This document shows positions 1 to 64,000 of a stretch of 64,000 nt of DNA, in pieces. The notes under the pieces are model-generated. The model was not told the DNA's origin and searched no databases. It saw only the letters and a program-made list of their open reading frames with translations. The DNA is from an uncultured Actinomycetota bacterium. Its GTDB lineage: Bacteria; Actinomycetota; Actinomycetes; Nanopelagicales; Nanopelagicaceae. Within the stretch, counting starts at the first letter, position 1; every line of letters begins with the position of its first letter. The stretch spans positions 132,928-196,927 of the forward strand of contig CAVVSA010000001.1 in the NCBI GenBank assembly GCA_963750855.1. The letters run 5' to 3'. A program made the position numbers and the translations under genes.

Positions 1-51
1 TTTGTGCCGCTGAGCGTTCGCACCTATGCAAACTCGGCGAAGAAGTAACTA

Positions 52-537
52 CTAGTTGTAGAACTCGGCCTCAAGAATGGAGACCGTGATTTCACGTTTG
101 TTGGGGGCGATGTAAGAAACCGTCTCGCCGATTTTCTTTCCGAGTACTGCAGCACCTAGCGGGGAATTCTCGCTGTAAACATCGAGGTCGCCGCTGGCGA
201 TTTCGCGGGAACCAAGAAGGAACTGCATGGTCTCCCCAGAAATCTCAACCGTAATCACCATTCCGGCACCGACTGATCCGGTTTCACCCGCCGGCGGGGC
301 GCCGATATGGGAATGCTCGAGCATGTGCTTGAGCTGGCGGATGCGCGCCTCCATCTTGCCCTGCTCCTCGCGCGCCGCGTGGTAGCCGCCGTTCTCTTTC
401 AAATCGCCCTCCGAGCGGGCAACCTCAATTTTTTTGATGATCTCAACGCGCCCAGTGGTCTCGAGGAATTCGAGTTCTGTGCGTAGGCGGTCGGCGGCCT
501 CTTGGGTCAGCCAGGTTTGAGTGCTCATAAGTGCCAT
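52..537 (-). CDS. greA: transcription elongation factor GreA
   Basis: 161-aa ORF with ATG start. Has the GreA coiled-coil N-terminus (GDLKENGGYHAAREEQ) and the C-terminal GreA/B domain (SPLGAAVLGKKIGETV). Confidence 0.93.
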   Translation of the reverse strand: MALMSTQTWLTQEAADRLRTELEFLETTGRVEIIKKIEVARSEGDLKENGGYHAAREEQGKMEARIRQLKHMLEHSHIGAPPAGETGSVGAGMVITVEISGETMQFLLGSREIASGDLDVYSENSPLGAAVLGKKIGETVSYIAPNKREITVSILEAEFYN

Positions 538-540
538 AGA

Positions 541-924
541 TTACTGTGAACTGGGCCTACAACGCGATATCGAGGCGTTTACGGCCGCTGAGCGAGTGGG
601 AATAGGCGTAGTTCGCTCCACGTGGGCAGCCCCGGCAGGGAATGTGTCATCGATCTGTCCGACCACGTTCTTGGCGAAATCATGGGCCACCAGCGTGCAA
701 ATGATTGCGGAGTGGGGATCGCGGCGATCAATGGAGTAACGGATGCTGATGGCTCGGTCGGACGGGACTGAGAAGGAGATGAGGGTTGGAGTGATTGCCG
801 GGCGCGAATGGTGAAGCCCCGCCCATAGGAGCCACCCGCCGCCGACGATGATCAGCACAGCGGCCAGCCCCTTCCAGCGCAAGGGCCGTTGGCCATAGCG
901 GTCGGAGAGGTCGAGTTCGGACAT
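541..924 (-). CDS. DUF4307-like single-pass membrane protein
   Basis: 127-aa ORF with ATG start and one TM helix (GLAAVLIIVGGGWLLWAGL). It lies directly downstream of greA, as DUF4307 genes do in actinobacteria. Family assignment is from memory. Confidence 0.6.
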   Translation of the reverse strand: MSELDLSDRYGQRPLRWKGLAAVLIIVGGGWLLWAGLHHSRPAITPTLISFSVPSDRAISIRYSIDRRDPHSAIICTLVAHDFAKNVVGQIDDTFPAGAAHVERTTPIPTRSAAVNASISRCRPSSQ

Positions 925-955
925 GGGATGATTCTTTCAGAGAAACGGAGCAGAT

Positions 956-1093
956 ATGTCGCAGAACGTTGAAATGAGCACCTCGGGTTCCCTCACGGTG
1001 GGGGCTCTGGTCATCGCGGTCGTGTTCTTGCTCCGCAGTTTCTACAAGCGCTACACCCGCATGAAGAAGCGCGAGGAAGATGAATCGCAGTAA
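956..1093 (+). CDS. possible 45-aa small membrane protein
   Basis: ATG preceded by a GGAG-like site. Product is MSQNVEMSTSGSLTVGALVIAVVFLLRSFYKRYTRMKKREEDESQ, with one TM helix and a basic tail. It overlaps the SURF1 start by 14 nt. It is below the ORF-track length cutoff and no homology was recognised. Confidence 0.3.
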   Translation: MSQNVEMSTSGSLTVGALVIAVVFLLRSFYKRYTRMKKREEDESQ

Positions 1094-1796
1094 TTTGCAG
1101 CGAGCTCTCTCAATACTTGGAGTCTTTCTTATTGCATCGAGTTTTATCGGTCTTGGAATTTGGCAGTTGAACCGAGCCCGCGAGAGTCGGATACCTGTGG
1201 TGGTCGATAGCACTCTGGTCTCGCTTGAATCCGTCACACAACCTCGCATCGCCCTGCCAGCACAAGCAACCTTGCGACACGTGCAATTTCGCGGAACTTA
1301 CATTGCAGATTATCAAGCCCCCTTCCAAGTAGATGGTGGAGGGCAAACGGAGACATGGGAAGTCGGTCTGCTTGCAACGCAATCAGCCCAATCAGCCCGA
1401 TTAGATGGTGCAATCCTGGTGGTCCGAGGTCTCTGGTCTGAAAGGAACCTCCACCCAATTCTCCCCAACGACATTGTTGAGGTAACTGGAAAACTCATGC
1501 CGCACCAGAATGACGATGTCACGCAATCTTCCAAAACTGTTCTTTCGCGGCTCGATAGCGCTCTCGTTGTCGCTCAGACTTCACTCAATCTCTATGACGG
1601 TTATGTCATTGTCGACAGCGAAAACGTGAATGGTCAGAAAGTAGACCGAGCAAGGATTGCTCCCCCAACTCCGCGATCGGCGGTACCGGGCTTTTACTGG
1701 CAGCACCTCTCATACGTTGTGATCTGGTGGTTTATGGCCGGGGTGGTGCTATACCTTCCCTTTTACCAACGTAGAGTTGCCCCCAATGAGATCTAG
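1080..1796 (+). CDS. SURF1-family protein (cytochrome oxidase assembly-like)
   Basis: 238 aa with N- and C-terminal TM helices, a GIWQLNRA motif (SURF1 GxWQxxR) and a C-terminal YWQHLSYVVIWW segment. Confidence 0.8.
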   Translation: MNRSNLQRALSILGVFLIASSFIGLGIWQLNRARESRIPVVVDSTLVSLESVTQPRIALPAQATLRHVQFRGTYIADYQAPFQVDGGGQTETWEVGLLATQSAQSARLDGAILVVRGLWSERNLHPILPNDIVEVTGKLMPHQNDDVTQSSKTVLSRLDSALVVAQTSLNLYDGYVIVDSENVNGQKVDRARIAPPTPRSAVPGFYWQHLSYVVIWWFMAGVVLYLPFYQRRVAPNEI

Positions 1797-1813
1797 GAAC
1801 CCAAGGAGAAAAT

Positions 1814-2149
1814 ATGGCTCGCACTAGCGATGGCACCGTTCAGCGATACCGAGTAATGGCAATCATTTCCGGTGTCATGTCTCTGCTTCTCTGGTTTGTT
1901 TATGTGCCCATCAAGGCTTTCAGTCACGACCCCAATCTGCATAGTAAGTTGGTCTGGATTCCGATCGCGCACGGTTACCTTTATCCAATTTACGTCCTTA
2001 CGGCGATCCAACTTTCGATCAAAGCCAAATGGGCGCTTCCAAAGATGCTCGGATTCATCCTGGCTGGCACCTTGCCAGTGGCCTCGTTAATTGCCGAGCG
2101 CCGGGTAGTGAAGATGTTCCTGCCAAAGAAGAGGAACGACTTGCAGTAA
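1814..2149 (+). CDS. DUF3817-like integral membrane protein
   Basis: 111 aa with 3-4 TM helices. Sequence pattern is typical of actinobacterial DUF3817. The stop abuts the next start (TAAATG). Confidence 0.65.
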   Translation: MARTSDGTVQRYRVMAIISGVMSLLLWFVYVPIKAFSHDPNLHSKLVWIPIAHGYLYPIYVLTAIQLSIKAKWALPKMLGFILAGTLPVASLIAERRVVKMFLPKKRNDLQ

Positions 2150-2947
2150 ATGAAACGACACGGACATGCATTGCGACAGGCGGTTAAAGCAGTTCTTTAT
2201 CCGCTTTACGAGCGTCGCCTGGTCCGAGCTCTCGATTTCACTCAGACGCCCCATCACGTTGGCGTCATTCTCGATGGCAACCGTAGGTGGGCCAAGGAGA
2301 ATCCCGACGAGCACGGTCGCACCACGGCTGCGCACGGTCATCGCGCAGGAGCGCAAAAAATCATTGAATTCCTGGGATGGTGCGAGGAAGCGCAAGTAAA
2401 GATTGTCACCATCTGGTTGCTATCTACTGAGAACTTCAAGCGCTCGCAGGAAGAACTCGATGCACTTCTGACCATCATCGGTGACACCGTCGACAGCCTC
2501 AAGGCGACGGGCCGCTGGAATATCAATCCAGTTGGATCTCTCGAATTATTGCCCGAATGGTTGCAGAGCAAGCTCAGTGAATCTCGCTCCTCCAATCCCG
2601 ATGCGATCGAAGTCAATGTCGCGATTAGTTATGGAGGACGTCGCGAAATTGTCGATGCCGTCAAGGGGTATCTAGAAGATGCCGCAGTTCATGGGATGAC
2701 CACGAAGGCGGCGGCCGAGAGATTAAGCGCCGATGCAATTTCGAACTTCCTTTACACGGCGGGCCAACCTGATCCCGAGTTGCTTATCCGCACGTCGGGA
2801 GAACAGCGCCTGGGCGGCTTTTTGCTGTGGCAAAGTGCCCAATCTGAATTCTATTTTTGTGAGGCGTACTGGCCAGATTTTCGTCGCGTAGATTTCTTGC
2901 GTGCGCTACGAGCTTACTCAATGCGCCACAGGCGCTTTGGTGCCTAA
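2150..2947 (+). CDS. cis-prenyltransferase (isoprenyl/undecaprenyl diphosphate synthase family)
   Basis: 265 aa with the HVGVILDGNRRWAKE catalytic motif and a C-terminal RTSGEQRLGGFLLWQSAQSEFYF motif of the UppS family. Confidence 0.9.
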   Translation: MKRHGHALRQAVKAVLYPLYERRLVRALDFTQTPHHVGVILDGNRRWAKENPDEHGRTTAAHGHRAGAQKIIEFLGWCEEAQVKIVTIWLLSTENFKRSQEELDALLTIIGDTVDSLKATGRWNINPVGSLELLPEWLQSKLSESRSSNPDAIEVNVAISYGGRREIVDAVKGYLEDAAVHGMTTKAAAERLSADAISNFLYTAGQPDPELLIRTSGEQRLGGFLLWQSAQSEFYFCEAYWPDFRRVDFLRALRAYSMRHRRFGA

Positions 2948-2948
2948 T

Positions 2949-3716
2949 CTAAATTTCGCCACGTTCCTCTGGAAGCGAATTACCACCGTCTACGACGATG
3001 AGTTGTCCAGTTATGTATGAGGCACCGGACGAACAGAGCCAAGCGATCGCACTAGCGACTTCGTCAGGTGTACCTGATCTTCCCATCGGCGTTGCATCTC
3101 CATGCTTGATCTCAAATTTTGTTTGAGATTCCGTGGCGATCCACCCAGGAGCAACGGCGTTGACTGTTATGTTGTTCTTGGCTTCATCAAGGGCCAGTGC
3201 TCGGACAAATCCCATAAGAGCGGCCTTGGCAGAAGCGTACGCGACATTGTTGTGAATTGCTGAAATGGTTCCGGTCGTACTCGAAACCATGACGATCCGT
3301 CCCTGTGGTTGCTGGCGAATAAATGGAAGCGCTGCTCGAGTAACAAGGAAGGCCGAGTCCAAGTTCCGCGCAAAAGATTTTCTCCACTGGTCAAGGGATG
3401 TTTCATCAATCGAATTGAATTCGGCGAAACCGTCATTGACCACGCTTGTCATGCCCGCGTTATTAACCACCCCATCGAGCCCACCCAGTTTCGCGACGGC
3501 GATAGAGAGAAGTTTCTCCACTTGGCCCGGATCTGTCAGATCGCCGGGAGCACCGAAGGTATTGAGTTCTCCGGCACGTTCATGAACACGATCCGAGAGA
3601 GAAGTCAGGAAGACAGATGCCCCCAGTTGCGTTAGTGCTCGCGCTGTGACAAATCCAATACCGTGGGAAGAGCCCGCACCTGTTACTAAAAAGCGCTTTC
3701 CTGAGAGATTGAACAT
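2949..3716 (-). CDS. SDR-family oxidoreductase (FabG-like)
   Basis: 255 aa with a [10 protein letters not shown] cofactor motif, a YASAKAA catalytic motif and a PGWIAT segment. Confidence 0.9.
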
Positions 3717-3778
3717 GAGTCAGACTCTACATCTCTCACTCGGGCGCTACTCCTGTTAATACGGGGTAGATTTGCCGC

Positions 3779-4651
3779 ATGATGAAGTCGCGAATTTCAG
3801 GGTTGTTGGCGGCCACATCCGTTGGATTTGTGTTGATATTGAGTGGTTGCAGTTCATCTCCTTCGCCGACACCAATTCCCACTCCGACCCGTACGAGCGC
3901 CTCACCAACGCCGATAGTGACACCGGCTCCAACGCCAACTGTCATCACGAAGACTTATGCGCAGTATTGGGTTGGAGATACGGCGCGTGGATTTCGGCTT
4001 TACCGAGAATTCGTGCGTATGGCGGTGACACCAGATCCAATCTCCACCGCTCTAAAGGCTCTTATTGCAGGTACGCCGCAAGACACGGACTACGTGACGT
4101 TGTGGCCGAAGTCGACCAAGATCAACAGCGTTGTAATCGTTGGAAATAAAGCGACCATTGATCTGACTTTGGGCAAAATGAATGTCGGATCAGAAGCGGA
4201 ATCACTTGCTATCGCTCAGTTGGTTTGGACGGCAACCGCGGCAAATACAAAGGTTAAGCAAATTCAGTTGACCGTCGATGGAAAGATTGTCGAGTCGATT
4301 GCCGGACATGTTGATGCTACGAAGCCATTCACCAGAGGACTCACTTACGAGGTCTTGGCTCCGGTGTGGATTACCTCCCCTGAAGAAGATGCAACAGTGA
4401 GCGCCGTTGGCTTCAAACTTAGCGGAATGGCATCCACCTTCGAAGCTAATGTCGCTTGGAAGGTCTTCCAGAATGGAAAGTTAGTCAAGCAAGGTTCTAC
4501 GCTCGCGGCTGAGGCTTCACCAGCGTGGAAACCTTGGAGCGTCGCGATTGAGGGACTCGCGCCCGGCAAGTACATGTTCATCGCAATGGAATACTCGCCA
4601 AAAGATGGATCACTTGTTGCTCAGGATACGAAGAACGCAACCTTAATTTGA
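3779..4651 (+). CDS. GerMN/Gmad2-like lipoprotein
   Basis: 290 aa with a lipobox (LILSGCSS), a Pro/Thr-rich linker, a GerMN-like segment (YWVGDTARGFRLYREF...) and an Ig-like C-terminal part. Confidence 0.7.
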   Translation: MMKSRISGLLAATSVGFVLILSGCSSSPSPTPIPTPTRTSASPTPIVTPAPTPTVITKTYAQYWVGDTARGFRLYREFVRMAVTPDPISTALKALIAGTPQDTDYVTLWPKSTKINSVVIVGNKATIDLTLGKMNVGSEAESLAIAQLVWTATAANTKVKQIQLTVDGKIVESIAGHVDATKPFTRGLTYEVLAPVWITSPEEDATVSAVGFKLSGMASTFEANVAWKVFQNGKLVKQGSTLAAEASPAWKPWSVAIEGLAPGKYMFIAMEYSPKDGSLVAQDTKNATLI

Positions 4652-4664
4652 TTATCTGAAGAGG

Positions 4665-5392
4665 CTATATAGCGCAGTAGTCACTACTTGAATCGCCGTT
4701 GGCAAGAGGAAGATGTGCGGCGATGGCTTGGTCACTGGGAGACAAATAGATTCCCTGGTACCAGCAGAGTGAATATTTCGAATACTTCGCATCGGCATTA
4801 TTGGAGTTGTCGCTAGCCAGAACTGGGTTAACGTTTCGAAGTTCAAGAAGTCCCAGATCAATGTAGGCACCCAGACTGTCTGGCGGAGCGGGAGCAGGCA
4901 TCCCGACACCTGTTGCGATGACATCGCCCATTTTCACTGCAGCAGGCGGACTAATTCAATATTGACGCCGAATTGATAAATCCCGCCAACGAGGTACTGC
5001 CACGCCTGCACGACGTAGCCGTCGCAGGGAACGGAGATTTTCACATCGGGGGTATACGTACCGTAGGCAGACCAGCGAGAGTATTTTTTGAGAAATCCAA
5101 GAGCGCACCGATTGGAATAATTGGAAATGTGCAAGGGGGAGGATTTCCATTTGCTACCCAAGCGCCTTGGTTGTCCATCCAATTCCAGATGACCAGTCCA
5201 TTACCTTGCGGGTTCTGATTGGAGGAGCTTCCGCTCGGAGTTGGCGTTGGCGTGGGGGAATCTGACGCCACCGGCTTTTTTGCAGACCGAGCCGACCTTG
5301 GTACTGGCGGCAAAAACTGGGTTCTGGAGCAAGGAGGGGGCCAGTAGAGCGCCAAAAAGTGCTGTGGCGACAATCGCAGTCCATAGACTCAT
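4665..5392 (-). pseudogene. disrupted secreted protein gene (at least 3 frame changes as sequenced)
   Basis: Four same-strand ORF pieces (5392-5201, 5373-5041, 5182-4934, 4937-4665) read through as one protein. It has a signal peptide (MSLWTAIVATALFGALLAPSLL), a PT-rich linker and a Cys-containing domain. Frame switches coincide with T6 runs at 5275-5280 and 5084-5089, and with 4935-4955. Confidence 0.4.
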
Positions 5393-5480
5393 TTCGCGAC
5401 ATTAATGAAAAAGTGTGAACAATTGAACGGTGCAGGTGGTCGTTTCTCGACGTGCAGGTTAATTTTAAAATTCATTAGGC

Positions 5481-6878
5481 GTGTCGCTCTTGGCCCGAGC
5501 CCCCAGAGTTCTACCGTTTTCTAGTCCGATCCCTACGAGCACAATTACACAGAATGCGAGAGCTGGATTGACTTCTCCTGCAGGTAAAAAGACATTCGTT
5601 CTCGATACCAGCGTTTTGCTGGCGGATCCCGGCGCGCTCACCCGCTTTGCAGAGCACGAAGTGATCATTCCGATTGTTGTCATAGGTGAACTTGAGACCA
5701 AGCGCGACCACCCAGAACTCGGCTTCTTCGCACGTGCTGCCCTGCGCGCTCTGGATGATCTGCGAGTTACCCATGGCCGCCTCGACCAACCGCTACGGAT
5801 CACGCCCGAAGGCGGCACGCTGGCTGTAGAACTCAACCATTCCGATCTCTCCTCGCTGCCGCAAGGTTTCTTGCGAGATGGCAGCAACGACTCTCGGATC
5901 CTGGCCATCGCCCGCAACCTCATGGCCGATGGTCGCGACGTCGTACTTGTGAGTAAGGACCTACCTCTGCGGGTGAAGGCTTCCTCGGTCGGAGTCGAAG
6001 CCCAGGAGTATCTAGCCGAATTGGCATCCTCCAGTGGCTGGTCTGGCATGGTCGAACTCAATGTCGGGGCAACTCTTATCGATGAACTTTATGCATCCGA
6101 TCATGCAGAACACGAAGCCGCGCAAACCCTCCCTTGCCACACCGGTGTCGTTCTTCATTCTGAAAAGGGAAGTGCACTTGCCCGAGTCACCGCCGACAAG
6201 CAACTCCAGTTGGTGCGAGGCGATAGGAGCGCCTTCGGTCTGCACGGACGAAGCGCTGAACAACGTGTCGCCCTCGATCTTCTTCTGGATCCAGAGATCG
6301 GAATCGTCTCCATGGGGGGCCGGGCCGGAACTGGCAAGAGCGCACTCGCACTTTGTGCCGGGTTAGAAGCGGTGATGGAGCGTCGTCAACATAAAAAGGT
6401 CGTCGTCTTCCGTCCGCTCTATCCGGTCGGCGGGCAAGAGCTCGGATTTCTACCGGGAAGTGAAGGCGAGAAGATGTCGCCGTGGGCGCAGGCGGTCTTC
6501 GATACCCTCGGTGCTCTTGTAAGCCAGCCAGTCATTGATGAAATTCTCGATCGCGGCCTCATAGAAGTTCTGCCGCTGACCCATATCCGGGGTCGCTCCC
6601 TCCATGACTCCTATGTCATCGTTGACGAGGCTCAATCTTTGGAGCGAGGAGTCCTCTTGACCGTTCTCTCGCGCATCGGCCAGGGCTCTCGGGTGATCCT
6701 GACCCACGATGTTGCCCAGAGAGACAACCTGCGAGTAGGTCGCCACGACGGAGTGGCCGCTGTCATCGAAACTCTGAAGGGCCATCCACTTTTTGCCCAT
6801 GTGACCTTGACCCGAAGCGAGCGCTCGCCGATCGCCGCCCTCGTCACCGAACTTCTCGAGGGCCCCTTCCCTTCCTAG
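5481..6878 (+). CDS. PhoH2-type protein (N-terminal PIN domain fused to PhoH ATPase)
   Basis: 465 aa with a PIN-like N-terminus ([17 protein letters not shown]), Walker A ([10 protein letters not shown]) and a PhoH core ([10 protein letters not shown]). The GTG start is uncertain. Confidence 0.9.
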
Positions 6879-7131
6879 AGTCTTCCAAAGTCCACTGCAA
6901 GTAGGTCACACTCACATTTCGGACATATCGGACTTCCCCCTGTGCCACCTGCACTTTTAGTTCTCCACAAGGGATGAGATTTCTGGGAGTTTCTGACGCA
7001 AGCGTGGATGGATTTGCGCATATGCGCCTGCCTTGCCAATCTTTATGCATTCCCCCCTCCCCGTGAAGCCCATTTGGGCTCCTATCGAGTTGGGGCCTAA
7101 CAGCGATAGATGCACTGAAAGGAGAAGGGCG

Positions 7132-7764
7132 TTGAGATTGTCGAGCTCCATTGATCAATGGTTCACCTCCGCCTCCACGCGCCTTCGCAGTTTCGTCAAT
7201 AAGTCTCTGGCTGCCTGGGTGAGCGTTGTGGTCCTTCTGGTTCTTGCCGCCGTCCAGCCCAGTGCCTATGGCCTTGAGTTCCCGATGACCTCTCACATCT
7301 CAGTACCTGATGAAGTCAACTTGTCGGTGGCTCCAACCCCGGCCCCCACCATGGCGTCGGTGGCTCTCTACAGCCAAATGCAAACGAGCGCTCTTGTCTC
7401 TTCAAATGAATTAGCGATGGTTGCACTGCAAAGTCAACAGATCGAAATGGCACGGACGATTACCGGTGCACAAAAAGTTGCACGCCTCATCATGGCGACG
7501 AACTACCGTTGGGGTGCAAGTCAATTCGGATGTTTGAAAACTCTGTGGAATAACGAGAGCCATTGGAATTACAAAGCCCATAACCATTCATCGGGTGCAC
7601 ACGGAATTGCGCAAGCATTACCTGCAGACAAGATGAGCATCATTTCAACTGATTGGCGCACCAACCCGGTGACGCAGATTCGATGGGGACTTCACTACAT
7701 CGATATTCGTTACTCGACTCCGTGCAAGGCGCTGAGTAATTTCAATTGGCGAGGTTCGTACTAG
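7132..7764 (+). CDS. secreted lysozyme-like / transglycosylase-like protein
   Basis: The C-terminus (LWNNESHWNYKAHNHSSGAHGIAQALP...IRWGLHYIDIRY) matches the actinobacterial transglycosylase-like family. The ORF is open from 7033, but the TTG at 7132 follows GAAAGGAGAAGG and precedes the TM/signal segment. Confidence 0.75.
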   Translation: MRLSSSIDQWFTSASTRLRSFVNKSLAAWVSVVVLLVLAAVQPSAYGLEFPMTSHISVPDEVNLSVAPTPAPTMASVALYSQMQTSALVSSNELAMVALQSQQIEMARTITGAQKVARLIMATNYRWGASQFGCLKTLWNNESHWNYKAHNHSSGAHGIAQALPADKMSIISTDWRTNPVTQIRWGLHYIDIRYSTPCKALSNFNWRGSY

Positions 7765-7777
7765 TACTAGTTTGGGT

Positions 7778-9445
7778 CTATAGGTTCGGTTTCTTGCTGA
7801 TCATCAATGGTTTTGAAGTCTCTGCATAGAAGTCGTTTCCCTTGTCATCTATGACGATAAACGCTGGGAAATCAACCACATCTATCTTCCAAACTGCTTC
7901 CATACCCAGTTCGGCAAAGTCGAGAACTTCAACTTTCTTGATGCAATCCAGAGCCAGTCGAGCAGCAGGTCCCCCGATTGAACCCAGGTAGAAGCCACCA
8001 TGCGTCTTGCACGCATCGGTGACGGCCTTAGAGCGATTGCCTTTTGCCAGCATGACCAAGGATCCGCCCTTTGATTGGAAGTACTCGACGTATGAATCCA
8101 TGCGACCAGCCGTGGTGGGTCCGAACGAACCGGAAGCGTAACCTTCCGGTGTCTTGGCAGGGCCTGCGTAGTACACGGGGTAGTCGCGCAAGTAGGAAGG
8201 CATTGGTTTGCCCGCGTCCATGTCAGCTTTGATTTTCGCGTGTGCCAAGTCGCGCGCCACAACCAAAGTTCCCGACAATGAAACGCGCGTCTTGAATGGA
8301 TACTTGCTTAACTCTTTGCGAATGTTGTCCATGCCCTGATTTAGATCGATCTTGACGACGTCTTCATCGCCTTCGATGAGATGGGCCGTCATTGGGTCTG
8401 GCAAGAAGTGGGCCGGCTCTCGCTCTAGCTCCTCTAAAAAGATGCCATCGGCAGTGATTTTGGCTCTGGCTTGGCGGTCGGCCGAACAGGAGACTGCGAT
8501 CGCAATAGGCAAAGAGGCACCGTGGCGAGGAAGGCGGATAACTCGAACATCGTGGCAGAAATACTTTCCGCCGAATTGGGCCCCGATTCCCAACGTGCGG
8601 GTAAGTTTTAGAACTTCTTCTTCCATCTCAAGATCGCGGAAGCCATGGCCTGTATCGGCATCTCCTGTTGTTGGCATAGCGTCCAGGTAGTGCGTGCTGG
8701 CCAACTTGGAGGTTTTGACCGTGTACTCCGCACTTGTTCCGCCGATGATGATGGCAAGGTGGTAAGGCGGGCAGGCTGATGTGCCAAGGGAACGTAACTT
8801 CTCATCCAACCACTGCATGAAACTTGCCGGATTGAGTATCGCTTTAGTCTCTTGATAGAGGAAGGATTTATTGGCGCTTCCGCCGCCCTTTGCGATGAAG
8901 AGGAATGAGTATTCATCGGGGTGATCGGAATCCGCGTAGATTTCAACTTGAGCCGGCAGGTTGCTGCCTGTGTTCTTCTCCTCCCACATATTGATCGGTG
9001 CCATCTGGGAATAGCGCAGATTTAAGCGGGTATATGCGTCATAAATGCCCTGCGAAATCGCGGACTCGTCTTTGCTCTCAGTAAGGACGTGCTGACCTTT
9101 CTTGCCCATGACGATCGCAGTGCCAGTGTCTTGGCACATGGGCAGAACGCCGCCTGCTGAAATGTTGGCGTTCTTCAGGAGATCTAAGGCAACGAAGCGA
9201 TCGTTGGGAGAACTCTCTGGATCGTCCAAAATATTGGCCAACTGCTGTAAGTGCGCGGTACGCAAGTAGTGCGAGATGTCATGAAAGGCGGTTTCGCTCA
9301 ATCGCGTGATCGCCTCGGGGGATACCTGCAGAAATTTCTTATCGCCATGTTGAACTACCGTGACACCCTCGCTGCCGAGGGAACGGTACTTCGTGGTGTC
9401 CTCGCCGAGGGGAAGAAGGTCTGAATAATTAAAAGTTGGACTCAT
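7778..9445 (-). CDS. class I (Fe-S) fumarate hydratase
   Basis: 555 aa with fused alpha and beta domains like FumA/FumB ([15 protein letters not shown]; [10 protein letters not shown]). ATGA overlap with xseB. Confidence 0.95.
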
Positions 9446-9648
9446 GATGTTGGCCTTATCGATTCGAGTTTCGCACGCGCACCGTCAAGCCACTCTTGGC
9501 AGATCCCCGCAAGTTCCTCTCCGCGCTCCCAGAGTTGAAGGGATTGTTCAAGTGTGGCGCTTCCAGCTTCCAGACTATTAACTACCTGCATTAATTCATC
9601 TCGGGCTGCTTCGTAGGAGAGTTTTTCAGTTTTCTTCTCAGGTGACAT
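9442..9648 (-). CDS. xseB: exodeoxyribonuclease VII small subunit
   Basis: 68 aa with an [17 protein letters not shown]...[14 protein letters not shown] pattern. It lies downstream of xseA. Confidence 0.9.
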
Positions 9649-9664
9649 GGGCGTAAATCTACTC

Positions 9665-10864
9665 TCAACTCGTCTCTACAACTGCCCCAATTTCTCCGAG
9701 GGCAAGTCGGATTCGAAGTCGCTCTCCTTGCGTTAGGACCTTGGGATCGCGGGCGATGCTGCCATCGCCGCGTTGAACTACTGAGTAGCCGCGGTCCAAT
9801 GTTGATTGGGGTGACAAAGATCGCACTCGGGCATAAATGTGCAGCAATTCTTCGCGAGCCAAGTCCACTACGTGCGAAGTGCTCCGGTGTGATCTATCGC
9901 GCAATCCAACGATAACCTCATGACGAGTGGTGATGAGAACTATCGGGTCTTTCAGAACTGGTCGCTCGCGCAGTGCGTTAAGTCGAGATGTCTCAAGATC
10001 TAGGAAATTCAAAAGCCTGCGATTTGCTCGGTCGCGTAGTTGGTTGATCATTGCCAATTCTTCTTCAATATCTGGCACCACTTTTTTGGCGGCATCGGTT
10101 GGAGTAGACGCCCGGATATCTGCGACAAGATCTAACAGGGGAGCATCCTGCTCGTGGCCGATGGCACTGACAATCGGGGTCTCACAAGATGCAGCCAAAC
10201 GAACCAGCCCTTCATCCGAGAAGGGAAGGAGGTCTTCAAAGGAACCGCCTCCGCGGGTGATGATGATGACGTCAACTTCGGCGTTGGCTTCCAACTCTCG
10301 AAGAGCATCTGATACTTCGATTACTGCGGCAGCTCCTTGTACGGCAACCTCGCGAATCTCAAACTGGACTGAGGGCCACCGACGTCGCGCGTTTTCAACG
10401 ACATCCTTCTCAGCGGCGCTATTGCGGCCACAGATCAGTCCAACCCGGCGCGGAAGAAGTGGCAAAGTCTTCTTGCGATCAAGGGCGAACAATCCTTCAG
10501 AGGCAAGAAGTTGTTTAAGGTGTTCAAGGCGGGCCAGTAGTTCGCCAATTCCTACCTGTCGAATCTCTTTGGCCGAAAGTGAGATTGTTCCGTTCTTCGT
10601 ATAGAAGGAAAACTTGGCAAGGATGACAACCCTTGCGTTCTGCGGCAGCGGGGAGACGGCGGCAAGGACAGTACGGTGACACATCACCGAAAGGCTCATA
10701 TCTACGCTGGTATCTCGCAGGCGTATGAAGGCCATGCCGGTGCGCTCGTTGATCTCGGAGATCTCGCCTTCAATCCAGATAGGACCCAATCGATCGATGT
10801 AATCCTTAAGGTTTTCAGAGATCACCCGTACCGGAGCTGGAGATTCTGCTGAAGTTTCGAGCAC
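9665..10864 (-). CDS. xseA: exodeoxyribonuclease VII large subunit
   Basis: 399 aa with a GTG start, an OB-fold N-terminus, a catalytic core (IITRGGGSFEDL; ISAIGHEQD) and a coiled-coil C-terminus. Confidence 0.93.
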   Translation of the reverse strand: MLETSAESPAPVRVISENLKDYIDRLGPIWIEGEISEINERTGMAFIRLRDTSVDMSLSVMCHRTVLAAVSPLPQNARVVILAKFSFYTKNGTISLSAKEIRQVGIGELLARLEHLKQLLASEGLFALDRKKTLPLLPRRVGLICGRNSAAEKDVVENARRRWPSVQFEIREVAVQGAAAVIEVSDALRELEANAEVDVIIITRGGGSFEDLLPFSDEGLVRLAASCETPIVSAIGHEQDAPLLDLVADIRASTPTDAAKKVVPDIEEELAMINQLRDRANRRLLNFLDLETSRLNALRERPVLKDPIVLITTRHEVIVGLRDRSHRSTSHVVDLAREELLHIYARVRSLSPQSTLDRGYSVVQRGDGSIARDPKVLTQGERLRIRLALGEIGAVVETS

Positions 10865-10889
10865 GTATGGATCCTAATAGACTCATGCC

Positions 10890-11864
10890 ATGTCCAAGAA
10901 GGTCTTGCTTGCCGCACCGCGTGGTTATTGCGCCGGTGTCGATCGGGCAGTGATCACCGTGGAGAAGGCACTGGATCTCTATGGAGCACCTGTTTATGTC
11001 CGAAAGCAGATTGTCCATAACAAACATGTCGTCTCAACCCTGGAGGCGCGTGGAGCCATCTTCGTTGATGAAACCGATGAGGTCCCAGAAGGAGCGTTCG
11101 TCGTCTTCTCTGCCCACGGCGTATCTCCCCAGGTACATGAGGATGCTGCCAAGCGAAACCTCAGAACGATTGATGCCACCTGCCCTTTGGTGACGAAGGT
11201 GCACTATGAGGCTAAGCGCTTTGCATCAGAGGATATTGAAATTCTCTTGATTGGCCACGAAGGTCATGAAGAAGTTGAGGGCACAGCTGGGGAAGCAGTC
11301 GGCAAAGTGCAACTCGTAGACGGCCTCGAACACATCAAAGACATCAAGGTCAAAGATGAGAACAAAGTCGCCTGGCTTTCCCAGACCACGTTGAGCGTCG
11401 ATGAGACTCTGGCAACTGTTGCGGCGTTGCGTGAGAGATTTCCGAACATTATTGATCCACCAAGTGATGACATTTGCTACGCGACTCAGAACCGCCAAGT
11501 TGCCATCAAGCAGATCGCGCCTCGTGCCGACTTGGTTCTCGTTGTCGGCTCAACCAATTCGTCCAACTCAGTCCGGCTCGTCGAAGTCGCCAAAGAGTAT
11601 GGAACACCTGCTGCTTACCTCATCGATTTTGCTGCCGAGGTAAAGGATGAATGGCTCGATGGCGTCGAGACGATCGGTGTCACAAGTGGCGCTTCGGTGC
11701 CCGAGATATTGGTGAAGGATCTTCTCGAATGGCTAGCCATGCGGGGCTATGGCGACGTTGAGACAGTGAATGCCATTGAGGAGTCGCTACTTTTCGCGTT
11801 GCCACCTGAACTACGAAAAGACCTGAAGGCAGCCGGTCAGGAAGCGATCACCCATAAGAAGTAG
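10890..11864 (+). CDS. ispH: 4-hydroxy-3-methylbut-2-enyl diphosphate reductase
   Basis: 324 aa with an N-terminal [12 protein letters not shown] segment and three conserved Cys contexts ([21 protein letters not shown]). Confidence 0.95.
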
Positions 11865-11868
11865 GTAG

Positions 11869-14800
11869 TTACTCCTCGTTTGGAAGATGCGGGTGCGGAC
11901 CAGCTCCGATATTTCCATAACGATGGTTGGTGATCGAGACACTCTGTTCCAGTAACCAACGTGGCATTTCAACATCTCCACGTTGGGCAATTGAGCGGCG
12001 ATCGACAGAGATTCCCTTGGCCAAAAATTCCAAAACGGGCGGAGTTCCTGCCGCCAACCATCGGACCTTGTCCTTTACTGATATTCGATTGACCAACTGA
12101 TCCTCAGTTTCGATGATCGCGGTTGGGCATTCGGGTATTGGCTGATCGGCGCTGAATTCAATTTTGCTTTTTGTCTCGCCCGCAACCCAGGTGATGTACT
12201 TGATCAGATTTGGATCTTCTGACCCGTCAATTCTCACGACAATGCCGCGCCGAGATGGCAAGTAGCGCTGGTAATTCCGTTCGACGTTGAGGTCAGCAGC
12301 ATCAATGGCCTCGTTGCCGATGCGCGCCCACCACCTTGCAGAACTCTGAACGCCTTCATCGATTGACTCAAGCGGTTCCCATTCGCGCAGGTTGTTGACG
12401 TAGTTTGCTCCGCCTGCCTTAGAAGTCGGGCCGACGCTGCTGCGCTTCCAACCACCGAATGGCTGTCGGTTCACTACAGCCCCTGTTGTGCCACGGTTTA
12501 CGTAAAGATTTCCTGCCTCGACTTGGGCGATCCACTGCTCGCACTCTTTCTCATCGAGGGAATGCACTCCGGCGGTCAGTCCGAAATCAACGGCATTCTG
12601 CCAGGCGATTGCCGCATCAAAGTTAGGTGCAACCATGACGCCAAGGACAGGACCGAACCACTCGTTGCGATGACTCCATGATCCAGGGGCCACACCCAAC
12701 TTCACGCCTGGTGACCAGAGATGCCCGGTTGCATCCAATTGCTTTGGTTGGACAAGCCAACTCTCTCCATCATCAAGGGTAGTGAGGGCGCGCAGTAGCG
12801 AACCGGACGGTGGATGAATCACTGGTCCGACAGCCGTCGAGTAATTTCTGCCCGCGCCGACGCTGAGGCTTTCCACTGCATCTTTGAGTTGGTCCAAGAA
12901 AGAAGGATTCTTGTAGATGTTCTCTTCGACAATTGCCAGACTCGCGGCGCTGCATTTCTGGCCAGCATGACCGAAGGCCGACTGCACGAGATCTTTGACG
13001 GCACTATCAATGTCGGCAGCAGCTGAGATAAGAATGGCGTTCTTTCCGCTGGTTTCTGCCATCAGTCGGATCGCTGGCTTCCATGAAGTAAACATGGAAG
13101 CGGTATCAAATGAACCAGTGAGAATGACACTATCTATTCCAGAGTGAGTAACAAGGTGCAATCCGTCGTCGTCATCTCGAGTGGGAACGAATTGCAGAAC
13201 GTGTTGTGGCACGCCCGCATCCCAGAGTTGGCGAGCTATCTGCCAGGCGGTAGCCACTGTCTCAGGTGCTGGTTTGAGAATGACAGCATTTCCGGCAGCA
13301 AGGGCAGAACAAACGCCTCCCATCGGAATGGCATAAGGAAAATTCCACGGCGGCACAACGAGGACAACGCCAAGCGGCTTTGAGTCGGTGCATTTCTCGT
13401 AAGAATTCAGCGCGTAGAAACGCGCAAAGTCGATTCCCTCGCTTACTTCAGGATCGGCCTCGGCCACGGTCTTCCCGGAATCGCGCGCCATGATCGCGAT
13501 CGTCTCTGCCCGCTCGTTCTCCATCAGGGTTGCGGCCGCTCCCAGAATTCGTCCGCGCCCTATCGGGCCAAGCGCCTCCCACTCATCCACGTGAGCTCGC
13601 GCGGTCGCGACGGCTGAGTCGATGTCTTCACGATTTGCGATGGAGTACGTGTACCACGGTGCGCCATCCACGCTGGGATCCGTGCCCGTTTCAACTTCGC
13701 TGCGGGTGAGAAATTCACCCATGATCTGCAATGGAATTCGCAAATCGTTGCTTGCGTAATGACGCGCAAAGGCGGATTCGAGTTGTGCGCGGAAGTCCGG
13801 GTTGGTCGTATCGGCGTCGCTCTGATTTTCAAACTTGCCGTCATCGAATGCATTCTGCGCATAGTGGCGCTTGAGAGAGTGACGTCGCGAATCGGTAGAG
13901 ATCGTGTGTCGCTCGACGACGGAGATGAGGAATCGACTTTCTTGTTCTTTGAATTTGTCGTTGTCCAGGGCCATGTCAAAGGAGGCCCTCAAATAGTTCT
14001 CTTCGGATGTGTTCTCATCGAGTCGTCGAACTAAGTAGGCAACGGCTGCCGGAAAGTCTTCGTGCCTAGTAACCGGCGTATACAAGAGCACTCGTCCGGT
14101 CTGTCCCGCAACGGCCAATGCCTCTGCATTTGCCATACCTTCCAGCATCTCGATATCGATCTGATTTTCAACCCCACGAGTCTTGGCAACCTCGATTGCC
14201 CAGGCAAGGTGAAACAGGTTGTGGCTGGCGATGCCGATTCGCACGGCGTCAGCGTGGGCAGGATTCAGTGCGACATCGATGAGCCGGGCATAGCTGGCAT
14301 CGACATCGGACTTGCTCTCATAGGGCGCCGGTATCCAGCCGTGGAGTTCGGCTTCCGCCTTCTCCATTGCCAGATTTGCCCCTTTTACCAAGCGAATTTT
14401 GATGGTTCCACCAGAGCGCTCGTGGCGTGCTTTCGCCCACGAAACTAAGTCGGCAAACTCTCCATGAGATTCAGGAAGGTAGGCCTGCAGAACTATGCCG
14501 GCGTTCATGGCTTCAAACTCGGGCTCGTCGAGGAGTTTCTTGAATACTGCCACGGTGATTTCCAGATCGCGGAACTCTTCCATGTCCAAGTTGATGAATG
14601 TTCCGGTCTTGAGTGATTGCCGGTAGAGCAGACGCAGATGATTTGCAACGCGTTCGATGGAGCCCAAGTAATCAATCGTGATCAACTGGCTTGCAATCGA
14701 TGAGATTTTCACGGAAGCGTAATTGACACCGGGCCGCTGGATCATCTCAATGACCGAGTTGAGTCTCTGTGCGGCTTCTCCTTCTCCGAGGACTGCTTCA

Positions 14801-15303
14801 CCGAGAACATTGATATTGAGTTTTGCTTCCTCCCCCGTGCGACGTGAGATGTGTTTGGCGAGGGGATTCTTTTCGGCAGGAAGGATAATTCCATTGGCTG
14901 CCATGCGGACTCGTTTATGGACGACCTTCATCACCAATGACGGGAAAACATATGACAGTGCACTTGCCGCTTTGATTCCAACAAAGTCATAAACTCCAAG
15001 ACCTGAGACACCTGCGGTCTTGGCGGTCCTTCGCAAAGTTTTGGCCGCGTTGCGCATCGAACTCATGCGCATGACTTCATCGGTCAGCGACATGGTGAGC
15101 GCGACGGCGGACGGGTCTTTGAGAAGTCTTGCGAATCTTTTTCTATTTGCCTCATCGTGACGCGTTCTCGTTTTATCCGATTGCGTCAGGAGATTCGAAA
15201 CCAATGCGATGGTCTTATCTGTAAGTCGGTCAATGTCCTCATTAGTTGGAAGCGGATTTGACAGCACTTTCGTCCTTTCCTTAACAGCGTTGTTAGAGGG
15301 CAA
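11869..15303 (-). CDS. putA: bifunctional proline dehydrogenase / L-glutamate gamma-semialdehyde dehydrogenase
   Basis: 1144 aa with an N-terminal PRODH barrel and a C-terminal aldehyde dehydrogenase (FGHAGQKCSAAS, EWFGPVLGV). The start is uncertain: TTG at 15303, or GTG at 15267 with a better SD. Confidence 0.93.
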   Translation of the reverse strand: MPSNNAVKERTKVLSNPLPTNEDIDRLTDKTIALVSNLLTQSDKTRTRHDEANRKRFARLLKDPSAVALTMSLTDEVMRMSSMRNAAKTLRRTAKTAGVSGLGVYDFVGIKAASALSYVFPSLVMKVVHKRVRMAANGIILPAEKNPLAKHISRRTGEEAKLNINVLGEAVLGEGEAAQRLNSVIEMIQRPGVNYASVKISSIASQLITIDYLGSIERVANHLRLLYRQSLKTGTFINLDMEEFRDLEITVAVFKKLLDEPEFEAMNAGIVLQAYLPESHGEFADLVSWAKARHERSGGTIKIRLVKGANLAMEKAEAELHGWIPAPYESKSDVDASYARLIDVALNPAHADAVRIGIASHNLFHLAWAIEVAKTRGVENQIDIEMLEGMANAEALAVAGQTGRVLLYTPVTRHEDFPAAVAYLVRRLDENTSEENYLRASFDMALDNDKFKEQESRFLISVVERHTISTDSRRHSLKRHYAQNAFDDGKFENQSDADTTNPDFRAQLESAFARHYASNDLRIPLQIMGEFLTRSEVETGTDPSVDGAPWYTYSIANREDIDSAVATARAHVDEWEALGPIGRGRILGAAATLMENERAETIAIMARDSGKTVAEADPEVSEGIDFARFYALNSYEKCTDSKPLGVVLVVPPWNFPYAIPMGGVCSALAAGNAVILKPAPETVATAWQIARQLWDAGVPQHVLQFVPTRDDDDGLHLVTHSGIDSVILTGSFDTASMFTSWKPAIRLMAETSGKNAILISAAADIDSAVKDLVQSAFGHAGQKCSAASLAIVEENIYKNPSFLDQLKDAVESLSVGAGRNYSTAVGPVIHPPSGSLLRALTTLDDGESWLVQPKQLDATGHLWSPGVKLGVAPGSWSHRNEWFGPVLGVMVAPNFDAAIAWQNAVDFGLTAGVHSLDEKECEQWIAQVEAGNLYVNRGTTGAVVNRQPFGGWKRSSVGPTSKAGGANYVNNLREWEPLESIDEGVQSSARWWARIGNEAIDAADLNVERNYQRYLPSRRGIVVRIDGSEDPNLIKYITWVAGETKSKIEFSADQPIPECPTAIIETEDQLVNRISVKDKVRWLAAGTPPVLEFLAKGISVDRRSIAQRGDVEMPRWLLEQSVSITNHRYGNIGAGPHPHLPNEE

Positions 15304-15982
15304 CAGCCAGCGTAGTCATGATTGCAATTGTTATTGGCAACGACTGCATGAGGCCATGGAGGGTGGCTACGGTCGAGTGGGGGCCGTGTCGCCGCTGGCT
15401 GAAGGCCCCGAGCACAGAAATGATCACTGGATAGGTAGATAGCGCTCCAGCCACGCGGGGACCCAGAATCGAGGCGGTACCGGTGAGCGTGACGATGAGA
15501 ACAACGGTTACCAGCAGCCTTGCAGGCAACTCCCATCTGGGGATATGTGTGATCTTCGGCTCGACTACATATGCGGGCCAGAATTTGGTGGCAAGTAGCC
15601 AGGCAGATACCAGCAGTGGGAGCAAGACGTAGAGAGATATCTCGAAACTCGTCAGCAAGGCACCCGTTGCGAGGCAGGCGATTGTTCCGGTTGCGAGTGA
15701 ACGTCCCCATGACATTTTCAACGCGGCGACGGCGTAGACCCAGGAGAAAACGATGAGTGCAACTTGTCCCACGAGAACGCCGTGCGCGGCACGAGCTGCA
15801 AATGATGTGCCATCTTGGATATAGATGATGAAAATAAAAGGGCCGGTTGTGAGAGGCAATCCGATCAGGCGCCCGCCGATGCCATCTCCCCAGCGACCTT
15901 GGATGTAACTGACAAGACCTACGAGCATTGGTGCGAGAAAAAGCTTGAGGAAAAGTAGTTGGGGGAGAAGGAGCGAACTCAC
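15293..15982 (-). CDS. hypothetical polytopic membrane protein
   Basis: 229 aa with a GTG start and about 7 hydrophobic helices. Packed between the NSAR gene (1-nt gap) and putA (11-nt overlap). No family recognised. Confidence 0.6.
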   Translation of the reverse strand: MSSLLLPQLLFLKLFLAPMLVGLVSYIQGRWGDGIGGRLIGLPLTTGPFIFIIYIQDGTSFAARAAHGVLVGQVALIVFSWVYAVAALKMSWGRSLATGTIACLATGALLTSFEISLYVLLPLLVSAWLLATKFWPAYVVEPKITHIPRWELPARLLVTVVLIVTLTGTASILGPRVAGALSTYPVIISVLGAFSQRRHGPHSTVATLHGLMQSLPITIAIMTTLAVAL

Positions 15983-15983
15983 T

Positions 15984-17093
15984 CTATGGCGCCGTAATCA
16001 ATTTTCTCGAGGTAGTTATCTCGTCGATGAAATCAAGATCGATCTCAACCCCGATTCCAGGGCCGGAAGGAACTCGCAGTTGTCCGTTCTCCATGACAAA
16101 CGGTGTGGTGATATCTCGATGGTAGTAACGCGAAGATGCACTTGTATCCCCAGGCAATGTAAATCCGGCAAGGGAGGCAAGTGCGATGTTTGCCGCCCGC
16201 CCAATTCCAGTTTCGAGCATTCCACCGCACCAGACCGGAATGTCATTTTCAACGCAGAGGTCATGGATCTTGACTGACTCCAGGTATCCACCCACGCGGC
16301 CAGGTTTAATATTGATGATGGTCGTTGCCTTCATTGCCAGTGCATCGCGTGCGGATTCAAGGGAGGTGATTGATTCATCCAGGCAGATGGGTGTTCGGAC
16401 GACCTTGGCCAACATCGCGTGACCTAGAACGTCGTGTTCATCAAGAGGTTGTTCGATGAGGAGGAGATTGAAGGGATCGAGTCTCTTCAAGTGGTCGGCG
16501 TCCTCGCGCGAATAGGCCTGGTTCGCATCGACCTGCAGAGGAATATCGGGGTAGAGCTCGCGAATCACGCGGACCGGTTCGATGTCCCAGCCCGGTTCGA
16601 TTTTCAGCTTGATTCGCCGGTATCCCTCATCGACATATTGAGAGACTTCTTGCGCCAAGGTGTCGATGGAGGAGGTGATTCCCACCGATACTCCGCAGTC
16701 GATCATCTCTCTGGCCGAACCTAGATATGACCCAAAGGAGATGCCCTCGAGTTTGAGTTGCGCATCCAAGATTGCCGTCTCAACGCAAGCCTTCGACATC
16801 TGATGGCCAAGGAATGGTTTAAGAAGCCCTGCCACTTCTTCGGCACGGATGTCTCCTGCTGCAAAAACTTTCGGTAGCAGGAATCTTTCAATGACATCTT
16901 GGGAAGCGAAGGTGTATTCGGGGGAGTAAAGTGGCTCTGACATTGCCACACACTCAGCCCAACCTTCAGCGCCATCGTGTGTCGTGATCTTCATGAGAAG
17001 CAATTCGCGCTCGTATTGGGTTCCAAAGGATGTGCGGAAGGGTCTTACTAGTGGCAGGTTGATTATGCGAAGTTCCACATCTTTAATCTGCAT
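15984..17093 (-). CDS. enolase-superfamily o-succinylbenzoate synthase / N-succinylamino acid racemase
   Basis: 369 aa with the OSBS/NSAR-subgroup length and motifs (KLKIEPGWD, VDANQAY, LIEQPL, CLDES, IKPGRVGG). Confidence 0.9.
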   Translation of the reverse strand: MQIKDVELRIINLPLVRPFRTSFGTQYERELLLMKITTHDGAEGWAECVAMSEPLYSPEYTFASQDVIERFLLPKVFAAGDIRAEEVAGLLKPFLGHQMSKACVETAILDAQLKLEGISFGSYLGSAREMIDCGVSVGITSSIDTLAQEVSQYVDEGYRRIKLKIEPGWDIEPVRVIRELYPDIPLQVDANQAYSREDADHLKRLDPFNLLLIEQPLDEHDVLGHAMLAKVVRTPICLDESITSLESARDALAMKATTIINIKPGRVGGYLESVKIHDLCVENDIPVWCGGMLETGIGRAANIALASLAGFTLPGDTSASSRYYHRDITTPFVMENGQLRVPSGPGIGVEIDLDFIDEITTSRKLITAP

Positions 17094-17948
17094 TTACATA
17101 GCCTCTTTGCTCACCACGTATGCGCCCTCTTTTGCCAGGCCCGCGATATGCCAACCCGCCTTTAATCGAGCCTCAAGTTCGGCGCGCAAAGCCAAGCGCC
17201 ACTCCATTGCAGATTCGCTATCTGTCGATCGCAATTCGATGATGTCCTTTGGAAGATAAGCAAGAACAACCGAACTGCTTGGATCCACTTCGTGTCTAAC
17301 GGGTTCTTCGAAAACATTGGCCAGGGCAACAGGGATGCGATCAACTGGAATTTCAAGATTGAGATTGCGCGCCGCCTCGACTACGCGGTCTGAAAGAAGC
17401 GACCATTTTGCTATCACGCGATCGGTGGGGTCTCCGGCATTGAGTGCATCCGGCAGATCGCCGTAGAAGTCAGAGAAATATTCAAATACCTGGACGCCGA
17501 GTTTGACGAGGTTCAATCTCGCATTGCGCCTCACCAACGGATCGAAAGTCCACGTGATGGTCTCGTAGCCGTTTTCAAGTGCCCATGCCCGCTGGTGCCA
17601 TTTCAATGCACTGCCGATGTTTCGATTCCGATATTTCTCTTTGACCGCGGCCATGTGCGAATGCAGGTGGAGATGCTTCTTAGAATCGATACCAGGGAAG
17701 GCAAAAGCTGCCGCCACTACCTCGCCATGCACGAAGACTCCGCTGACGTACGTGCCGTTGTGCACCATCGCCTGGAGAAGGTTGGAGGTGATCTGGGTTC
17801 CTTCGTCGGTGGGCCAGACTTCATCAAAGATTTGCCGAGCGAAGCCCTGCTCCTCGACTGTGGCGAGAATTCGAATTGTTACCTGCGCATCATCGCTTCT
17901 GCGTTTTGCATCTATGTGAGCTTGGGCTATCGACTCGGACGTGATCAT
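17094..17948 (-). CDS. GNAT-family acyltransferase (NSAR-associated type)
   Basis: 284 aa with an acetyltransferase core (HMAAVKEKYRNRNIGSALKWHQRAWALENGY). Its stop abuts the NSAR start. Confidence 0.8.
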   Translation of the reverse strand: MITSESIAQAHIDAKRRSDDAQVTIRILATVEEQGFARQIFDEVWPTDEGTQITSNLLQAMVHNGTYVSGVFVHGEVVAAAFAFPGIDSKKHLHLHSHMAAVKEKYRNRNIGSALKWHQRAWALENGYETITWTFDPLVRRNARLNLVKLGVQVFEYFSDFYGDLPDALNAGDPTDRVIAKWSLLSDRVVEAARNLNLEIPVDRIPVALANVFEEPVRHEVDPSSSVVLAYLPKDIIELRSTDSESAMEWRLALRAELEARLKAGWHIAGLAKEGAYVVSKEAM

Positions 17949-18172
17949 GGAGCCAGCCTAGAACTGCAGTCCTTCGACTGCCAACACCCCCGGCAACCGC
18001 CGGTTTGGCAGTCAAGCTTAAGAACGTGCACATTGATTTCGCCAGATCGGATCAACACGTCAATAATTAGATCGATTAGATCTGCGTTCAAATGTGTCAT
18101 TTCAACGATGTCGCGTCGCGTGATGGCGCCGGATCGATACGCAGCAAGGGTGAGATCTCGTGGTGACGTCAT
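17945..18172 (-). CDS. FeoC-like small winged-helix protein with C-terminal Cys cluster
   Basis: 75 aa counted from the internal ATG at 18172, which overlaps the feoB stop (ATGA). Product is MTSPRDLTLAAYRSGAITRRDIVEMTHLNADLIDLIIDVLIRSGEI...DCQTGGCRGCWQSKDC, giving CX4CX2CX5C. Its stop overlaps the GNAT start (ATGA). Confidence 0.6.
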   Translation of the reverse strand: MTSPRDLTLAAYRSGAITRRDIVEMTHLNADLIDLIIDVLIRSGEINVHVLKLDCQTGGCRGCWQSKDCSSRLAP

Positions 18173-20109
18173 GTGATAAATAGCCTCCCGATTTGGAAAA
18201 CGGCAACTGCAAGCATCCAAGCTAGAAGTAACTGGAACCCGATCCCGGCCATGGCCCATTTTGTTCCAAACTCGCGACGTTGGGCCGCCACCGTCGCGAT
18301 GCACGGTGTATAGGCGGTTAGGAAGATGAGGAAGGCGAAAACAGCGAGACTGCCATGTCCTTGGCTAGATCGTTGGAAATCTGTCTTGAGTTTGTTTCCG
18401 AGATCCGAAATTACGAGGTCGCGATTTGGTGAATCCACCGCGTAATTCTGTGCCCATGAAGAGATAACAACTTCCTTCGCAACGAATCCAGTCAACAAAG
18501 CTCCGGCGGTATGCCAATCATTGAAGCCGGCTGGGGCAAATATTGGTGCGATGCCTTTGGCAATTGCCCCATAAACACTATTTTCAATACGACTTTTTTG
18601 GGGTTGATGGTTTCCGGAAACGGGTATAGCCATCAAAGCCCAAATCACGACAACGGTGATAATGACAATCCCACTCACTTCTCTGAGAAAGCCCTTCACC
18701 CGCAGCCACGCATCAGCAATAACAAAGGTTGTCGTTGGCAATCTGTAAGGAGGCAGTTCCATCAAAAGGGGTTCGTGTGAAGCCCCCTTAATGATCGTGA
18801 GCCGCAAGAATCGCGCCACCAGAATGACCAGCGTGATCGAGACGACATACATGACAAAAACCATGGTCCCCGCGTTTGGGCCGAAAAAGATACCGGCCAC
18901 AAAGATATAAACGGCCAAACGGGCTGAACAGGCAGTAAAAGGGATAGTCAATCCGACGATAAGTCGATGGCGAGCGTCTGAGATTGATCTGGTAGCGCTG
19001 ACGGCTGGCACGTTGCAGCCGAAGCCAACAAGTAAAGGCAAGAGTGCCTTCCCAGGCAGCCCTGCAAACCGCATAAGTCGATCTGATACAACGGCTGCGC
19101 GAGACATGTATCCAGAGTCTTCTAACAGGCTGAGGAGCAAGAACATGATGCTCATGACGGGGAGGAATGTGAGCAATGTGCCGACACCGCTAATTATTCC
19201 TTCAACAATTAATCCCTTTAACCAAGGTATCGGCGCGAGGACTCTCTCAATTGGAGGGGTAACAACTCCTGATATGAAGGAGGAAATCCAATGCTGGAAG
19301 GGCAGAGCCAGCGAGGTGGTTGATTGAAATACCACCCAAAGAACGCCTAGAAGGATCATGACACCTAGGAATGGGGCGGTTAAAAATCGGTCTACGCGGT
19401 CGGAGAGAGTACTGCTCCTTTCATGTCGTACGACAGAGGTGTTCAAGATCTCGCCGACAAGACTAATTCTTTGATCTTCGTCGAGGAGCCCCTGTGGTTG
19501 GCTTGGTACCAAATTATTCGACTTAAGTTGAACGAGCATTTCTGCCAGTGTGCTTTCGAAATCAATCGTTCTATTTTTCGCACGTGGGAGCACCGCTACA
19601 ACTCTTAATTCCAGACTTCGCGCAAGGGCACGAGTATCCACTTCGATTCCACGTCGGCTGGCAATATCCGTCATTGTTAAAGCCACGATTATCGGCTTGC
19701 CGAGTTCTTTTAGTTGAGTGACTAAATGCAGGCATCTGGCCATGTTTGAGGCATCAACCACCGCAACGATGAGGTCCACCTTGCTGTTCATCAGAATGTT
19801 AGAGGTGAGTTCTTCATCCGGAGAATTGGGGGAAAGATTCGCAATGCCTGGCAAATCGAGAATAATGAGTTCTTCGCCATTAATTTTCATACCAGCCGAG
19901 CCAACTTCAACGGTAGTTTCGGGCCAGTTGCCCATCTTTCGGTGAACGCCAGAAAATCTGGAAAAGAGCGTGGACTTTCCAACATTTGGGCGCCCTACGA
20001 AGGCAACTACGGGTGTGGTGGTGAGGACGAAGTCGAGATGCTCTTCTTGACCACATGATCCGCACATTCTTATTTCTGCTTCACTGTGTGCCGAGGTAAC
20101 TGCAGTCAA
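18169..20109 (-). CDS. feoB: ferrous iron transporter FeoB
   Basis: 646 aa with an N-terminal G domain (VGRPNVGKSTLF; DLPGI) followed by a polytopic permease. The start is uncertain: TTG at 20109 or ATG at 20067. Confidence 0.93.
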   Translation of the reverse strand: MTAVTSAHSEAEIRMCGSCGQEEHLDFVLTTTPVVAFVGRPNVGKSTLFSRFSGVHRKMGNWPETTVEVGSAGMKINGEELIILDLPGIANLSPNSPDEELTSNILMNSKVDLIVAVVDASNMARCLHLVTQLKELGKPIIVALTMTDIASRRGIEVDTRALARSLELRVVAVLPRAKNRTIDFESTLAEMLVQLKSNNLVPSQPQGLLDEDQRISLVGEILNTSVVRHERSSTLSDRVDRFLTAPFLGVMILLGVLWVVFQSTTSLALPFQHWISSFISGVVTPPIERVLAPIPWLKGLIVEGIISGVGTLLTFLPVMSIMFLLLSLLEDSGYMSRAAVVSDRLMRFAGLPGKALLPLLVGFGCNVPAVSATRSISDARHRLIVGLTIPFTACSARLAVYIFVAGIFFGPNAGTMVFVMYVVSITLVILVARFLRLTIIKGASHEPLLMELPPYRLPTTTFVIADAWLRVKGFLREVSGIVIITVVVIWALMAIPVSGNHQPQKSRIENSVYGAIAKGIAPIFAPAGFNDWHTAGALLTGFVAKEVVISSWAQNYAVDSPNRDLVISDLGNKLKTDFQRSSQGHGSLAVFAFLIFLTAYTPCIATVAAQRREFGTKWAMAGIGFQLLLAWMLAVAVFQIGRLFIT

Positions 20110-20308
20110 TTAATTTCGCTATTTCAAAACCGACGACTACGCGAGTGTCATCGACTTTGACTAGAAATCCGCGCGATGCGGTCCTGCCCAGTACTTCGAT
20201 CATGGCCCCCGCTCTGATTCCCACTGATTTAAGTGGTGTGGCGGATTTGTCCCAACCTACTTCGGAGACGGTTGCCGCTCTATTGAGGTCCACCTCAGCA
20301 AGGTTCAT
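20081..20308 (-). CDS. feoA: FeoA-family protein
   Basis: 75 aa with an SH3-like FeoA pattern (GIRAGAMIEVLGRTASRGFLVKVDDTRVVV). It lies immediately upstream of feoB. Confidence 0.85.
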   Translation of the reverse strand: MNLAEVDLNRAATVSEVGWDKSATPLKSVGIRAGAMIEVLGRTASRGFLVKVDDTRVVVGFEIAKLIDCSYLGTQ

Positions 20309-20424
20309 AGAAGCTACGCTAGCGGAGGAAAGGATTTAAGCAATGAAAGTGTTGCGTAAATAACAAGCCCTTAGGTAGCGAGAAATCTCACGGAGCTGGT
20401 CGTGGGCGGATTAAGGTAAGAACT

Positions 20425-21375
20425 ATGAAAGCAATCCAAGTTAATCGTTTTGGCGGACCTGAAGTGATGGAATACCTGGACCTCGCAGATCCGAGCCCAA
20501 AACCAAATGAGGAGGTCATTGCCGTCACATCTATTGGCATCAACTTTGCCGACACCCATCAGATTGAAAATGGCTATCTATCTCCACAGGCTCTGCCCCT
20601 TATCCCAGGCCTTGAAGTAGTTGGGGTCACCGGAACTGGTCGACGAGTTCTGGCTTCGGTAGAGCATGGTGGGTATTCGCAGAAGGCCATCGCCAATAAA
20701 GCGCTATTGATCGACATCCCGGATGGAATTACCGATGCGCAGGCTCTGTGCATGTTGGTGCAAGGTTCAACTGCCTGGCACATTTTGAAAACCGTGGGAC
20801 ACCTGAGTCCTGATGAATCCGTAGTCGTCCACGCCGCCGCTGGGGGAGTTGGCACCATTGCGATTCAACTTGCTAAGTTGTGGGGAGCCCGAGTTATTGC
20901 CGTGGCCTCTACCCCAGAGAAACAAGAGTTGGCCAAGTCTTTGGGAGCCGACGTCACCATTGATGCCAAGGCAGATGATTTGGCAGCCGCAATGTTGGCC
21001 GCCAACAACGGCAAGCGCATTGATCTCATACTTGAGATGGTGGGCGGTAAGACCTTTGATGACAGCCTCGAAGTACTCGCTCCTTTTGGGCGATTGATTA
21101 CGTACGGAAATGCGTCGCGTATCGCCCCGAAAGCGGTTCAACCGGGTTCACTCGTCTCAGGAACAAAAACCATCACGGGGTTCTGGTTGGCCCACTGCTT
21201 CGGCCATAAAGAACTCCTCCAGGATGTTATTGCCGAACTCTTTGCGCTCGTGCTGGCTGGCAAGCTCACTCCCATCATTGGGGCGACATACCCGCTATCT
21301 CAAGCAGTTCAGGCTCACCAAGACATGCTGGCGAGAAAGACCCACGGCAAGGTGACTCTGGACCCTTCACGTTAG
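20425..21375 (+). CDS. NADPH:quinone oxidoreductase / zinc-type alcohol dehydrogenase-like protein
   Basis: 316 aa with an MDR fold and a HAAAGGVGTIAIQLAK nucleotide motif. Confidence 0.9.
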   Translation: MKAIQVNRFGGPEVMEYLDLADPSPKPNEEVIAVTSIGINFADTHQIENGYLSPQALPLIPGLEVVGVTGTGRRVLASVEHGGYSQKAIANKALLIDIPDGITDAQALCMLVQGSTAWHILKTVGHLSPDESVVVHAAAGGVGTIAIQLAKLWGARVIAVASTPEKQELAKSLGADVTIDAKADDLAAAMLAANNGKRIDLILEMVGGKTFDDSLEVLAPFGRLITYGNASRIAPKAVQPGSLVSGTKTITGFWLAHCFGHKELLQDVIAELFALVLAGKLTPIIGATYPLSQAVQAHQDMLARKTHGKVTLDPSR

Positions 21376-21437
21376 GGGTAGGAAGCGATGATTTTTCGAA
21401 TACAGGCGTGAACCTGTACGCTTCACAAGCATTGTGC

Positions 21438-21510
21438 GCCCCCCTAGCTCAGTCGGTAGAGCGTTTCCATGGTAAGGAAAAGGTCAACGGTTCGATTCCG
21501 TTGGGGGGCT
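21438..21510 (+). tRNA. tRNA-Thr (anticodon GGT)
   Basis: Cloverleaf folded by hand. Acceptor GCCCCCC/GGGGGGC, D stem GCTC/GAGC, anticodon stem TTTCC/GGAAA with loop ATGGTAA, T arm AACGG-TTCGATT-CCGTT. 73 nt, with no encoded CCA. Confidence 0.9.
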
Positions 21511-21511
21511 C

Positions 21512-21585
21512 GGCGGGGTAGCTCAGCTTGGTAGAGCAAGCGGCTCATAATCGCTGTGTCGCCGGTTCAAATCCGGCCTCCGCTA
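21512..21585 (+). tRNA. tRNA-Met (anticodon CAT, elongator type)
   Basis: Folded by hand. Anticodon loop is CTCATAA and the T arm is GCCGG-TTCAAAT-CCGGC. The acceptor GGCGGGG/CTCCGCT needs two G-U pairs, including 1:72. 74 nt. Confidence 0.85.
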
Positions 21586-21671
21586 CTAATAAAAGCCTGC
21601 AGGCTTCCCAACGGAAGTTTGTAGGCATTTGACTTTTTACTCTCACCATCAGGTATTTTGGTGCCAGGAGA

Positions 21672-22148
21672 TTGAGGGCGGTGAACGTGGAGACCAAAGA
21701 GGCAGTACTTCTTCCCACGCGGTCTAGATCCTCCGGTGGGTTTCTGAAGTTGTTTATTTTCACCCTGAGTTTTTTACTCTTCGTCTATTCCCTTTATCTC
21801 ACTCTCGTATTTCTAGATCGAAAAATATTGATCCAGAATGGCTGGTCACAAGGGTTGATGAGTTATCAGGCCCTCATCGCCGGAGTTCACGTTCTCGGAC
21901 TTTTCTTCCTCATTCGTCTCCTGGTTCAACGCAGAAAAATTGCCATCACATATGTGAAGATCGCGATTGTGCTCGGCGCGATTTTTCGCGTGATCATCGA
22001 CCCGTTTGTTGCTGGAGTCATCGACCCGGTAGTCCAGGTGCCAACCTTTCGACTGTGGGGGAGGATTGCTTTTGGCGTGATCTTCCCGATCTTCTGGTTT
22101 CAATTTTTCCGAAAATCCGAAGAAGTTCGCCTGACCCTGGTCAAATAG
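21672..22148 (+). CDS. hypothetical integral membrane protein
   Basis: 158-aa ORF with 4 hydrophobic helices. Visibly AT-richer than its neighbours. It sits between tRNA-Met and rpmG, which are normally adjacent. Start is uncertain. Confidence 0.55.
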   Translation: MRAVNVETKEAVLLPTRSRSSGGFLKLFIFTLSFLLFVYSLYLTLVFLDRKILIQNGWSQGLMSYQALIAGVHVLGLFFLIRLLVQRRKIAITYVKIAIVLGAIFRVIIDPFVAGVIDPVVQVPTFRLWGRIAFGVIFPIFWFQFFRKSEEVRLTLVK

Positions 22149-22291
22149 CTGATTTCGTCATCTAGATCCTGGGATCGGAGCCCAGCCTGAGCCCTTTCAG
22201 GCTCGGATTTCTCCTCTAGTACCCCTGTCGGCTATTCTTACGCCTCTTATATTTAGTTAAATCAGGTTCCAATCGGCGAAGGAGCAAGACC

Positions 22292-22462
22292 ATGGCAAGC
22301 AAGAGCGCGGACGTACGTCCAAAGATCACCATGGCCTGCGTTGAATGCAAAGAGCGCAACTACATCACCAAGAAGAACCGTCGTAACGACCCAGACCGTC
22401 TTGAGCTCAAGAAGTTCTGCCCCCGTTGCAAGGCTTCTACCCTTCACCGCGAAACTCGTTAA
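22292..22462 (+). CDS. rpmG: 50S ribosomal protein L33
   Basis: 55 aa, [56 protein letters not shown], with GAAGGAG 7 nt upstream. Not in the ORF track because it is under 60 aa. Confidence 0.93.
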
Positions 22463-22851
22463 TGCTCAATCCCGATTCCGTCGGGCGCACATTTCCTGGT
22501 GCGAAGTCATTTCCTGTTACAGCCTCTGAGATAGCCGCCTTTGCTGCCGTTATCGGCGAAGCAGATCTCACCGTTGCACCGCCTACTTTTTCGATTCGAA
22601 TCTCCCTTGAGCAGTCCCAAGAACTTCTCTCCGATCCATCAGTTGGCTTGGACTGGTCGCGCGTCGTCCACGGCGATCAGAAGTTCGAGATCTTTCGCCC
22701 CATCGTCGCAGGAGACGTTCTCACCTGTTCCTCCACGATTGAAAATTACAAGGCCGTGGCAGGAAATGAAATTGTGACCGTCCGCTCGGACCTGCACTCC
22801 GATGGCGAGTTGGTTGTTTCGACGTGGTCCACTCTGGTGGTACGCGCATGA
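22462..22851 (+). CDS. MaoC-like hotdog protein (HadA-like dehydratase subunit)
   Basis: The ATG overlaps the rpmG stop (TAATG). About 129 aa of hotdog fold lacking the catalytic motif. Follows the rpmG-hadA-hadB synteny known from mycobacteria and streptomycetes. Confidence 0.85.
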   Translation: MLNPDSVGRTFPGAKSFPVTASEIAAFAAVIGEADLTVAPPTFSIRISLEQSQELLSDPSVGLDWSRVVHGDQKFEIFRPIVAGDVLTCSSTIENYKAVAGNEIVTVRSDLHSDGELVVSTWSTLVVRA

Positions 22852-23247
22852 TCGCGGTGGGCGATGTCATTTCCGAACGCATCTTTTGGATCGATCGCGA
22901 TTTGTTGAAGCAGTACGCCGATGCCAGCGGAGACCAGAATCCGATCCACCAAGATGAAGAGTTCGCGAAGTCGGTTGGCTTGCCGGATGTCATTGCACAC
23001 GGAATGCTGACGATGGCACTTGCCGGCACATTCATATCTGATTGGGCCGGCGGTCCTGCTGCTGTGAAAGAATTCTCTGCCAGATTCACAAAGCCCGTCG
23101 TAGTTCCTGCCGGGAAAAAAGTAGACCTAACCATTTCTGCGACTGTGTCCGAGGTCGATGGCGCAAATATTCGGCTCACCATCAATGCCACTTCAGATGG
23201 CGTCAAAGGTATTAGGAATGACAAAGGCGCTGGTCGTAAAGTCATGA
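22848..23247 (+). CDS. MaoC-family (R)-hydratase/dehydratase, HadB-like; frameshifted near 23208 as sequenced
   Basis: Carries the catalytic motif DQNPIHQDEEFAKSVGLPDVIAHGM. After ...TINATSDGVK the +1 frame reads VLGMTKALVVKS-TGA, which aligns with the HadB C-terminus, and that TGA forms an ATGA overlap with the next start. As sequenced, one extra G in AAAGGT fuses it in frame to the downstream gene (ORF 22824-24131). Confidence 0.7.
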
Positions 23248-24131
23248 CCGCCCCAGATGCAATCTGGAAACTAGGGCAAGAACGCCAAGCGGCGCGGGCT
23301 GAAAAGGATTTTGCCCTTGCTGATCGACTTCGTGATGAGATTGCAGATGCTGGATGGGATGTCATTGACGTAGCGGGTGCCTTTGAACTGCATAAGCGAA
23401 TCAAATACATCTTGGCGGAGACCCTTCAAGCAATGAAGCCAGTCCTGAACGAGTGTGAGATCGCAATCGCCATGATCGTCTCTGGTTTTCAGGAGGATGC
23501 GAGCGAGACGGTGAAGTCGATACGCGCACATTGTGAAACACCAATAGTTCTTCTCTGCCTCGATGAGGTCGGAGTACTTGAGGATCTTGTCGATGAGACG
23601 ACGTTTGTCATAAAGGTGGCTGAGGAGTGCGGTTGGGGTAGGGCCGCGAATGCACTCTTGCAGAATGTGAATTCCGAGTATTTGGTGCTGATGGACCCTT
23701 CGACTCGTTTTACTGCCGATGCGATCTCCCCAGTCCTCACTGAGTTGAGGAAGCGTGATTATTCCGCTGTCGGCTGGCGCGGTGGCCTCATCAATCTTCA
23801 AGATGATTGGCGCAGCGTTGATGACAAGGGCGTCGGCGAAGTTGATGTGCTCTTTAGTTACTTCCTTGGCCTAGATCGACAGGCAGCCCTTGAGGTCGGA
23901 GGTTTTAGTACGCGCGCCATCTACTATCGAAATGCCGACATTGAGTTCTCGCTCAAACTGCGTCAAACGAGCGGGCATTTGTTGCAGATGGATCTACCCC
24001 TTACCCAAGATCGCCACCATGGCTACCACGACGTGGATGTATCTTTCCGCGAACTGCAGTCCAAAAAGAACTACGACCGCATCCTGGATCGATTCCGGGG
24101 TAAGAATGCAATCCTGAGCCCGCGTCGGTAA
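23244..24131 (+). CDS. CysRS-C-terminal-like helical domain fused to a GT-A (family 2-like) glycosyltransferase domain
   Basis: From the ATG at 23244. The N-terminal segment QERQAARAEKDFALADRLRDEIADAGWDVIDV resembles the cysteinyl-tRNA synthetase C-terminal motif. The remainder has GT2-like features (GWGRAANALL...EYLVLMDPS; YYRNADIEFSLKLRQ). Confidence 0.65.
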   Translation: MTAPDAIWKLGQERQAARAEKDFALADRLRDEIADAGWDVIDVAGAFELHKRIKYILAETLQAMKPVLNECEIAIAMIVSGFQEDASETVKSIRAHCETPIVLLCLDEVGVLEDLVDETTFVIKVAEECGWGRAANALLQNVNSEYLVLMDPSTRFTADAISPVLTELRKRDYSAVGWRGGLINLQDDWRSVDDKGVGEVDVLFSYFLGLDRQAALEVGGFSTRAIYYRNADIEFSLKLRQTSGHLLQMDLPLTQDRHHGYHDVDVSFRELQSKKNYDRILDRFRGKNAILSPRR

Positions 24132-24141
24132 TCTTTAAGCC

Positions 24142-25168
24142 ATGAGCCAGCTCTCGGATTACACGAGTTTCCGCGTCGGGGGACCCGCTCAAGAAATCGT
24201 CAACGCCTGCAACGAATCTGAAATCATCGCCGCCGTCCAAGCAGCCGATGAAGCCGGCAAGCCAATTCTGATTTTAGGCAGCGGAACAAATGTCCTCGTC
24301 AGCGATGAAGGCTTCAAGGGCGTCGTTATTCACGTTGCGAGTTCAGAAGTTGAGGCCGAGGTTGATGCGTGCAGTGGTGCAACGTTGACAATCGGCGCAG
24401 GAGAAGTGTGGGACGCATTTGTTGAGACCACCATCTCCCGCGGATATGCCGGGCTGGAAACGTTAAGTGGAATTCCGGGAACAGTCGGTGCTGCCCCGAT
24501 TCAAAACATTGGCGCATATGGCCATGAGGTATCAGAGTTCATCACGCGCGTGCGCACTTACGACCGCAAAGAGAAGATGGTTAAAACCTTCACCAACTCC
24601 GAGTGTGATTTCACATATCGAAACTCGAGATTTAAAGCCGAGCGAGATCGCTTCGTCATCTTGGATGTCGGGTTCCAACTTCGTATAGGCGAGGTATCCA
24701 CTCCCATCCACTACGTCGAACTAGCGCGAGAGCTTGGCATCGAAGTGGGCGGGAAGGCACCAGTAGTTGCGACGCGAACGGCGACACTGAAATTGCGAGA
24801 GAGCAAGGGCATGTTGCTAGATCCCAAAGACCACGATTCTTGGTCGGCCGGCTCGTTCTTCACTAACCCAATTGTCAGTGCCGAGATCGCTGAGAAACTG
24901 CCGGCGGATGCCCCCCGTTGGGTGCAGCCAGATGGGCGCGTGAAAACTTCAGCGGCATGGTTGATGGAGCATGCCGGAGTTCATAAGGGCGATGCGCATT
25001 CAGGTGCACGCATTTCCAGCAAGCACGTTCTAGCGCTGACCAATTCAGGCAATGCGACCGCCGCCGATATCGCCGCCCTTGCTAAAGAGGCGCAAGAGAA
25101 AGGTGCAGAAGGTTTTCGGGATATTTCTTGAACCAGAGGTGAATCTCGTAGGGCTTAGCCTTAAATAG
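24142..25168 (+). CDS. murB: UDP-N-acetylenolpyruvoylglucosamine reductase; C-terminal frameshift near 25102 as sequenced
   Basis: FAD-binding N-terminus and a MurB core (GNLRSGAGSFFTNP-type: SWSAGSFFTNP). The as-sequenced ORF stops at 25131. The +1 frame from 25103 gives VQKVFGIFLEPEVNLVGLSLK-TAG (25166-25168), the canonical MurB tail. Confidence 0.9.
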
Positions 25169-25171
25169 GAG

Positions 25172-26372
25172 TTAGATTGCTTCTGCTATCAGTTTCTTGA
25201 CGCGTCCGATGCCTTCGACGATGTCGGCATCGCTGAGGGCGTAGGAGAATCGCAAATATCCAGATGGGCCAAAAGCCTCACCAGGGACTGCGGCAACTTC
25301 AACTTCTTCCAGAATCAAGGTGGCCAATTCGGCTGATGTATGAGGAGTTTTTCCACGGATGGTTTTCCCCAAGACGCCTTTTACGGACGGATATGCGTAG
25401 AAGGCGCCTTGGGGCATCGGGCAAACAAATCCAGGAATTTCGTTAAGCAAACCGACGATGAGTTTGCGCCTGCGATCAAAGGCTTCGCCCATTTTGTGAA
25501 CTGCAGAGAGATCGCCAGTGAGCGCAGCAATCGCGGCGCGTTGTGAGACGTTGGAAACGTTGCTCGTCATGTGCGATTGCAGGTTTGTGGCGGCCTTGAT
25601 GACGTCCTTGGGACCGATCATCCAACCCACGCGCCAACCAGTCATCGCATATGTCTTTGCAACGCCGTTGAGAATGATGGTGCGGTCGGCAATTTCAGGA
25701 AGAAGAACGGGAACGCTCGGTGCAACCGCGCCGTCGTAGAGCAAGTGTTCGTAGATCTCATCCGAGATGATCCAGATTTCATTCTTGAGCGCCCACTCTG
25801 CAATCGCCTTTACCTGCGCTGGCGAATAGACAGAGCCGGTTGGGTTGCTGGGGGAGCAGAAGAGAAGTGCTTTGGTCTTAGGAGTTCGTGCCGCCTCAAG
25901 TTGTTCGACTGTCTACCAAATAGTTTTGCGCTTCGTCGGCGAAAACTTCAACGGGAATTCCACCGGCCAACTTGATGCACTCTGGATATGTTGTCCAATA
26001 AGGCGCGGGCAACAAAACTTCATCGCCGTGATCCACGATGGTTGCGAAGGCCTCATAGACGGCTTGCTTGCCGCCGTTTGTGACGAGAACTTGGTCTGCA
26101 GTGACGACGTAGTTGGAATCGCGCTTGGTCTTGGCCACGATCGCATCGCGCAACTCCGGCAGACCCGAAGTCGGCGTATACCTGTGGTTGGAAGCAACGC
26201 TGGCGGAAGCGATGGCAGCGGCCACGATGTAGTCCGGAGTGGGAAAATCAGGCTCACCTGCTCCAAATCCGATAACCGGTCGACCCGCGGCCTTTAGGGC
26301 CTTGGCTTTGGCATCCACGGCAAGGGTGGCGGATTCGGCGATCGCGGCGATTCGCGAGGAGATACGGGTCAT
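25172..26372 (-). pseudogene. aspartate/aromatic aminotransferase (class I PLP), single frameshift as sequenced
   Basis: The N-terminal piece (26372-25896) and C-terminal piece (25744-25172) are collinear. The second frame is open from 25912 and reads [30 protein letters not shown]...[10 protein letters not shown]. The frame change lies between 25897 and 25916. Confidence 0.85.
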
Positions 26373-26508
26373 GGGCCAAGTCTGCCGTACCGAGGAGGGG
26401 TCTTGGTCCCCCCTTTTCGCCGGGCTCCTGACCTGAGTTAGACCCCGACCTATCTCACGCTCTACACTCTGACCCCTGACGATTATGGTCTTTTGCCATG
26501 CCGTCTGA

Positions 26509-26582
26509 AGGGCAGTAGCTCAACTGGCCAGAGTTCCGGTCTCCAAAACCGGCGGTTGGGGGTTCAAGTCCCTCCTGCCCTG
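26509..26582 (+). tRNA. tRNA-Trp (anticodon CCA)
   Basis: Folded by hand. Acceptor AGGGCAG/CTGCCCT, anticodon stem CCGGT/ACCGG with loop CTCCAAA, T loop TTCAAGT. CCA is encoded at 26583-26585. Conserved position upstream of secE. Confidence 0.92.
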
Positions 26583-26634
26583 CCATGTTCGAAAGAGTTC
26601 AAAAGAGATCGACCCAACGAAAGGAAAGCCCACG

Positions 26635-26862
26635 ATGCCAGATGTGGTCGCGCCACGCGAAGAGAGCAAGCTTGGTCTCATCGCGCGAATTGGTCTTTTC
26701 TACCGCCAGGTAGTTTCAGAACTTCGCAAAGTTGTTTGGCCCACTCGTAAACAGTTGACCACCTACACCGCGGTGGTTCTGGTCTTCGTGTCCTTCATCA
26801 TCGCCGTTGTTTCGCTTCTCGATCTGGTTTTAACCAAGATCGTCTTCTTGGTATTTGGATAA
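26635..26862 (+). CDS. secE: preprotein translocase subunit SecE
   Basis: 75 aa with one C-terminal TM helix and a YRQVVSELRKVVWPTRKQL motif. Lies upstream of nusG. Confidence 0.9.
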   Translation: MPDVVAPREESKLGLIARIGLFYRQVVSELRKVVWPTRKQLTTYTAVVLVFVSFIIAVVSLLDLVLTKIVFLVFG

Positions 26863-26871
26863 GGAAGCACT

Positions 26872-27612
26872 ATGTCTGAAGAGAAGATCGATGCCTTCGA
26901 GGCTGCCCTTGCCGCGGGAAGTGTTGAACCAGTTGCCGTTGAAGAGGAGACGCCAGTTGAAGAAGTCGCATCCCCTGAACTAGAGACCATCGGCGACCTT
27001 TCCGCTGTTGGAGCCTCCGATAGCGAAGATGAGGAGAACGATCCGAACGCCGAGTTCCGTCGCGTTCTTCGCACAGCGGCTGGCGATTGGTTCGTAGTCC
27101 ACTCATACGCTGGGTACGAGAAGAAGGTCAAGGGAAACCTGCAGAACCGAATTCAGTCTTTGAACATGGAAGATTACATTTTCCAGATCGAAGTTCCTGA
27201 GGAAGAAATCACCGAGATCAAGAACGGCCAGCGCAAGCAGGTCAAGCGCAATATCTACCCAGGTTATGTTCTTGTCCGCATGGAGCTCACCGATGAATCA
27301 TGGTCGGCAGTTCGTAACACGCCAGGTGTAACCGGCTTCGTCGGCAACGCACACCACCCAAGCCCGCTGACTTTCGAAGAGGTTGAGAAGATCCTTGCTC
27401 CTCGCCCAGTAAAGAAGTCCGATAAGCCAGAAATCCGCGTCGTTGATTTCCAAGTTGGAGAATCCGTCACGGTCATGGATGGTCCGTTCGCGACACTGCC
27501 TGCGTCCATCAGCGAGATCATGCCTGAGCAAGCAAAGCTCAAGGTTCTGGTTTCGATCTTCGGCCGCGAGACTCCAGTGGAGCTCTCATTTCACCAAGTG
27601 CAAAAGATTTAA
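26872..27612 (+). CDS. nusG: transcription termination/antitermination factor NusG
   Basis: 246 aa with an acidic actinobacterial N-terminal extension, an NGN domain ([14 protein letters not shown]) and a KOW domain ([15 protein letters not shown]). Confidence 0.95.
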
Positions 27613-27649
27613 TTCCCGAAACTAGATAGAGAAAAAGAGAGAAACAACT

Positions 27650-28081
27650 ATGGCCCCGAAGAAGAAGATCACAGCAATGATCAAGTTGCAGATCCAAGCT
27701 GGCGCTGCAACCCCTGCGCCTCCAGTTGGTCCTGCTCTAGGTCAGCACGGCGTGAACATTATGGAGTTCGTTAAGCAGTACAACGCTGCTACCGAATCAC
27801 AAAAGGGACAGATCATCCCTGTTGAGATCTCCGTGTACGAAGATCGCACATTCACTTTCGTCACCAAGACCCCACCAGCATCACGCCTGATCTTGAAGGC
27901 AGCCGGAGTCGACAAGGGATCTGCCGTTCCTCACAAGACCAAGGTCGCATCAATCACCAAGGCCCAGGTTCAAGAGATCGCAAAGACCAAGATGGAAGAC
28001 CTCAATGCCAATGACATTGATGCCGCCAGCTTGATCATCGCAGGCACCGCACGCTCGATGGGGATCACCGTCACCGATTAA
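27650..28081 (+). CDS. rplK: 50S ribosomal protein L11
   Basis: 143 aa, with [40 protein letters not shown]. Confidence 0.96.
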
Positions 28082-28088
28082 TACAATT

Positions 28089-28111
28089 CTTCATTCCAAG
28101 TCGGAATGAAG
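28089..28111 (+). other. perfect 9-bp hairpin in the rplK-rplA spacer
   Basis: CTTCATTCC-aagtc-GGAATGAAG lies 8 nt after the rplK stop and is followed by GATGTGGGAG. There is no T-tract. Confidence 0.3.
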
Positions 28112-28187
28112 ATGTGGGAGAACCACGCTGGTTCGTATCACCACAACCGAATGAGAATGCTAAATGCGTTCTTGAAAGAGGAGCGAA

Positions 28188-28896
28188 ATGAAGCGCAGTA
28201 AGAAATACACCGCAGCAGCGGAAAAAGTTATCAAGGATCACCTATACACACCTCTTGAGGCCGTGACACTTGCTCGCGAAACCTCAACCACGAAATACGA
28301 TGCAACCGTTGAAGTTGCTCTATTGCTCGGTGTGGATCCAAAGAAGGCCGATCAAGCAATCCGAAGCACGGTCAACTTGCCACACGGAACAGGTAAGACT
28401 GTTCGCGTTCTTGTGTTCGCAGGTGGAGCTCGTGCTGACGAAGCACGTGCCGCTGGTGCCGACATCGTTGGTTCAGATGAATTGATCGATGAAGTTGCAA
28501 AGGGCCGTCTTGATTACGACGCCGTTGTAGCAACACCAGATTTGATGGGCAAGGTTGGTCGTCTTGGAAAGGTTCTTGGACCTCGCGGACTTATGCCAAA
28601 CCCAAAGACCGGAACCGTTACAACTGATGTTGCCAAGGCAGTTACCGATATCAAGGGTGGAAAGATCGAGTTCCGCGTTGATAAGAACTCAAACCTTCAC
28701 TTCATCATCGGCAAGACTTCCTTCACCGCAGCCGCAACTGGCCGAGAACTACGCAGCAGCCCTCGATGAGGTAAACCGCGCAAAGCCATCTGCATCAAAG
28801 GGCCGCTACATCCGCAAGGCAGTGATCTCAACAACGATGGGACCTGGCATTGCTGTCGATCCCAACATCACACGTGAGGCTAGTTCAGCCGAATAA
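28188..28896 (+). pseudogene. rplA: 50S ribosomal protein L1, single frameshift as sequenced
   Basis: Frame 1 (28188-28769) gives canonical L1 up to ...[12 protein letters not shown]. Frame 2 continues [43 protein letters not shown] to the TAA at 28894-28896. The one-base discrepancy is within 28728-28738 (GCAGCCGCAA). Confidence 0.9.
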
Positions 28897-28908
28897 ATTC
28901 TGTGTAGT

Positions 28909-28986
28909 AACCCCCGTCGTGGGTGGGCTTGAGACTGCTTCGCTTTACGTCTCGGCGCGCCACCCACCTACGGGGGTTATTTCTTT
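28909..28986 (+). terminator. long hairpin plus T-rich tail after rplA
   Basis: AACCCCCGT(C)GTGGGTGG ... CCACCCAC(C)TACGGGGGTT, followed by ATTTCTTT. The loop is about 33 nt. Confidence 0.5.
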
Positions 28987-29011
28987 GCTCAATTTGCCCA
29001 CAGGTGCTTTC

Positions 29012-29035
29012 TCCAGTATTCTCGGTTTTACTGGA
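29012..29035 (+). promoter_or_regulatory. inverted repeat upstream of the ArsR-rhodanese gene (candidate operator)
   Basis: TCCAGTA-N10-TACTGGA lies 14 nt upstream of the ATG at 29049. Confidence 0.3.
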
Positions 29036-29048
29036 ATAAGGGGGCATA

Positions 29049-29723
29049 ATGAGCAAGCGCGAGGCAAAGACGGCTCTCTACGAGCAGTTCGCCCGGATGG
29101 GCAAAGGTCTTGCCAGTCCCAAGCGTCTGGAGTTGCTGGACCTATTGGCCCAAGGAGATCGATCCGTTGAGGCGTTAGCAAGTGAGGCAGGTCTTGGTCT
29201 TTCTACAGCTTCCATGCATCTGCAGGCACTCAAAGAGTCAGGGTTGGTTGCCACTCAAAGGGAAGGCACAACAATTCGATACCGACTCAATGGGGACGAT
29301 GTTCGCACTCTTTTCGCGATGCTTCGCAATGTTGCCACGACGCACCTTGCCGAGGCAGAGCGCGCGGCAACGAAATATTTAGGCGGTGACCCTCACGATT
29401 TTTCAGATGCCGTTGAGCGGAGCGAATTACTCGAAAGCCTGAGCACGGGCGAAGTTGTTGTTTTGGATGTACGGCCGACCCTCGAGTTCGCAGCAGGCCA
29501 CGTCCCAGGCGCGCGTTCAGTTCCGCTTTCAGAATTAGATAAATTCATTTCCAACCTCAAGAGGGATCTCGATGTTGTGGTCTATTGCCGCGGCGCATAT
29601 TGCGTTCTGGCCTACGACGCAGTGAAAGCACTCAACAAAAAGGGATATAGAGCGCGTAGATTGCAAGAAGGAATGCTGGAGTGGCGCCTAGCTGGTTTGC
29701 CCGTTGAACAAAGTGTTGCTTAA
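29049..29723 (+). CDS. ArsR-family transcriptional regulator fused to a rhodanese domain
   Basis: 224 aa with an ArsR wHTH (LASPKRLELLDLL...STASMHLQALKESGLV) and a rhodanese domain with a CRGAYC active-site loop. Confidence 0.85.
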   Translation: MSKREAKTALYEQFARMGKGLASPKRLELLDLLAQGDRSVEALASEAGLGLSTASMHLQALKESGLVATQREGTTIRYRLNGDDVRTLFAMLRNVATTHLAEAERAATKYLGGDPHDFSDAVERSELLESLSTGEVVVLDVRPTLEFAAGHVPGARSVPLSELDKFISNLKRDLDVVVYCRGAYCVLAYDAVKALNKKGYRARRLQEGMLEWRLAGLPVEQSVA

Positions 29724-29759
29724 TAGGTATCCCCAACCAATGAATACAAGGAGTTCGAA

Positions 29760-30110
29760 ATGAAGGTACTGATGATCATCAACGGATCTGCCTACGGGCT
29801 GGATTCGACATACAACGCGATCCGTTTGGCCGGCTCACTAGCCAAGCGCGAAGACGTAGAAGTCACCGTCTTTCTCATGGGAGATGGCGTTACGGCTGCC
29901 ATGGCTAACCAGAAAACGCCGGATGGTTATTACAAACTTGATCGGATGCTTTCTATTGTCACTCGCCAAGGCGGAAAGATTGAATGCTGCGGTACGTGCA
30001 TGGATGCGCGCGGAATCACCGAAGAGATGCTTATCGAAGGTTCTGCGCGTTCAACGATGGACGCACTAACCGATGCCACATTGGCCGCTGACAAAGTTCT
30101 AGTTTTCTAA
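29760..30110 (+). CDS. DsrE/DsrF-family sulfur-relay protein
   Basis: 116 aa, with MKVLMIINGSAYG...FLMGDGV...CCGTCMDARGI. Confidence 0.8.
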   Translation: MKVLMIINGSAYGLDSTYNAIRLAGSLAKREDVEVTVFLMGDGVTAAMANQKTPDGYYKLDRMLSIVTRQGGKIECCGTCMDARGITEEMLIEGSARSTMDALTDATLAADKVLVF

Positions 30111-30132
30111 AATCAGCATCGGAAACTATTAG

Positions 30133-31318
30133 GTGAATATGACTGCTAGGCACCCGGCCCTTCAAGGACGTCCCTTGTACCTCGATTACAACGCGACTAC
30201 TCCTGTTGATCCCCGGGTTGCCTCGGTTATTTCTGATTTCATGGGAAGAGAATTTGGGAATCCCTCCAGTTCACATGCATATGGAGAGGTGGCGCAAAAC
30301 GCTTTGAAGCACGCTCGCAGCCAAATCGCCTCACTTATAGGGGCGAGGGACTCTGAGATCGTGTTCACTGCAAGCGGGTCAGAGGCAGATGCGCTCGCCA
30401 TTCGTGGCACGTTCCTGTCTGCTCTCGCCGACGGTCGTCCACATTTGCACATGATCACTCAGGTGACAGAACATCCTGCTGTGTTAGCGGCTTGCAGTGA
30501 ATTGGAAGAAATACATGGCGTCACAGTTACCTATTTACCAGTTGATGAGTTCGGCAAGGTCGACCCACGCGAGGTTGAGAAGGCAATAACTTCGGAGACT
30601 TTTCTCATTTCAATCATGCATGCGAACAACGAGACCGGCACGTTTCAGCCACTTGCACAGATTGCCGCGATCGCAAAAGCGCATTCGATACCTCTTCACT
30701 GTGACGCTGCGCAATCAATTGGCAAGATTGGTGTAAATGTCAGTGAATTAGGTGTCGACATGCTCACCATCGTTGGCCACAAGATGTATGCCCCGAAGGG
30801 AATTGCTGCGCTGTACGTGCGAAGCGGAGTGCGCTTGCGATCCATCATCGGTGGAGGCGGACAGGAGCGTGGGCTTCGCGCTGGTACTGAAAACGTCCCG
30901 TACGCTCTCGGCTTTGGCGAAGCCGCCGAACTGGCTGAAAAGTCTCTTGCAAGCGGAGAACAGCAGCGACTAATTACGTTGCTCAATCGGTTTGAGAGCA
31001 AACTGCGTGCAAACTTGGGCTCAGCGCTTCCATGTTCATGGACATCCAACAGACCACTTATCGAACACGATCAATTTCCGAATTGACGGTGTGTCAGCGC
31101 TTACTTTGTTGGCATCCATGCCCAGTGTCGCTGCCTCCGCAGGTTCGGCATGTCATGCGGGCAAAGACATACCATCGGCGGTTCTTCTGGCACTTGGCTC
31201 GGATCCTGCCGATGTGCTGAGTGCCGTTCGAGTTTCACTTGGTCGATGGTCCACCGCTGATGAGGTTGATCAAGCAGCAGCTCAAATAATTTCGACTGCC
31301 CGATACTCTTTCACCTGA
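30133..31318 (+). pseudogene. class V cysteine desulfurase (NifS/IscS-like), single frameshift as sequenced
   Basis: YLDYNATTPVDPRV, the PLP-lysine context (TIVGHKMYAPKG), then frame 2 from about 31031 gives HVHGHPTDHLSNTINF...ASAGSACHAG, the catalytic Cys loop. The discrepancy is at the CC at 31030-31031. Confidence 0.85.
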
Positions 31319-31352
31319 TTTAGCACCAGAAATAACTAACAAGGAGAAGTAA

Positions 31353-31737
31353 ATGAACTACGGAATGAGCCGAATAATCGATCGTCCGTTCGACGAGGTT
31401 AATGCCGAGGTGCGGGCAGCCCTTGCCGCGCAGAGTTTCGGGATTGTCAGCGAGATCGATATGCAAGCCACTTTAAGAACAAGATCGATGTCGACATTGA
31501 ACCGATGATTATTCTTGGTGCGTGCAACCCAAATACGCTAATGGCCGACGCTCAAGGCAGAGCCTTCCATTGGCCTGCTTCTTCCCTGCAATGTCGTCAT
31601 TCGACAGACCGAGCCCGGCGTAGTGGTGGAGATGATCAACCCCAGATGATGGTCAGATCACCGACAACGCTGACATGGCTCAGATTGCCGATGAGGTTAC
31701 CGAGATCTTTGGCTCGGCCCTTGCCAGCCTGAAGTAA
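31353..31737 (+). pseudogene. DUF302-family gene with three frame disruptions
   Basis: SD AAGGAGA plus ATG. The DUF302 pattern (FGIVSEIDMQATL / IILGACNP / EPSIGLLLPCNVVI / final IADEVTEIFGSALASLK) is only recovered by switching frame near 31475, near 31550 and at the C-run 31640-31643. Confidence 0.7.
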
Positions 31738-31860
31738 GGCTGATTATTCCAGGCTCATTTTGACGAGGGTAGGCCTCAGCGCCTACCCTTACGTTCTCAC
31801 CAAAGACCGCTGGTGCGGGAACTAAGAGATTAGTGCTCGTTTAAGTGTCAGTAGACATCC

Positions 31861-31920
31861 CGCGTAGGTTCTCACGTTAAACCCGTGCGCATCTACGCGT
31901 AACGGGTTTATTGCATTTTA
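31861..31920 (+). promoter_or_regulatory. candidate rplJ leader attenuator (two mutually exclusive hairpins)
   Basis: CGCGTAG (31861-67) pairs with CTACGCG (31893-99). Alternatively, TAAACCCGT (31878-86) pairs with ACGGGTTTA (31902-10), followed by TTGCATTTTA. Each hairpin sequesters one arm of the other. It lies 80 nt upstream of rplJ. Confidence 0.4.
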
Positions 31921-31989
31921 TGGCGACTTTGTTTGAAATTTACGTTACATGAGTGGCGTGATCTGATCTATGACAGAAAGGTGAACCGA

Positions 31990-32484
31990 ATGGCTCGCCC
32001 AGATAAAGCAGCAGCAGTTGCAGAACTGACGGAAGATTTCCGCACAGCTACAGCAACTGTCCTCACCGAGTATCGCGGACTATCCGTGACCTTGATGAAG
32101 AAACTTCGCCGCGACCTTGGTAGTGATACCAAGTACTCCGTCGTGAAGAACACCCTCACAAAGATTGCCGCAAAAGAGGCTGGCTTTGATGTTCCTGCGG
32201 AACTTCTTACCGGACCATCTGCGCTTGCATTCATCAAGGGTGACGCAATCGTTGCGGCCAAGAGTCTGCGCGATTTCGCCAAAGAAAATCCCTTCCTTGT
32301 TATCAAGGGTGGAATTTACGAAGGCAAGAACGTTACCGCAGCCGAAATTTACAAGTTAGCCGATCTGGAATCACGCGAAGTCCTCTTGGCCAAGCTTGCT
32401 GGCGCGATGAAGGCGACTATGGCCAACGCCATTCGCACCATCGATGCGCTTCGCGATCAAGGAAAGAAGAAGGCTCACCAGTAG
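31990..32484 (+). CDS. rplJ: 50S ribosomal protein L10
   Basis: The ATG at 31990 follows GAAAGGTG. Product is [33 protein letters not shown]..., 164 aa to the TAG at 32482-32484. The ORF-track start at 31933 is an upstream extension. Confidence 0.9.
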
Positions 32485-32623
32485 TCGCTGAAGCCGTTGC
32501 GGAAGCACCAGCAGAGGCTGTTGCTGAAGCCGTCGTTGAAGCACCTGCCGTCGAGGCAGTTGTCGAAACACCAGTTGTTACCGAAGAAGTTCAAGCCCCA
32601 GTAGGGAAGAAAAGGAATAAATC

Positions 32624-33007
32624 ATGGCAAAGCTCAGCACAGAGGACCTATTGGGTCAGTTCAAGGAAATGACATTGGTCGAACTCTCAGAGTTCGTAAA
32701 GTCATTTGAGGTCGAATTCGATGTTAAGGCATCAGCACCAGTTGCAGTTGCTGCAGCCGGTGGCGCAGGTGGCGGAGAAGAAGCAGCAGCACAAGATGAG
32801 TTCACACTCACCTTGGAAAGCGCTGGCGCTCAGAAGATCGCCGTCATCAAGGAAGTACGTGGCATTAACTCAAGCCTTGGCTTGAAAGAGGCCAAGGACA
32901 TCGTCGATGCTGCTCCAGCAGTATTGATCGAAAAGGGAACCAAGGAAGCAGTAGAGAAGGCAAAGGCAGCACTTGAGGCAGCCGGAGCAACAGTTTCCGT
33001 TAAGTAA
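32624..33007 (+). CDS. rplL: 50S ribosomal protein L7/L12
   Basis: 127 aa, with [26 protein letters not shown]... an Ala-rich hinge ...[25 protein letters not shown]. Confidence 0.96.
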
Positions 33008-33023
33008 TTTAGCTGCACCCTAC

Positions 33024-33117
33024 GAACGCCCTCGCCTATGAACTGAACCCCTTCAGTCGGGACTCCTAATTAAGTCTCCAACTTCCGGGGTTCAGTTCAC
33101 TAACGGTGGGGGCGTTC
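33024..33117 (+). repeat. 94-nt compound inverted repeat after rplL
   Basis: The outer arms are GAACGCCC/GGGCGTTC. The inner arms are a perfect 13 bp, TGAACTGAACCCC/GGGGTTCAGTTCA, with a 35-nt loop. No T-tract follows. Confidence 0.4.
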
Positions 33118-33195
33118 GGCATTCCACATTGAATAATTCTCCACCGTTATCTCATTAATTCATGTTGCAGTGAAGCTGAACTCCACCATTTCCCC

Positions 33196-33486
33196 GTGGG
33201 AAATTGGAAACCGATTTGGATTGCGTCCCTTGAAATCAGCGATCCGATTAGAGAGAAAATTCAGGCTAAGCACCACGTAGATCCGGACGAACTTCTCTCC
33301 CACCTCATATGCAATCTGAGCGCGAGAGGTAGATTCGTCTACAACTTGGAGCACGGTGAGCGCTACCTGATATATGTTCAAGTGAGACCTGGCAAAATAT
33401 TCGAGGTTCATGCAAATTTGGTTCATTCTGATTACTCTGCGTGGTCTTTAAGAACTGCCCGAATTGTTGTGAGAATTCCAGAGTAA
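33196..33486 (+). CDS. small toxin-like protein (BrnT/DUF4258-style motif), weakly supported
   Basis: 96-aa ORF with a GTG start and no clear SD. Has an IREKIQAKHHVDPDELLSHL segment and a C-terminal LRTAR, reminiscent of small RNase-toxin families. A competing antisense ORF exists at 33160-33426. Confidence 0.35.
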   Translation: MGNWKPIWIASLEISDPIREKIQAKHHVDPDELLSHLICNLSARGRFVYNLEHGERYLIYVQVRPGKIFEVHANLVHSDYSAWSLRTARIVVRIPE

Positions 33487-33501
33487 GAGGGATAATAAAT
33501 C

Positions 33502-33690
33502 GTGAGCAAAATCGTAAAGGCAACTCCAACCGAGGCCGATCTGTGTCTTGATGATGAAAGTGATCCAGTCTTGGAAATGCTGGACGACCCGAAGAACAGC
33601 ACTGAGGAGATCTTCGCGTTCTTGGGCTGGAAACCGATGCCCGCAGCCGTCAGAGAAGCGATTACCTCAATGGACTCTGAATCAAAGTAG
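33502..33690 (+). CDS. small acidic protein (possible partner of the upstream ORF)
   Basis: 62 aa with a GTG start 9 nt after AGAGGGA. Strongly acidic, with no recognisable DNA-binding fold. Confidence 0.35.
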   Translation: MSKIVKATPTEADLCLDDESDPVLEMLDDPKNSTEEIFAFLGWKPMPAAVREAITSMDSESK

Positions 33691-33770
33691 TTTTCGTGTT
33701 AGATGGTCAAACTTTTTATAAGTGCGATATTCAGTCACGCGATTACTCCTCGAAGCGTTATACCTGATAC

Positions 33771-34979
33771 ATGAATACGACTCGTTCTCTCAAGTTCGGT
33801 GTAATTACCGTTTTTGGATTATTGCTTGCTTCCTTCCTGGTTCAGAGTTTTGCGTCGAAAACGGTCCAGCCTCTTACAACAAAGGGAGCTAAGCCAGCAG
33901 TTGCAGGTCGCGATTACACCCACCTGTACACGATCGTTTCACCTGGAAATGGAAAATCCACAGCATCGGTTAACCCGCTCGCAATTCGCGAGGATGGTAG
34001 CGCCATCATTTCTTATGTCCCACCCGGGGCAACCGAAAGGTTGGCCGTACAGTCGCAGCTTGGTATTCAGAATGGAAGCTCACGCACGTGGTTTCCCATT
34101 CAGAAAAGTTCTAAACCCCGTAACGCCTTTGAGGCAGTCAGTAGTGGCAAGTCCATCTTTTGGGGCGAAACACCGAACACGAACCTGGCTTTAGATTGGA
34201 GATTGTTCTCCTTGGCCGCTGGGCAACATGTCCCTACGCGAATCGCCGATTCTTTTGATTTGCTGAAGACCACCAATATTCCCTCTCCAGTCGGAGAGCA
34301 CATGCTCGCTACGGATGGTTCAAATGTCTGGTGGACGATGGTGTACCCGTCATCGAAAAACCCCTACGGATGGGGTTATCGAATCATGGTTCGAGATATT
34401 GGTGCGCGCAAACCTTTGAAGATAGCCGTCGATAAAGCAAAGTCGCCCGTCGCAATTGCGCGAGGACTCATCTACGCACGATCGAAAGACGTGGACCCGA
34501 ATATGGCGTCGAATCGCTATGAGTTTCGATTGCTCAAGAATGGCGTCGATACGCTGATCACGGCAGGTTCGTTAGCCAAGGACGAGTACCTCTCTTCTTC
34601 ATGCGCGTCCGACACTCTCCTTGCTTGGACCGTGGGATCAGTAAATTCTCAACCGCTGAATCCGAATTATGTTGTGCCCGATGGGCATCTACATGTCATC
34701 AAGTTGGCGACCAAAGTTCAACAGGTGGTCACCCTGAGCGATTCTGCGACGGGTATGAGCCTAGGTTGCGGTACCAACTTTGTTGCCTGGGGAGATGGAA
34801 CCGGTGCAGGCGATGGTGGGCAGTACGTCATGAATGTGCCAAGTGGAAAGATCTGGAAAGTGGGTTCGGCCCCAGGGCTCAGTGAGGTTCGTGTTGCCGG
34901 CAATTATCTCGCTTGGACATTACCGATTCCCTCGGATGGGGCCGCACCAACGCGGGTCGTGAAATGGCACGGGGTTTGA
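33771..34979 (+). CDS. secreted repeat protein (possible beta-propeller), hypothetical
   Basis: 402 aa with a signal peptide (LKFGVITVFGLLLASFLVQSFA) and recurring blade-like ...(F/A/W)W(G/T)... segments (IFWGE, VWWT, LAWT, VAWG, LAWT). Confidence 0.7.
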   Translation: MNTTRSLKFGVITVFGLLLASFLVQSFASKTVQPLTTKGAKPAVAGRDYTHLYTIVSPGNGKSTASVNPLAIREDGSAIISYVPPGATERLAVQSQLGIQNGSSRTWFPIQKSSKPRNAFEAVSSGKSIFWGETPNTNLALDWRLFSLAAGQHVPTRIADSFDLLKTTNIPSPVGEHMLATDGSNVWWTMVYPSSKNPYGWGYRIMVRDIGARKPLKIAVDKAKSPVAIARGLIYARSKDVDPNMASNRYEFRLLKNGVDTLITAGSLAKDEYLSSSCASDTLLAWTVGSVNSQPLNPNYVVPDGHLHVIKLATKVQQVVTLSDSATGMSLGCGTNFVAWGDGTGAGDGGQYVMNVPSGKIWKVGSAPGLSEVRVAGNYLAWTLPIPSDGAAPTRVVKWHGV

Positions 34980-35007
34980 TCCATCTATCTGGAATAGTGC
35001 TACGGAC

Positions 35008-35038
35008 CTTACAAAGAATGTAAGTTTCATAGTAGTAT
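35008..35038 (+). promoter_or_regulatory. candidate AbiEi promoter with overlapping inverted repeat
   Basis: TTACAA (35009-14), 18 nt, TAGTAT (35033-38), with the ATG 7 nt after the -10, implying a leaderless mRNA. The inverted repeat CTTACA-aagaa-TGTAAG (35008-35024) overlaps the -35. Confidence 0.35.
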
Positions 35039-35044
35039 TTAGCC

Positions 35045-35662
35045 ATGGTTTCACCACTGGCATCGCTAAAACAGGGGGTTCTGCGCCCTCGCGACGCGGT
35101 TGAGATGTATTCCCAGCCTGCTCGGCAGTTCAATTACTGGGAAAAAGAAGGCGTATTACTAAAGGTAGCTCACGGTTACTTCGCACATATTCCAGAAACC
35201 TCCCGAAGTGGGCACTGGCGTCCAGAAATAGAGGCACTGGCTCTAGGAATTGGTCAAGCCGACTATGGGAAAAACGAAGTGGCTTTGATGCATATTTCTG
35301 CGGCAAGAATTCATGGGGCAATCCCTCGAGCCTTGGCTGTTGCGGTTGTTGCAGTTCCGAAAAGGCGTCCCAGCCTGGAAACAACCTGCGGACGAATTTT
35401 TTTTGTCCAGCGAAGCGTTGGCTCCCTGAAGAAGATTCGTATTGACACTGAACTTGCTACGGGCTGGTGTACCAGCATTGAACAGACGGCGCTTGACCTC
35501 GCCGGACGTCCTGATCTTGTTAAGGGATTAATTGCGGTAACACAAGAGGCGGCACGGACACTGTTTGATCGTGTAAGCGAGAAGAAATTGCAGGTCGTGA
35601 TTCGTGAACAGAGAATGGGGTCCGCACTAATTCGACTCAAGGCGTGGGCGAAAGATGCTTGA
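35045..35662 (+). CDS. AbiEi-family type IV antitoxin / transcriptional regulator
   Basis: 205 aa with an N-terminal AbiEi_4-like wHTH (GVLRPRDAVEMYSQPARQFNYWEKEGVLLKVAHGYF). 8-nt overlap with the AbiEii gene. Confidence 0.85.
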   Translation: MVSPLASLKQGVLRPRDAVEMYSQPARQFNYWEKEGVLLKVAHGYFAHIPETSRSGHWRPEIEALALGIGQADYGKNEVALMHISAARIHGAIPRALAVAVVAVPKRRPSLETTCGRIFFVQRSVGSLKKIRIDTELATGWCTSIEQTALDLAGRPDLVKGLIAVTQEAARTLFDRVSEKKLQVVIREQRMGSALIRLKAWAKDA

Positions 35663-36386
35663 GATTGGCGAACTCCTTCAAGTTCAAAGTCTTTTCGCAT
35701 CAAGCGAGTTGCAGGTTCGTCGCGATCATGCGATCAGCCACATTCTTGCCGCGATTCAAGACGTGAGGTCTGAGATGGTTTTTTACGGAGGCACTGCCTT
35801 GTCTCGGACCTTTCTAACCGACGGACGCTTGTCTGAGGACATTGATCTTTATGCGGAAGACCGTAAGAAGTTGTGTCAGGAACTTGATGAGATTCCCGAT
35901 CTCATCGAACAGGAATTTCCCGAGGCGGTTTGGCAAAAAATACCATCGCAGTTGAGGGATGGGGAGAGCACTAATTTGAGTTGTGGTTCGGCTATTCAAG
36001 TAAAGGTGCAAGTAGTTGATTCGCACTCAAGAGGATTCCAAAAAGTTCCAGTTGAGATAACGGAAATCTTTCAGCGGTATTCAGATGTGCCTCGAACAAG
36101 GTTGTTTGTTCCTACGTTTGATGGTTTTGTCGCGATGAAGGCGTTGGCGTGGTTTGATCGACACGCGGCCCGAGATCTTTTTGACCTTGAAGCTCTTTCT
36201 CGAAAAGGTGAAGTGACAAAGAGTGCAAGAGAATTGATTCAAAGATTGAAGGGCCACCGGCTGACAGGGGCAATGTTGGATGGGAAAGTGACAGGAGATT
36301 GGCAACAGGAATTGGCCAGCCAGACAAAATTGGAAAAAACCGAGCCTGAATGCATGTCGCGTGTACTTGAATGGTGGAACGAGTGA
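35655..36386 (+). CDS. AbiEii/AbiGii-family nucleotidyltransferase toxin
   Basis: 243 aa with an NTase motif (FYGGTALSRTFLTDGRLSEDIDLYA) and the downstream MKALAWFDRHAARDLFDL. Confidence 0.88.
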   Translation: MLEIGELLQVQSLFASSELQVRRDHAISHILAAIQDVRSEMVFYGGTALSRTFLTDGRLSEDIDLYAEDRKKLCQELDEIPDLIEQEFPEAVWQKIPSQLRDGESTNLSCGSAIQVKVQVVDSHSRGFQKVPVEITEIFQRYSDVPRTRLFVPTFDGFVAMKALAWFDRHAARDLFDLEALSRKGEVTKSARELIQRLKGHRLTGAMLDGKVTGDWQQELASQTKLEKTEPECMSRVLEWWNE

Positions 36387-37165
36387 ACCAATCCAAGCTC
36401 GATCGGAGTAAGTATGTTTTGGAGTTTGAAGATGATTTCCGAACTTCGGAACTTGATATGTCCAAATGGTTTCCGTATTACTTGCCACAGTGGAAGAACC
36501 GAGAGGCCACGCGAGCACGTTATCGACTAAATGGTCAACAATTGAGTTTGATGATTGAAGAAGATCAAGACCCTTGGGCTCCCGAGCACAACGGTGAGAT
36601 TCGTGTTTCGAATTTTCAGACAGGCGTTTTCGCCGGACCTATTGGAAGCCAATACGGGCAGCACCGTTTCAAGGAGGGTTTGACCGTTCAGGAGGCGCAG
36701 GCAACTCTTGCTCTCTACTCACCAACGTATGGATTAATCGAACTTCGCGCAAAGGCGAGCAAGGATCCTGAGTGCTTGGTAGCCCTCTGGCTGATCGGTT
36801 TCGAGAGCGAACCCGCCGACAGTGCAGAGATCTGCGTCGTGGAGATCTTCGGTAAGGAAATCGATGACGCTGGAGCCTTGGTTGGGGTGGGTATCAAGAA
36901 ACACCACGACCCCCGGGTGGAGGAGGATTTCTCAAAAGTGAAAGTTCAGGTTGATGTATGTGATTGGCATACCTATTCAGTTGAGTGGACACCTGAGTCG
37001 ATCTCGTTTTACTTCGACGAGGTCTGTCTCAAAACCGTGAACCAGTCGATCAACTACCCGATGCAATTGATGCTCAATATCTACGAGTTCAGTCGCCAAG
37101 AGGGGGTTGGGGTATATCCCAAGGATTTTTCCGTCGACTGGGTGCGTGGTTACGCGAGGGCCTAA
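36371..37165 (+). CDS. GH16-like (concanavalin A-like glucanase fold) protein, no signal peptide
   Basis: 264 aa with a GH16-like core (WLIGFES...AEICVVEIFG; WHTYSVEWTPESISFYFD). The catalytic box reads E-I-C-V-V-E instead of E-x-D-x-x-E. It overlaps the AbiEii 3' end by 16 nt. Confidence 0.8.
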   Translation: MVERVNQSKLDRSKYVLEFEDDFRTSELDMSKWFPYYLPQWKNREATRARYRLNGQQLSLMIEEDQDPWAPEHNGEIRVSNFQTGVFAGPIGSQYGQHRFKEGLTVQEAQATLALYSPTYGLIELRAKASKDPECLVALWLIGFESEPADSAEICVVEIFGKEIDDAGALVGVGIKKHHDPRVEEDFSKVKVQVDVCDWHTYSVEWTPESISFYFDEVCLKTVNQSINYPMQLMLNIYEFSRQEGVGVYPKDFSVDWVRGYARA

Positions 37166-37204
37166 CTGGCATCGAACCTATCCGTAGCACCTCCATATAC
37201 CCTC

Positions 37205-37233
37205 TTGACGCACATATTTATGAGGCGCATAAT
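37205..37233 (+). promoter_or_regulatory. near-consensus sigma70/SigA-type promoter
   Basis: TTGACG (37205-10), 17 nt, CATAAT (37228-33), about 30 nt upstream of the toxin-like ORF. Confidence 0.4.
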
Positions 37234-37257
37234 TAATTGATCTCAATGCCCCCTTAG

Positions 37258-37512
37258 GTGTGGGGTATGGAGATCGAGTTTTCACAATCGGCGCGCAAGC
37301 ATCGAATTGGAAGGCAAAGGGCGCTCTTCGTCATCTCTACCAATGACTGTGTGGAGCTTCTGTCGGACGAAGTTCGACCAGTTCGCCTTCTATGGCAGGG
37401 CGTTGATGACCGAGGGCTTGAATTAGAAGTGATTGGAGTTAGGACCGCTGTTGGCGTTCTGCTCATTCATGTGATGCCACGGAACTTTCGACGAAGGAAG
37501 GGAAGGCCATGA
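37258..37512 (+). CDS. small toxin-like protein upstream of an RHH antitoxin
   Basis: 81-84 aa (ATG at 37267 or GTG at 37258), with MEIEFSQSARKHRIGRQRALFVI...LLIHVMPRNFRRRKG. ATGA overlap with the RHH gene. Toxin-first order as in BrnTA. Confidence 0.5.
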   Translation: MWGMEIEFSQSARKHRIGRQRALFVISTNDCVELLSDEVRPVRLLWQGVDDRGLELEVIGVRTAVGVLLIHVMPRNFRRRKGRP

Positions 37513-37808
37513 AAAAGGCCAAGGTGAAGTACACGATAGGTCGGTATGTAGATCTTGATAAAGAAGTGGTTCTGGATACAAACGGCCGACGAATTACTGA
37601 AGCAAGAGCACGACAGATTGTTCGGGAGGTTCATGAACTTGCCGTCGGACGACCCTCACTGTCGAGCCCTGGAGTTCATTCTCCGGAAATAAAGGCACGA
37701 GTGCCAATGAAGTTGAAGAAGTCTCTTCAGCGTGAGGCAAAGCGGAGAGGTCAAACCTCCTCAGAGTTGGTTCGCCAAGCTCTTGAGGAATTCCTGCGTA
37801 CCGCGTAG
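37509..37808 (+). CDS. ribbon-helix-helix (CopG-like) antitoxin-type protein
   Basis: 99 aa with a C-terminal RHH, KARVPMKLKKSLQREAKRRGQTSSELVRQALEEFL. Confidence 0.7.
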   Translation: MKKAKVKYTIGRYVDLDKEVVLDTNGRRITEARARQIVREVHELAVGRPSLSSPGVHSPEIKARVPMKLKKSLQREAKRRGQTSSELVRQALEEFLRTA

Positions 37809-37821
37809 GGCCGGATGGAAT

Positions 37822-38211
37822 TTAGGAGCAAATAGTTGAGAATCTGGTCGCGTTCGGTCGGAGTTTGAAATCCACCTCATGCCCGTGGCTATCGCGGAAG
37901 ACGGCCGAGGCGCCAACTACTGAAAGCGTGCCCTTGTCGTATGGGTTGTCCCAACCGATCGGGGGGTTGCCGAATCCGTCACCCAAGGTGCCGCCGACAC
38001 GCTCGAAGTACTTTCCGAAGGCTTTGATTTCCCCGATTCCGCAGTGGGTGTAGAGATCGAAGGGGATGGTCTTGCCAAAGGTCGCCGGCGAGGTGCCCGA
38101 GCCAGGATCCTCGGCAAGATGCCTGCCGGCCATGCCAATAAAGGGAGTGGCCATGCCCGCGATGATGAGCAGGGCCGTCACGGAGCGCCATTTCGACCTG
38201 CGAGCTGCCAT
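37822..38211 (-). CDS. membrane-anchored/secreted hypothetical protein
   Basis: 129 aa with an N-terminal anchor (WRSVTALLIIAGMATPFIGMA) and an SD GGGGAGGG. A 7-bp palindrome, CCGTGAC-ctgt-GTCACGG (38219-38236), lies just upstream. Confidence 0.55.
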   Translation of the reverse strand: MAARRSKWRSVTALLIIAGMATPFIGMAGRHLAEDPGSGTSPATFGKTIPFDLYTHCGIGEIKAFGKYFERVGGTLGDGFGNPPIGWDNPYDKGTLSVVGASAVFRDSHGHEVDFKLRPNATRFSTICS

Positions 38212-38381
38212 ACGCCCTCCCCGTGACCTGTGTCACGGATCCTTCCACTTTCTCAGAGAAAACGCTGACATTTGGATCGGGATTGTGGTAAAAGCCCGCG
38301 TTGGACATACGGGGTCGTTGCCCGATATCCTTGGCGCTCGCACAAATCCTTTTAGGTCAATGCATATAGCGGCTGAGACCT

Positions 38382-41300
38382 TTGTCCGTGCGTCACCAAA
38401 CTTGTTCGGAAGGACACCTCTTGGCCGCGTCAAAAAAATCATCTGTTGCTCCACGCCGTATTTCATTTGCGAAGATCCGCGAACCTCTCGAAGTCCCAAA
38501 CCTCCTAGCTCTCCAAATTGAGAGTGTTGACTGGTTGCTGGGCAACGACATCTGGCGTCAACGTCTCGCAGTAGCCGAAACCACTCATCGTGGCGAGCTC
38601 CCAAATCAGTCTGGATTGGAAGAGATCTTCGAGGAGATCTCACCGATCGAGGACTTCCAGGGCTCGATGTCTCTGTCGTTTAGAGACCACCGCTTTGAGC
38701 CACCGAAGTACTCAATCGAAGATTGCAAAGAGCGCGACATGACTTACTCGCAGCCGCTCTTCGTGACCGCAGAGTTCACCAACAACATCACCGGTGAAAT
38801 CAAATCGCAGACAGTCTTCATGGGCGATTTCCCCGTGATGACGCAGCGCGGCACATTCATTATTAACGGAACGGAGCGCGTGGTTGTATCACAGCTCGTC
38901 CGTTCACCTGGCGTTTATTTCGAGCGCACGATTGAGAAGACCTCTGATAAAGATGTCTTCACTTCAAAGATCATTCCTGGCCGTGGTGCTTGGCTTGAAT
39001 TCGAAGTTGATAAGAAGGACTTGGTCGGAGTTCGCATCGACCGCAAGCGTAAGCAATCAGTCACTGTCTTCCTGAAGGCCTTGGGATGGACTGAAGAGCA
39101 GATCCTTGCTGAGTTCGGCGAGTACGAATCAATCCGTGCAACCCTTGAAAAAGACAACGTCAAGACACAGGACGAGGCGCTTCTAGATATTTACCGCAAG
39201 TTGCGTCCTGGCGAGCCACCTACCAAGGAAGCCGCGCAGAACTTGATCGAGAACCTCTACTTCAACCCAAAGCGTTATGACCTTGCAAAGGTTGGCCGCT
39301 TCAAGGTCAATAAGAAGCTCGGTCTTGACCTAGAACTCAAGCAGGGCTTGCTAACCATTCAAGACATTGTCGCGACAATCCGCTACCTCGTAGCACTCCA
39401 CAAGGGTGAACTCCTTATGGAATACGGTCGCGAAGTTCGTGTTGAGAAGGACGATATCGATCACTTTGGTAACCGTCGTCTTCGCACAGTTGGTGAATTG
39501 ATCCAGAACCAGGTCCGTACCGGTCTTTCCCGTATGGAACGTGTTGTTCGCGAGCGCATGACGACCCAAGATGTTGAGGCGATTACTCCTCAGACCTTGA
39601 TCAACATCCGCCCTGTTGTTGCCTCAATCAAGGAGTTCTTCGGAACTTCCCAGTTGTCGCAGTTCATGGATCAGACCAACCCGCTTTCTGGTCTTACTCA
39701 CAAGCGCCGTCTTTCAGCCCTTGGACCCGGTGGTCTCTCACGTGACCGTGCTGGCTTTGAAGTTCGTGACGTTCACCCGTCTCACTACGGCCGCATGTGC
39801 CCGATTGAAACTCCTGAAGGTCCAAACATCGGTCTTATCGGATCCCTTGCAACCTACGGCCGCGTTACTGCCTTCGGTTTCATCGAGACTCCTTACCGCA
39901 AGGTAAGCAAGGGTCGCGTTACCGATCAGGTTGATTACCTAACAGCTGATGAAGAAGACGAGCACATCATTGCTCAGGCCAACGCGCCTTTGACTGATGA
40001 CAATCACTTCTCTGAGGCCCGTGTTCTCGTTCGTCGTCGTGGTGGAGAAGTTGAATACATCCCGGCAGAAGAAGTTGACTACATGGACGTGTCACCTCGT
40101 CAGATGGTTTCCGTTGCTACCGCAATGATTCCGTTCTTGGAGCACGACGATGCCAACCGCGCGTTGATGGGTTCCAACATGATGCGTCAGTCAGTTCCTT
40201 TGATGCGTGCAGAAGCACCGCTTATCGGAACCGGCATGGAATTCCGCGCAGCAGTTGATGCAGGCGACGTCGTCGTTGCAACAAAGGCTGGCGTAGTTAC
40301 CGAAGTTGCTGCAGATGAAGTCACGGTCATGGCCGATGACGGCACCTACCAGAACTACTCACTTTCTAAGTTCCGCCGTTCAAACCAGGGCACTTCGTAC
40401 AACCAGAAGGTCATTGTTAATCCCGGCGCACGTCTAGAAGTTGGCTCAGTAATTGCCGATGGACCATGTACCGAAAACGGTGAAATGGCCCTTGGTAAGA
40501 ACTTGCTCGTGGCATTTATGTCATGGGAAGGCCACAACTACGAAGACGCGATCATCCTGTCGCAGCGCTTGGTTCAAGACGATGTCTTGACTTCGATCCA
40601 CATTGAGGAATACGAAGTTGATGCACGCGATACCAAACTCGGTGCAGAAGAGATCACCCGCGACATCCCTAACGTTTCAGAGGAAGTTCTTGCCGATCTC
40701 GATGATCGCGGAATCATTCGCGTTGGCGCCGATGTTGTTCCAGGTGACATTCTGGTTGGAAAGGTAACGCCAAAGGGCGAGACCGAACTAACCCCAGAAG
40801 AGCGCTTGCTCCGTGCAATCTTCGGCGAGAAGGCTCGCGAAGTTCGCGACACCTCACTCAAGGTTCCACACGGTGAGTCCGGCAAGGTCATCGCAGTCAA
40901 GATCTTCGAAAGCGAAGAGGGCTTCGAGCTTCCAGCCGGCGTCAACCAATTGGTCCGCGTTTATGTTGCACAGAAGCGCAAGATCCAAGACGGTGACAAG
41001 CTCGCTGGTCGCCACGGAAACAAGGGCGTTATTTCCAAGATTCTTCCCCAGGAAGATATGCCATTCCTTGAAGACGGCACCCCAGTAGATGTAATCCTTA
41101 ACCCGCTCGGTGTTCCAGGTCGTATGAACGTCGGACAGGTTCTGGAAATGCACCTCGGATGGGTTGCTAAAACAGGTTGGGATCTTTCCGGAATTGATGA
41201 GGCGTGGACAAAGCACCTCCGCGATATCGGTGCCGAAAAGGGCGCCCCTGGAACCAACATCGCAACGCCGGTATTCGACGGTGCCCGCGAAGATGAGATC

Positions 41301-41876
41301 TCAGGACTTCTCGGAAGCACCTTGGCCAACCGCGATGGCGTCCAACTTGTTGGCACCAGCGGTAAAGCACGACTCTTTGATGGTCGAAGTGGCGAGCCTT
41401 ACCCAACTCCAATTTCTGTTGGATACATGTACATCTTGAAACTCCACCACTTGGTCGATGACAAGATCCACGCACGTTCAACCGGTCCGTACTCCATGAT
41501 CACCCAGCAACCATTGGGTGGTAAGGCGCAGTTCGGTGGTCAGAGATTCGGTGAGATGGAAGTGTGGGCGCTTGAGGCTTATGGCGCTGCTTACACACTT
41601 CAGGAATTGCTCACCATCAAGTCTGATGACGTGCTTGGTCGAGTCAAGGTCTACGAAGCAATCGTTAAGGGTGAAAACATTCCTGAACCAGGCATCCCTG
41701 AGTCATTCAAGGTCCTGATCAAGGAAATGCAATCACTCTGTCTAAACGTTGAGGTGCTCTCATCTGAGGGTGTCGCAATTGAATTACGCGATACCGATGA
41801 AGAGGTATTCCGTGCCGCCGAAGAGCTGGGCATCAACTTGTCACGAGTTGAGCCAAGCAGCGTTGAAGAAGTCTGA
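38382..41876 (+). CDS. rpoB: DNA-directed RNA polymerase subunit beta
   Basis: 1164-aa ORF with canonical RpoB blocks throughout. The likely start is the TTG at 38421 (GGAAGGA 7 nt upstream, then [28 protein letters not shown]). Confidence 0.97.
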
Positions 41877-41893
41877 GGGGAGAGGGAATAACT

Positions 41894-44800
41894 ATGTTAG
41901 ATGTTAACTTTTTTGATGAACTTCGAATCGGTCTGGCCTCGGCCAACAACATTCGTGAGTGGTCCTTTGGAGAAGTAAAGAAGCCAGAGACGATCAACTA
42001 CAGAACCCTCAAGCCTGAAAAAGACGGCCTATTCGACGAGAAGATCTTCGGACCTACTCGCGACTGGGAGTGCTACTGCGGTAAGTACAAGCGCGTTCGA
42101 TTCAAGGGCATCATCTGCGAGCGTTGCGGTGTAGAAGTTACACGCGCCAAGGTTCGCCGTGAGCGCATGGGTCACATCGAACTTGCTGCCCCAGTTACTC
42201 ACATCTGGTACTTCAAGGGCGTTCCAAGCCGACTTGGCTACCTTCTAGATCTAGCACCAAAGGATCTTGAGAAGGTCATCTACTTCGCCGCTTACATGAT
42301 CACTGAAGTTGATAAGGAAGCTCGCGAAGAAGATATGCCACAACTCGAGAAGAAGTTGGCAAACGATATTCGCAAGATCGAGACCAAGCGCGACAACGAC
42401 CTCGATGCACGCACAAAGAAGCTAGAAGGCGATCTATCTGAGCTCGAAGCAGAAGATGCCAAGGCTGACGTGCGACGTAAGGTTCGCGAAGGTGCCGAAC
42501 GCGAACTCAAGCAGATTCGCGATCGTTCACAGCGCGACCTCGATCGTCTAGAGCAGGTATGGGCACGTTTCAAGAACCTCAAGGTCCAAGACCTCGAAGG
42601 TGATGAGACCCTGTACCGCGAAATGAAGGATCGCTACGGCATGTACTTCAAGGGTGACATGGGAGCCGCTGCAATCAAGCGTCGCCTAGAGACCTTTGAC
42701 CTCGAAGCCGAATACAAGATCCTCAACGACCTCAGCGAGAACGGCAAGGGCCAGAAGAAGACTCGCGCCATCAAGCGTCTCAAGGTCGTTAACGCATTCC
42801 TTACTACTAGCAACCATCCCGCATCTATGGTGCTCGACGTTGTTCCCGTTATTCCGCCAGATCTTCGCCCAATGGTTCAGCTCGATGGTGGCCGCTTTGC
42901 GACTTCGGATCTCAATGATCTGTATCGCCGCGTCATCAACCGTAATAACCGTTTGAAGCGTCTTGCTGACCTTGGTGCACCAGAGATCATCGTCAACAAC
43001 GAAAAGCGTATGTTGCAAGAGGCAGTAGATGCCCTCTTCGACAACGGCCGTCGCGGTCGCCCGGTTACCGGTCCTGGTAACCGTGCGCTTAAGTCGTTGT
43101 CTGACATGCTCAAAGGCAAGCAGGGTCGTTTCCGTCAGAACTTGCTCGGAAAGCGTGTTGACTACTCTGGCCGTTCGGTCATCGTTGTTGGTCCACAGTT
43201 GAAGTTGCACCAGTGCGGTCTGCCAAAGCAGATGGCTCTGGAACTCTTCAAGCCATTCGTAATGAAGCGCCTCGTGGATCTAAACCACGCGCAGAACATT
43301 AAGTCTGCCAAGCGTATGGTCGAGCGTGCCCGCCCAGTTGTATGGGACGTTCTGGAAGAAGTCATTGCCGAGCATCCAGTACTCCTAAACCGTGCACCTA
43401 CCCTGCACCGTCTAGGTATTCAAGCATTCGAACCACAGCTCGTTGAAGGTAAAGCAATCCAGATTCACCCACTTGTCTGTACAGCATTTAACGCAGACTT
43501 CGACGGTGACCAGATGGCTGTCCACCTTCCACTATCTGCCGAAGCGCAGGCCGAAGCTCGCGTCTTGATGTTGTCTTCCAACAACATCTTGTCTCCTGCT
43601 AACGGTCGCCCAATCACAACTCCAACTCAGGACATGGTCCTTGGTCTGTACTACTTGACCAGTGCCCGTGATGGAGAAGTTGGCGAAGGCCGTGCATTTG
43701 GTTCAATCGCCGAAGGCATCATGGCATTTGATCAAGGAACCGTTTCGCTGCAGGCAAAGATCAAGATCCGTCTTGATGCTTCCAACGGTCTCAACGGCAC
43801 CGAATCCGTCACCCGCTCTACCACTCTTGGTCGCGCGCTATTCAACGAGGCACTTCCTGCTGAGTATCCCTTCGCGGATTACGATGTTAAGAAGGCCCAA
43901 CTTGGAAAGATCGTCGAACAACTCGCTGAGTTCTATCCAAAGGTCACAGTTGCTCAGACGCTCGATGCGTTGAAGGAGCTCGGTTTCCATTGGGCATCTC
44001 GCGCCGGTGCAACTATCGGTATCGAAGATGTTGTAACTCCTGCTGGCAAGGCCGCGATTCTTAAGGAATCTGAGACCAGAGCTGAGAAGGTTGAAATTCA
44101 GTACGAGAAGGGTCTGATCACCGATGACGAGCGTCGTCAAGAACTGATCGAGATCTGGACCCAAGCCACGAAGGAAGTTGGTGAGGTCATGGAGGAGAAC
44201 TTCAAGAGCTCACGTAACAACCCAGTGTGGATGATGGTCGATTCTGGTGCTCGAGGAAACATGATGCAGATCCGTCAGATCGCCGGTATGCGCGGACTTG
44301 TAGCGAACCCAAAGGGCGAAATTATTCCTCGTCCGATCAAGTCCAACTTCCGCGAAGGCTTGTCTGTACTTGAGTACTTCATTTCTACACACGGTGCCCG
44401 TAAGGGTCTTGCTGACACTGCTCTTCGTACCGCTGACTCGGGTTACTTGACCCGACGTCTTTGCGACGTGGCACAGGATGTCATCATCCGTGAAGAAGAT
44501 TGCGGTACCGATCGCGGACTCACCTTGCCAATCGCAGTTAAGAATGCTGCTGGCGTATTGGTCAAGCACGATGATGTTGAAACTTCCGTCTACGGTCGCT
44601 CATTGGCCGATGCGATTGTTGTTGACGGCGCAGTCATTGCTGAAGCCGGACGCGACATGGGCGACCTCATCATCGACAAGCTCATTGCTGCCGGTGTTTC
44701 CGAAGTTAAGGTCCGTTCCGTTCTTACTTGCGATAGCAAGGTCGGACAGTGCGCACTTTGCTACGGCCGCTCTTTGGCCGCGGGCAAGATCGTTGATGTC

Positions 44801-45733
44801 GGCGAAGCAGTCGGAATCATCGCTGCACAGTCAATCGGTGAGCCAGGAACGCAGCTAACAATGCGTACCTTCCACACCGGCGGTGTTGCAGGAGATGACA
44901 TCACCCACGGTCTACCCCGTGTCGTTGAACTCTTCGAAGCACGTACCCCTAAGGGTGTTGCACCAATTGCAGAAGCTGCAGGCGTTGTCTCATTCCGCGA
45001 GGATGCAAAGGGCAAGAAGATTGTGGTCACTCCAGAAGATGGCAGTGAGTCAGTTGAATACCCAATCATCCGTCGTCAGAAGTTGCTTGTAGAAGATGGA
45101 CAGCGCGTCAGTGTCGGCCAGAAGATGGTCGTCGGAGCGATTGATCCAAAGCAGGTGCTTCGTATTCTCGGACCTCGTGCAACCCAAGTTCACTTGGTAA
45201 ACGAGATCCAAGAGGTCTACCGCTCACAGGGCGTAGGCATTCACGATAAGCACATTGAGGTCATCGTTCGCCAAATGCTCAAGCGCATCACTGTTCTTGA
45301 GGCCGGCGACGCCGATCTACTTCCAGGTGAGCTCGTTGAGCGTGGTCGCTTTGAGACTGAAAACCGTCGTGTTGTTTCAACCGGTGGCAAGGCAGCCTCA
45401 GGTCGTCCAGAACTTATGGGTATCACCAAGGCATCTCTTGCCACCGAATCATGGCTATCGGCCGCATCCTTCCAGGAGACAACTCGCGTCCTTACCGATG
45501 CGGCACTTTCCGAGAAGAGCGACCCATTGCTCGGTCTCAAAGAGAACGTCATCATCGGCAAGCTCATCCCAGCCGGTACTGGTCTTGCCAGATACCGCAA
45601 CATCCGGGTCGAGCCAACCGAGGAAGCCAAGGCCGCTGTTTACGCAGCCTACGACGAGTACGACTTCACCCCATTTGAATCACAAGGTTCAGGTGAGGCA
45701 GTCAGACTCGATGAATTCGAAGTACCTCGCTAA
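41894..45733 (+). CDS. rpoC: DNA-directed RNA polymerase subunit beta'
   Basis: 1279 aa with the zinc-binding [20 protein letters not shown] and the catalytic [12 protein letters not shown]. Confidence 0.97.
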
Positions 45734-45804
45734 CGGAGATCTAATCTCACGGTGAGTCTTAACGGCCCCTTCACTCCTCACGGAGCGGAGGGGCTGTTTT
45801 GATT
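45545..45804 (+). repeat. direct repeat copy 1 (rpoC last 62 codons + stop + terminator)
   Basis: Identical base for base to 47469-47728 (offset 1924), by manual alignment of both stretches. Confidence 0.95.
45765..45800 (+). terminator. rpoC intrinsic terminator
   Basis: GCCCCTTCACTCC-tcac-GGAGCGGAGGGGC (13-position stem with 11 Watson-Crick pairs, one G-U and one mismatch), followed by TGTTTT. Confidence 0.7.
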
Positions 45805-45813
45805 TTGGGGGTT

Positions 45814-47043
45814 TCAGATTTTGGAAGCGGTCCGACGTCGATGGCGCAATTCGGCCACTGCGTCCGAAATAGACTGCTGGTTAAAGGGTAGTAGCCCATC
45901 GCGCAAATCAACCAATATATGCGACGTAGTTTCGAGTGTCTCATCTAATACTTTTGTTGCCAATTTCTCGCTCATTCCTACAGTTATCCCAAATTCGATT
46001 AGAGACCTTCTAGAGTGACCTATTTTTTTACCACCTATTGTGAGTGCCAGTGATTTGTCACCGTAAAGGAGCGTTGAAGGTAGATCGTAAGCGGGAGAGA
46101 TTTTCCATTCTCCATCTTCGGTGGAAAGAATTGAGACATTTTTTGCATGGAGATCACCGTTTCCCGTTAACCATGCAAAGCAGAATTGTCTGTAAAGTTC
46201 CCTGGCGGCGAGTTTCTGTGATGAGCAAACTTTGCTCAATTCGTCGATGATATTTTCCGTGCTCATGTTGTATTTGTCTGCGGGCCACTTATCAAGTACC
46301 TGGCATGCATCTTCGACGGCTAGGGACAGCGGCTTACCTTGTCCGTCAATTGTGCGGTCAAATCGCGTTACGAGGAGTCCGCTTTTTCCTTCGGAATCAT
46401 GTACTAGCTCGGTTCGAACGACATTCTTTAGTGATTGTCTGGCAGTTTGGAGAAAGTAGTTCTCATTCTCAATTATCAGGGGATAGTCTGGAGACTCCAA
46501 TTTCAATATGTATTGCGAACCTGCTCTTGATGCTGGAAGCCATATTCTTTTGGCTGAGACTTTTTCTTGAACACCTGGGATGCCAACCTTGTCTATTTCT
46601 GCGAATTCATTAAGCAGATCGGCAAACTTGATTTCTTCGAAAGTCTTTTTCACTTCCACTAAGGGACTGGTGGGGCTGTGGGTCTCACCATGAGGGAGTA
46701 TCTTTACATCGCCGACGACATCCGTGCCTATGGCGAGCAAGAGGGAGAGTTCGTCATCTGCTGAAGTCTTTATCGCGCGTTGCAGCACGTGCAGTCTTCG
46801 ACCTTCCGGGAGTAACCCGGCGAAGAATGAGGGTATTCCCCCAGCGGCTACCAGCTTGGGCTCTTCTCTTTTTGGCAATGTGTGTGCAATTTGTGGCAGA
46901 CTCCCTGCGAGGTATTTAGAGGTGTATTCGAATTTAACCCCTTCTTTGGTTCGAGTTAGGTGAGCTGCAAGTTCTGCACCTTTATATACATCCGCTTTTT
47001 GTATTGTGCCTATTTCCTGGACTCCGCGTTTGTTGTTCATCAT
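45814..47043 (-). CDS. hipA: HipA-family serine/threonine kinase toxin
   Basis: 409 aa with a GIPGVQEKVS P-loop-like motif and the catalytic GNGDLHAKNVS. ATGA overlap with hipB. Confidence 0.9.
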   Translation of the reverse strand: MMNNKRGVQEIGTIQKADVYKGAELAAHLTRTKEGVKFEYTSKYLAGSLPQIAHTLPKREEPKLVAAGGIPSFFAGLLPEGRRLHVLQRAIKTSADDELSLLLAIGTDVVGDVKILPHGETHSPTSPLVEVKKTFEEIKFADLLNEFAEIDKVGIPGVQEKVSAKRIWLPASRAGSQYILKLESPDYPLIIENENYFLQTARQSLKNVVRTELVHDSEGKSGLLVTRFDRTIDGQGKPLSLAVEDACQVLDKWPADKYNMSTENIIDELSKVCSSQKLAARELYRQFCFAWLTGNGDLHAKNVSILSTEDGEWKISPAYDLPSTLLYGDKSLALTIGGKKIGHSRRSLIEFGITVGMSEKLATKVLDETLETTSHILVDLRDGLLPFNQQSISDAVAELRHRRRTASKI

Positions 47044-47258
47044 CGTTTCTCAGAGTGGATTTTATGGATGCGAATTTCAAGTCCGAGCGCCTCTAGAATC
47101 GATAGGAGTTTGTCCGTTTTAATGGTGGCGCGCCCTGTCTCCAGATCCCTTATTAATCGTTCGGATACCTCGGCTAGATCAGCCAATTCCAATTGGGTGA
47201 GCCCAAGGGCCTTTCGGCGACTTTGAATAGCTTCAGATACTTGCCTAAATGTCATCAT
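47040..47258 (-). CDS. hipB: HipB-like XRE-family antitoxin
   Basis: 72 aa from the ATGATG at 47258/47255, with SD AAGGGGG. HTH is LGLTQLELADLAEVSERLIRDLETGR. The longer track ORF (to 47459) only translates the operator repeats. Confidence 0.8.
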   Translation of the reverse strand: MMTFRQVSEAIQSRRKALGLTQLELADLAEVSERLIRDLETGRATIKTDKLLSILEALGLEIRIHKIHSEKR

Positions 47259-47269
47259 CGCCCCCTTGG

Positions 47270-47411
47270 AATCGGCAAGATGTTGCCGATTTAAGATATT
47301 GGACCATGAAAGTACCACATGTCGATCGAAATCGGCAAGATCCTGCCGATTTTGGTATATTTCCCACCAAAGGGACCCTGAATAGTTGGAATCGGCAAGA
47401 TCTTGCCGAAT
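47270..47411. promoter_or_regulatory. three palindromic operator-like sites upstream of hipB
   Basis: AATCGGCAA-gatg-TTGCCGATT (47270-91, perfect), AATCGGCAA-gatc-CTGCCGATT (47330-51) and AATCGGCAA-gatc-TTGCCGAAT (47390-411). Spacing is exactly 60 bp. Confidence 0.6.
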
Positions 47412-47468
47412 TGATCTCGAAAGCCAGGTCAAACCAAATCCAGTGACTAGATGGATCACTAACGGAAA

Positions 47469-47728
47469 AACGTCATCATCGGCAAGCTCATCCCAGCCGG
47501 TACTGGTCTTGCCAGATACCGCAACATCCGGGTCGAGCCAACCGAGGAAGCCAAGGCCGCTGTTTACGCAGCCTACGACGAGTACGACTTCACCCCATTT
47601 GAATCACAAGGTTCAGGTGAGGCAGTCAGACTCGATGAATTCGAAGTACCTCGCTAACGGAGATCTAATCTCACGGTGAGTCTTAACGGCCCCTTCACTC
47701 CTCACGGAGCGGAGGGGCTGTTTTGATT
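47469..47728 (+). repeat. direct repeat copy 2: orphan rpoC 3' fragment plus duplicated terminator
   Basis: Identical to 45545-45804. It is preceded by an in-frame TAA (47460-62), so it is not translatable as part of any gene. Confidence 0.95.
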
Positions 47729-47781
47729 CACGATCGAACAATGGATTCAATTCCCTACCATCAAATTTCACTCTCTAGCGA

Positions 47782-48420
47782 TTATTTTATTCGGATGAGG
47801 GAGACCGCATCATCGATCAAAGTTGCGAGCTTTTGCGCGACGGCATAATTCATAACAACTACTTCGGGTCGCCCTGGAAATGTGACAAGAGCCCGATTAA
47901 GAGAAGTTGGATCATATTTCACCTTGACCCCATCCCAATTGACAAAGACTCTCTTGTTTCCACTCCTCAAGGGACGTAGTTGAACTCTGTAAATCTCCAT
48001 ATTTCCGTATGTCGTTATTCGCAAGTGGAATGGAGAAACTGTCGCCGGATTGAAGGTGGAAGTCAAATAATCAATTTGATCTATGCCCCGTCTTCCTACC
48101 AGATGCGTGTAGGCGTCTCCGGGGATCGGTCCCAACCAATATATTGAGTGACTCTCTGATCGCGTAGAATGGATCAATTCTACAGCCGACATAGTTTCAT
48201 GCCCGTTACTCGTTAATTGTATCTCCAAGATCTGCGGAACATGAGAATTCTTGATTTGCACACTTGCGTAAACTACTACAGAGCTGATTAACAAGCTGGC
48301 CATGATAAAAATAGCAATCTTAGATCGGCGTAGAAGAAACCGTGAACTCGAGCGCTCGACGTGCACTACATACGGAGCACCTTCTTGGTCACCTTCAAGA
48401 GATTCATTGGGAAAAGTCAT
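47782..48420 (-). CDS. single-pass membrane protein, paralog family copy 1
   Basis: 212 aa with SD GGAGAG. After the TM helix comes a conserved ectodomain shared with 50619-51326 and 51491-52171 (MSAVELI...IYWLGP.PGDAYT ... RPEVVVMNY). Confidence 0.65.
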   Translation of the reverse strand: MTFPNESLEGDQEGAPYVVHVERSSSRFLLRRSKIAIFIMASLLISSVVVYASVQIKNSHVPQILEIQLTSNGHETMSAVELIHSTRSESHSIYWLGPIPGDAYTHLVGRRGIDQIDYLTSTFNPATVSPFHLRITTYGNMEIYRVQLRPLRSGNKRVFVNWDGVKVKYDPTSLNRALVTFPGRPEVVVMNYAVAQKLATLIDDAVSLIRIK

Positions 48421-48652
48421 GAAGTTCTCTCCTGCTCTATTTTAGAAGTCATTAAATACATACCGGTCTTCCGAAAGCGAATATAGAGTCTGGTGTATTC
48501 GCTTACAGATAAAGTAGCCAAAGGATCAGTGAGTTTCAAGGCAGAACGTGTCAAAGAATCCTTGAATCTGAAATTCTGCTGAATTCCTGATTCAATTTCA
48601 AATGTTGACTATCTTGCCCAATGATCGAGCAAATTGATGCGCACTAAGGATT

Positions 48653-48845
48653 TTGGACAGATTCTCCTCTAGCGAGAGGATAGGTCCGTGGCTCAACATC
48701 GAAGCCTTCTACAATCGCAAGCGGGTGCACTCGACTCTTGCTTACCACACCCCTAGTGAAGTACTTGCTCACTACTACGCGGCGGCCTTCGCGGCAAAGT
48801 TATACCAAACAACGAACGGAGGATTGCCCAGTTTTCTTGACACAG
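48653..48845 (+). mobile_element. IS3-family transposase C-terminal remnant
   Basis: Translation contains IEAFYNRKRVHSTLAYHTPSEV, the end of the DDE integrase core of IS3 OrfB. There is no upstream transposase body. A possible element end ...GCCCAGTTTTCTTGACACA lies near 48843. Confidence 0.55.
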
Positions 48846-48948
48846 CCCAATCAGGCAACTCCTCTCACCAACGAGGGATAGATTCGTATTGATACTCAAT
48901 CCGCATTTTAAGGTGGACAACAACTAGTAAGGCTGTTAAACATACTCA

Positions 48949-50604
48949 ATGACATCTGAAAACCTCACACCAATTTTTCGGCTAAGCGATGAGTACATTA
49001 CCGAGGCCACCATACTGAGCCCGATCGCTGCGACATTTCTTGGCATCCCTGGTTACGACGATCAGTTAGATGATTTCTCGCTGGAGGGCTCAAAGAAGAA
49101 ACCGGAGCTGATTCGCAAGACCTTGGACACTCTGGCGAATATGCCCCCTCAAAATGAGGATGATCGCATCGCCGCCTCTGTCATGTACGAGCGCTTGAGT
49201 TCGGAGTTGGCTCTATTCGATTCCCATGAGGCTCAATTAGTATGCGCAGTAATTGCCTCGCCCATAATCACGATTCGGCAGGTTTTTGAGGTCATGCCCC
49301 ACGAGAGCGCGGTGGACTTCACAAACTTCACCGCAAGGTTGAACGCGGTCAGGGGAGCTCACGATTCGTGGAAATCGTCACTAATTGATCTTGCAAAGAT
49401 GGGCAAGCGCGCACCAAAGCGTCAGGTGAGCGGAGTGGCAGATCAATTAGAGGCCTTCTCAAAAGGTGCATACGTGGGACTCGCGAACCGGATTGATCCT
49501 GAAAGCAAGTATCCAGAGCTTCACACTGCTGCCGCTTCAGCAGATGTATCTGCTGGTGAATTGGGGGAATGGCTAAAAACTTTTTATCTTCCAGATGCTC
49601 TGGATGCCGATGGAATGGGTGCAGCGAGGTATTCGGTTTGGGCAAAGCACTTTACGGGTGCGGAACTTGATTTGCGGAACACGTACGAGTGGGGATTGAA
49701 GGATCTCGAGCGGATCAATAAGCGGATGTGGGAAGTGGCCGAGCAGATCAAACCAGGGGCAAAGTCTCTGAAAGAAGTTGCCGAATTCCTAGATCGCGAT
49801 CCAAAGTACTTGGTCCAAGGATCTGACGTGCTGATCGAGATGTTGAAGGAATTCACTGACGAGGCGACGGCGCAGATGGACGGCGTTTACTTCGACATTG
49901 ATGAGCGGATCAAATTGTGCGATGCCCGCCTTGCTCCTGAAGGCAGTGCCGCGGCCCCGTACTACCAATCCCCGAGTGAGGATCTCTCTCGGCCCGGGAC
50001 TACGTGGTTCCCGACGCAGGGCAAGAACGTCTTCAATTGGTGGCGAATTCCAACGATGTGGTACCACGAGGCAGTGCCGGGCCATCATCTTCAGGTCGCG
50101 ACGACCATTATCGAAAAGGATCGGTTGACTCGCTTTCAGCGGACCGAGGCATGGACAAGTGGCCATGGCGAGGGTTGGGCGCTGTATGCCGAGCGTTTTA
50201 TGGATGAAATCGGAGCCTTCAAAGATCCGGGGCTGGAGATGGGCCATCTATCTGCGCAAGCATGGCGTGCGGTGCGAGTGGTCGTAGATATCGGTCTGCA
50301 CTTGGGTTACGAAGATCCCGATGGCAAGGTGTGGAACTACGAATCCGCCGTTGAATTGCTGATGACCCACGCGCTTCTTGAAGAGGATTTCGCGAAGAGT
50401 GAAATTGATCGATACCTAGGAATTGGCGGTCAGGCTATTTCCTACAAGGTGGGAGAGAGAGTTTGGTTGAGGGCACGGGAAGACGCGAAAAAGCGTATCG
50501 GGGATCGGTTCTCGTTGAAGAAGTTCCACGCGTTCGCGCTACGCCTTGGTCCTATGGGCTTGGATCCTTTTGAAGAAGAGTTATCCAAATGGGACGGCAA
50601 TTAA
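48949..50604 (+). CDS. DUF885-family protein (putative metallopeptidase)
   Basis: 551 aa with a HEAVPGHHLQ motif and typical DUF885 length. Confidence 0.85.
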   Translation: MTSENLTPIFRLSDEYITEATILSPIAATFLGIPGYDDQLDDFSLEGSKKKPELIRKTLDTLANMPPQNEDDRIAASVMYERLSSELALFDSHEAQLVCAVIASPIITIRQVFEVMPHESAVDFTNFTARLNAVRGAHDSWKSSLIDLAKMGKRAPKRQVSGVADQLEAFSKGAYVGLANRIDPESKYPELHTAAASADVSAGELGEWLKTFYLPDALDADGMGAARYSVWAKHFTGAELDLRNTYEWGLKDLERINKRMWEVAEQIKPGAKSLKEVAEFLDRDPKYLVQGSDVLIEMLKEFTDEATAQMDGVYFDIDERIKLCDARLAPEGSAAAPYYQSPSEDLSRPGTTWFPTQGKNVFNWWRIPTMWYHEAVPGHHLQVATTIIEKDRLTRFQRTEAWTSGHGEGWALYAERFMDEIGAFKDPGLEMGHLSAQAWRAVRVVVDIGLHLGYEDPDGKVWNYESAVELLMTHALLEEDFAKSEIDRYLGIGGQAISYKVGERVWLRAREDAKKRIGDRFSLKKFHAFALRLGPMGLDPFEEELSKWDGN

Positions 50605-50618
50605 TCCGCAATCAAAAA

Positions 50619-51326
50619 TTAGCTGATCGGTACCAGAGTTTCGGCATCGTTGATTATTGTCGGCACTGTTTGAGTGGCCGGGTAATTGAGAACAACAACT
50701 TCTGGGTGGTTAGAGAACTGCACAACCGCTTGATTGGGTGATGCGGTGTTGTATGTGACCGTGGCTCCACTTGACAGAGTAATGGTTCTGCCGTTGGCGC
50801 CAAGGAAGGGATGTGGCTGCGAGTCGTAAGTCGCGACGTCACGATAGGTGCTGACATTGACGTCGAAATTATTGAGGTCCGAGGCACGAGTACCTACTGG
50901 ACTGTAGAAGATTTGATCTATTCCGTTCGCGGAACTGCTGTTTGTGTACGAATCACCTTGCCTTGCATTCAACCAGTAGACAGTTCGATTTTCAGCTTTG
51001 ATCGTTTGAACTAATTCTGCCGCCGACATTGATTGGACGCCGGATGAGACCGCGACTTGATTGACCGTCGCCGGGGCATGTGATTGCGCGACTTGAAGTC
51101 CAGTGAAAATGAAAAGTGAGCCGATGATCGAACCAATGAGCAAGAGCCTGCCGAATCCGAAGGGACGCGTTTCTTCTTCCAGGTATAGCGGCTGTTCTAG
51201 TGATGGTCCCTCGTCGTAGGCGACGACTGCGGCTACGGACTTGCCTGAATCCTTCAGAGCCCGGTCAATGAGGTATTGCGGAATGACGACGGTTACGTCA
51301 TCGCGCAAATTACCTAGGGAAGACAA
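50619..51326 (-). CDS. single-pass membrane protein, paralog family copy 2
   Basis: The likely TTG start at 51326 follows CAGGAGG (the ORF is open to 51359). The ectodomain aligns with copies 1 and 3 (MSAAELV...VYWLNARQGDSYT ... HPEVVVLNYPATQTVPTIINDA). Confidence 0.65.
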   Translation of the reverse strand: MSSLGNLRDDVTVVIPQYLIDRALKDSGKSVAAVVAYDEGPSLEQPLYLEEETRPFGFGRLLLIGSIIGSLFIFTGLQVAQSHAPATVNQVAVSSGVQSMSAAELVQTIKAENRTVYWLNARQGDSYTNSSSANGIDQIFYSPVGTRASDLNNFDVNVSTYRDVATYDSQPHPFLGANGRTITLSSGATVTYNTASPNQAVVQFSNHPEVVVLNYPATQTVPTIINDAETLVPIS

Positions 51327-51490
51327 CGGAACCTCCTGATCGGGTATTAAAGTTCCCAAGCCGGGCGGTGTGCCTTACCGGGGAATTCGTAAGCGTGAAA
51401 TGGACCTGAAACTAGTCAAGTGTGGATGGCTCCAGAAGTCGACTCCTCGCCTGTCCCCCATTCAGGGAGGAGTGCTGGTCCTTGGCGGGT

Positions 51491-52171
51491 CTACTGAATG
51501 GAATCCAAGTTCTGTGCATCCATCACAAGGGTCGAAACGGTCTGGAATGCCGGATAAGTAAGGGTGACAACTTGCGGACGGTCTTTAAAGGTGACCACTG
51601 AATGATTAGGGGATGCTGGTCTATAAGTGACCGTCACGCCCCCGACAATCTCGACCGTAGTATCGGGTGTCCCGGAAAGTGGGCGCAGATGCGCATTGAA
51701 GATATTGGAATTTCTGTAAGTCTTGATAATGAGATCCAATTGTCGTGCGGTTTGCGGAGTCGCATGTTCTGGAAGGTATGAAATGACATCCACACCGCTC
51801 ACGGTGCTGTTCTCGGCATAGGTATCTCCTGATAGACGGCCCAGCCAGAAAATCGGTCGTTCTTGTCCTCTGACAACTGATATCAGTTCGTCGGCCGTCA
51901 TTGACTGGGCTCCCGAAGTCTTTAAGAGCGCCTCCGAAACTTCTGGCTTGTGGGAGTCCATTACCTGGAATCCGATAAATGCGACGATCGGCCAGATCAG
52001 AAGATTGACAAGAACAAAGCGTAAAAAATGATTGCGGGCCTGACGTCGATCAGCGCGAATCCGCTGATCGGCTGCTGCTATTGCCTCCTCCATCTCCACT
52101 TGAAAAGAAGACCTCCCGAGCCGCGTTGATGTATCCGACCAGTAGTCCTGTGATGCGTCGAATGTAGTCAT
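51491..52171 (-). CDS. single-pass membrane protein, paralog family copy 3
   Basis: The ATG at 52171 follows GGAGG (the ORF is open to 52225). The ectodomain aligns with copies 1 and 2 (MTADELI...IFWLGRLSGDTYA ... RPQVVTLTYPAFQTVSTLVMDA). Confidence 0.65.
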   Translation of the reverse strand: MTTFDASQDYWSDTSTRLGRSSFQVEMEEAIAAADQRIRADRRQARNHFLRFVLVNLLIWPIVAFIGFQVMDSHKPEVSEALLKTSGAQSMTADELISVVRGQERPIFWLGRLSGDTYAENSTVSGVDVISYLPEHATPQTARQLDLIIKTYRNSNIFNAHLRPLSGTPDTTVEIVGGVTVTYRPASPNHSVVTFKDRPQVVTLTYPAFQTVSTLVMDAQNLDSIQ

Positions 52172-52308
52172 TGAGCCTCCGGGGATGAGTGCTGCCACTG
52201 TAAGAGGAAGTGGCGTACAACACAATCGAGGAAACCCCTATGGATAAGTAAGTGTTTTCCACGCAGCGAAATGCCAAAAGGTCAATTCTTCTATCCAAAT
52301 TTTTGGGA

Positions 52309-54846
52309 TTAGCTCTTTGATTGCACCATAAGAGCACGAGCAAGTGCATCTCTACCTTCGGCAACCAGGCGTCGCAACCCTGGAGATGAACCTTTGCCGG
52401 TGACATCGAGCCAATGATTGGCCTTATCAAAGGTCTCCTGGGTTGTTACATATATTGGAAATGCGTACTGAGTGAATCGCGTCGTGGCTTCCAATGATTT
52501 CCGAGCCGACATGACCATTACCAATTCGAAGTAATTGTCGACGTAACTCTCGATGAGTTCACGATGCAGCGGGCCGTTAAACCCATTGATGAGTGCAACT
52601 CGGTTTGCATTGGAAGTTTCCTCACTTGCAATCTGCGCCCATGCTTTTGCTTTGTCCTCGGCGGTTGGAAGCCCAGCAATCGCATGAAGATGGCTGAGTT
52701 CACCCAGAGTGGAAGCATCTCGTTTTAGTTCTTCATCCAATTGCTGCCGTGAGACTAGTCCGCGTTCTGCAAGGGCGCACAGAAGGTGCCAACGCAAATC
52801 TGCATCAAGGGCAAGCCCGGCAAGTTCTCCTTTGAGAACGGAATCGATCCTCTGGTTTTGCTCAGCCGTGATTGCCATCGTTGCGAATGCACGGGTGAAT
52901 TGAAGTTGGTGATCACTGCCTGATTCGGCTGAATTCATAAGCGTTTCGAGCCCACTGGCCACGCGTGATCTCAATGTATCTCTAACTTTTGGATGCGAAT
53001 ACTGATCGACCGCGGTTGCCAATCGCTCGGTGATTTGCGAGACGACGGTGATATCAGTTTCGCCGGGTAAGCCGGCGAGGGCGATGTCGACGAAGTCGGT
53101 AGTGGATATCTCTGCATCGCGAAGCATGTCCCAAGCGGCGCTGGAACAGAGTGCGCGCGCAAGGGAATCACCGATCGCACCGAGGTGCTTCTTCAACGTG
53201 TCGAGTGAGCGATCATCAAATCTAATTTTTGCGTACGTCATGTCGCCGTCATTGAGGAGAACCAAGTCGGCCTCTTTCTCGCCGATCAACTCGGGAACAT
53301 GCGTGAGAGCGCCAGTGACATCTAGTTCCACGGACTTGCGACGAAGAATGACGCCGTGGCGAAGGTCGTAGAGGCCGATCGCCATTCGATGCGGGCGCAA
53401 CTCCGTCGACTCGACAGGCATTGTCGGGGCTTCTTGAATAATTCCTACGCCCGTGTAAACCCCGTCAACGACTTTGAGCGATGGTCGCAATGTGTTTACG
53501 CCTGCAGTTTCAAGCCAGGTGGCCGACCATGCCTTCAGGTCGCGTCCGCTGGTTGCCTCCATTTGATGGAGGAGATCATCCAGAGTGGCGTTTTTGAACG
53601 CGTGCTTGGCGAAATATTTCTGAAGTCCTCTGATGAAGTTGTCGCGCCCGACGTAGGCGACGAACTGCATGAGAACGGAGGCACCCTTGGCGTAGGTGAT
53701 CCCGTCGAAGTTATTGTTTGCGGTATCAATATCCTTGACGGCGAAAACGATTGGATGGGTGGAAGACATCTGGTCTTGGCTTAAAGCCCAAGTTTTTGAG
53801 CGCGAATTGAACGCGGTCCAGATGTCTTTGTACTCGGTTGCTTCGTGAGCTGCTGTGTTAGAGGCCCATGTCGCGAAAGACTCATTGAGCCATAGGTCAT
53901 TCCACCATTCCATGGTGACCAAGTTTCCGAACCACATATGCGACATCTCATGCAAGATCGCGGTGGCGCGGTACTTGTAGAGGCGCTCGGTGACACGGCT
54001 GCGATATACAAAGAGTTCTTCCTTGAATGTCACTGCGCCGACGTTCTCCATGGCTCCCCAGTTGTAGTCGACGACGGCAATTTGGTCGTACTTATCGAAT
54101 GGATAGGCCAGGCCGAAAACTTTTTCGAAGTAGGCAAATCCCTGCTTGGTTACTTTGAAGATTGCTTCAGGGTCCAAGTGAGAGGCCAACGACTTTCGGC
54201 AGTAGATGCCAAGGGGGATTTTCTTCTCGCCGATGTAGTCATCATGGACGTGGTGGTAGGGACCGGCGATGAAGGCGGTGATGTAAGTGGAGATGCGCAG
54301 GGTTGGCAAGAATTTCCAGGTTGTGTACTCGGCGCCGCTGGGGGTCTTTGATTCCACTGGGCTATTTGAAATAGCTTCCCAATGATTTGGCACAGTTGCC
54401 GTCAGCGTAAAGGTGGCTTTCAGATCTGGCTGGTCGAAGCAGGCGTACATGTGGCGGGTCAGAGCTGGGGCGCACTGTGAATACAGGTATACCTCTTGAT
54501 CAGCCGGATCCACCGAGTACTGCAAGCCTTCGCCGTTTTTAGAGAAGATGGAATCGAGCTCGATGACGAGTTCGTTATCGGCTGCCAGATTCTTGAGGAA
54601 GATGCTCTCGCCATCGAAGTTGGCGACATCTATGGCCACCCCGTTGAGGGTCGCGGAGATGACCCGACGGGCGGGCGCGTCGATGAAGGTGTCGATGCCG
54701 GGCTCGTTGCAGGTGAAGTGGACCATGGACTTGGAATAGAAGGTCTCCTGTCCCGGGATGATCTTGAGCGTGACGTCGTAGCTGTCAATAGATAGGTATG
54801 TGGAACGTTCTTGGGCTTCGACCTGCGAGATATTTACACCTGGCAC
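52309..54846 (-). CDS. pepN: aminopeptidase N (M1 family)
   Basis: 845 aa with a GAMEN motif (NWGAMENVG) and the zinc site HEMSHMWFGNLVTMEWWNDLWLNESFA. Confidence 0.95.
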   Translation of the reverse strand: MPGVNISQVEAQERSTYLSIDSYDVTLKIIPGQETFYSKSMVHFTCNEPGIDTFIDAPARRVISATLNGVAIDVANFDGESIFLKNLAADNELVIELDSIFSKNGEGLQYSVDPADQEVYLYSQCAPALTRHMYACFDQPDLKATFTLTATVPNHWEAISNSPVESKTPSGAEYTTWKFLPTLRISTYITAFIAGPYHHVHDDYIGEKKIPLGIYCRKSLASHLDPEAIFKVTKQGFAYFEKVFGLAYPFDKYDQIAVVDYNWGAMENVGAVTFKEELFVYRSRVTERLYKYRATAILHEMSHMWFGNLVTMEWWNDLWLNESFATWASNTAAHEATEYKDIWTAFNSRSKTWALSQDQMSSTHPIVFAVKDIDTANNNFDGITYAKGASVLMQFVAYVGRDNFIRGLQKYFAKHAFKNATLDDLLHQMEATSGRDLKAWSATWLETAGVNTLRPSLKVVDGVYTGVGIIQEAPTMPVESTELRPHRMAIGLYDLRHGVILRRKSVELDVTGALTHVPELIGEKEADLVLLNDGDMTYAKIRFDDRSLDTLKKHLGAIGDSLARALCSSAAWDMLRDAEISTTDFVDIALAGLPGETDITVVSQITERLATAVDQYSHPKVRDTLRSRVASGLETLMNSAESGSDHQLQFTRAFATMAITAEQNQRIDSVLKGELAGLALDADLRWHLLCALAERGLVSRQQLDEELKRDASTLGELSHLHAIAGLPTAEDKAKAWAQIASEETSNANRVALINGFNGPLHRELIESYVDNYFELVMVMSARKSLEATTRFTQYAFPIYVTTQETFDKANHWLDVTGKGSSPGLRRLVAEGRDALARALMVQSKS

Positions 54847-54931
54847 TTGTTACTCCATTGGTTGGAAAGGTAGGGCTCTAACGTAGCCAAAAAATGCCAA
54901 GCGGTCAGCAGTAGAAGGGCATCTGATTGGG

Positions 54932-54937
54932 CATAAT
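54932..54937 (+). promoter_or_regulatory. -10 box placed for a leaderless GNAT mRNA
   Basis: CATAAT ends 7 nt before the ATG at 54944, and there is no SD in between. Confidence 0.3.
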
Positions 54938-54943
54938 GTCGCA

Positions 54944-55438
54944 ATGGCTGAACTGACTCTGAGAACCATGAGCGACGCTGAGTATGAGACCTTCCTTTCG
55001 AAGTTGGTCGTTGAATACGCCGCGGTCAATGTCGAGGCTGGGAATTGGCATGAAGAAGAAGCAATGGAGATGTCAATGAAGGCCTGCGTGCAACTCCTGC
55101 CAGAGGGCAAAGAGACTCCACGAGTTCTCCTGCTCGTCGCGGAAAATCCTGAGGGCGAATTTGTGGGTCATCTCTGGATCGCGTTAGACCGACCCGGCGC
55201 ACCTGGAAGTGGATGGATCTACGACATTGAGGTTGCCGAAAATCAACGAGGTAAGGGATATGGACGAGCATTGTTGCGGGCAGCTGAGGAAGAGACGCTC
55301 AAGCATGGTGTCGGCATTCTGGGCTTGAATGTTTTTGGAACGAACACGGTTGCGCGAAAACTATATGAGTCCGCCGGATATTCGATAACTCAAATCGCCA
55401 TGTCTAAGAAACTGGGAGCCGCGGAAGACTCTCAATAA
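54944..55438 (+). CDS. GNAT-family N-acetyltransferase
   Basis: 164 aa with a motif A, ENQRGKGYGRALLRAAEE. Confidence 0.85.
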   Translation: MAELTLRTMSDAEYETFLSKLVVEYAAVNVEAGNWHEEEAMEMSMKACVQLLPEGKETPRVLLLVAENPEGEFVGHLWIALDRPGAPGSGWIYDIEVAENQRGKGYGRALLRAAEEETLKHGVGILGLNVFGTNTVARKLYESAGYSITQIAMSKKLGAAEDSQ

Positions 55439-56201
55439 GTCTTTGTGTGTAGCCATGCTTTGGCGCACCCAGAACTGACGCCGTCGCACCTTGTTCCACG
55501 ACGACACCTTTTTCCAGCACGATGCTCTCTTGGCATAGAGCCGCAACGACGGCTAGGTCATGGGAAACCATGATGATGGTGAGCCCCTTGGACCGACCGA
55601 GTTCGGCAATGAGATCGATGACATGCACGCGAGTGGAGACATCCAAGGCGCTGACCGGTTCATCGGCGAGAAGCACTTCTGGTTTGCAGACAATGGCACG
55701 GGCGATCGCGATGCGCTGTCGTTGACCGCCGGAGAATTCATCGGGGTAACGCCGGGCCGAATCTACCGGAAGATCCACTGCGCGAAGTGCTTCGGTCACT
55801 TCGTTCTCAATCCAACTACGCATATCAGCGCGAGTGCCACCAGGATTGGCCTCTTTCGCTAATCCGAGCGAGCGAAGTGGTTCGGCAATCAATTGGTCAA
55901 CTCTTTGACGAGGATCAAGCGATGAGTAGGGGTCTTGAAAGACCACCTGCACTTGGCTTCGAAATTTACGCGCCTGCTCTGTATCTTTGAGCGAGAGTTG
56001 CGAACCCTCGAAAAGTATCTCGCCTTGCGTCGGTGTGTGAATTCCCAGTAGCAGTCGGAGAATGGTGCTCTTGCCGGATCCGGATTCGCCCACCAGGCCG
56101 ACATTCTGTCCTTTGTTTATGGCGATATTTATGTCGCGCAGAATCGGGACGCCAGAGTTGTATGAGAAGGAGAGGTCGCGCGTCTCCAGAATCGGCATCA
56201 T
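55404..56201 (-). CDS. peptide/nickel ABC transporter ATP-binding protein (DppF/OppF-like)
   Basis: 265 aa with Walker A (GESGSGKST), signature (FSGGQRQR) and Walker B (LLADEP). Confidence 0.9.
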   Translation of the reverse strand: MMPILETRDLSFSYNSGVPILRDINIAINKGQNVGLVGESGSGKSTILRLLLGIHTPTQGEILFEGSQLSLKDTEQARKFRSQVQVVFQDPYSSLDPRQRVDQLIAEPLRSLGLAKEANPGGTRADMRSWIENEVTEALRAVDLPVDSARRYPDEFSGGQRQRIAIARAIVCKPEVLLADEPVSALDVSTRVHVIDLIAELGRSKGLTIIMVSHDLAVVAALCQESIVLEKGVVVEQGATASVLGAPKHGYTQRLIESLPRLPVS

Positions 56202-57022
56202 GAACCGCCGCCTTTCTTGGCAAGATCCAGGGCGGCGTCAAGTTCTTTTGCGCTTTCTACGAGTTCGCGTGTGTAGGGATGTTGCGGCGATCTCAGGATG
56301 TCGTGAAGCGAACCGGATTCAACAACCGCGCCATCTTTGAGTACTAGGACGTGATCGGTGATCCGGGCGACCACCGCGAGGTCATGGCTGATGAAGAGAA
56401 GGGACATCCCTCTCTCTGACACGACTGTGTCGAGCAAGGTGAGAATCTCGGCTTGCACTGTCACATCCAGCGCGGTCGTTGGCTCATCGGCAATGAGTAG
56501 TGACGGTGCGCAGGCAAGGGCCATCGCAATGGCCGCGCGTTGGCGCTCGCCTCCGGAAACTTCATAGGGGTATGACTTGGCAATACGTTCAGGATTACTG
56601 ATGCGCACTTCAGTAAGTGCCGCGATGACCGCAGAGTACAAGGCATCGCCATTCAATCCCTGCCAACGACGCAGCGGCTCCGATAATTGGCGGCCGATTT
56701 TCATCAATGGATCCAGCGCTGTCAGTGGTTCCTGGAAGACGATGCTGGCCACTGTGCCACGGATTTGATTGAGCACATTCTCCGGTGTATTCAGAATCTG
56801 AACTGGTGCTTCTTTCCCGCGACCCAGAAGAAGGCTGCCAGATGCTTTTAACTCAATGGGCAGCAACCCCATGATTGCCAGCGCCGTCAAAGATTTTCCA
56901 GATCCTGATTCGCCGATAAGACCTAGACGTGTACCGGGTTCAACCGAGAATGAAATGTCTGACACAACTCGGGAACCCTGTGCCGTTTCTACAGTGAGTT
57001 TTTCTACGTCAAGTATTTTCAT
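56198..57022 (-). CDS. peptide/nickel ABC transporter ATP-binding protein (DppD/OppD-like)
   Basis: 274 aa with GESGSGKS, VSGGERQR and LLIADEPTTALD. Confidence 0.9.
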   Translation of the reverse strand: MKILDVEKLTVETAQGSRVVSDISFSVEPGTRLGLIGESGSGKSLTALAIMGLLPIELKASGSLLLGRGKEAPVQILNTPENVLNQIRGTVASIVFQEPLTALDPLMKIGRQLSEPLRRWQGLNGDALYSAVIAALTEVRISNPERIAKSYPYEVSGGERQRAAIAMALACAPSLLIADEPTTALDVTVQAEILTLLDTVVSERGMSLLFISHDLAVVARITDHVLVLKDGAVVESGSLHDILRSPQHPYTRELVESAKELDAALDLAKKGGGS

Positions 57023-57846
57023 CGCGATCGCCTCAAGGTCGGGTCACCAACATCGCGCAGGCCATCGGCCACCAAATTCATGCCAATAACCAGGCAGACG
57101 AGTAGGACTCCCGGTGCGATGGCGGCGATCGGAGACGTCAGCACTGTGGCCTGCGCTTCCTGCAACAGGCTGCCCCACGATGCATTGGGTGGAGGAGACC
57201 CAAGTCCAAGATAGGAAAGGCTCGCCTCCGTTAACCCGGCAAATCCAAATTGAAGCGCGAATGTGACGATAAGAGTGGGCCAGATATTCGGAAGCACGTG
57301 GACGAGGACGATGCGCGCCCACGAAGTACCTGAGGCGCGGGATGCGGTGATGAAATCTTTGGCAAGCACGCGTTTAACGAGAAGACGAGTGAGCCTGGCG
57401 ACGATTGCTGACATGCCAAATCCGATTGCGACGATGGCCGAAGTCAGCGAGGCACCGCGTGCTGCGACCACCAGCATCGCAAGAAGAAGGGTGGGAAAGG
57501 CAATGAGTATGTCGAACATCGCCGAAAAGGATTCATCCGCCCAACGTTGCGCGAACCCTGCCAGCAGTCCGAGGCTCACTCCGATTATTGCGCCGATGAG
57601 AACGGAGGAGAACCCGACAGCGATTGCAATCCGCGCACCGATCATGACGCGCGATAGCAGGTCGCGACCGAGTTTGTCAGTGCCCAACCAGTGCTGACTA
57701 CTTAAGGGGCCAAGGCGAGTACCGGATGTGTCGTTGACTGAATAAGGCGTCCAGAAGATGGAAATCAGGGCCATCAGCGCAATGAACCCGACAAGGGCGC
57801 AACCGACTATGAGGGAGAGCGAGTATTTCCTCTTTGTAATGGTCAT
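57019..57846 (-). CDS. peptide ABC transporter permease (DppC-like)
   Basis: 275 aa with 6 TM helices and an N-terminal HWLGTDKLGRD motif. Confidence 0.9.
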   Translation of the reverse strand: MTITKRKYSLSLIVGCALVGFIALMALISIFWTPYSVNDTSGTRLGPLSSQHWLGTDKLGRDLLSRVMIGARIAIAVGFSSVLIGAIIGVSLGLLAGFAQRWADESFSAMFDILIAFPTLLLAMLVVAARGASLTSAIVAIGFGMSAIVARLTRLLVKRVLAKDFITASRASGTSWARIVLVHVLPNIWPTLIVTFALQFGFAGLTEASLSYLGLGSPPPNASWGSLLQEAQATVLTSPIAAIAPGVLLVCLVIGMNLVADGLRDVGDPTLRRSR

Positions 57847-58823
57847 GTGTTTCGACCTGAGAGAGATTTACTTAGCCGTGGGTCGATAAGGCGTTGTGCA
57901 AGATCGGCCAGAAATCCGATGACGAGAACTCCCATAGTGCTGACAAAGAGGACGCCTTGGATTATTGGATAGTCGCGCTGGGCAATTGCTTGAACCAGCA
58001 GACTCCCAAGTCCCGGCAGTGCAAAGACGCTCTCCACTACAACCGCGCCGATAAAGGTGGTGGCAAGTTCCATTCCGAGAATCGACACAACCGGGGAGGC
58101 GGCGTTGCGGATGCCATGGCGCCACATGGCTTCCATGAAGGAGGATCCAAGTGAACGTGATGTGCGCAGGTAATCGCTGTTGAGCACATCCAATGTTGCA
58201 GAGCGGACGTAGCGCGTGAGGGACGCCGACATAACAAGGGAGATAGTTGCCACTGGGAGTATGAGCGAACGCAATGCCTGGCCGAGATCGCTCCATCCAG
58301 TTGGTGGGAACCCGCCAGCAGGCAGAACCATCCATTTGAGGGCGAAGACCAAGATAAGAATCACGCCAACCCAGAAGACAGGAATCGCGATACCGAGTTG
58401 AGAGACGCTATTGAGAATTGAGCCATACCAAGTCTTTGCTCGATACGCGGCGACGAATCCAACGGGGACTGCGATTGTGATCGCGACCAAGAAGGAGATC
58501 AGAGTCAACGGCACCGTGACCGAGAGTCGAGAATTGATCTCCGGGCCAACTTGCATGTGTCCGATGAGTGAAGTTCCGAGGTGAAAACTTCCCAGATCCT
58601 TAAGCCAGTTGAAGAACTGTTCGATCAAGGGAAGGTCGGAGCCCACCATATGACGGGCGGCGGCGATTTGCTCGGGAGTTGCTCCAACCGAGAGCAGGGC
58701 GTTGGCCGGATCACCGGGAAGTATGCGAAGCAGGACAAACAACGAAGTACTGGCAGCGACGAGTGAGATCAGAAGTACGACGATGCGCCGAAAAATATAA
58801 CTGAGAATTGGAGATGTCTTCAT
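57843..58823 (-). CDS. peptide ABC transporter permease (DppB-like)
   Basis: The ATG at 58823 forms an ATGA overlap with the upstream PLP-enzyme stop (the ORF is open to 58841). Has an MKTSPILSYIFRRI N-terminus and an EAA-loop region. Confidence 0.9.
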   Translation of the reverse strand: MKTSPILSYIFRRIVVLLISLVAASTSLFVLLRILPGDPANALLSVGATPEQIAAARHMVGSDLPLIEQFFNWLKDLGSFHLGTSLIGHMQVGPEINSRLSVTVPLTLISFLVAITIAVPVGFVAAYRAKTWYGSILNSVSQLGIAIPVFWVGVILILVFALKWMVLPAGGFPPTGWSDLGQALRSLILPVATISLVMSASLTRYVRSATLDVLNSDYLRTSRSLGSSFMEAMWRHGIRNAASPVVSILGMELATTFIGAVVVESVFALPGLGSLLVQAIAQRDYPIIQGVLFVSTMGVLVIGFLADLAQRLIDPRLSKSLSGRNT

Positions 58824-60517
58824 TGGCGATCGATGAGGCACTCTTGAGGTAGTTCAAACCAGCGCAACGATTCAAAGCGCTCGCTCACAGCAACGGTATT
58901 GATCAGCGCCGCGGAAGTCGTTTGGTTTTCCCTTACCATTGCGAGTTCTTCGGCAGTCGCTAGATAGTGGGCAAGGGCGCTCTCGGGGGCGAGATCGACG
59001 TGTACCGGATAAACCATCTTTCCTTCATTGCCATATGAGATGTCGCGCAGACGAAGAGCGGGTTCGACCGGACCGTTTCGATGATGCCACATTCCCGAAT
59101 CTGGATCGAATGAGTAATCGCAAAGAAAGAGATGGCCTCTTTGGGCAACAAAGCGCACGGCCGAGATGATGTAGTCCACCACGGTGTCGGAGAAGAAATA
59201 GTTGAAGTTAATGCGGACCCAGCCAGGTTTTATTCCTTCACAGCCCAGGTTTACTTCTTCCTCTATTTCATGGCTCTGCGCAATATCGATCCCCAATAGG
59301 CGATGGCCATAAGGGCCGGCGCATGAGCAGCCACCACGGGCTTGGATTCCAAAAAGATCATTGAGGAGGGCGACCACGAAGTTGTAATGCAGGAGTTTTC
59401 CGGATGGCGAGTGAAGCACGAAGGAGAGGATGGAAAGGCGCTCTGCCTTCAGATTGCCCAACATTTCGATCTTTGGCTCCGCACTCCATGCTTGGATGGC
59501 GCGCGCTAGAAATTTCTCCTCCGTCGCATGGATGGCGGGGACGCCGACGGCTTCCTTGAGTTGAAATACGAGGCCAGCGCGAATTGATTCGATAATTGCC
59601 GGAGTCCCGCCCTCTTCGCGATGGGTTGGATCGGTGAGATATCGGTGCTCGAGCGAATTCACATAAGCCACCGTGCCGCCTCCCGGAACGACGGGTACGG
59701 TGTTATGGGCGACCGCGTGGTTTATGACGAGAACGCCTGGGGTTCCCGGTCCGCCAATGAACTTGTGAGGGCTCAGGAAGATCGCATCCATGCGCGCCAT
59801 GGGATTTGCTGAGTGCATATTGATATCGACATAAGGCGCTGCCGCAGCGAAATCCCAGAAGGAGAGTGCGCCGTGCTCATGCAGAAGAATGGAGACAGCG
59901 TCGGTATCGGTGATGATCCCAGTTACGTTGCTTGCCGCCGAAAATGACCCGATCTTTAGTGATCTATTGGAGTATTTGTTCAACTCGACGCGTAAATGAT
60001 CCAGGTCCACGTGTCCGTCGGCATCCTCTTGGATTGTGACGACGGTGCAGATCGATTCTCTCCAAGAGAGCTCGTTGCTGTGATGCTCGTAGGGACCGAT
60101 GAAAACAACCGGTCTGAGTTCTGTGGGGATTTGATCCGAGAATTTCCACTGTCGATCCAAGTCAGAAGGAATTCGAATATTGAGAATGCCGATCAATTTA
60201 TCTATGGCGCCGGTCGCCCCTGATCCGGCAAAGATCACGACATCATCCGAAGTCGCCCCAACCGCCTTCCGGATTATTTCGCGAGCATCCTCACGGAGTC
60301 GTGTTGTCTGCAGGCCAGTTCCACTAGCTTCAGTATGTGTGTTTGCGTAACGCGGCATCACCTCATTGCGGATGAAATCTTCGATGAACGTGAGTGATCG
60401 ACCGCTGGCTGTGTAATCAGCATAGGTCACCCTGCGTGGTCCGTATGGCCCGCTCATCAATTGATCATCGCCGATGACGCTTTCGCGGATTTGACGGAGT
60501 ATGTTGTCGCCGCCCAT
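58820..60517 (-). CDS. class V aminotransferase-fold PLP enzyme (cysteine desulfurase-like, long form)
   Basis: 565 aa, with TYADYTASGRSL...ANTHTE...SPHKFIGGPGTPGVL. It is the first gene of the ABC operon string. Confidence 0.85.
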   Translation of the reverse strand: MGGDNILRQIRESVIGDDQLMSGPYGPRRVTYADYTASGRSLTFIEDFIRNEVMPRYANTHTEASGTGLQTTRLREDAREIIRKAVGATSDDVVIFAGSGATGAIDKLIGILNIRIPSDLDRQWKFSDQIPTELRPVVFIGPYEHHSNELSWRESICTVVTIQEDADGHVDLDHLRVELNKYSNRSLKIGSFSAASNVTGIITDTDAVSILLHEHGALSFWDFAAAAPYVDINMHSANPMARMDAIFLSPHKFIGGPGTPGVLVINHAVAHNTVPVVPGGGTVAYVNSLEHRYLTDPTHREEGGTPAIIESIRAGLVFQLKEAVGVPAIHATEEKFLARAIQAWSAEPKIEMLGNLKAERLSILSFVLHSPSGKLLHYNFVVALLNDLFGIQARGGCSCAGPYGHRLLGIDIAQSHEIEEEVNLGCEGIKPGWVRINFNYFFSDTVVDYIISAVRFVAQRGHLFLCDYSFDPDSGMWHHRNGPVEPALRLRDISYGNEGKMVYPVHVDLAPESALAHYLATAEELAMVRENQTTSAALINTVAVSERFESLRWFELPQECLIDRQ

Positions 60518-60566
60518 TTAGGTAGGTTACCGATAATTCATACCTAATGCATATAATGATGGAACA

Positions 60567-61289
60567 ATGTCTCTCAAACTCAATACTTTTTCCATTACCG
60601 CCAGATGTCATCGAAGTGGTGAACTCGGTATCGCGATCGCTACGAAATTCATCTCTGTCGGGATGCTCTGTTCTTTTGTGCAGAACAATGTTGGTGCCAT
60701 CGCGAGTCAGGCCTACATCAATCCATATCTTGGGATTTGGGGTCTGGAACATCTTGCCAAAGGCCATAGCGCGCAGGAGACGCTGGAATTTCTCAAGAGC
60801 AAGGATGAAGGAATCGATTTTCGCCAGTTAGGAATCGTCGATAGCCAAGGCGGCAGCGCTGCTTTCACGGGGAGCAACTCGGATACGTGGCATGGACACT
60901 TAACCGGTCCAAACTACGCATTGGCTGGCAATAGATTGGTCAGCGTTCAAACACTTGAGGCAATGCAGGACAGTTTCTTATCCGATGACAGCCTGCCTTT
61001 GAGCAAGCGCTTGCTTCTAGCCTTGAGCGCTGGAGAAGCAGCAGGTGGAGATAAATTGGGCCATCAGTCTGCGGCATTGAAAGTTTATGGAGCTGCAGAA
61101 TTCCCCGTGATTGATCTGCGCGTCGATGAGCATGATGACCCGGTGGCGGAACTTCGTCGGATATATGGAATTGCGGAAGAAATCTTGATTCCGCTGATGG
61201 ACTCGTTGCCAACCCCCGACGCTGAAGCTGGAGGTTTTACCTTCCAGCGTTCAGCAATCGGTAAGGATGGCGTTACGCGCGGATACTAG
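60567..61289 (+). CDS. DUF1028-family (Ntn-hydrolase fold) protein
   Basis: 240 aa with an N-terminal TFSITARCHRSGELGIAIATKFISVG pattern. TATAAT at 60552-57 lies 9 nt before the ATG. Confidence 0.8.
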   Translation: MSLKLNTFSITARCHRSGELGIAIATKFISVGMLCSFVQNNVGAIASQAYINPYLGIWGLEHLAKGHSAQETLEFLKSKDEGIDFRQLGIVDSQGGSAAFTGSNSDTWHGHLTGPNYALAGNRLVSVQTLEAMQDSFLSDDSLPLSKRLLLALSAGEAAGGDKLGHQSAALKVYGAAEFPVIDLRVDEHDDPVAELRRIYGIAEEILIPLMDSLPTPDAEAGGFTFQRSAIGKDGVTRGY

Positions 61290-62806
61290 TTCTTAACAAT
61301 ATCGAACGCGTAAAACTGCGAATTCAAGCCGTTGATTGGATAACCCGAGATTGTCGTTGAAGCAACCACAATCTGGGGGTAGAGATAGATCCAGTCGCTG
61401 GCCGCCTCATTCACGATAATTCGGTTGGCTTGCTTGAGCAGATCGGTCTGTTCTGTGGTGGTGCTGGCCTGCTCGGCCCGATTGATGAGGTCAGTTACTT
61501 TGGGATTGTTGTAACCCCAGTAGAAGTTCGGGTTTCCGTACCAGACCACATCGCGATCGTTGACGTGTTCCTGCATGGTCGCGGCGAAGTCCAACTTCTG
61601 GTAAACCTGCGTGTACCACTGGTCGGCTGTGATGATGTTGATGTTCACCGTGATTCCAACTTTGGCAAGTTCTGACTTGATGAAGGTTGCTGCGGCTGGA
61701 TGCGGATCGTAACTTGGCGTATCCAGTCTGAAAGTGAATCCATTTGGATAACCAGCTTGGGTAAGTTCCTTCTTGGCCAAGGTGAGATCGTATGGATTCA
61801 CTTTGGTGAGGTCCTCATACCAAGGGTCGGTAGGCGGAACCATCGAGCCAATAAGTGTGCCGTAATCTCCCCAGATTGACTGAAGCAACTTCTTATTATC
61901 GATTGCCGAAGTGATGGCTTTGCGCACGAGAGGCTTGTTAAATGGCGCAACGCGATCGTTGAATACGAGCAAGAGTTTGGTGGTGGACTGCCCGTTGTTA
62001 ATCTTGAAATCCGAGGTCTTGAACTGTGTCAAGGCATCGGGACTCTGCTCGGCTGTCACAACATCAACGGCGTGAGTCAGCAATGCATTATTGAGCGCTG
62101 TTGCATCCGTGAAATAGTGAAAGACAACGACCTTGTTGGTTGCTGGGGTGCCCCAATATTTGTCGTAACGGGTTAAGGAAAGCGTCGAGCCGTGCTTCCA
62201 TTCGGTCAGCGTGTAAGGACCGGTTCCATCCTCTTTTGCGGTTATGTCCTTGGCATCTGCGTTGATGACCCAGATGTAACTCAAGTTGTAGACAAATGAA
62301 ATGGACCGAGTCTTGAGAGTAACAACGACCGTTTTATCGTCTGGAGTCGCAACTGAGGCGATCATGTCAAAAGCGCTCTTGCGGGCGGATTGAGATTTCG
62401 CAGCAGTTACTTTCTCGATGCTGTACTTCACATCGGCACTAGTCAGTTTCTTGCCCGAGTGAAAGGTGACCCCATTTCGGAGAGTAAAGGTATAGGTGAG
62501 TCCATCAGAACTGACTTTGTAGTCGGTTGCGAGTAGGTTCTCAACTTTGCCGGAATCGGTAAGTCTGAAAAGGCCCTCATAGACGTTTCCGTTAAAAGCC
62601 TCATTAATTCCCTGGCCACCGCCGGAGGTGTTGTCCAAGTTCTGTGGTTCATATTGCGAACCGATGTTGATTGTTGCATCAGAGCTTGCGGTAGTTGTCT
62701 TCGTTGCCGAGCTACATGCGGCGAGAGTCAGTGTTAGGGCCAAGCCGAGACTGAGCCACCCGATCTTCTTTCGATATTTTCCAGCCATTCTTTTCTCCTT
62801 CGCCAC
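61286..62806 (-). CDS. ABC transporter substrate-binding lipoprotein, family 5 (peptide/nickel)
   Basis: 506 aa with a lipobox (LTLAACSS) and family-5 SBP length and pattern. Confidence 0.9.
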   Translation of the reverse strand: MAKEKRMAGKYRKKIGWLSLGLALTLTLAACSSATKTTTASSDATINIGSQYEPQNLDNTSGGGQGINEAFNGNVYEGLFRLTDSGKVENLLATDYKVSSDGLTYTFTLRNGVTFHSGKKLTSADVKYSIEKVTAAKSQSARKSAFDMIASVATPDDKTVVVTLKTRSISFVYNLSYIWVINADAKDITAKEDGTGPYTLTEWKHGSTLSLTRYDKYWGTPATNKVVVFHYFTDATALNNALLTHAVDVVTAEQSPDALTQFKTSDFKINNGQSTTKLLLVFNDRVAPFNKPLVRKAITSAIDNKKLLQSIWGDYGTLIGSMVPPTDPWYEDLTKVNPYDLTLAKKELTQAGYPNGFTFRLDTPSYDPHPAAATFIKSELAKVGITVNINIITADQWYTQVYQKLDFAATMQEHVNDRDVVWYGNPNFYWGYNNPKVTDLINRAEQASTTTEQTDLLKQANRIIVNEAASDWIYLYPQIVVASTTISGYPINGLNSQFYAFDIVKN

Positions 62807-62830
62807 TTGTACGAGTAACGGTTATTTGGG

Positions 62831-63556
62831 TTAGTGAATTTCGTAGTTGTTACGAAAAATTGGGTTCTTCTCGCCAGCACGTATCGCGACTTTGAGTCGG
62901 TTCTGTGGTGGCGGAAGTGGGCAGTTGTAAGCGATAGAAAAACCGCAAGGAGGAACGTAGGCGCGATTGAAATCAATGATCACTTTGTCGGAGGTTTCTT
63001 CTTTTGGCAGAACCAAGAATCGACCGGCCGGGTATGTCTCACTCCCGTTTGTGGGATCTGCAAATACGAGAATGAGTGTTCCCTCATCATCGAAGGCATC
63101 AAGGCTGTACTCAACTCCCTGAATGGATACCTTGATCTCTCCGGGCACAGCTAAATTACGGTGGCCAGGCGTCTCACGTACATATTCAAAAGGGACCGCG
63201 CGTGATTCTGGGTGTGGAATGAATGTGCCTTCAAATACCCAGGCTGGATCGAAAGGGTAAGTCTCAATAGTTTCAAATAATTGGATTGCCTCAGAGTTGG
63301 AATCCCACAAACGGACTCCTTGTGCAAGGACTTTGCCATCGAAGTCATGTCGTTCTTGCTTTGTGACAATTACGGTCTCTGGCTGACCCGCTAATCCTTC
63401 TTCCAGAGTTATTTCCTTCTCTCCAGTTTGCCACCGAGTCTCAACCAGAGCGAGGTTGCCAGTAGGGGAAGTGACCGAAGCCAGACGCCGAGCATGCCAA
63501 AGATCCCAATCTGCCCGCGAAGGAATTGAATTTTCAGGGGGAATGTTGTTGGCCAT
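62831..63556 (-). CDS. DUF1684-family protein
   Basis: 241 aa with a C-terminal motif, ETYPAGRFL...IDFNRAYVPPCGFSIAYNCPLPPPQNRL. Confidence 0.8.
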   Translation of the reverse strand: MANNIPPENSIPSRADWDLWHARRLASVTSPTGNLALVETRWQTGEKEITLEEGLAGQPETVIVTKQERHDFDGKVLAQGVRLWDSNSEAIQLFETIETYPFDPAWVFEGTFIPHPESRAVPFEYVRETPGHRNLAVPGEIKVSIQGVEYSLDAFDDEGTLILVFADPTNGSETYPAGRFLVLPKEETSDKVIIDFNRAYVPPCGFSIAYNCPLPPPQNRLKVAIRAGEKNPIFRNNYEIH

Positions 63557-63664
63557 GCCGAAGGTTATCTAAATTCCCTTTGCGCTGCATAGGGATATCT
63601 TGCATAAGGTTTGCACTCTTTCATGCATTCAATTCGCATCAATTTTGGCATCACTTCAGGGAAG

Positions 63665-64000
63665 TTATTGATGAGTTTTGTATTCATGTTCTGCATGTGC
63701 ACCGCGCTCGAGTTGAAAAGTGGAATGTTCAATCGGCACGTCAAAATGCTCAGCCACGCATTTTTGGAGCTCATCAATAATGGATGACGCATGCCCATCA
63801 AAAAAACATTCATCTTCGACGACAACGTGTGCGGTCAAAACGGGAAGTCCCGTCGCAATTTGTGTGGCGTGTAGGTCATGCACCGAGAGAACGTGGGGCA
63901 ACTCCAGAATATGGGCACGGATGGTTTCCAGGTTTAAACCGCGTGGAGTCGACTCTAGGAGCACGTCCACAGTGGCCCAGAGAAGTTTGATGGTGCGAGG
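63665..64000 (-). CDS. cation diffusion facilitator transporter, C-terminal part (gene runs off the window)
   Basis: Has a CDF cytoplasmic domain (LLESTPRGLNLETIRAHILELPHVLSVHDLH) and a His-rich tail. The ORF is still open at 64000. Confidence 0.8.
   Translation of the reverse strand, partial: PRTIKLLWATVDVLLESTPRGLNLETIRAHILELPHVLSVHDLHATQIATGLPVLTAHVVVEDECFFDGHASSIIDELQKCVAEHFDVPIEHSTFQLERGAHAEHEYKTHQ

Follow-up and report, generated by a model that had tools for sequence, protein, structure and literature searches.

A hipBA operon flanked by rpoC and an orphan duplicate of the rpoC 3′ end in a Nanopelagicaceae-like actinobacterium

In a metagenome-assembled genome (MAG) contig of a Nanopelagicaceae-like freshwater actinobacterium, a hipBA operon has the terminator of rpoC on one side and, on the other, a second, orphan rpoC 3′ end complete with its terminator. 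The best explanation, to which we give a probability of roughly 60%, is that the operon is old and inherited and that the locus has a history of homologous recombination; the island is probably driven by homologous recombination of the host. Positions refer to the window, i.e. the whole 64 kb stretch of DNA that was analysed, and are collected in Table 1. The relatives used for comparison (designated L081, L177 and so on) are metagenome assemblies with short contigs throughout.

An earlier note on this DNA had described two identical 260 bp copies at an offset of 1924 bp, each running from an rpoC codon boundary (45545 in the first copy, R1) through the last 62 codons and the TAA stop to the terminator, with an in-frame TAA just upstream of the second copy (R2). 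The repeat search returns exactly this pair, as one family with two copies and 100% identity, and the content of the repeat and the upstream TAA are read directly in the sequence; the factual statements of that note on the locus all hold. R1 and R2 form the sole direct repeat of at least 40 nt within the window and are therefore not due to chance. The terminator hairpin is strong (−39.8 kcal/mol, z = −5.2) and is detected by the terminator scan in both copies. Its base coincides with the 3′ end of the repeat, and the boundary directly after GTTTTGATT is common to 11 repeat copies from eight sources. The exact RpoC protein of the window is present in public collections.

Table 1. Features of the rpoC–hipBA locus in window coordinates.
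Feature	Position	Strand	Basis or remark
rpoC, RNA polymerase β′ subunit, intact, 1279 aa	41894..45733	+	Pfam Rpb1 domains 1–5
Repeat copy 1 (R1): last 62 rpoC codons, TAA, 3′ UTR and terminator	45545..45804	+	
rpoC intrinsic terminator, extended hairpin and GTTTTGATT	45754..45804	+	Terminator scan, folding energy
hipA, toxin kinase, 409 aa	45814..47043	-	Pfam HipA_C 1.3e-42, Couple_hipA 7e-19
hipB, antitoxin/repressor, HTH, ~71–72 aa	47040..47258	-	Pfam HTH_3; read from sequence; JGI-called 71-aa orthologues
Three predicted palindromic operators TCGGCAAGATnnTGCCGA at 47272, 47332 and 47392	47272..47409	.	hipBA control region, 60 bp spacing
Spacer from last operator to R2, holding TAA 47460–47462	47413..47468	.	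Partly homologous to L177 and L082 spacers
Repeat copy 2 (R2): orphan rpoC 3′ end and terminator, hairpin 47678–47728	47469..47728	+	
Variable cassette slot	47729..48864	-	Holds orf212
orf212	47782–48420	-	GC ~45%, converges on R2 terminator
DUF885 gene, conserved distal anchor of the island in the clade	48949..50604	+	Orthologues flank arrays

The 1664 bp between the copies had been said to hold only hipA, hipB and their operator region, and the Pfam and palindrome scans agree. The HipA_C and Couple_hipA domains of HipA score above the Pfam cut-offs (146 and 69 bits), and HipA and HipT entries in the PDB match the protein with values down to 1e-20. GNGDLHAKN and SPAYDL, the presumed catalytic and Mg-binding motifs, are retained, and both align to a solved HipT structure. 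The TGA stop of hipB overlaps the ATG of hipA. The operator palindromes give six strand-matches against 0.13 expected, and L085 has the same layout of three operators at 60 bp spacing with CCGGCAAGATCTTGCCGG. With the HipA domains, these motifs and an upstream HTH antitoxin with palindromic operators, hipBA reads as a predicted type II toxin–antitoxin module. The hipA stop codon lies only 9 nt past the end of R1, so that hipA converges on the rpoC terminator. An Rfam scan of 45300–49000 gave nothing but 'mir-31' matches below the threshold that correspond to the operator palindromes, and exact-protein look-ups of HipA (with two start codons), HipB and the DUF885 protein returned no match. The hipBA operon of Escherichia coli K-12 has the same hipB–hipA order, stop/start overlap, HTH antitoxin and several upstream palindromic operators, and its HipA likewise consists of an N-terminal coupling and a C-terminal kinase domain. 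The relationship is nevertheless distant (E ~1e-14 to E. coli HipA), and the operators here are three in number, of another sequence and at a strict spacing of 60 bp. The module itself is ordinary, and the locus is not a new molecular machine.

Since the source is a 206.5 kb MAG contig, an artefact is a real concern. Short perfect repeats are well known to mislead assemblers, and the duplication or its perfect identity might have been produced by the metagenome assembler, for example through a repeat-node loop or a strain chimera. We consider this very improbable, as the same architecture with diverged copies is seen in at least five independent assemblies and the two flanks are collinear with L177 in their gene order over 9.7 kb. 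Copies that are not identical (99, 97, 89 and 86%) in independent assemblies are nothing that an assembler could produce. A Logan unitig from run ERR12037365 matches 47699–48661 at 100% and stops exactly 30 nt (k − 1) inside the end of R2. Two different continuations of the repeat end in these reads would give such a stop. It is compatible with an excised circle and a precise empty site in reads but not specific for them. Many contigs start inside the rpoC tail, which might point to assembly breaks caused by repeats; this is expected of short contigs at roughly that rate and was not counted as evidence.

Seven related lineages carry hipBA or a hipA pseudogene behind rpoC. The operon is directly behind rpoC and convergent with it in L081–83, L085, L087, L171–173 and L177, and hipA is reduced to a pseudogene in L089. 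In L174 a vapBC pair sits between rpoC and hipBA with no detectable rpoC-end remnant; insertion can thus occur without a copy being left behind. In six lineages, the window included, hipB is followed by an orphan rpoC end or by what remains of one. Its identity to the real rpoC end is 100% over 260 nt in the window, 99% over 308 nt in L177, 97% over 264 nt in L087, 89% over 157 nt in L171 and ~86% over 350 nt in L085, and L082 has a terminator-only remnant at 79%. The junction from operator through spacer to R2 is homologous in L177 and L082. The HipA identities (94, 86, 77, 76, 73 and 64%) follow the ranking by rpoC similarity, and hipBA therefore looks ancestral to the clade. An empty site, that is rpoC without hipBA, was found in none of the clade lineages sampled. 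Both hipBA and an orphan rpoC end are absent from more distant Nanopelagicaceae (~65 loci), which fits one old acquisition. As far as these comparisons reach, the rpoC–hipBA–orphan arrangement evidently predates the split of several lineages of the Nanopelagicaceae-like clade.

In a recent mobile mini-island, one of the possibilities left by the earlier note, a circle of hipBA and an rpoC-end segment would have undergone a fresh Campbell-type integration and the zero divergence would reflect recency. The perfection of the repeat over 260 bp, the lower GC content of the insert (~46% versus ~53%) and the break of the Logan unitig at the repeat end are in keeping with this, and the geometry does agree with a single crossover or with restoration of the target at the rpoC 3′ end, as had been proposed. 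However, hipBA and the orphan, with a homologous junction, occupy the same place in relatives that are 5–25% diverged, HipA tracks rpoC, no clade member has an empty site and the copies in L177 also match within their genome while differing from those of the window. With hipBA behind rpoC in all sampled clade lineages and HipA at 64–94% identity, a recent arrival has to be regarded as quite improbable. The situation that the note itself had named as speaking against its reading, hipBA everywhere and no empty site, is found within the clade but not outside it, where the distant lineages lack hipBA. Among the hallmarks of an integrase-mediated element, the locus has direct repeats of the target 3′ end and lacks an encoded recombinase and, among the clade members sampled, an empty site.

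The identity of the two copies is better understood from the comparison of the window with L177, its closest relative. At ten repeat sites the two genomes differ from each other while R1 and R2 agree within either genome, and no site has the orthologous pattern; R1 and R2 differ at no position in the window and at four in L177. Copies that are alike within genomes and differ between genomes are the signature of concerted evolution by gene conversion. In the genome of the window and in its closest relatives, intragenomic conversion from the selected rpoC copy thus appears to keep the orphan identical, and the ongoing homogenisation that the earlier note had offered as one option for the zero divergence is the one favoured by this site pattern. 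Alternatively, the copies could be perfectly identical because a near-identical strain recently donated the whole unit, with no conversion involved. Duplicated segments that evolve in concert by gene conversion are familiar from tufA/tufB and the rRNA operons, and as in tufA/tufB the paralogous copies are identical within the genome while genomes differ. In contrast to tufA/tufB, one of the two copies here is a gene fragment without function, located only 1.9 kb from its template, and the selected rpoC acts as the master. The locus illustrates clearly how, in nature, a gene and its orphan fragment evolve in concert.

Homology between the window and L177 ends exactly at the end of R2 (47728) and resumes at 48865, and in L177 the slot holds a GNAT gene and a 247-aa ORF instead of the cargo seen in the window. 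As judged from this alignment, the truly variable DNA among close relatives is the stretch 47729–48864 and not hipBA, and the orphan copy marks the proximal edge of a small flexible slot, the content of which varies even between close relatives. Neither orf212 and its paralogues nor a 212-aa ORF of L090 matched a Pfam or NCBIfam family, and an exact look-up of the orf212 protein gave one match, a 963 bp unitig. Orthologues of the DUF885 gene flank the arrays in L081/L082, L085, L089 and L177.

Several such slots can follow each other. L089 has the order rpoC, Fic, remnant, ClpP-like protease and NERD, remnant, Fic and the hipA pseudogene, remnant, VapBC, DUF885, while L085 has hipBA, repeat, TIR and NERD, remnant; in the distant lineage L156 a 9.7 kb sugar operon is followed by a 56 nt rpoC-end remnant. 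Related genomes thus stack toxin–antitoxin, defence and metabolic cassettes between older rpoC-end remnants, and the stacks in L089, L085 and L156 bear out the earlier proposal that the rpoC 3′ end is an insertion target by marking the site as a true hotspot. A simple tandem duplication of the rpoC end together with cargo was rejected because the cargo on either side of R2 is unrelated. Compared with the rpoC of the same lineage, the orphan of L085 shows 20 synonymous and five non-synonymous codon changes, and it carries an L087-type tail (..SAGSG..EVRP-stop), and three other orphans (L171_R2, L089_c2 and L089_c3) are nearer to window-type alleles than to their own rpoC. Some remnants therefore carry RpoC tail alleles of other lineages, and such fossil copies record past exchanges between lineages.

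The stacks might instead be decayed or satellite integrase islands, with the rpoC-end copies as attL/attR scars, a tyrosine integrase directed at the rpoC 3′ end that was lost or acts in trans, and toxin–antitoxin and defence genes as the last surviving cargo. The 3′ boundary after GTTTTGATT is identical before at least ten unrelated downstream sequences, and such an exact boundary (...TTGATT) before many unrelated cargos would also be in keeping with a site-specific enzyme that acts in trans. The genes carried are of the kind usual in mobile islands, the phenomenon occurs independently in the distant L156 lineage, and older remnants pushed outward are a pattern described for tRNA-targeting elements (10.1101/2020.12.28.424599). 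Integrase families are nevertheless absent among the annotated genes and ORFs of about nine related arrays on metagenomic contigs; between the copies in the window, where the insert encodes only hipA and hipB, the earlier note had rightly seen neither integrase nor transposase. A tBLASTn search with one actinobacterial integrase (L169/L170) matched only itself, and an IMG/VR scan for elements with an RpoC tail gave no confirmed match. The repeats, at 170–350 nt with varying 5′ edges, are also much longer than the attachment sites of ~40 nt described for tycheposons (10.1101/2020.12.28.424599), and with the hipA stop 9 nt from R1 and the operators 16–57 nt from R2 there is hardly room for arm sites. 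We therefore regard integrase scars as unlikely, although less so than a recent mini-island.

Other origins were also considered and rejected. An IS200/IS605-like insertion (TTGAT target) at the hairpin base is at odds with a boundary after TTGATT and no HUH transposase, and for an integron attC-like insertion at the same place there is no IntI and the core motifs misfit. The 3′ edge of the repeat lies close to the predicted transcript end, which brings a cDNA origin to mind; recombination is simpler, since no reverse transcriptase was seen and the copies share orientation and locus. Finally, ATCGGCAAG, a HipB half-site located 9 nt inside the repeat, might be read as a microhomology mark of the junction. 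It is taken as chance because it has three independent occurrences outside the operators against 0.7 expected and because the 5′ edges of the repeats differ between lineages.

For an inherited operon with a homologous-recombination history, which we prefer, the founding duplication would go back to a Campbell-like single crossover, or an equivalent event of recombination, within the rpoC 3′ end. Cassettes would subsequently have been moved, replaced and stacked by RecA-type homologous recombination of the host and not by an element-encoded recombinase, for which the conserved copies of the rpoC end would provide the homology. With its terminator, each copy would end and insulate the adjacent convergent cassette, and hipBA may resist loss through recombination of R1 with R2 by toxin–antitoxin addiction or by its usefulness. 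In agreement with recombinase-free exchange, the repeats across the arrays are long enough for RecA (157–350 nt) and orphans carry alleles of other lineages. More tentatively, copies of the rpoC end and terminator may serve streamlined planktonic actinobacteria as portable, recombinase-free homology attachment sites that are kept by conversion and guarded by hipBA. Imported DNA with an rpoC end beside a cassette would recombine with any resident copy, and toxin–antitoxin, defence or metabolic cassettes would be added, swapped or stacked. The proximal anchor would stay perfect through gene conversion from the essential rpoC, with the conserved hipBA as an addictive gatekeeper. If true, this would explain how a flexible island is maintained in a lineage where classical mobile elements are few or absent.

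The locus is similar to additive islands anchored on tRNA genes, except that its anchor is the 3′ end of rpoC with the terminator. In the tycheposon stacks of Prochlorococcus, cassettes likewise lie beside a conserved gene (tRNA or tmRNA) and are bounded by repeats of its 3′ end; newer insertions displace older ones outward and partial copies are scattered through the island (10.1101/2020.12.28.424599). Unlike in these stacks, the anchor here belongs to an essential protein gene, the repeats measure 170–350 nt rather than ~40 nt, no integrase was found in the arrays, and hipBA, the cassette next to rpoC, is not transient but conserved, and its repeats are homogenised. Some integrative elements insert into housekeeping protein genes and rebuild their 3′ ends, as streptococcal ICEs do in fda, rplL or rpsI; they are large and conjugative, with a tyrosine integrase and short attachment sites. 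The rpoC locus shares with them the restored 3′ end of an essential gene and the displaced partial copy left behind, but none of tyrosine integrase, short attachment sites or conjugative size is seen. In the minimal mobile elements of Neisseria, conserved genes flank cassettes that are swapped through transformation and homologous recombination. This is also recombinase-free cassette replacement at a fixed chromosomal site, but those elements have no duplicated anchor, whereas the rpoC locus copies its anchor into the island.

HipAB of Shewanella putrefaciens CN-32 is reported to stabilise a 48 kb, integrase-driven genomic island in a tRNA gene (PMC8978831). The likeness lies in a hipAB operon inside an excisable, repeat-bounded segment, where addiction would oppose loss, and by analogy hipBA may have a stabilising role at rpoC. 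The locus makes it testable whether a toxin–antitoxin module protects a repeat-bounded segment from deletion and whether cassettes move by host recombination alone. Nanopelagicales are described as the most abundant freshwater bacterioplankton lineage (PMC12817590). Their genomes are small, and the gain and shuffling of flexible genes is only partly understood. The published islands of Planktophila comprise a replacement island and tRNA-flanked additive islands (GI2–4; PMC12817590). The present locus shows a small island, both additive and of the replacement kind, that has the end of an essential protein-coding gene as its anchor. Our literature search found nothing relevant on duplication of the rpoC end or on an rpoC-anchored island.

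The orphan copy may, in addition, have been kept for a function of its own, a possible but doubtful reading in which its terminator insulates the autoregulated hipBA promoter from read-through of the convergent cassette next to it and ends the transcript of that cassette. Besides the strength of the hairpin, it is consistent with this that the orphan of L082 has lost the coding part and kept the terminator hairpin, that L089_c3 likewise retains the terminator, and that hipA, orf212, the Fic gene of L089 and the 158-aa and TIR genes of L085 end 9–55 nt from a terminator copy. On the other hand, the hairpin has no U-tract on the minus strand, and the L171 orphan has retained the coding part and lost the terminator. 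Such a function is compatible with an inherited operon shaped by homologous recombination, and both can hold.

The 3′ end of rpoC is present twice in the window, as two copies (R1, the end of the gene itself, and R2, an orphan) that a direct-repeat search shows to be 100% identical over 260 nt, with a spacing of 1924 nt. No other direct repeat of at least 40 nt is found in the 64 kb window. The repeat starts on an rpoC codon boundary, codes for NVIIGK...EFEVPR (62 codons) plus the stop, and runs as far as the base of a strong terminator hairpin, which is followed by GTTTTGATT. Only hipA, hipB and three palindromes TCGGCAAGATnnTGCCGA, placed 60 bp apart, lie between the copies. The observation of the earlier note, which was made from the sequence alone, is confirmed. 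Its interpretation holds in part: the geometry, the insertion hotspot and the homogenisation are retained, while a recent mobile hipBA island is not.

Features of the rpoC-end array in the window and in related metagenomic loci (L numbers; L177 is the closest relative)
Feature	Source	Position or setting	Strand	Details
rpoC	window	41894-45733	+	domain and ORF annotation
R1	window	45545-45804
R2 (orphan)	window	47469-47728		260 nt, 100% to real rpoC end
ATCGGCAAG within rpoC (IIGK codons)	window	45554-45562, 47478-47486		9 nt from repeat 5′ edge
Near-palindrome CTCACGGTGAG	window	45746-45756, 47670-47680		between rpoC stop and terminator
hipA	window	45814-47043	-	domain annotation
hipB	window	47040-47258	-	domain annotation
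Variable slot	window	47729-48864
orf212	window	47782-48420	-
DUF885 gene	window	48949-50604	+
orf212 paralogues	window	50619-51359, 51491-52225	-	33-36% amino-acid identity
hipA	L177	behind rpoC		HipA 94% identity
hipA	L081-L083	behind rpoC		HipA ~85% identity
hipA	L085	behind rpoC		HipA 77% identity
hipA	L174	vapBC pair between rpoC and hipBA		HipA 76% identity
hipA	L087	behind rpoC		HipA 73-74% identity
hipA	L169/L170	locus other than rpoC (region 7786-9221 and 13787-16164, integrase and Fic gene included)		HipA 68% identity, with hipB
hipA	L171-L173	behind rpoC		HipA 64-65% identity
hipA	L089	6.5 kb from rpoC		pseudogene fragments only
Orphan	L177			308 nt, 99% to real rpoC end
Orphan	L087			264 nt, 97% to real rpoC end
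Orphan	L171			157 nt, 89% to real rpoC end
Orphan	L085			~350 nt, ~86% to real rpoC end
Orphan	L082			57 nt, terminator only, 79% to real rpoC end
Array	L172	38-3036		between rpoC and rpsL
212-aa ORF; orphan	L090	5-643; 655-986		same strand

HipA, which retains GNGDLHAKN and SPAYDL (taken here as the motifs for catalysis and Mg binding), has matches among solved HipA/HipT structures. The hipBA module is a typical member of the family. The GC content of the insert and the following 1.1 kb is ∼45–47%, versus ∼53% for rpoC. Sub-threshold Rfam matches to `mir-31' (47262–47419, both strands) are spurious and correspond to the operator palindromes. The HipB operator half-site ATCGGCAAG also occurs inside rpoC. 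Window-wide it has seven matches versus 0.7 expected, of which only three remain after allowing for the operators and the duplication, and its presence within rpoC is probably due to chance. Most clade members keep the near-palindrome CTCACGGTGAG in their rpoC 3′ UTR; L171 lacks it.

The relatives identified through the RpoC tail belong to the Nanopelagicaceae (Ca. Planktophila and related MAGs). The window itself is part of a MAG, its proteins being recorded on a 206.5-kb NCBI/ENA contig. Nearly all of the closest HipA homologues are encoded convergently behind rpoC. The rank order of the HipA identities equals that of the rpoC nucleotide identities, as co-inheritance predicts. A second rpoC-end copy comes after hipB, counted from rpoC, in six lineages, and the stretch that separates the third operator from the orphan is homologous among the window, L177 and L082, so that the junction was inherited rather than newly made in the window. 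With hipBA and the orphan junction common to relatives and HipA following rpoC, a recent mobile island is not upheld. Both hipBA and a further rpoC end are lacking from ∼65 loci of more distant Nanopelagicaceae. There, ordinary genes (M48 peptidase, PNP_UDP_1-family phosphorylase, HlyIII) come after rpoC, and then ORF clusters whose lengths and order alone suggest putative rpsL–rpsG–fusA.

In the clade of the window (45733 onward), a cassette array and DUF885/pepN follow rpoC instead of rpsL–rpsG–fusA. The array of L172 (hipBA, rpoC-end remnant, VapBC, ABC transporter) lies between rpoC and rpsL, so that the array is either older than this synteny break or unrelated to it. In L169/L170 the hipBA homologue lies between trkA genes and a DUF3159/dUTPase cluster, with a split tyrosine integrase and a Fic gene ∼5 kb away.

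The earlier note took the zero divergence between R1 and R2 to mean either recency or homogenisation. Both copies of the window were aligned with both copies of L177. Of the columns, 246 are invariant and ten differ between the genomes yet agree between the two copies inside each genome, several of these changes being located in the terminator stem. The orthologous pattern (R1 = R1, R2 = R2, R1 different from R2) is seen in none. R1 and R2 differ at no position in the window and at four in L177. As the junction is ancestral, the orphan must have been converted to the rpoC sequence time and again, or conversion ran in the opposite direction and selection removed the harmful outcomes, and the identity in the window is best read as homogenisation, not recency.

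Between window and L177, collinearity (92.4% identity) extends from rpoB up to the final base of R2, and homology restarts at 48865, 84 nt before DUF885. The interval holds orf212, without a family match, in the window, and a GNAT gene plus a 247-aa ORF in L177; other relatives carry a MacB-type ABC transporter, TIR and NERD genes, or epimerase and ATP-grasp genes. The arrangement is thus old and its copies evolve in concert, while the slot past R2 turns over.

Cassettes are also stacked. In L089 the order is rpoC, Fic, remnant, 69-aa ORF with ClpP-like protease and NERD, remnant with terminator, Fic and hipA pseudogene, remnant, VapBC and DUF885; L085 has a third, older remnant past a cassette with a TIR and a NERD gene. 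In the distant lineage L155/L156, a 9.7 kb operon (ROK regulator, ABC transporter, GH31 glycosidase) separates rpoC from a remnant, a 56-nt rpoC tail coding for PFEAKGSGEATSLDDIEFD and the stop; this duplication is an independent event. In NCBI nr the RpoC of L089 (Ga0307376_10000001, 2.16 Mb, actinobacterial-looking) carries the label `Candidatus Paceibacterota bacterium' (HUW86993.1). Nanopelagicales genomes are reported to be below 1.5 Mbp (PMC12817590); given this label and size, the record may be mislabelled or chimeric.

Some orphans carry foreign alleles. That of L085 codes for an L087-type tail (..ESAGSG..EVRP-stop) and, over 85 codons, shows 20 synonymous and five non-synonymous codon changes relative to the rpoC of L085 itself. 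If a local duplicate had decayed, most of the changes should be non-synonymous; each of the two copies therefore derives from a functional allele of its own. The L171 orphan and two L089 copies (c2 and c3) resemble window-type alleles more closely than they do the rpoC of the genome in which they lie, and the c2 tail reads ..EFEHRQ-stop, as in the functional L171 gene. Alleles have thus been exchanged between lineages, through recombination with foreign DNA at or beside rpoC-end copies.

The founding duplication would be a single crossover in the rpoC 3′ end, either Campbell-like or via a donor fragment with rpoC-end homology on both sides. Once two copies exist, ordinary homologous recombination would suffice: a cassette flanked by rpoC ends could insert at any resident copy through a normal double crossover, stacks could be built through unequal exchange, and a crossover between R2 and the genuine rpoC end of a donor would bring in the donor's downstream cassette plus its allele. 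The main rival is an integrase that acts in trans or has since been lost. It would account for the exact 3′ boundary of the repeats, which is always GTTTTGATT (11 copies, eight sources, at least ten unrelated sequences beyond), the exception in sequence being the own rpoC end of L089 (TTGAGT). It fits poorly with the long repeats, whose 5′ edges vary (-262 to -172 relative to the last codon), with the lack of room for arm sites and with the absence of any integrase. The varying 5′ edges can be accounted for by nested deletions at a junction that is neutral. No integrase was found in the arrays of the window relatives, L089, L085 or L155/L156, so that no recombinase is encoded in cis, and the RpoC tail is on no viral or satellite contig in IMG/VR. 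The rpoC-anchored island is probably recombinase-free.

Each cassette converges on a terminator copy (for example hipA at 9 nt, orf212 at 54 nt) and L082 kept only the terminator part, which makes an insulating or terminating role plausible. R1 and R2 offer 260 identical bases at a distance of 1.9 kb, and a crossover between them should be able to delete hipBA; the long persistence of hipBA despite this suggests addiction or benefit. It may be compared with HipAB stabilising an island in Shewanella (PMC8978831).

The closest known kind are additive islands anchored on tRNA genes, such as tycheposons, with stacked elements separated by partial tRNA copies (preprint, 10.1101/2020.12.28.424599). 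For Planktophila islands GI2–4, an additive nature and flanking tRNAs have been described (PMC12817590). The absence of both a recombinase and presence/absence polymorphism sets the rpoC-end array apart from integrase islands. No description of an rpoC-end duplication or rpoC-anchored island was found in the literature. The array differs from the known islands in being anchored on the 3′ end and terminator of an essential protein gene, with a conserved, homogenised first slot.

Two paralogues of orf212 lie just past DUF885, and a 34% homologue adjoins DUF885 in L081/L082; none of these matches a Pfam or NCBIfam family. The 1.1 kb contig L090 has a further cassette type beside a window-like rpoC-end copy: its 212-aa ORF is directly followed by an orphan with 94% identity to the rpoC end of the window and a 5′ edge near -250.
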